64,000 bases of DNA from Carcharhinus amblyrhynchos (lineage: Eukaryota), in assembly GCA_965287045.1 (NCBI GenBank), contig OZ336875.1, forward strand, positions 74,710,001 to 74,774,000. The letters are read 5' to 3'. The position numbers and the translations under genes are program-made. The notes under the pieces were generated by a model, which was given only the letters and a program-made list of their open reading frames with translations, did not search any database and was not told the DNA's origin. Positions 1-64,000 of the stretch are shown in pieces (position 1 is the first letter of the stretch; the number at the start of each line of letters is the position of its first letter).

Positions 1-464
1 ATTGGTCCAACATAGGAAGTAAGTCTGAAATTGAAGTTTGAGGAATGGGGTGGGGGGCGGCGGGGTGGGTAGGCTATTCAGCCCTTCGAACCTGCTCTAT
101 CATTTGGATCTGCATCTCAACTCCCATTTTAGTTGCCCTCATTTCATATTTGATATCTTTACCTAAGAAATATTATTGAACTTGGTTATTGATGTGTTGG
201 GTGTCTCGCTTCCTGTTTACTGTAGTCGCTATTTGGGTGAGATCAGGGCAGCTAACATGAACAGGAAGGGTACTTTCAAATGCAAATGTGTTATTTCCAC
301 AGCAAGTTCAGGGCACAAGTCCAGTGAGATTACATTCTGCTTTCTGTTACAATAGCCTTACACCGCATGTTCCAACTCTATAGTTTCAGTATTCGAAAGT
401 ACAATGTCAGGTTTCTAATCCCTGATGATCATTTTCTGAGTTTTGTTGCAAAAAAATGAAAGGT

Positions 465-960
465 TGCATTTATACATAGCATTTTTCCCAATCTCAGGAT
501 GCCCCCGAGCACTTTGCAGCCAGTTAACTGCTTTTGAAGTATAGCCACTATTGTAATGTAAGAAGAACAGCAGCCAGCTTGTGCACACCGTTTACACATA
601 ATTATTGGGCTGCCTGTTTTAATGATTGAGCAACAGAGTTGGCCAGGATACAAGGGTAAACTCTGCAATTGTGCCATGGGACTTTTTACATCCACTTGGG
701 AGAGAACACTGGGAACCGCAGTTTAATGTCTACCTAGAAGGTATTATGTGACTCCGGTCCCACAGCTACCTGGCTGACATTTAAATGAAGTGGCCTAACA
801 GATCACAGAGCTTACTAATAGCTTCTCAGGGTAACTCAGTATGGGCACTAAATGCTGGCCAATCCCAGCACTGCATTGGAGTGTCAGTCTGGTTTATGTG
901 CTTGGTTCTCTGGAGCAAGGTTTGAACCTGTGACCTTCTGACCCCGAGATGCAAGGGCTG
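465..960 (-). mobile_element. Deu-domain/L2-tailed SINE (SacSINE1-like)
   Basis: gtgccatgggactttttacatccac...ctgcattggagtgtcag motifs, also seen at about 6470-6700, 14000-14130, 30715-30835, 33230-33360 and 33785-34390. Confidence 0.6.
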
Positions 961-1399
961 TCACCTTACAATTGACAGAGACGTCGAGTCCAAGGCATTC
1001 TGAACGGCAAGGCCTAGACTCCACTTCAAACCAATGGTAACAATTTACCTTACAGTGGTTCCTTTATATCCAAAGAGGCTTCACAAGCAGTGATGGTGAT
1101 TCAAGGAGAGAGTGACAGAATTATTGATCTGAGACTGGAGGATTGAGGTTGGTTTTTCGGGGCACAGAGGCTCATGGAGAAAAGTCCAGGATCTTTTTTT
1201 CTCTTGCACTTTTTGTGTAGAGAAAGCACAGTTGGGGCTTGACCAGGGAGATGTGAAGTAAGACTTCCTTGGAAGAGTTCAGTTCACTCCAGTGAGTCTC
1301 TTTTTTAAAAAAAACCCATTCATGAGTTGTGAGTGTCACTGGCTAAGCCCAGCATTTATTACCCATCCCAAATCGCCCTTGAGAAGGCGGTGTTTAAAA

Positions 1400-1680
1400 T
1401 GTGTACAGTGCAAACAGAAGTCATTTTTGGCCCATCAAGCTTGCACTAACAATCCCATTCAGTCCTATCCCCATATCCCTACATATTTACCCTGCTAGTC
1501 CCTCTGAGGGGCAAGTTAGCATAGCCAATAACCCTAACCTGTTGGGGGGGGAACCAGAGGAAACCTACGCAGACATGAGGAGAACATGCAAAGTCCACAC
1601 AGACTGTCACCCAGGTTGGTTTTGAACCCGGATCCCTGGCATTGAGTCAGCAGTGCTAACCCTTGTGCCACGGAGCCACT
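1400..1680 (-). mobile_element. V-SINE (HE1-like)
   Basis: tRNA-like head, V-domain (GAGGAAACC...GCAAAGTCCACAC on +) and CR1-derived tail. Confidence 0.8.
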
Positions 1681-2575
1681 TTCTTGAACCGCTGCGGTTA
1701 CTAATTGAAGTGCAGGGTAGTTTTCCTCATTATCCTGCCATCATTCATCCTCAAACAGCGTCACTAACAGATGATTTAATCATTGAGAATTAGCGGTAGC
1801 AGTAGACTTTGCAGTTCATCAAGCCTGCTCTGCCACTTTGCACGATCGTAACAGATCTTCTGCCCCATCCATTTCTCTGCCTGTTCCTTATAACCCTTCA
1901 TTCCCTGTCAGGCCAGAAATCTATCTCAGCCTGCCTCAAATATACTCAGCCGGGGAGTGTTCTCAACCCTCTGGGTGAGAGAATTCCAAAGATTTACACC
2001 TTTTTAAGTGAAGAACTGTCTCAGTCTAAAATGATCAAATCTTTATCCTAAGTATGTGCATCCACCCCCCCACCCCCCCACACAGCCAGAGAAAGCAGTC
2101 TCACCAATGTTTGCCCTGCCAAGGCCATTCAGAATCTTGTGTGTCTCAATGAAATCTCATTGATGTTTGTGAGAGTATGCTGTGTGCGAATTGGCTGCTG
2201 TCTTTACAACATTACAGCATTGATTGAACTCCTAAAGTACATAATTGGCCGCAAAAGTGCTTTAGAATGTCCTGAGGTTGCAAAAGATGCTGTAGAAATG
2301 CAACTCTTCATTGCAAACTGGGACAATTGACTGTCCGGTGACAAGCTATAGACATCCTATAAATGATATAAAGAGACCATTTTCCATTTAACTAACACAC
2401 AATCTGAGTTAGTAAGGAGTATTTTAGTTCTATGGAGCTTCCTAGTTTTATATTTAAAAACTTATGCTCGAACAGGCACTGACATTGATAATAGTTCAAT
2501 GAGAAGGCCCTTCTCTTTGCACTGACCATCAGTTAATGTTTCAAGGTGTGTTTTTTGCTTACAGTCGACCACAAA

Positions 2576-2703
2576 ATGTTCGGCTTCCACAAGCCCAAGA
2601 TGTACCGGAGTCTGGACGGCTGCTGCATCTGCCGGGCCAAGTCCTCAAGTTCGCGATTTACTGACAGCAAACGCTATGAGAAAGACTTTCAGAGCTGCTT
2701 TGG
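2576..2703 (+). CDS. SINHCAF: SINHCAF/FAM60A coding exon 1 (start codon)
   Basis: Acceptor AG at 2563-2564, ATG at 2576, donor GTAAG at 2704. Translates MFGFHKPKMYRSLDGCCICRAKSSSSRFTDSKRYEKDFQSCFG, the characteristic FAM60A N-terminus. Confidence 0.97.
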
Positions 2704-2797
2704 GTAAGGAGGGGAGGGGGTAACCGCTTTGTTGAAAAACCCCATTTGGGTTAGATTTTCCCGTTATTCAGTTGCATTTTTTTTGTATCTTTCAAAG

Positions 2798-2897
2798 GTT
2801 GAACGAAGCTCGGGCAGGTGAGATCTGCAACGCCTGTGTCCTATTGGTGAAACGGTGGAAAAAGCTCCCTGTCGGCTCCAAGAAGAACTGGAATCAT
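2798..2897 (+). CDS. SINHCAF: SINHCAF coding exon 2
   Basis: AG/GTAAGT boundaries, phase consistent after a 94-nt intron. Encodes LNEARAGEICNACVLLVKRWKKLPVGSKKNWNH (GATA-like zinc finger part). Confidence 0.97.
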
Positions 2898-2939
2898 GTA
2901 AGTACATTGTGTGAGGATGTTTGATTGCAAAAGTAGAGA

Positions 2940-3480
2940 GGTAATGCTTGTACAGTCCACCAGTAAGTATTGTGTATAGTATTGGACCCCTTACTTAAGG
3001 AAGGATATAAATGCATTGGAAGTAGTTCAGAGAAGGTTTACCAGACTAATACCTAGAATGGGCAAGCTGCCTTGTGAGGAAAGGTTGGACAAGCTAGACT
3101 TGCACCTGCTGGTGTTTAGAATAATTAAGAGGCAACTTGATTGAAACACATAAGATCCTGAGGGGTCTTGAAAAGGTGGATGTGGAGGTGATGTTTCCTC
3201 TTGTGGGAGAATCTAGAATTGTGGTCTGCCACATTTAAAACGGAGATGAGGTGAAATTTATTCTGAGGGTTGGGTCTTTGGAACTTCCTTCCGGAGAAGG
3301 TGGTAGAAGCAAAGTCTTTGAATATTTTTAAGATAGAGCTAGAAAGATTTTTGATCAACAAGGGAGTTGAAGTGGAGGGGATGTGATAGACAGGAAAGAT
3401 GAGTTGAGCCACAGTCAGATCAGCCATAATTTTATCTAATGGAGCAAGCTTGCAGAGCCAAATGGATGACCACTTCTAAT
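2940..3480 (+). mobile_element. Old CR1 3' fragment (intronic)
   Basis: Degenerate RT C-terminus and 3'UTR. Confidence 0.8.
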
Positions 3481-4069
3481 TTAGACGTTCGTATGTATTT
3501 TTGTATTCAGTAATGGGGCTGAGTAGGGAATACTTGCTGCAACATGTAGCTTTCACAGAAGATGCATTGCAAAGTTATATTCTGGATGTCCAACAACAGC
3601 TGAACAGAGTGAAGGTGTACACCATAGAATGGATATCTGCATCTGCATGTACATACACACACATGCGTGCACACACATGAGTGCACATTCAAAAAGAATC
3701 TAATAATCTTATTCAAGTAACCTAAATAATACTGCACAATGGGGGAGGAGGTTAAGTGCTTAAAACTATCAGATCATTTTAAATAAGCAACTTTGAACTA
3801 AATGTAGGCCATAAATAAAATTTCCATTAAAACATTTCCACCAGGAATTTACTCGGGAAGCATGTGAAGATATGAAGCAACAGGAATGTCAATCATTAAT
3901 CAGCTAGTGAATCCTTTTCAATTCTTCAGATTAATTTCTCTAAGGGAAGAGTGTAAAGATGCAACAACCAATTTGCTCGATTGTCGGTTGAAATGGCTTT
4001 ACTGTATTGAATGGGGTTGATGTCTGGACAGTGTAAGCAGTAATATGGGTGGACTGTTGGGTCTCGCAG

Positions 4070-4196
4070 GTGGTTGATGTTCGAGCAGGACCAAGTTTGA
4101 AGACAGCATTGAAGCCCAAAAAGGCAAAATCTCTCACTGGGAACAGAATAAAAGCCAGTCAGATCAGCAAGATCCAGAAAGAGCTCAAACGACAGA
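4070..4196 (+). CDS. SINHCAF: SINHCAF coding exon 3
   Basis: CAG/GTAAGT boundaries. Encodes VVDVRAGPSLKTALKPKKAKSLTGNRIKASQISKIQKELKRQ. Confidence 0.96.
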
Positions 4197-5164
4197 GTAA
4201 GTATCTTTGGGTGCCTTGCAATATTGTTTCATTCTGCAGTTCAATCAGTAACTTCCTCCTGAAAACGCGCTTTACACACAATCTGGTCCAGAACGTGTGT
4301 AAATAATTCAGTACCTTCACGTGCATCGCTCTGATGGGGGAAAAGATATCTCCAGCTCAGCACACTGCTAGTATTCCTCCAGCCATGTCCTTTACCCAGC
4401 CATCCTCAGCTGCTGCACTGATGGTCTTCTCTTCCATCTAAAGACAGAGATAGATGGTTCTGCAGTGTTTATTCACAACTTCAGGATCTGGTTATCATGC
4501 AGATTTGGGCTGAGAACTGGCAGCTAGCATGCATGGCTCATCAGCACCAAGTAATAATCATCTCCAACAACACCAGTCCAAGCCACTTCCCCCTGACTTC
4601 CAACAGCTTCTCTCAGTCCTCTGCTGTCACTGTCCTCTAGAAGGGTGATTGTCAGCATTTGGCAAAGGTTGAACTAAATTGTTTTAACACTGACTGTACG
4701 ATCAGACTGGTATTCTGCGATGAATAACTAACCTCCTGACCCCTTAAAGCAAGGGTGGGGGGGGAGGTGATTATGAGGGTTGTTGTGAATGGGTGGGGGA
4801 GCTTTAATTCTTGGCCATGGAGAGGGGGGTGTGGGAGAGTTGCTAAAAAGGTAGTGTTTCTCCAAAGAAAAATCTCCAGCCTATTGCTGGGGTGGCAAGT
4901 CAGTCATATGAGGAGAAGCTAAGTCAATTAGAATTATATTTATTGGAGTTTAGAAGAATGAGAGGGCATCTTGTAGAAACTTATAAAATTCTAGCAATCC
5001 AGGGACTCGAGGTAAGAGATTCCAAACCCACCCCGGCAGAGGGCGACATTTAAATTAAATTAAAAACTCTGGAATTATAAGTCTAATAATGACCGTGAAG
5101 CCATTGTTGATGTAAAAACAATCTGGTTCATTCAAGTCCTTTAGGAAAGGAAATTTGTCATCCT

Positions 5165-5290
5165 GATGAAGGGTCATCCAGACTCAAATATTGATTCCAT
5201 TCTCTCCCCATAGATGCTGTCAGACCTGCTGAGATTTCCAGAATTTTCTGTTTTTGTTTCAGATTCCAGCATCTGCAGTATTTTGCTTTT
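5165..5290 (+). mobile_element. Second Penelope-type pLTR fragment with degenerate hammerhead
   Basis: CTGATGAAGGGTC...GACTCAAA with the GAAA motif mutated. Flanked by atttgtcatcct / atttgccgtcct. Confidence 0.65.
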
Positions 5291-5766
5291 ATTTGCCGTC
5301 CTTTCCTGGTCTGGCCTACATGTGACTCCAGACCCACAGCAATGCATTGACTCTTAAATGCCCTCAGGTTTGGACCAAAATGCTGGCCCAGCCAGTGACA
5401 CCCACATCCTATGGACGAGTTAAAAAAAATATTTGGAGAGAAGCTTTTAAATTGAGGGGAGGGGATAGGTTTCTTAAAAGTACCAAGGCGGGGTGGGTGT
5501 GAAAGATAATAGATTTTTCTTTGTTGAGGGTCTAAAGAGAGGTTGAACCAATGGAATTAGGACTGAAACCAGCTCTAATCTATCTGAACAGTGGAACAGG
5601 CTTGATGATCTGAATGGTCAATTCTAGTTCCTATCTTTCTGTAGGTTTGTACATTAGGAAAAAGAACAGATTGGAACTTGATGCATTTGCAGTGTTGAAA
5701 TATGTTCATGATGATTTTAGCGCTGTCTAGTCTACGAATGATAATGGTTTTCTTGAATATCTACAG

Positions 5767-5917
5767 ACTCTGATGCTCACAGTACCACCTCCAGTATGTC
5801 TCCCGCACAGTCCCCTTGCTACAGCAATCACTCAGATGAGGGCTCTGATGCAGAGATGGCTTCTGGATCAAACAGGGTCCCTGTCTTCTCCTTCTTAGAC
5901 CTCACTTACTGGAAAAG
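5767..5917 (+). CDS. SINHCAF: SINHCAF coding exon 4
   Basis: CAG/GTAGAG boundaries. Encodes SDAHSTTSSMSPAQSPCYSNHSDEGSDAEMASGSNRVPVFSFLDLTYWK. Confidence 0.96.
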
Positions 5918-6959
5918 GTAGAGTAAGCACGTACTAATTTCCAATCTCTGTTTCTACACGGCTTCCATCAAACAGATGACCCGAATTTTATTGAACAAGG
6001 TGTGTTTAAGCTGGAAATTGGGGTTTTTGACGTGGAGGTAGCCTCACCCACCCTCTCGGGTGGAAAGCAATGGAGTTCTCTGCAGTGTCCTCCCATTATT
6101 GGTCTCTTAACCAACTCCCAAAACAGCTTATTCGGTCATAATACTGCAAGTTAGTGGGAGCTTGCTGTGTGCAAATTAATTGCCATGTTTTATACATTAC
6201 AACAGTGACAACACTTCACAAAATATTTGATTGACTGTAAGTTGCTTTGGGGACGTACTGAGATTATGAAATGTCACCATTGTTGCAGCGTGGGAATAAT
6301 GGTCAGATATCAGAATATGAGGCGAAAGGAATCAGGATACGGCAGGAACAGGCTACCGAGTCAGATGATTAACCATAATGGATGGCAGAGCAGGCTTGAA
6401 GGGCCGAATAGCTTACTCCTGCACCTATTTTCTACATTTCTATAATCTGTGTTTCATTAATATTAGTTGAGGGTTAACAGTGGCCAGAACACTGAGGAGA
6501 ATTTAAAATATTTATATCCACCTGAGGTAGCAGACTGGGCCTCAATTTAACATCCTGCCTGAAAGCTGGTGCTTCCCACAGTGTGGCATTCAGTCAAGAT
6601 TGCACTGCCAGCCCAGGTTGTGTACTCTAGTCTCAGGACTGGGGATTGAACCCATAACCTACTGACATTGGAGGTGAGAGTGCAATCCACTGAGGCAGGC
6701 GAGGTTACTTTGGAACTGGTGCAGACTATTTCAAAGTTGAAAGCTGGCTTGTGTTTGAGCGAACCAGCATGCAAAGTGATGTTACTGTTATTATTTGGTT
6801 AAAAAGTTCTAAACTTCCTGTAACATTTCATCTAGGATTGGTGATAAGCTAACACGAGAAACATGATATTTGACCAACGCTTTGAATCCAGAATCCACTG
6901 ACAAAACTAGTTTGGCTCAATTGGAAATAGCTTTCATTCATTCTTATGATATGGGCATT

Positions 6960-8285
6960 ATTAGCAAACGTTCAGTAGCCATCATAAGAAGACTGAGTAC
7001 AGGAGTAAAGATGCCTTGCTGCGATTGTATACAGCCTCTGTAAGACTACACCTGGAGTATTGTCTCCTTGGTTTTTGTCTCCTTGCCTGAGCAAGATATA
7101 CTTGCCATAGAGGGAGTATCACAAAGATTCATTTGACCGCTTTTGAGGAAGGTGGGATTGTCCTTGGAGGAGAGATTGAGGAGACTGGGCCTGGATTCTC
7201 TCAAAGAAGGTGAGCTCATTGAAAAGTACAAAATCCTTCCAAAGCTGAAAAGGATAGATGCATGAAAGATGCTTTCTCCTGGCTGCCAGTAGTTGGTGGG
7301 GGCGGGGTGGGGTGGGGGGTGGTGGTGGTGGTGGTGTGGTTTGTTGGTGGTGGTGGAGATGGGATTGGCCTAGAACTTGGGATCACAGTCTTAAAATAAG
7401 GAGCAGGTGTTTCAGATTGAGTTCAGGGTGAATCTCTTCACTGAGAGGGGGTGAATCATTGGAATTCTCTATCCCAGACAGTTGTGGAACTTCAGTCATT
7501 GAGTACATTTAAAACACAGATCGATAAATTTCAAGCAGAGCATGTGGGAAAACAGCATTGAGAAAGATCAGCCATGATGTAGATGCTAGATTAGCTGTCG
7601 GACTGTTCCTATTTCCAATGTTCCTTTCAGTACTTAAGCAATAGGAATAAGATTACAGCTCTCTGCCGTTCAATAAGATAATGAGTTTTACCTCGCACTC
7701 ATTTTTCCACCCTTACCTTATTTCCTTCCAATCCAAATATCCATCAATCCCAGTCTTGAATATATTCAATGAACAACCACCGCATTTGGCAAAGAATTCT
7801 AAAGATTCACAACCTCGAGCTGAAGAAAGCTCTTTATCTCTGTTTGAAATTATCATTTTATCCTGAAACAGTGGTCCTCATTCTAGACTCCAACCAATGG
7901 AAGCAGCCTCTCAGTACCTATCCTGAGAAGCCCTTACAGAACTTTAGATATTTTAGTGAGCTCTCAATCCTCTAAACTCGAGAGAATGTAGACCAATTGT
8001 ACTTGGTTTGCCCCCATCAGATAGCTCTTTAATCCCAAGAATTAACTGACTGAGTCCAGCCCCTTGAGATAAGTATCTCTTTCCTTGCATTCATAGGCCA
8101 AAACTATATAGAAACATTTTGCCTTCAGAGTCAGCTTCACCATTTATTATGATCATGGCTGATCATTCAAACCAAAAGCCTGATCCTACCTCCCCCTCAT
8201 GTACTATGATCCCTTTGCCTCAAATGCTACATCTGACTGCTTCTTGAAAACATTCAATGTTTTGGCCTCAGCTGCTTTCTGTTAG
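6960..8285. mobile_element. Cluster of old CR1 fragments (+ 6960-7620; - 7640-8285)
   Basis: Degenerate CR1 3' sequences in tail-to-tail arrangement, with a (GGT)n tract at 7290-7355. Confidence 0.75.
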
Positions 8286-8849
8286 ATTGGCACAAGCACA
8301 GTGGCCCGCTCAGTGCTATGCTGCCAGCCTCCTGAGCAGGAATCGGCCCTGCCCACTGATTTCTGAAGTGAATCACACTGGCACTCTCTGCAGTGCACAG
8401 TGTGCATGAGATTTATTTTGAAATTCCCGCTGGAAAAAAACCTGTGTGATTTAGTCCCGTTTTCACATGAATTCGACACTTAGAATTTGTTTGGGCAAAT
8501 TCCTGCCCGTTTCTTTAAATATTTGCTATCACTTATCTGCTATCATACTTTTTAAATCTAATGTACTTTAGCCAACTCTGCACTTATTTCTATGTAATTG
8601 GACTTTGTTTAAATTTAAGATCCAGTTTCAGACTTCACTATATTACCCACAAACTCCATATGACAAAACATATTATGATCATTCTTACTCGAAGGCTCCC
8701 TTGCTATGAGGTGAGATCCCCAAGTTACCCTAAAGATGGTGAAGTTTAGCTGAAGGGCTGCTTTCTTGAAATGCTGTAATCCTGGTTGAGCTGAAATTTC
8801 TTCCAGTTACTTAGTGGAAGGATTGAAGCCATTGTCTACGGCCCTTGCC

Positions 8850-9500
8850 ACAAACTCTATTCACTAGCCACCGATTCCATCTCCCTCACTGGCCACTGTT
8901 TTCCATCTTTGGTATCCAGTTGAATGTGGAGCTCCTGACACTGTACTTTGCTATCACCAAACCCTCTGACTTGTGCATCTGTAATTTTATCTCCATCTGC
9001 TACTGAAGCTTTCATCTGTGTTTTAGTTGATTCTTGTCTTCATAGCCTAATTTTAATCCATTCAAACCCTCTCCACTTGCACAGTGTTAAAAGCGGGCTC
9101 ATCTACACTGACGCAGTCCTTGCTGTCTCCCATCCTCCATCCACTTGAGCTTGTCCAAAATTCTTTTGTATCTTAAATCACGCAAAGTTTCAACCACTGT
9201 ACTCACTCACCCACGTTGACTTTTGGTCCACCAACATCTCAATCTGACATTCTCATCCTTGTGTTCAAATTCTTCCATGACCTTGTCCCCTCCTGGTACC
9301 ATAACCTACAACTCTGAAAATTCTGGATCTGGCCCCTTGGGTATCCCCATTTCTTTTGCCACACCACCGGTGACAACACAGCTGGCTAGGCTCTGAATTG
9401 TGGAATTCCCGCCTTAAAACTCCATGTCTCTTCCTTTCAGGATGCCCCATAAAACTTCCTACTGACCAAACATTTGGTCCCTTATCCTAATATCTCCCAA
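8850..9500 (+). mobile_element. Old L2-like 3' fragment
   Basis: Degenerate L2-type C-terminal sequence. Confidence 0.5.
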
Positions 9501-9514
9501 TGATACATTGCGAC

Positions 9515-9895
9515 TTACATAGAATCCCTACAGTGCAGAAGGAGGCCATTTGGTGCATCGAGTCTATCGACCACAGTCCCTCCCAGGCCCTACTCCTGTA
9601 ACCCCATGCATTTACCCTGTGAATTCCTCCTTGCACCAAGGGTCAATTTAACATGGCCAATCAAGCTAACCCACATATCTCTGGAGTGTGGGAGGACACT
9701 GCAGCACTGGAAGGAAACCCACACTGACACAGGGAGAATGTGCAAACTCCACACATGATGTGGGTATGCCGGCGTTGGACTGGCGTAAACACAGTAAAAA
9801 GTCTGACAACACCAGGTTGTAGACAGTGACCTGAGGCCGGAATTGAACCTGCGACCCTGGCATTATAAGGCAGCAGTGCTAACCACTGTGCTGTT
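9515..9895 (-). mobile_element. V-SINE with a Penelope pLTR fragment inserted at about 9755-9820
   Basis: The V-domain is split by atgatgtgggtatgccggcgttggactgg...caacaccagg. Confidence 0.8.
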
Positions 9896-9929
9896 TTGTC
9901 TGACTACATTTGTGAAATGACTTTGGGCT

Positions 9930-10665
9930 GTTTAATGACATATAACATGGTAAAATGCGAACTTGTTCAGTTTGGCAGGGAGAACGAAACAGGCCTAATA
10001 TTATTTAAATAGAAAGAGATTGTGGAATGTGGGGTACGGCGGGATCTAGGTGTTCTGGTACGTGAATCACAGAAAGTTAGTCTGCAGGGACAGCAAGTGA
10101 TTAGGAGGGTAAATGGAATGTTGGTCTTTATTGAAGAAGATTGAAGTATGAAAGTAGGGAAATGTTCCAACAGCTGTACAGAGCCTGGGTGAGATCACAC
10201 CTGGAATACTTTGTAGAATTTTGGTCTCTTTAGGGTAGAATTGTATTAGAGAATGTTCACTTGACTGATTGCTGGAATGAAGGGATTACCTTATGAGGAA
10301 AGGCTGAGAAGCCTCTAGCCATTGGAATTTAGAAGAAAGAGATGATCATAGGTGATCCTAAGGAAACTTGATAAGGGTGGGTTCTGAGAGGGCATTTCCC
10401 TTTTTTAAGGGAATTCAGAATGAGTGGGGCACAGTTTAAAATTAGAAGTTGCTTTTCGGGTCATTGGTCTGTGACATTCTCTTTCCCAGAGAGCAATGGA
10501 AGTTGGGTCATTAAATCTATTCAAGGCTGGCTTAAATAAACAAAGGAAGCGAAGGTTATGGGGAGGGGGATAGGAAACTAGAGTTAAGAGCACAGTCAGG
10601 TCAGTCATGATTCTGTCGAATGGCAGAGCAGGCTTGAGGGGCCAAATGTCTACTTCCCCTAATTT
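9930..10665 (+). mobile_element. Old CR1 3' fragment
   Basis: RDLGVLVRESQK...HLEY...W remnants followed by a 3'UTR. Confidence 0.8.
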
Positions 10666-10913
10666 TTGTCTCGTTTCCAGTATTAAATATGTTTTGAAGG
10701 AATTTTGTAGCTTCATTCTGTTTTTTTTTCTTATAGGTCCCGGATTTCTCAGCAGACTTTGTTTTCCTATCCCTTGGGAGTTTTACTGTGTTCGGGGGCA
10801 GGGTGGAAGGGTTTTGCTGCAATTGTTCATACTCCATGAGCTTGAGACAGGCTTGATGACCCAGCTAGTCTTTTCTTGCCCTTCTAAACCTTTCTCCTGT
10901 CATTATTCCACAG

Positions 10914-11076
10914 GCAAAAGGTATGCTGTGGAATCATCTACAAAGGACGGTTCGGAGAGGTCTTAATTGACCCTCAACTCTTCAAGCCCTGCTGTGCCAA
11001 TAAGAAGAGAACGGTGGAAACCCCAGAGCAACAGGCAGTTCAGTCCCCATCCGCTTCGAAAGATGACGAATGGTGA
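10914..11076 (+). CDS. SINHCAF: SINHCAF terminal coding exon
   Basis: Polypyrimidine tract plus CAG, then QKVCCGIIYKGRFGEVLIDPQLFKPCC...DDEW and TGA. The five exons sum to 669 nt, i.e. 222 aa plus stop. Confidence 0.96.
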
Positions 11077-13840
11077 ACTGTCTCATTCAAAAAGAGAGGT
11101 AGCGAGAGACAGACTGAGTGGGGCAAAGTACATTGAAAAGTATGTGTTGCCTGAAGGATGAACTGAACAGAAAAGCTGCCTATAAAGGGCAAGCTGTGAT
11201 TGCTTTGCGAATGAACTGACACTCCCAAAAGACTGACAATTTTCCTTCTTTATATCATTCTGGGGGGGGGAGTCAGTTGATTCGACGTGTAAAATAAAAA
11301 GCTGTAAATGTTGTAATATTTCACGAGCTGCACGCATATTAAGTGAAAGTGGAGCGCACCTGTAAAGTGCTTATTTAGGGTTTACTTCATTCATTTATCA
11401 ATGGACTTTTCTTTCGTGGGGGGTGAGCAAAATTGGAAAAGTGAGTGAAGGTTGCGGCATAAAGTGCGGCCGGCTCCTGTGTGTTTGGAACATGTTGGCT
11501 GTCTGTGAGCTGACTGGTTGTCCCTTTTGTGGCCTACCCGAATGCGAGATTTTCCCAGCAAGTCATTGAGTCACAAGAATGAGATAGGGGCCCGAGTTTT
11601 GAATCCTTCTGTCACTGTTTGAGTTGAAAGATCATGGATAAGTATCTTCTATTCCTTCCATAGACCTGGAAGGGGATGGGGGAGGAGGTGGTTGTGTCTG
11701 ATCTCCCTCTGTTTGATCACCAACCCCACTGGAAAATGTTAGAAGAGGAAAATTTGGGGCGGGATGTTTGGATTGTGGGTTGTGTGCCCTCTATGGGGCA
11801 ATATCTTGCCTAAGCCTTGTGTGTTGGGCAGTTGATGGGGTGTGGAGGGCACCTGTTGAGTCCAGTCAACAGGGCAGAAGCTGAGAATATTAGAGAAAAG
11901 ATAAACAGTGGCTTAAACAAACTTAGCCTGGCACTTTCTAGAGTAACAGTGTGTAGCAAAGCAGAACCAGAAAAGACTTGCAGCTTTTTGGCACAGTGTA
12001 GAATCACCGAGCCCCATTTTATTTCTAATAGGCCTGCCAGACAGAGAGGAAAAGGGTCTCTGTTTAATGCTCATTTCAGTGACATAATCATTGAGGCATT
12101 TCTGCCTTTACCACGATCTGATGAGCAGATAACCTGCCGATTTCAAAGGAGATGTAAATGATAGCCACTCTACCACAGTCATGCAATCCCATACTCCTAA
12201 ACTGCCACCTGGTATTGAAGGCAAGACCTCACCAACACTGACCAAGAAAGAGTTTTCTCAACCGAGCTCTACTTGTTAATGAAGTGGGTATTGAGATAAT
12301 TCCCGAACATATAACAGCAGAACTGAATCTGCGGTCACCATTTTAAATGTCATCATTTTGCCCTAAAGGTGCCTGTTTGCGGATTGTTTAATCTGGCCAC
12401 TGGATTTGCCATCATTCTGGCATACTGGGCAAATTTTGAAATCATTCCTCTTCCCTCACTGCCTTCCTGGCGTCTCCTGAAGGTGCAGTGTAATTGCTGC
12501 CAGCTCTTTAACCTTGTAGCTATTCCTCAAGTGTGGGGGTGGGCTGAATGGAGGGGGAAGCTCTGTCCTTTTTTCTACCTCGGGCCTCCACAGTACATAC
12601 CCTGTCCAGCAGAATTCTCCAACTGGCTTTGAGGGAGGTTGTGGAAAGGCCAGTTTCCATAGGTACTCGTCTCAACCTTGGTGAAAAAACCATTGATATT
12701 GGGGTCTGGCGAATGGGAGGACCCCTTGTCTGCAATTTACCCCATTGCTTCCCCTGCCTTACCAATTCCCTTCAGTGACACTGCACCCAGCTGCAGATTT
12801 CCAGCCTGAGCCCAGCAAAATCGTATCTTCCCCTTGGAGATGTGTTCTGCAGCTAGACCAGGAGTAGCCTGTTTGGTTCTATTTACTGCAGCAAATGTAT
12901 GCTGATACTAGGAAAGCCAGCTAACTATTATAAACTGCCCTTTGCTGATGAGGGGGATCCTTTTGCAAAGATGTCATGTTTAATGTGAATGAAAGCATGT
13001 GACAATATTTTCAGGATTAGAGAAAGAGCAAGGACCAAATGGGTGGCTGTTTCAAATAATCAGAACAGGCTGATGGGCTGAATAACGTCCTCCTGTGCTG
13101 CATGACTTTATAAAAATGCAGGGAAATGCTAGTAGCGTTTATTGCCTCAGTGAAGCACAAGTCTCTAAATGACCAACCTACTCGAGCGACCACTTGGCCA
13201 CCAGTCGCCAAGGCAACAGGTGGTAACTTATCACATTGGACAGGTTCCAGGAAGTCAAATAGTTTGAGAATTCATCTTCTGCCATTCAAATAATGCCATT
13301 CTGGAATTGGAGGAGGAGCAATAAGCTTCAGCCTCTGTGTTGATCCCCACCCCCACCCCGGTTACCTGTTCAGCATGCTTGCTGTAGAGTTGCCAGTATT
13401 CATTATCAAATTCTGGATGCCGTGGGGTTTTCTCTTTGGATTGTGCTGTATGCATGCATTAAGTGTGTTGGGAAAGGGTGCATGAAACTGTGCCAGCCAC
13501 TTCACCCGCATGCCTTGTGTCCAGGCACTATTCAGACCCTGGTTGAATGTGATCTTGAGGTTGGGTTTGTAATTCACTCCCTGGGCTTTATGACTGAGCT
13601 TCCTCCCTGTCGTTCTATTTATTATTATTTATTTTTTTCCTCTGCAAACACAAAAGAAACGTACCACTGTCTCCTTTCACTTCTTGAGCTAGTTTAGTGC
13701 AGCAAGATGTATTTTAGTGATGCACTTTGTAATGTATTAGAGATCTATGGAGCCAGTTTTGTACTTTTTTTATACTGTTGATATTCTTCTACTCAAAATT
13801 TTTTATTAGTCTTGAAATAAAGTAGATGGCTTTATAAAGA
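11077..13840 (+). other. SINHCAF: SINHCAF 3'UTR (inferred extent)
   Basis: Repeat-free stretch after the stop codon with an AU-rich tract at about 13616-13640. AATAAA at 11293-11298 (proximal) and 13816-13821 (distal). SINE sequence resumes shortly after. Confidence 0.6.
13816..13821 (+). terminator. Candidate polyadenylation signal of SINHCAF
   Basis: AATAAA preceded by U-rich sequence and followed by a GT-rich tract (ttgtggttttcc). Confidence 0.55.
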
Positions 13841-15321
13841 AGTTGCCTGCATTTGTGGTTTTCCTTTGGTAGGTACAGGCTGCCTGATAGAGGGTGACCT
13901 GCAGCAAGCTGGCCTAGCCAGCAATACCCCACCCGCTAAATGATTATTAAAATAAAATCTGAAGCAAGTCCAGGCTGGGTGATAGTTTGCCCACTTCTGG
14001 TAGAAGGCTTGAGCTCCTCTCCAAAGACTTTGAGCAGAAAACCTTGACTGACGCTCCAGTACCGTTATGAGAGTGTGCTGCACTGTCAGAGGTGCCTTTG
14101 TTCAAACAGGGTCCTGTGCATCATCAGGTTTCAAAGTCCACTGCCACATTCTTGCTGGGGAACCTATGCAATGAGTACAAAAGGGTCAATCAAAATGGGT
14201 TGAAATATGGTGGGACCCCTTATCCTTGGGCCACTTTTGTTACTGTGAAGGCCTGTTTAGTATTCTTAGAAATACTGGGCAGGCGGAGCACTGGCAAACA
14301 AGTCCTCACTGGCAGAAAAGGTGGAGGATGGTGTGCCATCTGGAATATCTCAATGGCTTTTTTTTTGTGGGTGAAAGCTGCAACAATATCATCTTTGTTT
14401 CCTTGCTGTTGGATCAAGGATTTGTTCTGTCGAGACATGGGTAGATGCCAGTGGGCAACGATTTCTCCATACTAAAAGATTTCACGCACCAATGTCTTTC
14501 CAAGCACATCTCGCAAGCCTTTCAATGATCAGCAAGTTGTGACAGGAGCAGGATTGTGTCATCGACAGATTCATGGAAGGTGATTAACCTCGCTCGCGAG
14601 GGATAGCCATTTGAGATACAGGGAAATGCAAAAGGATCCATGGCATTATTCAACACAGAACAGGGAATTTTATCATAGTTTCCTGACCAAAATCTATCCC
14701 TCAACCAACATAAACAAGTTTTGTTTGTGGGACCTCTGTGTGGCAAATTGGCTGCTGTATTTCCCTGCCATATAACAGGGACGACAACACTTGAAAGTGC
14801 TTTACAGCTCATGAAGTATAGTTAAGCACAAAGACAATTCTGTTCTAACAGAAAGGCGAGTCCATTCACCTGCCTGCAGCAGGTGAAGTCACTGAAGCTC
14901 TGAAATTTGCTCCTTCTCATGCCACAAGGGATATCAGCCAATCAGCACTCTAATTCGATATCCGACTGATGGCTGCTGCATCCCAGTCAAAAGTTCCCGG
15001 CTGGTCCAAGCAACAGGCTTCTCCGCTAGAGTGACAACTGAGCCTGCTAGGTTGTGTGTGCTGACACAACATAGGCAAAATGGGTGCTGGGGACAGAGCA
15101 ATTGTCATTCTAATAGATGCAGCATAATTTATCTTGACTGAACATATCCATTGCCTCACAAAGGTTCAGTGTCTGTCAGGTCTCCATGCCTTGAGACAGC
15201 TGTTTTAGTGGTTCTTGGCTGAAGGATAAATATTGGCTGGGAATTCTGGATGAACACCTCTGCTCTCCTTCAAGTGGTGTCATGGGAACAGTCGTGATTG
15301 TCTCAGAAGATGGGTTTAATC

Positions 15322-15713
15322 CAGTGGTGGGCAACCTATGGTTCTGATTGTGGCCCACAACACAATTGGACTGCTGCCCACGCACAGAGCTGCCACATTC
15401 TGCTGCTTTCCATCCACATTTTTTTTCTTATCGGTACAACTGAAGTGAGATGCATACTGATTGCTCCAAACATTGACTGTGAGAGCCATGTATTCCCTCT
15501 GTCAAAAGTGTAAATATTTCCTTTTTTTACTATTTGAAGTTGATGAGACTTCTATTATGCATCTTCCCATTATGAAATATTCAGTGTATTAAATGTATTT
15601 AATTTTATTCATGAGGTCATGGTTAGTGAACAAGCCTGATTTCAATCATGTGGCCCACTGAGATGAAGACGGGCCATCATTCAACCTACTCACTAACCTA
15701 GTTTACATCACCG
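15322..15713. mobile_element. hAT-type MITE
   Basis: Left TIR CAGTGGTGGGCAACC, degenerate right TIR, 8-bp TSD GTTTAATC / GTTTAATA. Inserted in a Deu-type SINE. Confidence 0.7.
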
Positions 15714-16299
15714 GTTTAATATCTCACCTGAAAGATAGTCTCTAACACTTTGTGATTGCTTGCAACTTCATTGCTGCTATGTTTTGGAAGAGAGTGTTGC
15801 TACCTTGGGGAGAGAACTAAGATTCAGTTATGACAGTGCAGCACTTCTTCAATTCTGCTCACTGTAGTAACAGTGCAGTGTAATTGAGTTAGGAGATGGT
15901 TCAGTAAAATTAATCCAAGTGAGCTATACATTTGAAGTTTATTTGTCTAAGATCCTGCCAATTTCTGTCTGGTGTACAATATTTGGAATAACCTGTGCTT
16001 TCTCCAGTAGCAGGTGGTTAAACCAGCATCTGTTAAACCACACGCTGACTACACAGACAGTCGGTGCAGTGAAGTTGCTATACACCGCTGACATTAAATC
16101 ATGACACTGTCTACTGTCTTGCTCCCCTGCTGAAGATGATGAAGAGCGGAAGGCGGCTAATGGCTCAAAACAGTTTGTTATCGCCATGCCAACAGCATCC
16201 ATTTGGCAACTTAGAGCTGCAAGTCATCACAATGCTTTTTGAAAAAGACTATTGCTACCTTGGGGAGAGAACATCAATGAACATAAAATGACCTTTAAA

Positions 16300-17455
16300 A
16301 TCAAGGTTTCTCCAAACTCTTGCTAATGCCTTCTATACCAGGCAACATCCTGGTAAATCTTTTCTGTATCCTCTCCAAAGCTTCCATATCCTTCTGGTAG
16401 TGTGGCGATCAGAATTGAATATAATATTCCAAGTGTGTCCTAAACTTCTATAAAGCTGCAACTTGACTTGCCAATTTTTAAACTCAATGCCCCGGCCAAT
16501 GAAGGCAAGCATGCCTTATGCCTTCACGATTACTTTCTTTACCTGTATTGCCACTTTCAGTGACCTGCTTCTCCACTGAGGTGGCAACTGAGTCCGCTAG
16601 TTCTGTGTGCTGACTAACACACAACATATGCAATATGGGTGCTGGGGACAGAGTTATTGTCATTCCAATGGATGCAGCACAATTCATCCTGATTGTCAGG
16701 CAGTCGATAGCATGCAAAGGCCCAGTGTCTGTTAGGTCACCATGCCCTGAGACAGCTGTTTTAGTGGTAGTTGGTTGAAGAATAAATATTGGCTGGGAAT
16801 TTTGGCCGAACACCCCTGCTCTCCTTCAAGTGGTGTCATGGCAATGTTCATGATTGTCTGACGATATGGATTTAATCCAGTGGTGGGCAATCACTGATTG
16901 TGGTTCTTGAAACATTTTATTGATTATTGGCCACGTGCAGGGCTGTCACATTCTGCTGATTTCCATCCACGTAGCTTTCCTTATCGGTACAACTGAAGTA
17001 ATGCACACATGAAACAAGGGCAAGTGAGGTGCATGCTGATTATACACAATATTGACTGTGACAGCCATGCACTCCCTGTGTACAAAGTGTAAATATTTCT
17101 TTTGTTTTTATGATTTGAAGTTGACAGCAGTTCTAGGAAGCATTTTCTATAACTCATGAGATATTCAGCGCACCTTCTTGACTACCTCCTCCGCTACCTT
17201 CTCCACCTGCGTTGCTACTTTCAGTGACCTGTGTACCTGTACACCCAGATCCCTCTGCCTATCAATGCCCTTAAGGATTCTGCCATTTACTGTATGTTTC
17301 CCATCTGTGTTAAACCGTACAAAATGCATTACCTCATATTTGTCCGGACTAAACTCCATCTGCCATTTCTGTGCCCAAGTCTCCAACCAATCTATATCTT
17401 GCTGTATCCTCTGACAGTCCTCACTGCTATCTGCAATTCCTCCAACCTTTGTGTT
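16300..17455 (-). mobile_element. CR1 RT fragments flanking the duplicated segment
   Basis: TKVGGIADSSEDCQRIQQDID...WQMEF...RDLGVQVH at 17170-17455, continuing at 16300-16566. Confidence 0.85.
16567..17160 (+). repeat. Diverged direct duplication of about 15016-15615
   Basis: Colinear similarity including the SINE/MITE junction (tttaatccagtggtgggcaa) in both copies. Confidence 0.9.
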
Positions 17456-18599
17456 GTGGAGTAGCTGAGCCAGTCTCACTGCCAGCAAGTGCAAACTCAG
17501 GATCCACTTATTACCTTGGCTTTGGAACCCTGCAAGTCACAGTAAAATTTGGCATTTTAAGGCTAGGATCAACAGTAGGTAACACAAAAGTACAAAATTC
17601 ACAAGACTGGAATAAGGTTAGATATTTGGACAATAATGACATTCCCAAAGGATAAAGTATACATGGAACAGACACGAAAAAAGCCATTGATTCTTGGTCA
17701 GTTGATCCTTTAAAAGGAATTGGATCAATACTGTGAGAAGCATGATTGAGGTTTACAGTTATTTTAACCATGCTGTTTTTTTTCTCCACATGGAGGTAGA
17801 GATAGGAATTTATCATTCTTTACAATGAACAAATGATAAGGGAGGAAAGTTCCTAATAAAATAATCATAAGGGGCTCTGGGGTGGAGAGGGTTTGTTGCC
17901 ATTGGCCTTTCCATGCTCTGCTCTTTATATTTCAAATGACACAACAACCTATGGAAACACAGGCTTCACTTCCATGGCATGATGCTGTCATTCTATTCTG
18001 GCCTATAATATTACACCTTGCTCCTGTTTCAGAACCAAAACTGACAGCTTCATTTCAGAAGGCCTGCTGCATAAAAGATTATCCTTTGATCTACTGGGCT
18101 TCCATTCCCTTTTCAAGACTGCACAAACTACAATTCTTCAAATCACCAATCACCCTGGCAGGCCTGAACATTTAACTGGAGCGATGTCAGATAATGCTTA
18201 CAAATGCCATGACCCCCAAGCTGTCAATAATGGGATTGGTGGCAGGATGTTACAAGCGGAAATGGTTTGTATCACTAGCTAGCTTTTTGGCAGGAGGCCA
18301 GTATGGGCTGCAGATGGGAAATGACGACAGGAACCTTCGGTTCACTGGCTAAAACTGATTTGGTGAGCTGGGACAGAGGTCAGGGTGTGGGCGGTGTGTT
18401 GGGTGGGTAAGTACCTAAGGAAGCACAAAGCCGTTTGTGGAATCTTGCTTCATGCTGCATTTCCCATATTAACTGCAACTTCAGGAATACTTCATTGGTT
18501 GTCAAGTACTTTGGGATATCATTAACTGGCTAAATAGATGTATGTTCTTTCTTTCAATACAGCATGACTGGTTGGCACTGAGGTAGCTAATAGATGAAA

Positions 18600-18740
18600 T
18601 AGGAGCACCCAGAGGAAACCCATGCAGACACGGGGAAAATGTGCAAACTCCACGCAGATGGTAACCTATTCCAGGAATTGAACCCAGGTTCCTGGGGCTG
18701 TGAGGCAGCAGTGCTAACCACTATGCCACCGTGCCACCCA
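18600..18740 (-). mobile_element. V-SINE 5' part
   Basis: ggagcacccagaggaaaccc...gcagtgctaaccactatgccaccgtgcc. Confidence 0.8.
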
Positions 18741-19567
18741 ATAAGTTAAGTTAAAAGAACAAAGAACAAGAAGTTGAACAAGGTCCTGTCGGGTGAAGTT
18801 AAGTAAAAGTAGAGAAGGTGCTCTGAGTTAAAGAGACAACTGCAGTAACCAGTTTTAATTTGAGAAGCCAGGTGCCTGCAGAAAATTAAAAGAATGGTGA
18901 CCTTTTAGTACAACTTGTGAAGGAGTGGTGTTCTGTTGGCTTGGCTGGGTACCTACAGGATAGGATAGAAGCTTGAGTGCAGCTGGCAATCCCATGTAGA
19001 GGAATGCTGAGAGGTTGAAATTCTGGATGTGGATCCTTGGTGAAGGTATTGCATCATAGTCAATCTTTTCAGATTTTATAAAGGTTTTATTATTTTGTTA
19101 AAAGTTGATTGGTAAGCTTGTGACTCTGCTGATCCATTTCTGTAAACAAAAATATAAAAGTTATGACCTATTGAGTCAGGGTTCCATTCTGAGACTTGAC
19201 TGTCCAGTGATTGCATCAGCTTGGGTTGTAACAATGTTCGATATTTAATCAGCGCATAGTTGCTCAGTGTTTGATTTTGTGAAGTGTTCAATGTAATGCC
19301 CTTACAGTAATTAATCTTCAGGTTAGGTTCTCACAGATCAAGACACCCCAGATAAAAAAAAGAATACCTGAGGGCCAAGAGTCACCCAAGATATAAGGAG
19401 ACCACTGTGCAGGTTAGGAAACATCAAACTCAGTATGTATGGCTGTTAAAAAGCATTGCCATTTTGGTAAAATTACTTGCCAGTTTATTAACCAGAGAAT
19501 TTAAAGTGAAAGAACAAGTCATTTGATAACTTTGTTCATGTGATGCAATCAAGCATTTTGCTCCAAA

Positions 19568-19645
19568 GTGAGAAGTCTCACAATACTAGGTTAAAGTCCA
19601 ACAGGGTTCCAGAGCTTCCAGAGCGTTGCTCCTTCGTCAGGTGAA
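19568..19645 (-). mobile_element. Short Penelope pLTR-derived insertion with degenerate hammerhead
   Basis: Reverse complement reads CACCTGACGAAGGAGCAACGCTCTGGAAGCT. TSD TGCTCCAAA at 19559 and 19646. Confidence 0.8.
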
Positions 19646-19702
19646 TGCTCCAAAATACAACAATTTACTTTCCCCTCCTTTCTAACATCTCCATAGTTAC
19701 TG

Positions 19703-19831
19703 TAAGAAGTCTCACAACACCAGGTTAAAGTCCAATAGCATTCCAAAAGTTTGTGATTCCAAATAAACCTGGTGATGTGAGACCTCTTACTGTGCCCACC
19801 CCAGTACAACACTGGCATCTCCACATCATGG
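19703..19831. mobile_element. Short Penelope pLTR-derived insertion (internally inverted)
   Basis: gtaagaagtctcacaacaccagg ... cctggtgatgtgagacctcttac. TSD CTCCATAG(T/C)TACTG at 19689 and 19832. Confidence 0.8.
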
Positions 19832-19871
19832 CTCCATAGCTACTGATAGCCTACTGATACTGCCCAACAAA

Positions 19872-20015
19872 GAGGTGTGTTACTGTGTACAGAGCCCATG
19901 TGGGTGTTGCTGAATACAGGGCCCATGTGGGTGTTACTGTATGTATACCAGGCAAGTGTTGCTGTCAACAGGGCCGAGATGGGTTTTGCTGATTGTATAC
20001 CCAAGAGGGTGTTGT
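19872..20015. repeat. Degenerate minisatellite with a unit of about 28-30 bp
   Basis: Recurrent GTGTT(A/G)CTG...ACAG(A/G)GCCCATGTGG units, about 5 copies. Confidence 0.7.
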
Positions 20016-20812
20016 TTAGTGGCTTGGACAGTGTTGCTGAATAAGTGACAAAGGTTCATCAATTTTAACTTGTAACTCTGGGAGTGAGAATTGAGGCGAG
20101 GCGAGATTTCTTTTTGTATAGAGTTGTTGAACCCTGAATGGATTGAATCATTAATACAGAGATGATTGCATTGTTTGACAGATAATTGAACAAAGAGTTG
20201 CAGCAGAGGTCTAAGGGGAGATGATAATGTAGTCGGATTGATTTAAATTTGCTTTAGCAAAGGTCTTTGTTTGTTTGGTAAATTAGCGGCAACGATGTAA
20301 AGTTCCTTGGATTGTTGGTTTGTTTTGGACAACACTCACAATTAACCCTGTCACCATCAAGCCTGTTGCTGCCTTCTCCATCACAATGTTAACTCAAAGC
20401 TAGTGGAGAGGTTCCAAGGTAATATTATTCATGTGCTGGCTTGTAACCAAGAAATAAATGCATCATCTCTGTGTCTGGCAGCACATTGAGGCAGTCTATG
20501 GAGGAGGAGACTTGGTGCACATATTAGATTTTGTATTTGTTGCCAATGATCGTGACATAATCAGCACCCCTCGTATTCGAAAGATGTCCCAAAACACTTT
20601 ACTTTAGCTTTACTTTTGACATATAGTGACTGCTACAATGTAGGAAATACTTACACAGCAAGATTCCATGAACACAAAAAAAAAGAAAAGCACAGCACAG
20701 GACCAGACTCTTCGGTCCTCCAAGCCTATGATGATCATGATGCCCTAACTAAAAAAAACTTTCTGCCCTTACTTGATCCATATCCCTCTATTTCCCGTGC
20801 TATTCATGTACC

Positions 20813-23800
20813 TCATTGTTCTCCGGAGCAGTGTACTGGTGGCTGGTGAGTGTAAACTGCGAGTGTACTGTTTTTTTCAAATTGCATTGCTAGGTCGCGG
20901 GGTTTTTTTTCCTTTTGTGCTTTCCGTAGTGGGTCCTAGGCGCAAGGGCTGTTGGGAAGGGAGCGAGGGAGTATAAAAACAAGGCCATAGTAGACAGCGG
21001 GTAGTGGAGTGAGGTGGGTGTTGAGTGAGTACTGCAAGGGCTTTGGTTCACAGGGCTTAGATGACAGCAGGCTTAGGCAAGGTGAGTTACTGGTCAAATT
21101 TTTCTAAGTGTGTCCATAGATCTAAGGGAAGTCAAATAAATGGCAGGGTCCATGGGGAGATGTGTCAGCTGTGTAAGGTGCAGTATGTGGGAGTTCCTGG
21201 AGACACAGCATCTCTGGACAGTCCACATCTGCACCAAATGTCTGGAGTTGCAGCTTTTGAGGGCCCGGGTTAGACAACTGGAGTTGAGGCTGGAGGATTT
21301 ATTTTTAGTTAGGGAAAATGAGGCACTAATGAATAGGAACCAGATTCAAGAGGGGATCCCAGAGCCAAGGAGGGGGGATGGGTGGGTTACAGTTAGGAAG
21401 GGGAAAAAGGAGAGGAGTAATGTTCCAAAGGCTACCCCAGGGGTAGTCTCTCAAGATAGCAGGGGTAAGGTGCCAACTGAGGTGGAAAGGGCATGAGGGG
21501 AAGAGGAAAATGCCTCAGAGGGAAGGAAGGGGGCTGGATGTGAGATAGTGGTGGGGGGTGGGAGGGTTAAAGGAATTGATAGGTGGTTCTGTGGGCAAAA
21601 GTGGGACTCCAGGATGGTAGTCTGCCTCCCTGGAGCAGGGGTACAGGATGTGTCGGAGAGGGTAAAGGGAATCTTGAAGGGCCAAGGGACCCAGGCGGAT
21701 GTAGTTATACATGTAGGAGAGAAGGACATAGGAAGGAAGAGTTGGGGGGGCAAATACGTACACAGTTCAGGAAGTTGGGAGCCAGGCTGAAGTGTAGGGC
21801 CTCCAGGGTGGTGATCTCTGGGCTGCTGCCAATGCCCAGCAATAGCAGGGATAAGAATAATGAGATCCTGCAGCTGAATGCGTGGCTGAGGGATTGGTGC
21901 AGGACAGAGAGTTTTAGTTTTGTTGACCATTGGGAAGTCTTTGCAAAGGAAGGGCACTTGTATAAGAGGGATAGGGAACACTTAAATGGGAAGGGTACAC
22001 ATATTTTAGCTGGGAGTCTGGCTGGAGTGTTTAGGCAGGGTTTAAACTAGTATGGGGGGCGGGGGGTGGTGGGGAGGAGAGAGACAGCTCAGGCACTGGG
22101 AGTGAGTTGGAGGTCAGGGTAAGTCTAGATGATAGGAAAATCCCCCTGGAGAAGGAGGATCCGAGAGGGCCTGAGGGTCTTAGGTGCATCTGTTTTAATG
22201 CGAGGAGTGTGACGGGAAAGTCGGATGAACTTAGGGCCTTGATGTTCGCGAGGAATTTAGATGTGGTGGCAGTGACAGAGACATGGTTAAAGGAGGGGCA
22301 GGACTGGCAGCTAAATATTCCAGGGTATAAGTGTTTTAGGCGTGATGGGGAGGGTTGAAAAGAGGAGGGGGAGTGGTGCTCTTAGTTAGGGAGAAGATCA
22401 CAGCGGTGCAGAGGGAGGATAACATGGAGGGGTTGGAAATTGAGTCTCTGTGGGTAGAGTTGAGGAATAGGAAGGGGGCCATTACTATGCTAGGAGTGTA
22501 CTATAGGCTGCCCGATAGCCCACGGGCAGTGGAAGAGAGTATATGTAGGGACATTTTGGATAAGTGTAGGAAGAACAGGGTTGTTGTAGTAGGAGATTTT
22601 AATCTCCCTGCGGTGGATTGGAAGGTGCCTAGAGCTGGGGGGGTCTGATGGGGAGGAATTTGTAAGATGTGTATTGGAAGGATCCTTGCAACAGTATGTA
22701 GATAGCCCGACTAGAGAGGGGGCTATACTGGATTTAGTTCTGGGAAATGAGCTGGGTCAGGTGGTTGAGGTTGCGGTAGGCGAACGTGTGGCTAATAGTG
22801 ACCACAACTCTGTCTACTTTAGGATACGAATGGAAAAAGACGAGAGCTGTCCTAAGGGGAGGGTGCTAAATTAGGGAAAGGCTAGATACAGCTGGATTAG
22901 GCAGGAGCTTAGGGATACAGACTGGGATAGGCTGTTGGAGGGCAAAACCACGTTAGGCATGTGGGAGTCTTTCAAGGGAAAACTGCAAAGGGTGCAGGAA
23001 AGGCATATGCCGGTTAGGAGAAAGGATGGGAAAGGTAGGATTAGGGAACCGTGGATTACTAGAGATATAGAAGACCTGGTTAGGAAGAAATGAGAGGTGT
23101 ATGTCAGGTCTAAGCAGCTGGGAACGGAGAGAGCGTTGGAGGAATACAGAGAGTAGGAGGGATCTCAAACGGGGAGTTAGGAGAGCAAAGAGGGGGCATG
23201 AGATGGCTTTGGCAGGTAGGGTTAAGGAGAATCCAAAGACGTTTTACTCCTATCTTAAGAACAAAAGGGTGGCTAGGGGTAAAATCGGTCCTCTCAGGGA
23301 CAGACGTAGGGAATTGTGCTTAGAGGCAGAGGGAATGGGGGAGATCCTGAATGAGTACTTTGCGTTGGTATTCACGAAGGAGAGGGGCTTGATGTCTGGT
23401 ACGGTCATTGAGGGAGCGGTAGACCAATTGAAAGATCTATCGATTACAAGGGAAGAAGTGTTAGGGCTTTTAGCTGGCATTAAAACCGATAAATCTCGGG
23501 GGCCCAATTGCATTTATCCTAGATTGCTTAGGGAGGCGAGGGATGAGATTGCTGGGCCTCTGACGCAAATCTTTGTCTCTTCTTTGGACACAGGTGAGGT
23601 CCCAGAGGACTGGAGGATAGCGAACGTGGTACCGTTGTTTAAAAAGGGTAGGAGGGATAGCCCAGGTAACTATAGGCCGGTGAGCTTAACGTCAGTGGTA
23701 GGTAAGTTGATGGAGAGGATTCTTAGGAATAGGATGTATGCACACTTAGAGCGTTGCGATCTGATTAAGGATACGCAGCATGGCTTTGTAAAGGGGAAGT

Positions 23801-25505
23801 CTTGCCTTAAGAATCTGACAGAATTCTTTGAGGAGGTGACAAAAACGGTCGACGAAGGATGAGCCGTTGATGTCGTCTATATGGATTTCAGTAAGGCGTT
23901 TGACAAAGTCCCTCATGGTAGGTTGGTACAGAAGATTAAAGCTCATGGGCTATGTGGTCAGCTATCTAGATGGGTAGAGAACTGGCTTGCAAAGAGGAGT
24001 CAGAGAATAGTAGTGGAGGGGTCCTTTTCTAGCTGGAGGTCTGTCACTAGTGGTGTGCCGCAGAGCTCAGTACTGGGACCTCTTCTCTTTGTAGTGTATA
24101 TAAATGATTTGGAAGAGGGAGTAGGTGGTGTGATCAGCAAATTTGCTGATGACACCAAGATGGCTGGATTGGTGGGCAGTGAGGAGCAGTGTCTGGCAAT
24201 ACAGCGGGATATTGATAGGCTGGTTGATTGGGCAGATACATGGCAAATGGAGTTTAATCTGGTTAAATGTGAGCTGATGCATCTTGGTCGGAATAATGTA
24301 GGGGGGGAGTTATATGATTAAGGGTAAGCCCGTAAGGAGTATAGAATCACAGCGAGACCTGGGGGTGCAAGTGCACAAGTCTTTGAAGGTGGCAGTGCAA
24401 GTGGAGAGTGTGGTGAAGAAAGCCTATGGTATGTCAGCCTTTATAGAAAGGGGTATAGAATATAAGAGCTGGAGTCTAATGTTGCAGTTGTACAGAACGT
24501 TGGTTAGGCCGCATTTAGAGTACTGTATCCAGTTCTGGTCGCCTTACTACTGGAAGGACGTGGAGACTCTGGAGAGAGTGCAGAGGAGGTTTACCAGGAT
24601 GTTGCCTGGTATGGAAGGACTAGGGTATGAGGAAAGATTGAATAAATTGGGGCTCTTTTCCCTTGAAAGACGCCGACTGAGGGGGGATCTAATAGAGGTA
24701 TATAAGATTATGAAGGGTATAGATAGAGTAAACAGAGGTAAGCTATTTCCTATGATAGAGACACGTAGGACGAGGGGCCATGGACTTAAGGTGAGGGGGG
24801 AGAGGTACAACACAGATATTAGAGGGAGGTTTTTCACACAGGGTAGTGGGGGTATGGAATGCTCTGCCAAGGTGGTGGAGGCAAACACACTAGAGTCATT
24901 TAAGAGTAACTTAGACAGGCACATGACTGAATTGGAGATGGGTGGATATCGGAGATTGTTTTAAATAAGGGTCATTAGCATTGGGGCGTCCCTGGTAATA
25001 TAAATGGATATGGTATGATAATAGTGTTTTTTCTCTTTTCAGTCACAGGTTTTAAGTCGGTCCGCCTCGTGTCCAACGAGGGGCATACACGCAATGGATC
25101 GTACTGGGGCTGCTCTTGGTTGTTCGAGATTGGCCTAGTGCTTCATGTCGTTAGCGTGTGCCTACACTGGACCAGATACTGGGCAAGACGACAGCTCAGT
25201 GACTATCGCTGATTGCTGTGCAGACACATGGATTTGGGCCGGTGTCTGTGGGAGTTTGCGCATTCTCCCTGTGCTTGCGTGGGTTTTCTCCGGGTGCTCA
25301 GGTTTCCTCCCACACCCCAAAGATGTGCTGTTAGGCTGATTGGCAGGAATAAATTGTCCCTAAATCAGATTCCCTCAATCTGGATGGCCATAAAACATTA
25401 GACAGGGGTCGTGGGTGGAGAGGGGGACTGGTGGTGTTGAGATGGCGGCGTGGGCTCGTTGGGCCGAAGGGCCTGTTTCCCGGGCTGATTTTGTTCTTTG
25501 TTCTT
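20813..25505 (+). mobile_element. Full-length CR1-clade LINE (disrupted) with V-SINE-derived 3' end
   Basis: 5'UTR, then ORF1 at 21140-22050 (Cys zinc finger, leucine zipper, SGNH esterase-like). ORF2 at about 22107-24964 has an AP endonuclease (VTETWL, GDFN, SDH) and RT (PQ.SVLGP, FADD) with several stops and frameshifts. TTTGTTC tail. Splits an older antisense CR1 tail, with a possible TACC duplication at 20809 and 25506. Confidence 0.95.
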
Positions 25506-25729
25506 TACCCGTCCAGATGCCTCTTAAATGTTACTAATGTGTCTATTTCCAACATCTCCTCTGGCAGTACGTTGAAGGCACCCACCACTCTGCGTGAAAA
25601 ATTTCCCCGCACATCTCCATTAATTTTTCCCCTTGAACCTGTGCCCCTTTGACACTTCCACCCTGGGAAAAATCCTCTGACTATCCACCCTGTCTATGCC
25701 TGTCATGACCCCATTGTGCAGAACTCCCA

Positions 25730-26460
25730 AAAATGGCTTCAGCTATCCACTTCCCCCTCATCCTATACTGGTTTCTGAGTGGTTGGCTGCAGGTGGTGTA
25801 AGTAGACCCTTCTTACTTCCCGCACCATCGCACAGGGCTGACACCACAACATAGTCTTCCCGTTCAGATATCTAACCAAGTATACCCCAGTCAGGCAGTA
25901 GAGGAACACCAAGTATAGAATGATGTTGAGGATGCAACATAATCACTTTGATTTTGCATTCTTAGGCACTAACTGAGACACTGACACTGCATATATTTTA
26001 GAGGATAGGTTATGAGGGACACATGGTGAGACCATAACGGGTGCAGGTGAGTTGCAGCCAGGGAGCAAAGACAGCACAAGGTGACAGCTTGCCAGAGATC
26101 TCATGCTATTTCTGCTACTGACATCTCAGATGAAGACTGAGTAGTCTAATGGAGTAGTCTAATTATCACCGATAGGAATGCAGAACAAAATGTTTGGTGC
26201 ATGGGCAAACCATATCATGAAGCAGGGAGAATCCCAGCACCAACTTGGCAGAGGACTTTGTACAGAGTCTGGAGGCCTCCTTCAAGGAGCAGTACATGGG
26301 GAAGGGAACACACTTAGAAGCTGATGAAATTCTGAAATAAAAGAGGATGAATCACCTTGGAGGTAAGGAAAGCAGAGTAGGGGAAGTGGAGCAATGGCCT
26401 GGAGGCAACATGGAGAGCTCTGCAGATGGAGAAGAATGTGATCCAGGGATAGGTTTCCCA
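25730..26460 (+). mobile_element. Possible remnant of the Harbinger second (Myb/SANT-like) gene
   Basis: Decayed coding-like sequence convergent with the transposase remnant. The assignment rests mainly on position. Confidence 0.3.
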
Positions 26461-27180
26461 CGCAACCTGCTTTGAAGTAGCCTGCCATTGGCCAGCGATG
26501 GGGGTCTCCTACTCCCACCGTTGTCAAAGGGGGTTCCCATTAAATGCATCCTTTGCCAATGTGAACCCTGCAGCAGAGGTGCACCATTGGCGAAACTGGT
26601 AGATCCCGCCAGCATGAATGGTTGGAAAGTTCCGGCTCCAGAGTCCGTGAGATCCGCACAAACTGTCCACTTGAAAGGACAGACCCCCATCTTTGTGACC
26701 TCCTGGAGACTCACTACTTGGGTGAACAATGGCATTTGGATCCTATCACGATGTAGTGTTCACTAACCAACATGGCAGCTTCAAGAGCAGCACAAGCGGC
26801 CGCTATCAGGTCTGAGTGCCGACAGTGTAAACTCACACTGCTGCCACCATGCCTGTGGATTAGAGTCCTCAAAGGGGTGGACACAGGGCGACTGATTAGA
26901 TTATTAGGATTGCTAGGGCACAGCCCTGTGGAATTGGCAGTGACTCCATGGGACATGAAGTCACTGTCCTCTCTCAGGCTGGCACCATTTGTCATCAAAC
27001 CTCTCATAATGGCAAGACTGTGCAACTTGCCATGCATATCTTGACACCCATGTGCAGAGCTCCTCCAGAACGGTCCAGACAGCTGAGGTCAGCACGCCAA
27101 AGATCTGTCCTGTCATATTTTGGGTGGTAAGATGGTTTCTATTGAATGCAAGCTATGCCTGTGTACCTCACCTGAGCCAT

Positions 27181-27915
27181 TACATAAGAACATAAGAAAT
27201 AGGAGCAGGAGTAGGCCATCTAGCCCTTCGAGCCTGCCCCGCCATTCAATAAGATCATGGCTGATCTGTCATGGCTCAGTTCCACATTCCCGCCCTCTCC
27301 CCATAACCCTTAATCCCCTCGCTTATCAAAAACCCATCAACCCGCGTCTTAAAAATATTTAGCAAGGCAGCCTCCACCACTTCAACAGGCAGAGAATTCC
27401 AGAGATTCACCACCCTTTGAGTGAAGAAGTTCCTCCTCAACTCTGTTCTAAACCGCCCCCCCTTTATCTTGAGGCTGTGCCCCCTAGTCCTACTGTCCTT
27501 TCTGAGCAGGAAGAATCTCTCCACCTCTATCCTATCCACCCCATTCATCATTTTATATGTCTCAATGAGATCTCCCCTCATTCTTCTAAACTCTAACAAG
27601 TACAAGCCTAGTTTATTCAGCCTCTCCTCCTAGCTCAACCCCCTCAACTCCGGTATCAGCCTAGTAAACCTCCTCTGCACTCCCTCCAAGGCCAAAATAT
27701 CCTTGCGTAAGTGCAGCGACCAAAACTGCACACAGTCCTCCAGCTGCGGCCTCACCAATGCCCTATACAGCTGCAGCAAGACCTCCCTACTTTTATATTC
27801 AATCCCCCTCGCTATGAAGGCCAGCATCCCATTCGCCTTCCTGACCACCTGCTGCACCTGCAGGCTGGGTTTTTGCGACTCATGCACAAGGACCCCGAGG
27901 TCCCTCTGCACCGTC
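27181..27915 (-). mobile_element. 5'-truncated copy of the second CR1 family
   Basis: Reverse complement closely matches 52610-53338. CATAAGAA tail at about 27181-27198. Confidence 0.93.
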
Positions 27916-28124
27916 ACCTGCTGCGTTAACCATGTTGGCTGCCCTTGTTGCCCACAAGCCACCTTTGGTTTGCCCTCATCTGCCACAAAAGAAAAGTTTC
28001 AGGACTGCTGTCAAGATACATGGAATTGACCTGCATGATTCTCTGCAATGGTCACACATCAGCTGAACATCAAGAAACTGGAGTCTCTTTTGGGTCAGTA
28101 CAGGGCATAGTTGACAAAGATATG

Positions 28125-29005
28125 TAGAGGGACAGATAATATCGAGGAAGCAAGGGGACTCCGGTAGGATGTAGACAGGTTAGGAGAGTGGGCAAAGAAG
28201 TGGCAGATGGAATACAATGTGGAAAAGTGTGAGGTTATGCACTTTGGAAGGAGGAATGGAGGCATAGACTTTTTTCTAAATGGGAAAATGCTGAGGAAAT
28301 CAGAAACACAAAGGGACTTGGAAGTCTTTGTTCAAAATTCTCTTAAGGCTAATGTGTAAGTTCAGTTGGCAGTTAGGAAGGCAAATGCAATGTTCACATT
28401 CATGTCGAGAGGGCTAGAATGCGAGAGTAGGGATGTACTTCTGAGGCTGTATAAGCTCTAGTCAGACCTCATTTGGAGTACTGTGAGCAGTTTTGGGTCC
28501 CACATGTAAGGAAGGATGTGCTGACCTTGGAAAGAGTCCAGAGGAGGTTCACATGAATGATCCCTGAAGTGAAGAGCTTGTTGCATGAGGAACGGTTGAG
28601 GATTCTGGGTCTGTACTCATTGGCTTTTAAGAGGATGAGGGGGGATCTTATTGAAACTTACAGATAATGTGAGGCCTGAATCGAGTGGATGTAGAGAGGA
28701 TGTTTCCACTAGTAAGAAAAACTAGAACCAGAGGGCACAACCTCAAGCTAAAGTGACAATCCTTTAAAACAGAGATGAGGAGGAATTTCTTCAGCCAGAG
28801 AGTGGTGAATCTGTGGAACTATTTGCTGCTGGAGGCCAGGTCATTGAGTGTCTTTAAGACAGAGATAGATAGGTTCTTGATTAATAAGGGGATCAGGGGT
28901 TATGGGGAAAAGGCAGGAGAATGGGGATGAGAAAAGAAATCAGCCATAATTGAATGGCAGAGCAGACCCAATAGGCTGAGTGGCCTAATTCTGCTCCTAT
29001 ATCTT
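28125..29005 (+). mobile_element. Older CR1 3' fragment
   Basis: Degenerate WQMEYN...HLEYC..W...LWNxL coding remnants followed by a CR1 3'UTR. Confidence 0.85.
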
Positions 29006-29849
29006 ACATGCAGTTTCTGCAAAGCAATGTGCATGCAGTTAATGGCATCCATCATTCTCAGAGAAGCCTACAATTATGTGATGTACTTCTCTGCCGGCTT
29101 GTGTGTGGCAAGAGAGAACGTAATTCAGGCTGCCCACAGACAGCAACAGTAATATGCAATGTTGGATGGAATACTGAGAGATGTTGCAAAGATCTTCAGC
29201 TCCAGCCTATTCCTCACCATGCACTTTTACACTTGTACCATGCTGCTTGCCCAGCTTTGAGGCTGCAGATGTGGCTGCAGCAGCTGGCAGATTTCAGTGA
29301 GGATGTCCTTACTAAAGCACGGATGTCTAACACATTGTTCCTTGCTGAATTTAGGTAGAAGGATTATTCTATCAATACAATTTGACCTTCTGCTGAGTAC
29401 TCTGCATTCTCTCTCCCCCTCCCTCTTCCAGCAGCTTGACCTGTTCTGCACAGGGTCTACTTTTACAGTCCTCCTGTATTTGTAAGGGGTGGGCTACAAA
29501 TGCACTGATGTTGGGGAGCAACTGGTTTGTGCGGAAGACTTGAAGTCAGCAAGTTGTCCTTCAGTATCTGCCACGACAATTCCTGCAGACTGTTTTCCAT
29601 TCAAAAAAAATTTAAAAGCACCAAACTCTTGTTGGAAACAGCTGGAAGGAATCAACCAGCAACTAACCTGACACCAGAAACCACCATGACTACCATCCCT
29701 GGGTATGCCCTGCCCCACCAGAGGAGGCACTCACTCGAGGTGGCAGCATAGTGGTGCACCTTTGAGAGGAGTAGTGCTAGGATTCCAGATCCAAAGAAGT
29801 TTATGACATCAGGTCAAGTTTGATGTAGACACTATCAACACTTCCCACT

Positions 29850-30162
29850 GTCTCAGAAAAGCCGTCAATATAATTAAGGACCCCATGCACCCCGGACATT
29901 CTCTCTTCCACCTTCTTCTGTCAGGACACGTACCAACAGACTTAAGAACAACTTCTTCCCTGCTGCCATCAGACATTTGAATGGACCTATCTCACATTAA
30001 GTTGATTTTTCTCTACTCCCTAGCTATGACTATAACACTGCATTCTGCACTCTCTCCTTTCCTTCTCTATGAACGGAATGCTTTGTCTGTCTTGCGTGCA
30101 AGAAATAATACTTTTCTCTGTATGTTAATACATGTGATAATAATAAATCAAATCAAATCAAA
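29850..30162 (+). mobile_element. Rex-Babar-like LINE 3' end
   Basis: IIKDPMHPGHSLFHLL...TNRLKNNFFPAAIR remnant with an (AATCA)n tail. Confidence 0.7.
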
Positions 30163-31431
30163 AAGGTTAAATATGTTGAGCATCAACCAGAAAATCTTTT
30201 TAAATACACCAATGACTGGTAGTAACAGAGAGAGAGAGACTCCTGGTCAACCACACTTGATGTGCAATGACACCCCTCAAGCCATAAACCTCTGGCAACA
30301 GACTTGCAACCTGTTCTGGGAATTACTAGCCAAGGAACCAGACAAAAGTCTGCCTTAATACACTGGGCAGTGACATACTGATGCCTCTTTCTGGCAAATA
30401 TCATTCTTTATAGAGTCAACTGGATATGCACTTCAAGGTACAAAGATTTGAGGGCTATAGGGACAAAAGCAGCAGAGTGCGACTCATTGGATAACTCTAG
30501 CTTTCAAATGAATCAAATAACCCTCTGTGTTGGACCATTTCTCAATTGTTAACAAGATATCCATCTGTAATGCAAAAAGAAGCTGTATTTATACCATCGT
30601 TATGAAGCAAGGCTAAGGTACAAGGCCAGATAAATTGATGTTAGTTAAAGGATAAAGGTCATCACGAAAAGCTCACTCTCTATTCTTTGAGGGATCAACC
30701 AGAGAGAGCAGACAGGCATCTCTGACAGTACAGCACTCCCTCAGTACTACAGGGGAATATGACCCTAGGTTTCTGCAGTGGGACTTGACCCTGTAACCTT
30801 CTAACTTGGAGGACAGTCATCAACTGAGTCAAGACTGATAAGGACGAACATTAATGAGCCATAGGACATAGAACCATTAAATGTTCCCTTTTTGCGACTC
30901 TTTCTCCCTTTTTTAAAAAAAATTGCCATTTACTTGTTGCAAGCTGCCTGGGATTTGTAAATTTTCCTATCCCTTGATGGATTTTGCAGTCTGCAGATTT
31001 ATCAAGAAGAAATCTGTGTTTAAAGTTAATTTACATAAGGACTGCTTTATAAATGTAGGTTTTTTGCCTCCATCATGTGTGTGCAAACAAAAAACCTTTT
31101 CATTTTTTGTTCAAAATTTTTCTTTGAGTTTTCAAGCAGAATTTCCTTTTCAAATGTCCTCCTGGGGATTTGCAGGAGGAATAACGTATGCTGTGCAAAT
31201 TATATCCATTAGCATGTCAGGAATTGTAAAACATAACTGAACTACATTTCTAAATTCTCAGGTTATAGCAAGTTCACATTCTTCACTGAGTAGCATCAAG
31301 GGATCTTTTACATTCACCTACGAGGACAGATGGGGCCTTGGTTCAATGTCTATGACCAGTCAGGGTTTCCACAATTCTTCCTGGAACTTGGCGATTTGTA
31401 TTTGATAAAGTACTTTCTTGAGGTGGAGTGA

Positions 31432-33046
31432 CATTTGACAAAGTCCCTCATGGTAGGCTGGTAGAAAAGATTAAGGCTCATGGGATACGTGGCCAGGTAT
31501 CTAGATGGGTTGAGAACTGGCTGGCTAAGAGGAGACAGAGAGTAGTAGTGGAGGGGTCCTTTTCTAGCTGGAGGTCTGTCACTAGTGGTGTGCCGCAGGG
31601 CTCAGTACTGGGACCTCTTCTCTTTGTAGTGTATATAAATGACTTGGAAGAGGGAGTAAGTGGTATGATCAGCAAATTTGCTGATGACACCAAGATGGCT
31701 GGATTGGCGGGCAGTGAGGAGCAGTGTCTGGCAATACAATGGGATATTGATAGGCTGGTATATTGGGCAGATACATGGCAAATGGAGTTTAATCTGGATA
31801 AATGTGAGGTGATGCATTTTGGCCAGAATAATGTAGGGGGGAGTTATATGATTAAGGGTAAGCCCATAAGGAGTATAGAATCACAGCAAGACCTGGGGGT
31901 GCAAGTGCACAAGTCTTTGAAGGTGGCAGTGCAAGTGGAGAAGGTTGTGAAGAAGGCCTATGGTATGTTAGCCTTTATAGGAAGGGGTATAGAATATAAG
32001 AGCTGGAGTCTAATGTTGCAGTTGTATAGAACGTTGGTTAGGCTGCATTTGGAGTACTGCATCCAGTTCTGGTAGCCTTACTACCGGAAGGACGTGGAGA
32101 CTCTGGAGAGAGTGCAGAGGAGGTTTACCAGGATGTTGCCTGGTATGGAAGGACTGGGGTATGAGGACAGATTGAAGAAATTGGGGCTCTTTTCCCTTGA
32201 AAGATGGCGACTGAGGGGGGATCTAATAGAGGTATATAAGATTATGAAGGGTATAGATAGAGTAAACAGAGGTAAGCTATTTCCTATGGTAGAGACACAT
32301 AGTACAACGGGCCATGGGCTTAAGGTGAGGGGCGAGAGGTATAACACAGATATTAGAGGGAGGTTTTTCACACAGAGGGTAGCGGGGGTATGGAATGCTC
32401 TGCCAAGTAAGGTGGTGGAGGCAAGCACGCTAGAGTTGTTTAAGAGTAACTTAGACAGGCACGTGACTGGGTTGGAGATGGGTGGATTTAGGAGATTGTT
32501 TTAAATAAGGTTCATTAGCATTGGGGCATCCCTGATAAGGTAAATGGATATGGTATGATAATAATGTTTTTTCTCTTTTCATTCACAGGTTTTAAGTCGG
32601 TCCACCTTGTTGCCCAACGAGGAGCATACACGCGATGGGTCGTACTTGGGCTGCTCTTGGTTGTTCGAGATTGGCCCAGTGCTTCATGTTGTTAGTGTGT
32701 GCTTAAACTGGACCAGATACTGGGCAAGACGACAGCTCAGTGACTATCGCTGATTGCTGTGCAGACGCATGGATTTGGGCCGGTGTCTGTGGGAGTTTGT
32801 GCATTCTCCCCATGCTTGCGTGGGTTTTCTCCGGGTGCTCCGGTTTCCTCCCATACCCCAAAGATGTGCTATTAGTCTGACTGGCAGTAATAAATTGTCC
32901 CTAAATTAGTTTCCCTCAATGTGGATGGCCATAAAACAATAGATAAGGGTCATGAGTGGAGGGGTGGACTGGTAGTGTTAAAATGGCAGCGTGGGCTCGT
33001 TGGGCCGAAGGGCCTGTTTCCCGGGCTGTTTTGTTCTTTGTTCTTT
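31432..33046 (+). mobile_element. 5'-truncated copy of the same CR1 family
   Basis: RT region and 3' end nearly identical to 23897-25505. Confidence 0.95.
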
Positions 33047-33089
33047 GGGGCGGTGGGCTTGAGTTGAGCTTTCAAGCTTGAGCTTGACT

Positions 33090-33124
33090 CACCTGATGAA
33101 GGAGCAGCGCTCCGAAAGCTCGTG
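33090..33124 (+). ncRNA. Minimal type I hammerhead ribozyme (Penelope-associated)
   Basis: CAC-CTGATGA-A-GGAGC agc GCTCC-GAA-AGCT-C-GTG: intact core with a short stem I. Confidence 0.75.
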
Positions 33125-33931
33125 CTACCAATGTTGTGAGACTTCTTACTGTGTCCGCCCCAGTCCAATGCTGGTATTTCCACATCATGAGTGCGGAATG
33201 GTCCGCTTCGAAACCCATGCCCAAGAATCAAGATGGCACCTCTGGCAGTGCAGCACTCCGTCATTAGTACACTGCAGTATCAGTCTAGAATGTGTACTCA
33301 AGCGTCTAGGGCAGGATTTGAATCTTCACCTTATGACTCAGGCTGAAAGCACAACTGACTTAGCTATTTGCATTACGTTTAATGACTGATTTTCAGTCTC
33401 TTCTGCTGTCTCCAGCCTAATCATCAAGGTCTTTCTAAGTGCATTTCATTAGTATACCCAGAATCCCAGAAATTCTGAGTGTGGTGTATCTCTGAAGCTA
33501 AGCTCAGTTACAAGGGTGTACATCCAATCTCTGGGAGTGCAAGATATTGCATATATAAAAAAGATGCTCCAGTTTTCAGGGTCTAAAGGTCCAATTAACA
33601 AACAAGTCTTTGGAGCAGAATGTGAGGCATCTATCTGCAGGTATTCCAAAAGCCTAGTTTCCCCAGTCTTGGTTTCCTATTCTATTTCCTCATAGCTCTC
33701 CCCTACACAGACCCAAGATTTCAATATTTCCCTTATACGGATCAGAGCTAGATAGGACTCAACAGAGAGAACTGAAAGAAAGATGTTCATTTCTATAGCA
33801 CCTTTCACTACCTCAGGGCATTCCATGAGCACTTTACAGCCAATTATTTATTTTTGAAGTTTAGTCACGGCTGTAATTTAGGAAACATGGCCACCAATTC
33901 ACAAACAGCAAGGCCACAAACAACAAAAACA

Positions 33932-34142
33932 AAAAGAAAACACTGAGGATGTTGGAAATCTGAAATCAAAACAAAAAGTGCTGAGAAATGCAACAAGTCT
34001 AGCAGCATCTGTGGAAAGAGAAACACTTCAAGTCCATATGATTCTTCTTTAGTGCTCTAAAGAAATCATACAGACTCGAAATGTTCACTTCGTTGTTCTC
34101 TCCACAGACTTGCTGAGTTTATCCAGCATTTTCGGTTTTGAT
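33932..34142. repeat. Fold-back (palindromic) element of the second pLTR family
   Basis: Imperfect inverted arms centred at about 34053, homologous to 5165-5290 and 56555-56640. Confidence 0.7.
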
Positions 34143-34487
34143 CTGAGTTGAATAATGACCAAGTAACCTGTTCTAGTGATGCAAAATGAACTAGATTAGG
34201 GCAGCTCCCTTACTCTTCTTCAAAGTAGGATCTTTTACATGCACTTCAGGCAGTGGAGAGGCCTCAGTTTATCAATTCATTTGATAAACAGTGCCTGCGG
34301 CAGTGCAGCATTCCCTCAGTACTGCACTGAAGTGTCAGCCTAGATTTTTTCCCTCTGATTTAGAGGCAACAGTGTGAACAACTGAGCCACAGCAGGAAGT
34401 GTGGGGGAGTTTATAAAGATCAGTGGAACACCAGGAAAGACTAAAAATCACATTCCAACACATTCTTTGTATTCTACACCAGAACAT

Positions 34488-35730
34488 TAGCACAGTGGTT
34501 AGCACTATTGCTTCACAGCTCCAAGGACCTCACTTCGATTCCTGGCTTGTGTGGAGTTTGCACAGTAAGAATACCAGGTTAAAGCCCAACAGGTTCATTT
34601 GGTAGCAAAATCCACTAGCTTTTGGAGCACTGCTCCTTCAGGTACTTGGGAGTTCTGTTCACAAACAAAGAATATAAAGACACAAACTCAATTTGCAAAA
34701 TAATGGTTGGAATGCGAGTTTTTACAGGTAATCAAGTCTTAAAGGTACAGATAATGTGAGTGGAGAGAGCGTTAAGTGCAGGTTACAGAGATGTGCATTG
34801 TCTCCAGACAGGACAGTAAGTGAGACTTTGCAAGCCCAGGCAAGTCATGGGGGTTACAGATAGTGTGACATGAACTCAAGATCCCAGTTGAGGCCATCCT
34901 CATGTGTGCGGAACTTGGCCATCAGTCTCTACTTAGCAACTCTGCATTGTCGTATGTTGTGAAGGCCGCCTTGGAGAACGCTTACCCAAAGATCAGAGGC
35001 CGAATGCCTGTGACCGCTGAAGTGTTCCCCAACAGGAAGAGAACACTCTTGCCTGCTGATTGTCCAGCGGTGTTCATTCATCTGTTGTTGTAGCGTTTAC
35101 ATGGTCTCCCCAATGTACCATGCCTTGGGACATCCTTTCCTGCAGTGTATCAGGTAGACAACATTGGCCGAGTTGCAAGAATATGTACCATGTACCTGGT
35201 GGATGGTATTCTCACGTGAGATGATGGCATCCATGTTGATGATCCGGCATGTCTTGCAGAGATTGTTGTGGCAGGGTTGTGTAGTGTCGTGGTCACTGAT
35301 CTCCTGAAGGCTGGGTAGTTTGCTGCAGACAATGGTCTGTTTGAGGTTGTGAGGTTCTTTGAAGGCAAGAAGTGGGGGTATGAGATGGCCTTGGCGAGAT
35401 GTTCGTCTCATCAATGACATGTTGAAGGCTCCGGAGAAGATGTCGTAGCTTCTCCGCTCTGAGAATTTCTCCGCTGTGGAGTTCGTATATTCTCCTCGTA
35501 TTTGGGTGGGTTTCCTCTGGGTGCTCTGGTTTCCTTCCACAGTCCAAAGACTTGCGGATTAGGTTGATTGGCCATGCTAAAAATTGCCCTTAGTGTCCTG
35601 AGATGTGTAGGTTAGAGGGATTAGTAGGTAAATATGTAGGGATATGGGGGTAAGGCATAGTTGGGATTTGTGGTCGGTGCAGATTCAATGGGCCAACGGC
35701 CTCTTTCTGTACTGTAGGCTTTCTACTGAT
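34488..35730 (+). mobile_element. V-SINE split by the Penelope insertion
   Basis: Head at 34488-34562, V-domain and tail at 35475-35730. Confidence 0.8.
34563..35474 (-). mobile_element. Penelope-like element 3' fragment (GIY-YIG endonuclease plus pLTR)
   Basis: PPLLAFK..NL...PC...CKTC....SC.SANVVYLIHCRKGCPKAWYIGET...PVGEHF...DGLN, ending at about 34854. Followed by a pLTR with a degenerate hammerhead (34612-34645). Flanked by tgtggagtttgca / tgtggagttcgta inside a V-SINE. Confidence 0.9.
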
Positions 35731-35915
35731 TCTAATTGGAGCTGGATTTTTACCTTCTGTTCTTTCCTACTCGCAGCTGAAATTTTGATTATGATGCACA
35801 TACGTTGTTAAATATGTTCTGGTTGTTAACCTGAAATCATGTGTGTAGATTTCAAGGTGGAATATCCCACACGAAAATGAGGACAAGCAGAAAGTGCCAC
35901 TATTTTAGAGATTTA

Positions 35916-36900
35916 GGGCAGAATTTTAGGAGAATGATTCTAGGTGTCCAGCTAGCGTGAAAATAGGAGTTGCAGATCTGTTAATTGGGCAAGTTTTTAC
36001 ATCCAATCTTGAGAAAATAGTACATGAAAAAATTGACTAGACCATTTCTAGCTGCGACAGGCAGTGGACAGAGCTTAATTCATCAGTCAGCAGCAGAGGG
36101 AGCTATTGCGCATGTGCAGACCTATAACGCTGCAAATATGCAGTAACAACAGCAGACGACTGACAGAAAGAGAGAGCTGTCAGGCCTCAGCTTTTGGAGC
36201 CAGCCTCAACCAACTCCCATCCCCTGCAATTGTGGGGGTGCCACAGCCAATTGTGAGCCCCTCGCTGCCCGCAAATGTAGCCCCCTCCACCCATCCTACC
36301 AGCCAGACTGATTGCACCACTCCACTAACTGTAGGCAGAGGGGCCCCTCCTCCCTCACCCCACTGATCACAGGCGGAGCAGCAGTGGATCCCTCTTCCGT
36401 CACCCCACCGATTGCAGGCAGAGTGGCAGAGAACCCCTCTCTCTCCCCAGTAGTGCTGCCCTGGTCTGGCCCTGCCCTTCAGTCTCTGTCCCATGTAGAC
36501 CCCACACTTCAGTCCCCACCCTGATAGGTCACACCCATGGCACTACCCAGTGGGTAGTGCTGAGGTGCTAGGCTGGCAGTGCCAAATGGGCACTAACCAA
36601 AAATCACCCCTCTTGTCCTCAGCTTTCTTGGGGGGGCCTCAATGGCCTCCAGTTCTACCGGCAAGGCCAACACAACTGTTCCTTTGGGGAAGCAGGTGTT
36701 TTCCTTGCAGGAGAGAACTTTCCTGGCGAGGCTATAAAGGCAAGTAAGCCCGGATGATTGAGCGCCAAGCATGCTAGTCACATGCTAAAGATGTTTGATA
36801 CATATTTAACTAATTTATTCAGCCTCTTGCTAGAATTCCAGCCTCCGTAAGATGACAAGAGCTGAGAGGTCAGGTGCGGCAAACAGGTAAAATTCCACCC
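35916..36900. mobile_element. Non-autonomous DNA transposon (probable Harbinger-type MITE)
   Basis: Termini GGGCAGAATTTTA ... TAAAATTCCACCC with TTA/ATA flanks and a GC-rich interior. Confidence 0.55.
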
Positions 36901-36959
36901 ATAACTTTTTTTTCCCCATCCCCAGAAAAGTATATGGTCCCAGGAATTACACTTCAAGA

Positions 36960-37275
36960 ACTATAGAATCCCTACAGTGGAAAAGGAAGCCATTCAGCCT
37001 ATCAAGTCTGCACTGACTGTCTAAAAGGCCTATCCCAATAACCCCCTGTATTTACCATGGCTAATCCACCTAACTGACACACCTTGGAATATTAACGTAC
37101 ATTCCAATCTACCTAACCTGCATATTTTTGGGCCGTGGGAGGAAGCCAGAACATCTGGAGGAAACCCATGGACACATGGGGAGAACGTGTAAACTCCACA
37201 CAGACCCAAGGCTGGAATTGAACCCAGGTCCCTGGCACTGTAAGGCAGCAGCTCCAACCATTGTGCCACCGAGCC
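36960..37275 (-). mobile_element. V-SINE (HE1-like)
   Basis: Full head, V-domain and tail on the reverse strand. Confidence 0.8.
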
Positions 37276-38818
37276 GCTGAACAGCTGTGAAGCGCTTTGT
37301 GCTGAGGTTGTAGAGAACGCTTTACAAATGCAAAGTTTGCTATTACTGCGACACACCCTGAGATTTCAGGCTTTGTCCAACTGGGTGTTCTTCACAGGGC
37401 TTCTGGCGGGCTGTTTGACTTTAGGTGCGGCATGGCCAAATCCAATCTTGTTAATTACCCAAGATGCTGTTAACTTTTCACCTGGGATCAGCCAGCTACC
37501 CAAGGAACCCGAATGGATTTCTCCTATCCCTGGTTCGAGGGTGGTGTGGCCAGTTGGAACATGCCAGCAAACACTCTGGCTGGGATCGGTTCAGTTAGGA
37601 CTCACCAAAATTCTTTGCCTGACTTCGATGAGGCTGTCCTGCTGTGCTATGTTCAGTTGCCAACACACGAGTGTACCATTCCATTCTCACCACCTCTGCC
37701 CACTCCCTCCGCACTCAATCCCCCAACAATGTTAACACCTGCTGGCTGATTGGAATATTTTCATGAATCCCTGAGTGTGTTGTGTCAGGAATATTGGGGT
37801 GGGATAATCTCCAGCACCAAAGAATGTCAGAACGCTGGTCACCCACTGAGGAAAGCGAAGTTGTCCTGGAGAGGGAGGGAAGGGGATAGTAAGAGAGGGA
37901 AGATCAGCCAGAGAATGTTTATTAGAGCATCTCCTCATTGTGTGACCAGAATGTAGCTTAGGTGATCCAGTTACATTGTGAAGCCCCCCTCTTATTATCC
38001 TCCTATACTCCTATAATCCTCCTCCAATATCTTATCAGGGAGAAGGCAGGAGAATGGGTATGAGACTCATATCAGCCATGATTGAATGGCAGAGCAAAGT
38101 CAATGGGCCCAATGGCCTAATTCTGCTCCAAATCTTATTGTCTTAATGGTGAATGCAGGCCTGTTTGATTCTTGTTCATGGGCCTCCAGTATCTTTAATG
38201 TTGTTTGGCCATGTGACCCATAGAAGGCCTGGGCTCATGTATAACACCAGGACCTTGTGGCCTTGGAAGGAGTGTGCATAATGCCATTCAGCTGCTAATC
38301 AGTTCAGGAATCCTTCCACCATTTCCCCACTATTTCCCTAAAGGTAAAAAACAGTGCGAGCGGGAAGATACATTAAAAAACTTTGACCCATAGGTTGACT
38401 TCAAGGTCTCCCGCTTTTATCCCATTTCAGGGACTGGAAGGGTTAAACTATAAGGGCAAGTTGCGTAGATTAAGATTATTCCTTAAGAATAAAGTATAAA
38501 GGTGATTTAAGTGTATAGATAATTAAAGAATTTGATAGACAGAGAGAAACTTTTTCTCTTTAGTGGGAAAGTCCAGAACTAGGGAACATAAATTTAAAAT
38601 CAGAGCAAAGCCATTCAAGGGTAATATGAGGAGACACGTTTTCTCATAAAGAGATACTGGAAATGTGGAACTTCTCCTCAAAAAGCTGTTGAGACAGCAA
38701 ACTGAGATTGTTAGATTTTTTTTGTTAAGTAAGGGAAGTTAGGGAACAGAGTGGAGTTGAGATAACTGAATGGTAATTGGATTTGAGAATCTGAATAACT
38801 CTGCCTGTGGAGCAAACA

Positions 38819-38992
38819 TGATGTGGAGATGCCGGCGTTGGACTGGGGTAATGGAGTCCAATGCCGGCATCTCCACATCATGTTCTGGCCAGAACTCTCC
38901 ATTCACCTGACGAAGAGGTTAACCTCGAAAGCTTGTGAGTTTACTATCAAATAAATTGGTTGGACTTAAACCTAGTGTTGTCAGACTTCTTA
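38819..38992 (+). mobile_element. Short Penelope pLTR-derived insertion with inverted duplication
   Basis: 30-bp hairpin arms (38815-38844 and 38855-38884), a hammerhead, and a 14-bp direct repeat CTGTGGAGCAAACA at 38805 and 38993. Confidence 0.85.
38901..38940 (+). ncRNA. Minimal type I hammerhead ribozyme (Penelope-associated)
   Basis: ATTCAC-CTGACGA-A-GAGGTTAACCTC-GAA-AGCT-T-GTGAGT: intact core, 6-bp stem I (one G-U pair), stem II and a palindromic minimal helix III. Confidence 0.8.
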
Positions 38993-39220
38993 CTGTGGAG
39001 CAAACACCCAACGCCACACTATCAGGCAATAGCTTTACTTCTGCAAGAGTTATTTTCTCTTCTTTAGTTCCCTTGAAAGAAAGAATTTGATACATTTTGA
39101 ACAACAAAACGTACTATATGCAATTTTGGTTTTGTAGTTAGCTAATAATTGATTAACAAATACATCACTTCAATTAATCCCTGGCTTCGGCGTGGGAGCA
39201 TTGTTTTTTGGAGGGTAATA

Positions 39221-39240
39221 TACCGCCACCTAGTGGCCTC
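39221..39240 (-). promoter_or_regulatory. Candidate CTCF site
   Basis: Reverse complement GAGGCCACTAGGTGGCGGTA closely matches the CTCF core consensus and lies in unique intergenic DNA. Confidence 0.6.
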
Positions 39241-40804
39241 AATGGATATCACCTTTGTAACTAATCCAGGGAAACTGCTGCAAATATTTTCTTCAGCGAG
39301 TCTGAGACGCCTGCTGACTGCTGCTTCTCACTGCAATATATTTTCAATATTTACACTGCAGCATAACTTTATCATGATAAACACCTTGAAAAACTCATAA
39401 AAGCACCTAGGTAGAATGGAAAGATGGGGAAGCCAATGGAAAAGACTTGAACAATCATGTGCAGTGTAAAACAGGTTACTGATTCATCATGAGTCCATTA
39501 TGCTCTCCTGGCCTGACAATCTCATCCCACCATGCCTGCACTCAGTAAATTTCCATGAGCAACAAAATAAACAGAGCTACAGCCATGATTTCACTCTCTG
39601 ATCTCAAGATAATTACGGATGATAGAGCCATCTAGCTTAGTTAATATCATCCACCCAGAATGATATACAGAGGCATGAAAAGGCTACTTGGCCTCCCAAG
39701 CCTGTTCTGCCATTTCATAACTTTGCCTATGTTATGTTAATGACTACAATTTTAAAGTACTTAATTGGTTGTAAAGTGACTTGGAACATTGTGAAAAGTG
39801 CTGTATAAATGTATCTTTAGATCTGCATACAGTGCACAGCGTGACAAGCAATAGTGAAATTCTCAATGCTGATTCTCCCAGGATAATTAATCACAGGACA
39901 ATCAACTAATGTTAGGAAAGTGACTACAAATAAATCACTACATTTACAAAACAATTCAACTCTATAGTTAATACAACCTTACCACTCTGGCTTCTCTGGT
40001 GCCTACCAAATTTTAGCATAAATTGCATCTATCCCCTTTACTTTGATCCTGTGGATAACATAATTAATCAATCAGACATCTAGCATCAGCTCAAGAAAAG
40101 TGTTGAACGAATTGTTGATTCGAATTTTTCAGAGGATGATATATAGTACAAAAATTCAGTACAGCCTTATCTCAAGAATTGTTTTCTTCCCTCATTTCCC
40201 CAGAAGCTGTCATGCAAATTGTGTCGTACACTGTGAGTGTATAGCCTATCCCCACAGGTTCAACATGATCTGATATTATATTTGTTCTAAGTAAATATGC
40301 AAATTGTTTTTTTCTTAAATTCTGATGTGTCTGATGTGTGTGAGAGAAACAAACAAATTAAGAGAAAAAATGTAACTAATAAGTAAGAAATTCTAATAGT
40401 AAAAAAGTGTGACAACAATATGCTAACAGCAAAATGCATTTTTAGAAGCATAGGATTTTGGGAAAAACCCTTTATGCTGTTTCTCTGGAACTTCAATGGG
40501 TTTTTTTTTTCCAAAATTGCAATGGATAATCGGGAATCCTCATCCCCAGAGAAATTTTAGTCCCACATTGTGACCACCTCTGTTGAATTTTAAATGGGGT
40601 AGTGAACCTAGAATGGAGTAGAGATTTGTAAAACTTTCTTTAAGCAATCTCTCCATGACAAATAGGGACTTCTAGTCCAGACTTTTCAAGAATAATAAAA
40701 TGGGTGACTGTGAATTAACGCCATATTTTACATCACTCCCGGTTTTTAGTTTCTTGCACTTATTCTGATGAGGCTGTGATTCTCATGCAGAATTTGTCTG
40801 CAAT

Positions 40805-41090
40805 GGCATGGTGACACAGTGATCAGCACTAATGTCTCACAGTGCCAGGAATCCGGGTTCAATTCCTTGGGTCACTGTCTGTGTGGAATTTGCATGTTCT
40901 CCCCGTGTCTGTGCTGGCTTCCTCCCACAGTCCAAAGATGTGTGAGTTGGGTTGATTGCTAATGCCCTTAGTGTCAGGGTGATTACCAGGGTAAATATAC
41001 AGGGTTATGGAGATAGGGCCTGCGTGGGATTGTTGTTGGTGCAGACTTGATGGGCTGAATGGCCTCCTTCTGTAGGGATTCTATGATGAT
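40805..41090 (+). mobile_element. V-SINE (HE1-like)
   Basis: A/B box-like head (ggttcaattcc), V-domain, and tail ending gggattctatg. Confidence 0.8.
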
Positions 41091-41131
41091 GAACAAAGCA
41101 TGCCATCAGAATTGTGTCTATTTAAGGGCAT

Positions 41132-43107
41132 AAGGCTGCTTAGGGAGGCGAGAGATGAGATTGCTGGGCCTCTGACGCAAATCTTTGTCTCTTCTTTGGA
41201 CACAGGTGAAGTCCCAGAGGACTGGAGGATAGCGAACGTGGTACCGTTGTTTAGAAAGGGTAGGAGGGATAACCCTGGTAACTATAGGCCGGTGAGTTTA
41301 ACGTCAGTGGTAGGCAAGTTGATGGAGAGGATTCTTAGGGATAGGATGTATGAGCATTTAGAGCGTTGCGATCTGATTAGGAATATGCAGCATGGCTTTG
41401 TAAAGGGGAAGTCTTGCCTTACGAATCTGGTACAATTTTTTGAGGAGGTGACAAAAATGGTCGACGAAGGACGAGCCGTTGGTGTCGTCTATATGGATTT
41501 CAGTAAGGCGTTTGACAAAGTCCCTCATGGTAGGTTGGTAGAGAAGATTAAAGCTCATGGGATATGTGGTCAGCTATCAAGGTGGGTAGAGAACTGGCTT
41601 GCAAAGAGGAGTCAGAGAGTAGTAGTGGAGGGGTCCTTTTCTAGCTGGAGGTCTGTTACTAATGGTGTGCCGCAGGGCTCAGTACTGGGACCTCTTCTCT
41701 TTGTAGTGTATATAAATGATTTGGAAGAGGGAGTAGGTGGTGTGATCAGCAAATTTGCTGATGACACCAAGATGGCTGGATTGGCGGGCAGTGAGGAGCA
41801 GTGTCTGGCAATACAACGGGATATTGATAGGCTGGTATATTGGGCAAATGGCAAATGGAGTTTAATCTGGATAAATGTGAGGTGATGCATTTTGGCCAGA
41901 ATAATGTAGGGGGGAGTTATATGATTAAGGGTAAGCCCATAAAGAGTATAGAAACGCAGCGAGACCTGGGGGTGCAAGTGCACAAGTCTTTGAAGGTGGC
42001 AGTGCAAGTGGAGAGTGAGGTGAAGAAAGCCTATGGTATGTTAGCCTTCATAGGAAGGGGTACAGAATATAAGAGCTGGAGTCTAATGTTGCAGTTGTAC
42101 AGAACGTTGGTTAGACCGCATTTAGAGTACTGCGTCCAGTTCTGGTTGCCTTACTACCAGAAGGACGTGGAGACTCTGGAGAGAGCGCAGAGGAGGTTTA
42201 CCAGGATGTTGCCTGGTATGGAAGGACTGGGGTATGAGGAGAGATTGAATAAATTGGGGCTCTTTTCCCTTGAAAGACGACGACTGAGAGGGGATCTAAT
42301 AGAGTTATATAAGATTATGAAAGGTATAGATAGAGTAAACAGAGGTAAGCTATTTCCTATGATAGAGACACACAGGACAAGGGGCCATGGGCTTAAGGTG
42401 AGGGGCAAGAGGTATAACACAGATATTGGAGGGAGGTTTTTCACACAGAGGGTAGTGGGGGTATGGAATGCTCTGCCAAGTAAGGTGGTGGAGGCAAACA
42501 TGCTAGAGTTGTTTAAGAGTAACTTAGACAGGCACATGAGTGGGTTGGAGATGGGTGGATATAGGAGATTGTTTAAATAAGCATTGGGGCGTCCCTGGTA
42601 AGGTAAATGGATATGGTACAATAATAATGTTTTTTTTCTCTTTTAATTCACAGGTTTTAAGTCGGTCCGCCTTGTGTCCAACGAGGGGCATACACGCAAT
42701 GGGTCGTACTTGGGCTGCTCTTGGTTGTTCGAGACTGGCCTAGTGCTTCATGTCGTTAGTGTGTGCTTAAACTGGACCAGATACTGGGCAAGACGACAGC
42801 TCAGTGACTATCGCTGATTGCTGTGCAGACACATGGATTTGGGCCGGTGTCTGTGGGAGTTTGCGCATTCTCACCGTGCTTGCGTGGGTTTTCTCCGGGT
42901 GCTCCGGTTTCCTCCCACACCCCAAAGATGTGCTGTTAGGCTGATTGGCAGGAATAAATTGTCCCTAAATTAGTTTCCCTCAATGTGGATGGCCATAAAA
43001 CATTAGATAAGGGTCATGGGTAGAGGCGGTGACTGGTGGTGTTAAGATGGCGGCGTGGGCTCATTGGGCAGAAGGGCCTGTTTCCCGGGCTGTTTTTGTT
43101 CTTTGTT
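41132..43107 (+). mobile_element. 5'-truncated copy of the same CR1 family
   Basis: ORFs 41100-41885 and 41840-42580 encode RT with one frameshift. Same composite 3' end as the other two copies. Confidence 0.95.
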
Positions 43108-45860
43108 CTATAATGAAAATTTAGACTGCTAAATACATGCGGATTTAAAGTCAGAAGAATTTTGAGAAGCATAACAGTTCTTAATTTTGAGGCATTAAAG
43201 TTCCACCAGCCAACCCTACCTCCCACCCGGCCCACATCTCATATTCATTGGTTCTAAACTGATTACAGGGATTTAATTAACCATTTGTCAACCAAACTTG
43301 CAGCTGTGAGCACTCTATGGTGACAGTTGCTGCGATTACAAACTGCTGCTATTGGCCTTCTGGCAGCTTCATACTTTCCTGGCAAAATTTAAAAAGAAAT
43401 TGGAACCACAAAGTTGCCCGAAGGTCAGAAGCAGTAGCGTAGCAACTGTCAGTAAAACTGACCTGAAAGGCCAGCCACTCTTGCAGGTCTGGCTGCTCAG
43501 TCTGGATGACAAAAACTCCATTTCAAACACAGAAAGCCTGGATCCCTCTAGTCCCTGAGCCTCTGCATTTTGTATCCAGCGCACCCTCTTCTCCCACGCT
43601 CTGCCTATAACAATCGACAGAGCTTCTGATGTTCAATGAGAGCACTATCTTGCTTTAAGTAATTGACACTATCAATTTGTTGCAGGGCACTAGAAGAATT
43701 CCTTTGCTGTTCTTCAAACTTGTGGGATCCTGTACAACCACCGAGAAACAGCACTGCTGACACTGCAGAGCTTCCTCAGTACTGTGCTGGTCATCCAAGG
43801 CTTCTCACGATTATGGATTGGAATGTAACTCCAGGTCCTGGTCATAGCTGACTCAGTTGAAATTGGAAGGAACCAGGACAGGGTGGATCATGAATAAGAC
43901 TGGGAGTTCTGATAAAAGATTGAGTCCTCCAGCTGCTCTTTGTATTCCCGGTGATCCCAAGGGATAAAAATACTAAAAGCTAAGTGTTCCTGCTTCCACT
44001 GCCTCAATAGGAGCCAGTGTATTTTTCGAGGCCACATTGATCTGCAGCAGCATTTCATGGGGGTATCTAACAAAAAGAAAATGGTATAGACTCTTGAGAT
44101 GAGCAATTCAAAAAAATTGTTTCTACCTCATGAGTGCAGGAACCATATGACACCATGCAAATGAGATGCCCATTCTAGTCCAATGATACTTTGTGGGTCT
44201 ATACTGTCAGGCACTGGTAGCCACGATTGCCTGTCTTACTTGTGGGACTGTGGGCTTAGGATATTCAGGACTAACGTACAAATGGCATGAGTTGAGGCCA
44301 GCTCCAGACCACCATGTAGACACATTCGCTAGAATTCTGCCACCTCGCCCACCACGGAATTGGAGCGGGCAAGGGGTGGACAATGGAAATGTCTGTTGAC
44401 TTCTGTCAGGAATTTCCAGTCTCATTTGAGCGAGGCATAAAATCCCGTCCATTGACCCATTTTGAAAAGCCAATGCCTTGGATTATCATAGACACTTGCT
44501 GTCTAACCTGGAGTAGGGAAACAGACACCATAAGGCCAAAATTAGCTTTTTAAAAAAATGATTGACCCAACTTGCGCACAGTGTAAGAATTGTGTGATGG
44601 CCTATGTGCTTTTGGGGGAAAACTTACATTTTCTGTTGGCATGATGGTCCCTTTAAGAACTGGTTCTCTGAAAAATGATGACTTGTAAACAGCCACTTGC
44701 TTCCAGTTGCTGGTCATGTGACCAATGTGCCTAGGAGATAAACAACAGAAATTAATTATAGGTGCAAGTAGCTTCCTGGGTGTGGTTTTGTATTCAAATA
44801 ATTCAGTTTTAATTTAGAACAAGCTGGATGCAAGGAACATCTCCTTCAAGCAGGTTTCAGTTAAAATTTTGTGTTCTTGTCAAGAGTTCTAAAAACCTTG
44901 ATAACTGAAAGATTGTGCTGATAGTGAGTTGGACTTCTGGGATATAGAAGCTGAGAAGAAAGAGAGAGTCCTTGATCCAAGATCAGAGTTAAAGAACATT
45001 GAAACTAGAAGATTTTTGACCTGAAATGGCTACACTTAAGCTGCTGGCAAGTCTTATGAAATGGGAGTCTATACCTTGGGGTTGTTGTAGGAGACTTGAA
45101 GGGAAATCTTGCCAGAAGTAAACCGAAGACCCAAGAACCTCAACCCTTATACAAATCTTCAAAGTAATCCTCATCCCAATATTTTGATATGTCTCTAATT
45201 TGGGATTTTGGGGTGAAAGTCAAATGTCTATGGAAGGAAATTTGAGTTAAGAATTTTGTACTTTTAATATCTTCACCGTAATGACTATTTAAGATAGAAT
45301 GTAGCTATTAATTTTCAATTTATCTGATTTTGTGGAGCAAGCTTTGTTTAAAACAGTGAATCTTGTGGCTTCAGTAAATACCCAGGTTTTTAGATTCTAA
45401 AAAACTTTACTGGTCTCCACCAAGATTGTAATAATTGCATTTGAAAACGCGAATGCAAATGTGTTCTGTACACAAACTGCTCTATGCAATGCTTGCAGTA
45501 TTAATGTGATGTGATCTTGACAGATGTGATAACCTTAGCACCTGATTAATACATGCATGTTAACCTGAAGAGCAGCTAGTTTAGCATTAACCAAATAATA
45601 AGATTAATAATTGATTGATTATTTGGCAGAGATAGTTGCAGAACTGCAAGATTCCACATCTGTGTTCTCTCCACAAGGAAGCTTTAGAAGGAGGTATGGT
45701 AGGATTAGGCACAGTAGGGTGGGAAGAAGTTTGTATGGAGCATAAACTACTTTGATGTTGGGAATGTTTTTAGAAATGACTATCCAACAACACCGACATA
45801 TAATGTGCCTTTAACGTAGTATAATATTCCAAGACACTTCACAGGAGTGGGAAACATTAA

Positions 45861-46893
45861 GGCAATGATTTTCCCACCTTGTTGTGGCCACTTTGCATGT
45901 GTGTTTGCACCCCTGCTAGCACCTCCTGGCGCTGGATTTCCGGCAGAGCCTGCTCTGTGCCAGAAATTGACAGGAAATGCACAGACTATTTAAATGGCCA
46001 TTTAAATATTATTTGAATATCGTTAGCAGGCCCGGGGACTGAAGTCTCTGAGTCCGCTAGTGTCTCCCACCCTGCAAGAGTGTTTCACTCCAGCAGGGAT
46101 GACACTAGCTCCCCACCTTTGGGGAGCTAGCAGCCCGACCCCACTGGAGTAAAGAGCGACAATCAGGGCCCCCAGGGGGTCGGGCGGTGGGGGGTGTTAC
46201 ACCCTGGGCATTGGCACCTTGGCAGTGCCAACCTGGGCACTATGCAAGGGGCAAAGTGCCAATGCCCATGAGGCACCATGGCACTGCCCATTGGGAATGA
46301 GGCAGTGCCAAGGGGTCAGGGCTATGGGGCAATTGGTGGGAATGGGTGGTCCACTGCCACTCTACAGTTGGGATTTGTGGGGGGAGGAGGGAGGTCAGTG
46401 ATCGGGGCAGGCTGGGGTGTCAGCCTGCTTGGGGTTCGGCATTGTGGAGGGGAGGCGTTTGGGAGTGTGGGTGTAGTGTTACTGTCAGGGAGTGTGGGCA
46501 GAGGGTCGGGGCTGGGCCCAAGAATGGTCTGGGGGGGGCCAACGTTTGGGCCTTGGGGGGATGTGGAAAGCCGTCATCGTGGGAGTCACAGGACTGGCCA
46601 GCAATCGAGCTGACCAGTAATCGGGAGGCCAGCAGTGTGGGGCCACTATGTATGCACCGATCTTGGCACTGACAGATCGGCGCATGCGTAATAGCCAGCT
46701 CAGATCACTGAATTCAGCCTCTCCAGCACGAATATACCCCATCCCTGAAATTTAATGATGGTCATGCTGGTGGCCTCTGCAGCGCACAGAGTTTGGGAGA
46801 TTCTTCTCTGAACTCTCATTGAAAAAAAAGTGTGAATTACTCCAGTTTTCACGTGAATTTGACACTTAGAGTCTTAGTGTGAGAATTCTGCCC
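45861..46893. mobile_element. Non-autonomous DNA transposon (probable Harbinger-type MITE)
   Basis: Termini GGCAATGATTTTCCC ... GAGAATTCTGCCC. The right end resembles 8300-8508, and the interior is related to 35916-36900 in opposite orientation. Confidence 0.55.
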
Positions 46894-46894
46894 A

Positions 46895-47875
46895 AACTGT
46901 CACTTGGAGTATTGTGGATTAATGAAAGAAAACTTGCACCGATCAGTTAAAGGCAAATTGTGTTTAACTAACCATCTGAGATTTTTGATGAGGTAACTGA
47001 GAGTTGATGAGGGTGTAATGTGGTTGATGTGTATATGGACTTCCAAATGGTATTTGGTAATCAGACTGCTAGCAAACTTCAAGCTCATGGAATAAGAGGG
47101 ACAGCAACAACTTGGGTATAAAATTGGCTAAGTGACACTGAACAGAGAGTAGTGATGGAACAGCTGTTTTTTGAACTGGAAGCAGGTATACAGCGGCCTT
47201 AACTGGCGCCACAACATTTCTTGCTATGTATTCATGGCTTTAACTTGGGAGTACAAGGCAAAATTTGAAAATTTGCAGATGACACAAAATTTGAAATAAT
47301 TGTGAACCATGAGGCAGGTAGTGACAGATTTCAAGAGTATATAGACAGACTGGTGGAATATGCAAATGAAAATCAATGCCAAAAATAGTAAAATGTTCAT
47401 TTTGGTAGGAGGAACAAAGAGGGACAATATAAACTAAAGGATACAATTCCAAATGGGGGTGAAGAAGCAGAAAGAAATAGGGAATGTCTTGAGGAAAGGT
47501 TGAGCAGGTTGGGTCTACACTCAATGGTGTTCAGAAGAATCTTGATGGGGCTTGACATGGTAGGTGACAAGAAGATGTTTCCCCTCATGGGAAAATCTAG
47601 AACTAGGAGATGCAGTTTCAAAATAAAGGATTTCCCATCTGAGTCAGAGATGAGGAGGAATTTCTTCACACAGATTATTTTGAATTCTTTACCCTCCAAC
47701 CCAAGAGTGATGGAAAAATAGATGAATTTGACAGATTTCTGATCTACAAGGGAGTTGAATGTTATAGGGAATGTTATTGAATGGAAATAAAGCCACAATC
47801 AAATCAGCCATGATCTTATTGAATGGCAGAGCAGGCTAAAATGGGCCAAATGGGCTTACCTTGCTCCTTTATCTT
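46895..47875 (+). mobile_element. Old CR1 fragment
   Basis: Degenerate RT including KFADDTK. Confidence 0.8.
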
Positions 47876-47999
47876 CTCATAATGAGGTTTACAGAGAGCA
47901 GAATTTAAGAGAATAGCCAGGGATGAATTGTGCATGCTTCTGTGTGTTCAGAAGCCCATTCATTTGCCAAAATCTTTCACAACCAATGAATATCATTGT

Positions 48000-50528
48000 T
48001 ATTTAGAAGACAAACAATCCTGGTGATCCTTTCAACACAGAAATCAACCTAATGAACTTCTCTGAATTACCTCAAATACAAATATACTTCTCATGAAATA
48101 AGGAAACCATAACTGTATGCAGTACTCTCGGTACAGTTTCATCAATGCCCTCCACAATTGTAGCAAGACTTTTCCACTTCTATATTCCATCCTCCACGTA
48201 ATAAAGATGAATAACTCACTACTTTCCTAATTACTTGCTGTACCTGCATGCTGACGTTTTGTGATTCAAGTAGACAGATACCTTTGCAGCATTCAGTTTG
48301 CTTTTTCCATTCTCTTTTCTATTTTTCCTGCCAAAGTGGGCAACCTCATATCATACTCCATCTGCTAAATTTTAACCCAGTCAATTAACCTATTTATATT
48401 GCTATGTGGATTCTTTGGGTCAGATTTTTAATTGTTAGCAGAGTCAGGATGGGGTGCGGGTGTGATTTAAAAATCAGATTCCTCATCGGCAAATTTGGAT
48501 CCCGACACTTCTGTGGCAGTCCTCAATTTTCAAAACGAGGGGCCAGGAAGGTAACAGAGAACCTGCTTGCCTACAATTAACGGCCCATTAAGCTCCTTGA
48601 AAAGCATGTTAGTGGGCTGGTGAGGTCAAAACTGCAATTTTTCAAAGTGGATTTGGTGAATCTAAACAGTCCGGGCAAAGGGAAATGATTTCTTTGATTA
48701 ATTGGAATTTATTGGACTATGGGAGATCTTACATGGATCAGGCATATTATCTCTGATTTGGCCAGAAACTTTTTTAAGCTTCTATGTTGTTACCCTTTTG
48801 GTATCCTGACCGCTCTCCTCAGCGAGACAGTGGCAAGCCCTCATCATGGCTGTCTTCTGCCCTTATTGTTTGCATGTTTTAGACAGATCCTGCCTCCTAG
48901 AGGCATTTGTGCCACTCATTGGACACCAAGTTCACCTATGGCCTAATTAAGGAATTGACATTTCAAAATAGCATCATGTGATTGATGCAGTTGTTGTTTG
49001 GAGATGGCGCCCTGAATTTACCCTGGCATTAGAGTTATGACACTGCTTTGCCCCTAATGTTCTTCTCACAACTTACAATTCTACCTACCTTTGTATCATC
49101 AGTAAGTTTGGCTGCAATCTGTCCATTCATCCAAGTCATTAATATAAACTGCAAAATGTTGAGGGCCCAGCACTGATCATTGTAGCACTCTGCTAGTTAT
49201 GAATTGCCGTACGCACAATTACCCGTTCATCCTCAATTGCTGCTTTCTGTTACTTAGTCAGTTCCCACCAATGCTAATTAGTTCACACGCAACAAGCTCT
49301 TGTGAACTAACTAATGCAGCATCTTATTGAATGCCCTTTAGAAACCCAAATATACCACATCTTCTGGTTCCCCTTTAATCATCCTGCTTGTTACATCCAC
49401 AAATAACTCTAATACATTTGTCAAGCACAATGCCCTTTTGTAAAAACCATGTTAACTCTGCTTGATTGCATTATGATTCTCTAAATGCCCTGCAACTATT
49501 TTCTTGATAATGGATTCTAGTAATTTCCCAATGGCAGAGGTTAGGCTAACTGGCTGACAGTTTTTTTTCTGTCTGTCTTGAATAGGAGAGTTACATTTGC
49601 AGTTTTCCAATTCACTGGGACCTTCCCAGATTGTAGGGAATTTTGGAAGATTACAACTAATGTAACTATATCTGCAGCAAACCATCAGGTCCAAAGGAAG
49701 TGACAATCTTTGGTCTCATTAGTTTGCCTAGTTTTTCCTAATAATAATGATTGTTTTAAATTCCTCTTTCCACTTCTTTTTGATTAGCTACTATTATTGG
49801 AATGCCGTTGGTATCTTCTGCCATGAATACATGTATAAAATACTTGTTCAAAGGGTGACATTTATTTGTTTCCCATTATTAACTCCCCAGTCTCATCCTC
49901 CAAAGGATCAACATTTTATTCAGCTTTTCTCTTCCTTTTTAATGTATTTGTGGCAGCTCTGAGTGTCTGATTTTATATTTCTCACTGGTTTACACTCATA
50001 ATTTATTTATTTTTCCTTTTGTTTAGAAATCTTGTGCTTGTTTCTAAAATTTCTCAATCTTTGATACCATCTTTGACTTTCAAGTAGATAGTTCATCCTT
50101 CTGCTGGAGTCTTTCTCAAATGGAATATAAAGAAAAAAAGACATGAATTTATATAACACAATCACGAGACAGCTCAAAACACTTAACAGTCAATTAATTA
50201 TTTTTGAAGTTCAGTCATACCATTTTGAGAAATCTGAACTATCTCCACTAATTTCTGTAATTAATTATTTACTCTCTTACCTTTTAATCAATTTTCAAGT
50301 CCACATTTAACCACTTTAAGACCCAAGTTCACCATCCTCAATCTGAATTTGAAATTCCACCATGTCATGCACACTCTTCACTAGAGGATGTTTTACTGTG
50401 AGATCATTAATTAATCCCATCTCGTTACACATTTCCAGATTGAAAATAGTCTGTACTGTGGTTGGTTCTACAATGTATCACTCTAAGAAACTGTTCCAAA
50501 TACATTCTGGCGAGTCGTCTTCAAGGTT
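48000..50528 (-). mobile_element. Old antisense CR1 remnants (continue at 53340-53720)
   Basis: PVSLTSAIGKLLESIIK at about 49500 and endonuclease remnants (ESVWVNIRNSKG) at 53416-53655. Confidence 0.75.
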
Positions 50529-53338
50529 TCAAGAGACGTGGCTGCAAGGTGACAGGGGCTGGGACCTGAATGTCCAGGGGTATCAACTGTTTAGGAAGGA
50601 TAGGCAGGAGGAAAAAGTGGGGGGGGGGGGCGTAGCTCTGCTGATTAAGGATAGCATCAGGGTGGTGGTAAGGGATGATATAGGAACCAAAGAGCAGAAA
50701 GTGGAATCATTGTGGGTGGAGATTAGGAACAGCAAAGGGAGGAAGACGCTGGTGGGTGTCGTCTATAGGCCCCCAAATAATGATCTGGAGGTGGGGCAGG
50801 CTGTTAACGCGCAAATAAATGCGGCGTGCAGGAATGGGACGGCGATAATTATGGGGGATTTCAATCTACATATTGATTGGTCGGCCCATGTTGGACGTGG
50901 TGGGCTTGAGGAGGAGTTCTTGGAATGCTGCCGGGATAGTTTCCTCGAACAATGTGTGTTGGAGCCGACGAGGGAGCGAGCTATCTTGGATCTGGTGTTA
51001 TGTAATGAGGCGGGTAGAATTAGTGACCTTGTGGTGAAGGATCCTCTTGGGAAGAGTGATCATTGTATGGTGGAGTTTCTGATGCAGATGGAGGAGGAGA
51101 AAGTGGGTTCCTGGACATGTGTCCTTTGTTTGAACAGAGGGGAGTATGGTAGGATGAGAGAGGAATTGGCGAATGTTGATTGGGGGAGTGCGTTGGAAGG
51201 TAGGTCTGCTGAGGAACAGTGGAGGATCTTTAAGGAGATCTTTCTTGGTGCTCAGCAGAAATTTATTCCGATGATTATAAAGGATCGTAGGAGGAGAGGT
51301 AATCAGCTGTGGATAACGAAGGAGGTGAAGGAAAGTGTTAAATTAAAAGCGGATGCGTTTCGAGTAGCTAAGAGTAGTGGGCGAGAAGAGGATTGGGAGA
51401 GGTTTAGATGTCAACAAAGAATGACAAAGAAGTTGATAAAGAAGGGTAGGAGAAACTATGAAGCTGGGCTAGTGCTTAATATAAAAAAGGATAGCAAGAG
51501 TTTTTATAAATACATAAAAAGGAAGAGGCTGGCTAGGGTGAACATTGGACCCTTAGAGGATGAGAGGGGGGACTTAGTGGTAGGGAATGGGGAAATGGTT
51601 GAGGCCCTGAATAACTTTATTGTTTCGGTCTTCACGGAGGAGGACGTGAATAATTTGCCGGGTGTTAGCGATGGAAAGATGGTAGGAGTGGAGGGCCTGA
51701 ATGACATTATTGTTACTAGAGAGGTGGTGCTCGACAGACTGGAGGGACTGATTGTGGACAAGTCCCCAGGACCGGATGGAATGCTTCCAAGGGTTCTGAA
51801 GGAAATGGCGGAGGTGATAGTGGATGCCTTGGTGATTATTTTCCAAACGTTGCTGGATTCCGGGAAAGTACCGGAAGATTGGAAAATGGCTAATGTTACG
51901 CCGTTGTTTAAGAAGGGTGGCAGGCAAAAGGCGGGGAATTATAGGCCGGTTAGTTTAACGTCTGTTGTAGGTAAAATGTTAGAATCCATCATCAAGGAGG
52001 AAATAGCGAGGCATCTTGAGGAGAATTGTTTGGTAGAGCAGACGCAGCACGGTTTCGTTAAGGGGAAGTCGTGTCTGACGAACTTATTGGAGTTCTATGA
52101 GGATGTGTCTAGGGCGGTGGATAGAGGAGAGCCGGTGGATGTGGTCTTTCTTGATTTTCAGAAGGCGTTTGACAAGGTGCCTCACAAGAGGTTATTACAG
52201 AAGGTCAGGGGGCATGGAGTTGGGGGTAGGGTGTTAGCGTGGATAGAGGATTGGCTGTCAGATAGGAGGCAGAGAGTGGGGGTCAACGGGTGCTATTCGG
52301 ATTGGCGGTTGGTGACCAGTGGAGTGCCCCAGGGGTCGGTGCTGGGGCCTCGGCTATTCACCATTTATATAGATGATCTGGAGGAGGGAACCGAGTGTAT
52401 GGTGTCGAAATTTGCTGATGACACCAAGATTGGTGGAAAGGCAAATTGTGCGGAGGGTTTGGAGAGTCTGCAGAAGGATCTAGATAGGCTGGGCGAATGG
52501 GCCAGGAACTGGCAAATGGAATTTAATGTTGGCAAATGTGAGGTTGTCCACTTTGGTCGGAATAATGGTAGGAAGGACTATTACTTACGTGGCGAAAAAC
52601 TGCAGCATGCAATGGTGCAGAAGGACCTCGGGGTCCTTGTGCATGAGTCGCAAAAACCCAGCCTGCAGGTGCAGCAGGTGGTCAGGAAGGCGAATGGGAT
52701 GCTGGCCTTCATAGCGAGAGGGATTGAATATAAAAGTAGGGAGGTCTTGCTGCAGCTGTATCGGGCACTGGTGAGGCCGCAGCTGGAGTACTGTGTACAG
52801 CTTTGGTCGCCGCACTTACGCAAGGATATTTTGGCCTTGGAGAGGAGGTTTACTAGGCTGATTCTGGAGTTGAGGGGGTTGAACTATGAGGAGAGGCTGA
52901 ATAAACTAGGCTTGTACTCGTCAGAGTTTAGAAGAATGAGGGGAGATCTCATTGAGACGTATAAGATGTTGAATGGGATGGATAGGATAGAGGTGGAGAG
53001 ACTCTTCCCACTCAGAAAGGACAGTAGGACTAGGGGGCACAGCCTCAAGATAAAGGGGGGACGGTTTAGAACGGAGTTGAGGAGGAACTTCTTCACTCAA
53101 AGGGTGGTGAATCTCTGGACTTCTCTGCCCGTTGAAGTGGTGGAGGCTGCCTCGCTCAATATTTTTAAGACGCGGGTTGATAGGTTTTTGATAGGCAAGG
53201 GGATTAAGGGTTATGGGGAGAGGGCGGGAATGTGGAACTGAGCCACGACAGATCAGCCATGATCTTATTGAATGGCGGGGCAGGCTCGAGGGGCTAGATG
53301 GCCTATTCCTGCTCCTATTTCTAATGTTCTTATGTTCT
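50529..53338 (+). mobile_element. Young CR1 LINE (second family) with nearly intact ORF2
   Basis: Open frame from ETWL through EN and RT (FADD) to the stop at 53241, followed by a short 3'UTR and TTCTTATG tail. Inserted in an old antisense CR1. Confidence 0.95.
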
Positions 53339-53934
53339 AATTTGATCTGTCACATCAATATGGAAATTAAATGTCTCACAATTTAGCAGTATTTCTTGCT
53401 TTATACTCTGTTTGATCAGTAGCTACTTTCAGTGCCTAAAGACAATTCCCACCAGTGACCTATTCCCTTGCTATTTCTTATGTTCACCCAAACTGATTCT
53501 GTATCTTGATCTTCTGAGCCAAGATAATTTCTTACCACTGTACTGATTTTGTCCTTTATTAGCAGAGGCATTCTATCCTCCTTTCCTTGCTGCCTATCAT
53601 TCTGAAATATCAAGTGCTCTTGAATATTTGGTTTCAAACATTGATGCCCTTGCAATATGTCTTGGTAATGGTTTTCAGACTTGTTTCTATTTGTGCCTTT
53701 AATTCATGTAACTGTTATTGAATGATGGAGATGGCTTGGAAAGCCATACAGTCTGCTACTGCTCCTATTTCTTAAGCTCTACTACTGCAGGGAAGTAACA
53801 TTGCATTAGGAAAGAAGATTAGAAAAATCATTTCCCCTGTAATCAGTAGGGTTTGTTGTCACAATGGAGTTTGACTGGAGGGAGATGGCTTGGAGGGGCT
53901 GGGATGCGACTTAAGTCACATTCAGAGAGTTGTT

Positions 53935-54215
53935 GACACAGTGGTTAGCACTACTACCTCACAGTGCCAGGGACCTGAGTTCAATTCCAGCCTTGGGTGA
54001 CTGGGCAATGTCTGCACATTGTCTGTGTGGGGATCCTCCGGGTGCTCCGGTTTCTTCCCACAGTCCAAAGATGTGTACGTTAGATGGATTAGCCAATGTG
54101 AATGTGCAGGGTTACAGGAATAGGGTGGGGGAGAGAGCCTGGATAAGACATTCTGTCGGAGCGTTAGTGCAGATCGGCCAAATGCCTCCTTCTGCGCTGT
54201 AGGGATGCTATGATA
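53935..54215 (+). mobile_element. V-SINE (HE1-like)
   Basis: cagtggttagcact...gagttcaattcc...ccgggtgctccggtttc. Confidence 0.8.
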
Positions 54216-55169
54216 TTGTCTAGGGAAAAAGGAGTAGGGAAAGATTCGCTCAGGGAAACTTTTACTGCCTAATAATTCATCAGTATATTTCCATTAATTC
54301 TGGTTTCCACATTGTTTGGTACAGATGATGGGATAAATTAATTTTTTGGGTGCAAATAGACTTCTGAACAAACACTGCTCTGGGAGACTCACCACCAATA
54401 ATTGACAAACATCTCCCTACGTCATCGCGTGTCAGTCAGTGATGCAATGGGCTATTTTGATATAATTGATGTCATCACGTGGTGCTTGTTTACAAATGGA
54501 AACATTTTTCTTTGCATTTTAAACTGTGTCCCTTTAAATAACAGCAGCAGAATAGTGCAGTTCCTATATTGCTGATTGCTCAACTTCGAAAATCTGCTCC
54601 ATAACATTCAACAAAAAGGCAGTGAACTGAATATGCAACAGATTGGGCAAAATATCTTTTTTAGAATAATATAATTTCATCTAATTTAGCACTTTGCACG
54701 GAAGGTTCGTTTAGAAGCTATCATTTGCTGTTAACAACCATGCCTTCCCTGACCATGATCGTGTGGGGCAAACATCCATATCATGATAGAGTGGGACAAA
54801 CATAAAAATTCCAACACTAAGGAAGAGTATAAACTTCAAGACAATATATCACACTATGATGGGGCAATGAAACTTTACAAATAGAAATACAAAAAATAAA
54901 TAAAATCAAGGTTCATTGCAAATACTTTTTTGGAGGGTAAAACAAGACCGATTCCAACATCCGCTTTGAGATAAAACAAGAGAGCTTCGATTATAGACGT
55001 TGCATTTTATTTGTACATGTTGCACTGATTTGGTTTTTGATGTTAGATCGGTGTTGCAAAGGTTTCCACATGGCGAGTTCGTTGTAATCGATCTGCCCCC
55101 GTTGCATTTAATTGCAAAAAGAAAAAAAGGATGTCAAGTGTATTTTTTTTAAAAAATGGTATTTGCAAT

Positions 55170-55428
55170 GTTGCGGGCGGGCGGAATTGCGCGGCGGGTG
55201 CGGGGTGCGCGTGCTGTTTGATTGGAACGTTAGGGGGACGCAATGGAACGTGGTGTCGGCAGGGAGAACTCACAGGATTCGGTGACATAAAAGCGGCGGC
55301 GCGAGCCGGAGGCCGGGCTACAGTCCGGCGGGAGGATGTAGCAGATCCTCCCCCTGTATCCACTTCATAACCCAGTGGTGTAGCGGCAGCAGCTGGACAG
55401 CCTCCCATTGCACACTCCCCATTCTCCC
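55170..55428 (+). promoter_or_regulatory. CAPRIN2: CAPRIN2 CpG-island promoter and 5'UTR
   Basis: Abrupt CpG-rich segment in an otherwise CpG-depleted window. GC boxes (GGGCGGGCGG, about 55175), inverted CCAAT (ATTGG, about 55221), TATA-like CATAAAA at 55286-55292. Confidence 0.75.
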
Positions 55429-55512
55429 ATGGTTCAGCTTCTGCTGCCTGTCTTCCCCTCCCTCCGGAGCAGCTTCATAGTCAGCAGCAGCGGTAGCAAC
55501 AGCCGGTGAAAG

Positions 55513-55773
55513 ATGAAGATGAAGGCCGAGAAGAGGTCGCCTTCCAGCGGCGGTGGAGGTGGCAGTGGCAGTGGCAGCAGCAACAGCGGTGGTGGTGGTG
55601 GAGGAGGAGGAGGAGGAGGAGGAGGAGGCAGCAGTAGCTCCGTGGTCCAGGGGCCGGCCCCTTTCAGCCAGGCTCTGGCGGCGGCTAACAACCAATATCA
55701 GGCGTACGAGACGTACTTGGAGAATGGCATGATCTGTCTCAAGCATAAAATCCGAAACATTGAGAAAAGGAAG
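55513..55773 (+). CDS. CAPRIN2: CAPRIN2 coding exon 1
   Basis: MKMKAEK...poly-Gly...QYQAYETYLENGMICLKHKIRNIEKRK, followed by donor GTAAC. QAYETYxENGxICLKHKIRNIEK is the Caprin-2-type HR1 start. Confidence 0.92.
55546..55636 (+). repeat. GGN trinucleotide tract encoding poly-Gly/Ser in CAPRIN2 exon 1
   Basis: (GGT)n(GGA)n run encoding 14 consecutive glycines. Confidence 0.9.
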
Positions 55774-57026
55774 GTAACATGAGCATCTTCGCCTCTCCTC
55801 ATAACCCCCTCCCTCGCTGCTATGGCTCTGAATCCATTTAATGTTACCTGGATAATTTCTGCAGTGTCAGTTGCTGCAGTCCAGCTGCATTGCATTGGGT
55901 TACACACTTCTCCCTCCCATCCGCGAAACAAAAATCAGTCAACTCTTAAACTTTGCAATTAAAAATATATTTTTCCCTATGCATTGTTTTGCTACTCGTT
56001 ACGCTAAAATGCTTTTGTTTTTTTAAACAGTACAGGTAACCTTACTTTTCTATATTGAGGACACAGGTTTTGCATTTGAAGTGTTAAAAGGGGCAGCGCC
56101 CACATTGCGCAGCTAGATTTCCACCCTTTCTCAGCGCCGCCCCCCCCCCCCTTCCAAAAAAAGTGGAATGCTTAAACACTAATTTGCGGAAGATTAAAAT
56201 AGCAGCGTGAATGCCGTGTTGGCTAAGTCTGGAGGTTTCTAAATAAAATTGGACACACTAGTTCACCCTGGGCTATTTAACAAAATTCAATGATATTACA
56301 GTCACAAACACACAGAACATGTTTGTCTAAATTGCATTCGCTGCCCCAGTTGTCTTCAGTGATAAATCACTGCACATAACATAAACAGCCCAAATGTGTA
56401 ATCCCTTTGCACATTCATCAGGGAGCTTGGTCCCTTTTGCATTGCTTACATTTTCAAATATATATTTGCTTCAGACGAACCTATGTCCCCAGGCAGAAGT
56501 TACTTGCATTAATCTTTCTATCGACCTTCCAAAAAAAAGGTTGTAATGTGAATAAAGCAAAATGTCGCGGATGCTGCAGATCTGAAATAAAAACCAAAAA
56601 GTGCTGGGAAAACTCAGCAGGTCTGGCAGTATCTGTACAGAATTTAATAATTTCATTTTCCAGCACGTTAATAAGTCGGTTATCTGTTTTTATTGCTAAA
56701 ACGTGCCAGTCTAAGTAACTTGCTCGAAAGCTGCTTCATACTTCACAGACAGGGCTTGGTTCTCTGTCCTGTTAGAATGCATGCAGCAATTGACCTACCA
56801 TTGCCCTCTTTGGGGTGAAGCTTGTAATGTTGCTTGTTTTATGCAGCATTTTGTGCACTTTACACCTTTGTGGATGACACGAATGCTGCAGCTTGACATT
56901 GAGTATTTCTGGTGTTGAATATAGTTTAATAAATTTAACAAATGGGAATGCAGTGAACACTTTTTTAAAAAAGGTGAGCTCATACTCCAGTTGCATGACC
57001 ATGTGGTGGTCTCATTCTTTTTCCAG

Positions 57027-57086
57027 GCAAAACTGGATGACTATAAAGAACGCCTAAAACGAGAAGAACTTAATCAAGATCAGTTG
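57027..57086 (+). CDS. CAPRIN2: CAPRIN2 coding exon 2
   Basis: CAG/GTATGT boundaries. Encodes AKLDDYKERLKREELNQDQL. Confidence 0.93.
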
Positions 57087-57249
57087 GTATGTATGTTTGA
57101 ATTGATTTCATGCTGGGGGCTGGTAATCTTCTAAATTTTCCAATTGCATAACATTTGCCATTGTTCTTACCAAATTGACAGTGTTCTCTTCCATTAAGCT
57201 TGCTTGAACAATCTTGGCATTCCCTAGGCTACCTGTACAGGCACAATTT

Positions 57250-57885
57250 ACTATAGAACATAATACAGTACAGGCCCTTTGACCCTCAATGTTGTGACGT
57301 GTTATGTCTAAACCCAAGATCAAGCTATCCCACTCCCTATAATTCTAGTGTGCTCTATGTGCCTATCCAATAACCGCTTGAAAATTCCTAAAGTGCCTGA
57401 CTCCACTGTCACAGCAGGCAGTGTATTCCACACCCCAACCACTCTGAGTGAAGAATCTACCTTGGACATCCCTCCTATATCTCCCACCATGAACCTTGCA
57501 GTTATGCCCCCTAGTAACAGTTACATCTGCCCGAGGAAATAGTTTCTGCATTGTCAACTCTATCTATACCCCTCATCTTATAAACCTCTAAGTGGCCTCT
57601 CATCCTCCTCTGCTCTAAAGAGAAAAGCCCCAGCTCCCTCAACCTTTTCTCATAAGACCTAGCTGCCAAACTAGGCAGCATCCTGGTAAATCTCCTCTGC
57701 ACTCTCTCCAATGCTTCCACATACGACTTATAGTGAGGTGACCAGAACTGAACACAATATTCCAAATGTGGTTTCACCAACGTTTGGTATAGTTGTAGCA
57801 TAACCCCATGTTAATAAACACTAACACACTATAAGCCTTCTTCACAGCTCCAGCCACTTGAGTGGCAACCTTCAGAGATCTGTGC
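57250..57885 (-). mobile_element. CR1 3' fragment in CAPRIN2 intron
   Basis: MLQLYQTLVKPHLEYCVQFWSPH... Confidence 0.88.
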
Positions 57886-59398
57886 ATCACCTTTGAATGA
57901 TCTTACCACTGAAACTGGATTTTGTATGAAGTTTTGCTTTGGAGATATTAAATTGCCAACTTAAAGGGTGAGGTGAGGCTTTCAGAACTAGTGGCAGTTT
58001 TTTACTGGATTCTGGATGCAAAATACACAAGTACTGCAATGAAACCACGTTCTCATACAAATGACAATACCCAAAGCCTGGAATTGTTTTGTACGCTGCT
58101 CACCAGCCCTTGATTTTAGCTGATCCAAACTTCATATGCCTGTCACTGTTTCAGTTTGTATTTTGCCTTTTATGATGAGATGTCCTGCAAATGCTGCACT
58201 GAGAGCTTGATCAGGCAGAATCTGACACTGAGCCATTTGAGACTTGGGATTGGTGAACAGGCTGGTAGATTTGGCGATCAAGAGGCCATACAGGAATTTT
58301 GAAAGTGAGGGTGATATGTGATCCCTGTCTAATACAAACAACTCTGAGCACGGGTGGCAAGATAGTATCCAGGCAGCAGAGTTTGAATGACCACCTCTTT
58401 TTAAAGGTGCTAACTAGGAGAGTGATGGAACAATTAAATCTTGGTGTAACATGATCATGGGTGAGAGTTTCCCAAAAGGCAATGTTGTATGACCATGGAA
58501 GCAAACTATTTCTATGATGGGCTTGATGTAGGGTTGTGCTTCTCTTGGTATCAATTAAGGTTATGAAGTCTGATAGTGGCTAGGGAATGGAGTTTGAGGG
58601 GGGGGCTAAACATAATAATTTCCAGCATCCCAAAGTTTAGTTGGAGAAAATTTTTGATCATGAATCCTGATGATCAATTATGAGACATGGCACTTGGATG
58701 AGAAATGGGATGGGGTCCTTGTTGGGGACTCCAGAAGTTGGAGTAAGATGAGTAGGATCCACAGCAGGTTTGTGTAACGTTATCCTGTGGTGCCTATGCA
58801 CATGGCGCATTGTGACATCTGGCATTTAAATCCCACCTTTGTAATTGTTGCATTTGTTAACCCTCTTGTGGCCTATGTTGGCTAGAGCAGCTGGTTGTGT
58901 AAAGCTGGAGAATCAGTAAGCATGACATGATCAAGAATGGGGACATCCATCACCAGAAATGGATCTTTCATCTTCCTATAAGCACCATAATTTTGTTTCT
59001 CTCTATTGTGCAATATGTAGAAGGAGGTAAGAGAAAAATCGAACGAGCTCCTTCCAGATGAATTGCATTGCTGTGGTTTTTTGGTGGTTTTGTGACCTAA
59101 TGAGAAGCTATTTGTGGGGGTGTGGGAGAGGCAATTATAAAGAAGTAAGGGACAAATGTACTCAATTATTGAAGGCTTGACTCCCTATTTTGCAAGAGAA
59201 AACAACTTTGATTAGAATTATACTTTTTTAAAAAAAGGTGCAAATATTTTAAACATTTGCCAACTACTCAGTAAACTGGCCCCTCTTGCTAAGATGCCAT
59301 AAGTAAAGCTTGGTGATCCCTGAGTGACATTAGTCATTGAGGTCTTTTGTTTGTTACTATCAAACAAAACCATAATGCCCAAATGCTGTCTTTCACAG

Positions 59399-59485
59399 GA
59401 TGCCGTAGACAAATATGAAGAAGTAATTCATAATCTGGAATTTGCCAAGGAGCTGCAGAAAACCTTTGTTGCACTCAACCAAGAG
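59399..59485 (+). CDS. CAPRIN2: CAPRIN2 coding exon 3
   Basis: CAG/GTAAG boundaries. Encodes DAVDKYEEVIHNLEFAKELQKTFVALNQE. Confidence 0.95.
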
Positions 59486-60048
59486 GTAAGATCTTTCATT
59501 TGCTGCTAAGGGTTTGAGGGTTGGATAATGAGCGCTGCAGTTGAAGTTGTATTGTGCTATCTGCTGTCCCTGATTGTTGCAAATGTCAAGATATGGCATT
59601 ACTGTTGCTGTAACAGCTAAGCTTTCAATTTGCTAAGCCAACATTGAATAACTGGCTATCAGTCATTCTTGGATGTGATATCTTACTTTATTCATCATGT
59701 TTTAATGTTGCCAATTCCAGTTGGTAGATTGGGATTGTGCAATCTTTTAGTATACGGGTTTAAAATTGCCTCTGGTTTAGGCAGCTTTGTGTGGGGCAGT
59801 CTGCTGGGAATGCAAATTTACACTAACCTCAAGGTTGATCAAGGACAGTGATCTAAGAGCATGAACTCACCACTTTCCTTCCCCAGATCCCTGAATGAAA
59901 GCACGTGAAGGCCATTTGCTGCGCTGCTTCAAACTGAGATTGGTGAATTGAACCTAGGCCTGTGTCTTAATCTGGTCTAGTGAGTGGACTAATTATCAAG
60001 GGGAACATTAGACTTTGGTGTAAACTCAACTGTATTTGTTTTGAACAG

Positions 60049-60287
60049 CTGCTAAAAGCACAAAAGAAAATGCTGCGACGTGAGCAACTTATGAGGACAG
60101 AAATGGAGAAGCGCCGTCTTCGTACAGTATTGCATATTAAATATGTACTAGAGAACTTCAAACAGGAGCATGTTCAGAATGACTTCAAAGATGGCATTAA
60201 TGGTGCATTTATTATTTCTCGGAAGGAAATCAGCCTCCTCAAGGACTTCTGCAAACTTGCTTGCCCTGAAAGGGATGAAAGAATATC
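60049..60287 (+). CDS. CAPRIN2: CAPRIN2 coding exon 4
   Basis: CAG/GTAAGT boundaries. Encodes LLKAQKKMLRREQLMRTEMEKRRLRTVLHIKYVLENF...CPERDERI. Confidence 0.95.
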
Positions 60288-61219
60288 GTAAGTAATGGCT
60301 TGACATGAGGTAGTTTGCTTCATCTGTCTGACATTTTACAAAATCTCTCCTTGGCTTAATGGTTGCCACTGACTTTTGTTGTTTGCCCCTTGAATGCAGT
60401 CCTTGTGGTGAAAATGCTGTTGGGTAGGGAGTTCCAGGCTCTAAAATGGATATTAGTAATACTTAACTTGCAATTCAAACTCTGCTTTTGAAATGTAGAT
60501 AGGTGATCAGCAAATTTAGCCATCCATCTAAAGTGATACCTCCATAGACTTCTGAAGCAAGATTAACAGGTGGCAGTGCGTGGAAGAGATGCTTGAGAAT
60601 CTCCATATCTGGTTCCATTTTAGTATCAGTCTCAAAGGAGCACCTTGATTTATAGGAAAGCAACTATGTGTGGAGCACAGCAGGGGGTTAGAATAAAGTG
60701 GAGTATCTGTTATCACTGGTGAACAACTTTTTGTGGGAGTGAGTCTTTGGAAGAGATTTTTCTTTTCTGATTTTTGGATGGTAGCAGTGTTGCCGTGGTA
60801 TCAAGTGATGTCTTGGTTGCTGCAGAGGTTGAAATTGCCATCAATTAGCATCATGGGGGCAACTATGCATTCAGCACTTATTCCTGTCTCACTTAATATT
60901 GCTAATGAGCTATGTGTTTGCTTATAACCTTGTTTTCCTGCAGTGTTCCTTGAGAAAGTGAATGCAAGAAGAATTTTTGATAGTGGGTTTTACATTAATG
61001 TCTCAAGTGTATTAATCCAGTATCTAAACCTATTTCTTGGAACAAAACTGCACCTCTGCCTCTGATTTTTGGTTTGGCACAGATTTAATATGTCATTGGG
61101 GGTGTAAGGGGATTTTCCTGGGGCCTCCCAGTGGGTGGGGGGGAGCAGTCTTGCATTCAGCTGATCTTAGCTTAACACAGACTTGCAAAGATCATGCTGT
61201 TGTTTTATTTGAACAGCAC

Positions 61220-61985
61220 TTAAAGAACAAAAAATTACAACACAAGAACAGGCCCTTCAGCCCTCCAAGCCTGCACTGTCCATGCTGCCCAACTGAACTA
61301 AATCTCCTAGCCTTCTTGGAACCTCTACCCCATAAAAGTCACTCTCATATCTGCTTACATGACCACCTCCAACAGTGAGTTCCAGGCACCCACCTTCTGT
61401 TTGTAAAAAAACTTGCTTCATATATTTCCTTTTAAACATTGCCCCTCACCTTAAACCTATGCCCCCAAATAATTGACAGCTTCCCTGGGAAGATGCTTCT
61501 GACTATCCACTCTGTCCATGCCCCTTTATAATCTTGTAGACTTCTATCAGGTTGCCTTTCAACCTCCGTCATTCCAGTGAGACCAAACCAAGTTTCTCTA
61601 ACTTCTCATAGCTAATGTGCTCCATACCACGCAACATCCTGGTAAATCTTTTTGTACCCTCTCTACAGCCTCCACATACTTCTGGTAGTGTGGCGACCAG
61701 AATTGAACACTATTCCAAGTACAGCCTAACTAAAGTTCTATAAAGCGGCAACATTACTTGCCAATTTTTAAACTCAATGCCCCAACTGATGAAGGCAAGC
61801 ATACCATATGCCTTCTTGACTACCTTCTCCACCTGCGTTGCCACTTTCAGTGACCTGTGTACTTGTACACCCAGATCCCTTTGCTTATCAATACTCTTAA
61901 GGGTTTGGGCATTTACTGTACATTTCCTATCTGTATTAGACCTTCCAAAATGCATTACCTCATTTGTCCAGGTTAAACTCCATGT
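61220..61985 (-). mobile_element. CR1 3' fragment in CAPRIN2 intron
   Basis: RDLGVQVHRSLKVATQVEKVVKKAYGML... Confidence 0.88.
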
Positions 61986-62807
61986 GCCATTGCTCTACGT
62001 AAGCCTCCAACCACTTGGGAGAGAAATGGTCGTAAAATTCTGATCTCTGATATTGCAACACATGAGTACAACAGATGTACATGCCTGAAGATTTGATCCT
62101 CCTGCCCAAATTTCACCCAAGTTGGATGGTCCAATTACATAAGTACACTTTATTTACTTTGGCCAATAGCATTCTACCTGTCAGCAGAATTAGGAATTCA
62201 TCAGTCAACTGAATCCAGAAGTTCTTTCCTCTGTTGCCTAGTAACCTTACCTACGCAAATCTGGTAGGTTCAAGGGTGCCTCCTAACACCTGCAGTCCTG
62301 AGAACTAGAAGGGAGTTGTATTCTCGTCTGTTTTCTGTCCCTTTCAGCAGAGGTTGAATTGCAGCTATTCATTACAGCTAGAAGCTGAATCCTTCTATTC
62401 ATTTCGATAACCTTGGATGCCAGTAGCTGCCTGGCCTGCCCCTGATAATAGGATATATGCTCTATGCTTCATTGTTCCAAAAGTATGTGATCTGTCTAAT
62501 TATACTTACTTCCCATTATGCTAAGGGGTAAATTGTCTGACTAAAGCTCACAAGAAAATACAAAAATACAGTTTAACTCTACTTGTTCAATATATGTATT
62601 GTCTGTACAGGTGTCTTTTTATATACCTTAATGTATATAAAGCACACTGTAGTCCCTGTTTTAAACTAAACTTGTTTTATTGGTCTGAAAAGCAGGGATT
62701 TCTGTATACCCTGCTACTGGGAGGCAAGCCATTTAGTGAGGTGCTGGTGTGTTCACATCCCCAGTGATGGGAGTGAAAAGGAATGACCTGAAGCTTTGTC
62801 TTTTCAG

Positions 62808-62890
62808 CCTTGAAGATCAAATAGAATTGGTGTCAAATCAAATGTGGGAACTGTTAGAAGGAGCTGATAAAATGGTGGCTGGTAGCACCT
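62808..62890 (+). CDS. CAPRIN2: CAPRIN2 coding exon 5
   Basis: CAG/GTAAGT boundaries, phase 2 to 1. Encodes LEDQIELVSNQMWELLEGADKMVAGST. Confidence 0.93.
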
Positions 62891-63029
62891 GTAAGTTCAA
62901 ATCTTTTTCTTGGTGAATTTGGGTTTTTATCTTGTGTACTAATTAGTCTGATTTGTGACTCAAATTTCTGGATTGAGTACTCATGTTGATGTGCAATAGT
63001 GACTATCCTCTAAATTTTTTTTCTCCTAG

Positions 63030-63182
63030 ATAAACACCTGAAGGAGGCAATAGGTAAATTATTGAACTGTACCTACTTTGATAGAATTCCAGTTCCTCGC
63101 AATGGGTTGCTGAATGATGACACTGAAGATAAAATCAAAGAGGTGCAAGTAACTTCCAAGGCCTTGTCTGGAAAGGATTCTG
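63030..63182 (+). CDS. CAPRIN2: CAPRIN2 coding exon 6 (gene continues beyond window)
   Basis: TAG/GTACGT boundaries. Encodes (Y)KHLKEAIGKLLNCTYFDRIPVPRNG... Confidence 0.9.
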
Positions 63183-64000
63183 GTACGTGAAATGGCAAGA
63201 TCCAACTAGCCAATGTCTTTCAGCTTTCCTATAATCAATAAGGTAGCTAGCCTGGAGTTTCCTGTTTTGTCACCCTCCTTTTATCTCTGACAGAGCATCC
63301 AGAATCTGGACAACTTTGGGAAAATTTAAAATCAATGGGTGGACTTTTACAGCCACTTTGGAATCTTCTAGTCCTGCTGTAATGGATGAACCTTTGAACA
63401 GCTTATTGCCTTTCTGACTGTGCTCCTACCATGATGTAGCTGTAACATTTTACCCAATGCATCTACTATCTGCAGTTGCATCTTTCAAGATCCTAGGCTG
63501 AAGTCCCATTAGGCCCTGGGGACTTGGCAGCTTTTGATTTCTGATGATTTTCTCTACCCTTTCCCTGCTGATCACTTACCTTCCTTTCACCTGATTTCTC
63601 CAGTTTTTTCTGGAATGTTATTTGTGTCTCTACAGTGAAGACTGATGCAAGATATCTATTCAAGTCTCCTGCAATTACTTTATTTTCCCATTCCATTAAT
63701 TCCCCCATTCTTGAAAACAACGCTCATACCTCAGACTCTTGGTATCAGTTTTGATGTTTCTAATTACTTTCTCTTGTATTCTAATTTCTTCCTCAATCTT
63801 TTAGTAATTATCTGCTGTATTTTACACTCTTCTGACTTGCGGAGTTGTACATTTAACTTTAGCCATTGATGGGGCATTGACTATCTTTACTGATAATTCT
63901 GAAATATTTCCTCAGTGTCTGCCACTGCATGATCAATTAAATCTCTCCTCTACCTAATTTTGCAGTTCATTTTTGCCAGATGCCCTCAAAATTGCCCTTT

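Follow-up and report, generated by a model that had tools for sequence, protein, structure and literature searches.

A mirror-symmetric CTG/CAG target preference of a Penelope-like element in Carcharhinus amblyrhynchos, with probable staggered nicking by its GIY-YIG endonuclease

Insertions in the window and the CTCCA/TGGAG word

The window, a 64,000-nucleotide stretch of the Carcharhinus amblyrhynchos assembly, holds short Penelope-derived insertions that lie beside the pentamer CTCCA or its complement TGGAG, and two of them occupy one position of a host repeat. What directs the element to its targets? Target choice and the second nick are poorly understood in Penelope-like elements, and the staggered-nick model given below is directly testable. 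One Penelope-like family accounts for every window copy examined (sites A to E and the copy at 33090). There are five insertions, four of them with target duplications, and the word is present in five of the six copies. The host repeat at sites D and E is presumably a V-SINE, a label that comes from the sequence-only reading. V-SINEs combine a tRNA-derived head with a conserved V domain. The features are as follows.

9556..9754, minus strand: host SINE of site E, V-domain side, left of the insertion
9755..9820, minus strand: site E insertion, 66 nt, young, no duplication, preceded by AAACTCCACAC
9821..9906, minus strand: host SINE of site E, head side, right of the insertion
19559..19567, plus strand: site A left target duplication, 9 bp, TGCTCCAAA
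19568..19645, minus strand: site A insert, one pLTR arm, tail-less and 5'-truncated
19646..19654, plus strand: site A right target duplication
19689..19702, plus strand: site B left target duplication, 14 bp including microhomology
19703..19831, no single strand: site B insert, two inverted pLTR arms, the left tail-less and the right with a tail
19832..19845, plus strand: site B right target duplication, differing from the left copy by one mismatch
33089..33190, plus strand: single pLTR arm with a tail and a hammerhead-like core (the 33090 copy); no duplication at a score of at least 6
34479..34549, plus strand: 5' part of the SINE left of site D
34550..34562, plus strand: site D left duplication, 13 bp, 11 of 13 positions matching the right copy
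34563..35474, minus strand: site D element, 5'-truncated, carrying a tail-less pLTR plus the decayed ORF end (linker and GIY-YIG)
35475..35487, plus strand: site D right duplication; the remaining SINE continues to about 35694
38800..38818, plus strand: site C CTG half-site and left duplication, CTG-CC^TGTGGAGCAAACA^CC-CAA
38819..38992, no single strand: site C insert, tail arm and tail-less arm, inverted
38993..39011, plus strand: site C right duplication and right half-site CCCAA; the duplication is 14 bp and exact (38805-38818 / 38993-39006)

The sequence-only reading proposed that the endonuclease prefers CTCCA/TGGAG, or that the TGTGGAG end of the element pairs with this word, and that abundant SINEs are hence favoured. 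The insertions, duplications and words it described are real, but the excess of the pentamer over chance is absent genome-wide: upstream of 16,301 element ends the two words occur 713 times against 721 expected. In favour of the proposal, TGGAG alone is mildly commoner upstream of the tails (434 against 361 expected), and the SINE hot spot described below is genuine and contains CTCCA. CTCCA itself is rarer than expected (279 against 361). Either word was found within 3 of 141 called duplications (4.3 expected), or within 4 of 169 once the young set was added. Four window widths at the 141 sites gave no enrichment (3, 8, 10 and 12 occurrences against 4.3, 6.9, 10.1 and 13.3), and the word ranks 44th among 432 pentamer classes in these duplications. 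Among sites A to E the word sits at different positions and on different strands with respect to the element. Some 5-mer is common to three of four randomly drawn real sites in 2% (duplication only) to 8% (±3 nt) of cases. The genome-wide counts already refute the proposal, and we leave it next to no probability.

The element and its target sequence

The element belongs to the endonuclease-bearing Penelope-like elements, and its linker is of the Neptune/Nematis type. Its single ORF, a 916-residue frame in copy L329, matches Pfam RVT_1 (E 1e-09) and contains RYIDD. The GIY-YIG/CCHH residues (Y794, C798, C802, Y807, G809, R818, H822, H838, and E868) are kept in 47 to 49 of 50 aligned proteins, and the linker C755-X4-C760-xx-C763, which lies between the RT and the endonuclease, is present in 48 of them. 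A Pfam search of the element protein itself gave no GIY-YIG hit; PF01541 was found in several of its relatives. Turtles and invertebrates are among the animals in which relatives occur. No solved structural relative of the nuclease region was found. The copies have pseudo-LTRs (pLTRs), an inverted truncated arm, and a 30-40-bp tail at one end. The pLTR shows a CTGA(T/C)GA...GAAA hammerhead-like core, for which an Rfam search returned no hammerhead match. Two-armed insertions have one tail end and one tail-less end each. Of 298 insertions, sampled in a way that favoured the tail, 158 are tail plus tail-less, two are tail plus tail, and the others are truncated or otherwise arranged; among two-armed young copies the count is 27 of 28.

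The target was read from duplications in the C. amblyrhynchos assembly, from which empty sites were inferred rather than read in another genome. A strict duplication (score 9 or more, length 9-18 bp) was called in 169 of 341 element blocks outside the window, and the two-sided statistics describe only that half. Blocks without one were dropped before counting, as were near-duplicate flanks (5 and 1) and the window sites. Microsatellite insertions would escape this calling. Loci L201-L253, which were chosen via the SINE anchor, were used for the hot spot only and excluded from all other counts.

The target is CTG-NN^12-13 nt^NN-CAG. It is mirror-symmetric, and the preference lies just outside the duplication. 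CAG begins 2 nt beyond the duplication end at 74 of 169 sites on the tail strand and at 59 on the opposite strand, against a background of 2.0%. Counted as CAG at bases 3-5 past the duplication (tail/opposite strand), the same preference was found in the discovery set (25/24 of 68), the validation set (21/8 of 35), the pre-registered hold-out (14/10 of 38), and the youngest subfamily (14/17 of 28). Inflation through shared repeat positions was rejected: collapsing eight clusters (23 sites) left the result unchanged, with CAG at 68/51 of 154. A CTG-N16/17-CAG arrangement spans the duplication at 72 of 169 sites; the local background, measured over 164 kb, is about one per kb. Of the 44 sites in which both half-sites are CAG or CAT, 42 have a duplication of 12 or 13 bp. 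In a count that needs no called duplications, 1,844 of 16,301 ends have CTG at exactly 13 nt upstream of the tail (355 expected). The two N positions vary freely (CC, GC, GT, AG, GA, AC), and the commonest half-site 5-mer, CACAG, accounts for 15 of 282.

The preference is loose. At 69 of 169 sites CAG is at the fixed offset on neither strand. In the window, site C fits the half-site model well (93rd percentile of real sites), and sites A and B fit poorly (16th and 4th percentiles). The motif offers annotators a rule for placing element boundaries. No CTG/CAG-type spaced mirror target for such elements was found in the literature searched.

A V-SINE hot spot

Sites D and E have a single common cause. 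As the sequence-only reading had noticed, both insertions hit one position of the V-SINE V domain; E lies at one strand's nick and D at the other's. The hot spot reads CTG-TC^13 nt^CA-CAT. The site E junction is its strong nick (CTCCACACA^GACAG) and is identical to 15 of 23 genomic hot-spot cases; 65 of the 66 inserted nt agree with the youngest subfamily. The site D junction is the weaker nick, before CACAT, and the SINE beside it has a 12-nt deletion, including the CTG half-site, relative to other copies. The half-site matrix, built from 141 sites of which none lies at the hot spot, ranks the hot-spot nick first on its strand along a 320-nt SINE profile made from 51 copies, and the two-sided site fourth. 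The V-SINE position is thus likely hit recurrently because it matches the CTG/CAG-type motif, and CTCCA is likely a passenger between the half-sites. Other recurrent hot spots also occur in repeats carrying this motif.

The anchored position takes 15 of 23 junctions, where 0.5 per position are expected. We considered whether the hot spot is one amplified SINE-element chimera. This was rejected, as the inserted elements range in length from 78 to 413 nt and the far ends differ among the 23 loci. Overall over-targeting of V-SINEs, and with it the claim that SINEs are preferred landing sites, was rejected as well. V-SINEs hold 7 of 141 sites (5.0%) against a local background of 7.0% (3.1% in the 164 kb around the window), and the 46-nt V-SINE stretch takes 23 junctions against about 22 expected. 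A count of left junctions only (9 rows for 298) was less sensitive and was not used. Repeat-targeting retrotransposons place most copies at one host-repeat position. This element does not, as 15 of 16,301 tail ends, in one orientation, lie at the anchored SINE position. The motif explains hits at particular positions of SINEs and other repeats even though such repeats are not targeted.

Strand nicking, arm synthesis and known systems

We propose, with a probability of about 0.78, that the family favours CTG-NN, 12-13 duplicated bases and NN-CAG through staggered strand nicks made by a probable GIY-YIG dimer. That the element's own enzyme performs sequence-preferring, staggered nicking is very likely. 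The idea of a sequence-preferring endonuclease in the sequence-only reading stands, with the CAG half-site in place of CTCCA as the preferred sequence. The endonuclease would nick each strand 2 nt 5' of CAG, less often of CAT, with a 12-13-nt stagger. Reading by the endonuclease is suggested because the motif sits on the non-priming side of each nick. The two 3' overhangs would then receive two inverted arms. The tail arm may be made by target-primed reverse transcription that begins no more than about 5 nt from the ORF start codon, at a template base selected for pairing with the final 1-3 bases of the primer. For the tail-less arm there are two possible sources, a second priming event or the first cDNA folding back to be copied. 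Simple fold-back of the tail arm is insufficient as the sole route: of 120 insertions, 53 have the longer reach in the tail-less arm and 31 in the tail arm, and in 36 the two differ by no more than 5 nt.

Homology could choose the site instead, if the CAG motif reflected pairing of the target with the element's own CACAG/CTGTG end and no nuclease recognition. The tail-less arm starts with CACAG, also the commonest half-site 5-mer, and at the SINE hot spot the shared stretch is as long as 5 nt. Where CAG or CAT fixes the nick, microhomology of at least 1 nt is found at 51 of 67 tail and 40 of 47 tail-less junctions, above a null of about 28%. However, the shared bases are mostly 1-3 nt, CAG lies 3' of the nick and outside the duplication, and both N positions vary freely. 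The tail junction shows CAG just as strongly, and the element lacks a CAG of its own there. We therefore consider site choice by homology improbable. Of the earlier suggestion of homology-primed integration, the aid that short microhomology gives to priming is retained, and pairing with TGTGGAG is not. A homology contribution at the tail-less junction is possible, given its CACAG start.

The dimer is somewhat favoured over one monomer that nicks twice. On the monomer account, the first strand is nicked at ^NNCAG and the same RT-tethered nuclease domain then nicks the second strand 12-13 nt away, which would place one and the same motif on the two strands and limit the spacing. The SINE hot spot, where a fixed nick is paired with a duplication end that varies over about 9 nt, fits this account and suits two partly independent nicks. 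I-TevI, a GIY-YIG homing endonuclease, cuts both strands as a monomer. In the sections available, its target is described as a short tolerant CNNNG motif cut on both strands, with a separate binding site for positioning (PMC12774661). The similar strength of the half-sites on the two strands, also in young copies, speaks against a monomer, as does a homodimer predicted for residues 1-345 (score 0.47, best of three controls 0.00; contact agreement between runs 32% or more, pLDDT of the partner 59 or more). Among microbes, this mark is attained by 21 of the 30 solved one-chain pairs and none of the 23 single chains; among eukaryotes the counts are 17 of 29 and 0 of 30. Where an older solved relative is lacking, just 1 of 7 attains it. 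Confidence in the predicted dimer is moderate; the prediction is restricted to the N-terminal third and leaves the nuclease domains unplaced. Frangieh et al. 2024, in the sections available, report cleavage of both strands by full-length PAc but not by the isolated D. virilis domain (PMC11167929). We regard the monomer as unlikely.

More tentatively, and at somewhat less than even odds, Neptune-type Penelope proteins may integrate like a loose homodimeric restriction enzyme. A single dimer would read CTG-N16/17-CAG and make both nicks 12-13 nt apart in one complex, and one RNA would give a hairpin-derived inverted insertion with exactly one tail. If true, the second-strand step that is still missing from the picture of Penelope retrotransposition would be defined. 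The mirror-image 3-nt half-sites, 16-17 nt apart, specify precisely the substrate, and the series of spacings, with which dimeric double nicking can be tested. Mechanistic work on Penelope-like elements is called for in the available parts of Craig et al. 2021 (PMC8557442).

PAc (Poseidon, green anole) is the sole in vitro system. As far as the available sections describe it (PMC11167929), it resembles the shark element in its RT with a C-terminal GIY-YIG domain, in nicking and extending both strands in vitro, in the two element ends about 35 nt apart that define the tail, and in a predicted N-terminal helical homodimer. PAc prefers ATT in AT-rich DNA, whereas the shark half-site is ^NNCAG, so the CAG motif is not family-wide. 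The PAc tail end lies more than 100 nt inside the ORF; that of the shark element lies at the ORF start codon. Its cDNA start is reported as non-homologous to the cut DNA, whereas shark junctions share 1-3 nt. An ATT nick is defined for PAc, and the available sections were not found to report duplication length or nick spacing, which is 12-13 nt in the shark.

Neptune and Nematis, in the available parts of Craig et al. (PMC8557442), share the CX2-5CxxC linker before GIY-YIG, the CCHH residues, the inverted truncated arm and the 30-40-bp tail at one end only. Their bias is towards microsatellites, hypothesised in Neptune to be linker-mediated, whereas that of the shark element is towards a spaced palindrome within ordinary sequence. 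Penelope elements of Adineta vaga likewise have an inverted pLTR shorter than the full one, an optional tail and short duplications, and self-priming was proposed for their palindromic junctions; their duplications are 8-10 bp in single cases, and no target motif was found in the available sections (Arkhipova et al. 2013, PMC3846280). In I-TevI and I-BmoI, according to the sections available, the GIY-YIG domain also reads a short tolerant cleavage motif, with a conserved G downstream of the cut (PMC12774661). There, both strands are cut 2 nt apart inside one 5-bp motif positioned by a separate long binding site, whereas the shark element uses a 3-nt half-site twice, 16-17 nt apart.

Mirrored CAG half-sites at the target

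Loci of the Penelope-like family were gathered with four tail or body patterns, to which 100 kb flanking the window was added, and target duplications were called by script. From 238 blocks the first batch retained 233; 227 of these lay outside the window, and 103 had a strict duplication. The second retained 71 of 72, with 38 strict duplications. A young batch of 43 blocks in 40 loci, picked by protein search, gave 28 with and 12 without a strict duplication and 3 cut at an edge. Copies within larger duplicated blocks were removed as duplicates (L004–L007; L091/L092/L095/L097; L121/L122/L126). These larger blocks sit near the start of contig C1.

The called sites showed a strong base bias immediately outside the duplication. 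On the strand carrying the tail (an extension at one element end), CAG starts 2 nt beyond the duplication end in 25/68 discovery, 21/35 validation and 14/38 hold-out sites; the prediction for the hold-out was recorded in advance. At the equivalent offset on the opposite strand the counts are 24/68, 8/35 and 10/38, and in the youngest subfamily 14/28 (tail strand) and 17/28 (opposite strand). Over all sets, CAG is found at 74/169 sites on the tail strand and 59/169 on the opposite strand against a background of 2.0 % (68/154 and 51/154 with shared repeat positions collapsed), on either strand in 100/169 and on both in 33/169. CAT is the second commonest triplet (21/282 half-sites). CTG and CAG separated by 16 or 17 nt span the duplication at 72/169 sites. 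With CAG or CAT at each of the two half-sites, duplications measure 12 bp (n=28) or 13 bp (n=14), with one case each of 11 and 14 bp. The exact 16-nt tail word has 16,301 copies in the 2.9-Gb genome, and CTG lies exactly 13 nt before 1,844 of these ends compared with 355 expected; this count, which needs no duplication call, agrees with the half-site result. The preference is loose, and 69/169 sites have CAG at the offset on neither strand.

This rule is strong and testable, and it differs from the CTCCA/TGGAG preference proposed in the sequence-only reading. Among the first 141 sites, the CTCCA/TGGAG word is inside the duplication in 3 cases (4.3 expected) and inside the duplication plus 3 flanking bases in 8 (6.9 expected); with the young set added it is present in 4/169 duplications. 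Genome-wide, 0–12 nt before the tail, CTCCA occurs 279 times and TGGAG 434 times, each against 361 expected from 237 kb of flank, or 713 against 721 when summed. On these counts we reject the word as a target preference.

The SINE hot spot and the window sites

Within 45 nt of the SINE anchor there are 23 tail junctions, and a single position holds 15 of them compared with 0.48 expected per position. Five further tail junctions lie 4 nt beyond it, four in SINE and one outside; the four in SINE are probably the same nick with additional tail bases. Tail-less ends cluster at the hot-spot position in opposite orientation (57 among the matches listed; 30 fetched). The hot-spot insertions are separate events, because their element lengths differ. 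The sequence there is CTG-TC, 13 nt, CA-CAT, and CTCCA falls within the spacer. When the SINE profile is scored with a matrix trained on the 141 sites, the hot-spot nick comes first on its strand and the two-sided site comes fourth.

V-SINEs overall are not the preferred landing sites that had been suggested: the total of 23 junctions compares with 22 expected over 46 positions around the anchor, and V-SINEs contain 7/141 sites against a background of 7.0 % nearby (3.1 % in the 164 kb around the window). Recurrent hits at one position are seen in other repeats too, with 8 clusters of shared positions accounting for 23/169 sites. Separate insertions of different length occupy identical repeat positions at L008/L265/L338, L011/L071/L337, L093/L331/L352 and L158/L162/L330; the repeats hit are probably LINE-derived.

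In the window, the five insertions A–E stand where the sequence-only reading had placed them; their CTCCA/TGGAG word varies in strand and in distance from the element. Their duplications and percentiles among real sites under the half-site model (present sequence) are:

Site A: 9 bp; 16th percentile
Site B: 14 bp; 4th percentile
Site C: 14 bp; 93rd percentile, a good fit
Site D: 13 bp with two mismatches; 9th percentile; at the other nick of the SINE hot spot
Site E: no target duplication; at the strong nick of the hot spot

D and E in one window are an uncommon coincidence, yet have a single cause. The sixth copy (33090) lacks the motif, and duplication calling found no duplication there. At site C, a tail palindrome (tail, 5-nt spacer, inverted tail; 38819–38881) precedes the second arm. 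A block of ~1.6–2 kb is present three times at ~93 % identity (23525–25507, 31434–33046 and 41137–43112), each ending in a SINE copy, which suggests a local duplication or a SINE–LINE composite. A 743-bp repeat fragment forms an inverted pair with 94 % identity (27182–27924 and 52602–53335).

The element and its nuclease

The protein encoded by long copies has a reverse transcriptase (Pfam RVT_1, E 1e-09) and, C-terminal to it, a C-X4-C-xx-C linker and then a GIY-YIG-type domain. In 47–49 of 50 aligned proteins this domain keeps its Y, C, C, Y, G, R, H, H and E residues. Pfam did not name the nuclease domain in the query protein; PF01541 is present in several of its relatives. Of the named relatives, shark proteins come closest (81–86 % identity). 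The linker matches the definition in the accessible part of PMC8557442 and would therefore place the element in Neptune/Nematis. A young subfamily retains open frames of >900 aa. The tail ends at the start codon: in L329 (G000:C5:27899500-27906200), L080, L108 and L185, the tail of the pseudo-LTR (pLTR) ends at the ATG of a 916-aa ORF. The tail-side cDNA start is thus no more than about 5 nt from the start codon. PAc, the green anole Poseidon element, differs in this; its cDNA begins at two sites bounding the tail (available part of PMC11167929).

At each inferred nick CAG is on the 3′ side, which is unable to prime. It is equally strong at the tail junction, although no CAG is present there in the element; from this we infer recognition by the nuclease. 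A structure model predicts a homodimer through residues 42–80 (score 0.47 against 0.00 for the best control; contacts agree in at least 32 %, and pLDDT is 59 or more); a single monomer nicking twice is a fair alternative. The mark used for such models was passed by 21/30 solved one-chain pairs and 0/23 single chains from microbes, by 17/29 and 0/30 from eukaryotes, and by just 1/7 without an older solved relative. PAc is likewise a predicted dimer that nicks both strands, preferring ATT; its supplementary Figure S1B, on cut and start sites, may bear on spacing (PMC11167929, part available).

Priming and the two arms

Where CAG or CAT fixes the nick, at least 1 nt is shared with the element at 51/67 tail and 40/47 tail-less junctions (null ~28 %), mostly 1–3 nt; short homology is used in priming. 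Among 298 insertions, 158 pair a tail arm with a tail-less one and 2 have two tails, in a sampling that favoured the tail. The arms of one insertion share subfamily at four diagnostic sites (48/48, 54/56, 50/54 and 54/55). In young copies their median identity is ~99.7 % (read from 26 values) versus 98.66 % between copies, and their lengths agree within 10 nt in 6/27. These results suggest that both arms come from one template source, via fold-back or second priming; the identity and matched lengths in young copies are as expected from fold-back copying.

In the accessible parts of the literature, inverted arms, a one-sided tail and microsatellite bias have already been described (PMC8557442; PMC9977147), as are 8–10-bp duplications and self-priming (PMC3846280). 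A spaced palindromic target was found there for no Penelope-like element, and the available part of a 2026 retrozyme preprint (10.64898/2026.07.22.740005) holds nothing on their targets.

Young insertions among L326–L363 are long near-perfect palindromes of up to ~6 kb, several with arms 100 % identical over 2 kb. The tail-less start, CACAG (L001 1531–1560 and all copies), resembles the ^NNCAG half-site, and so do the ends of the longest-reaching tail-less arms, which lie immediately ahead of CCCAG in the sense strand. Trimming of the element's own intermediate by the nuclease is a possibility.
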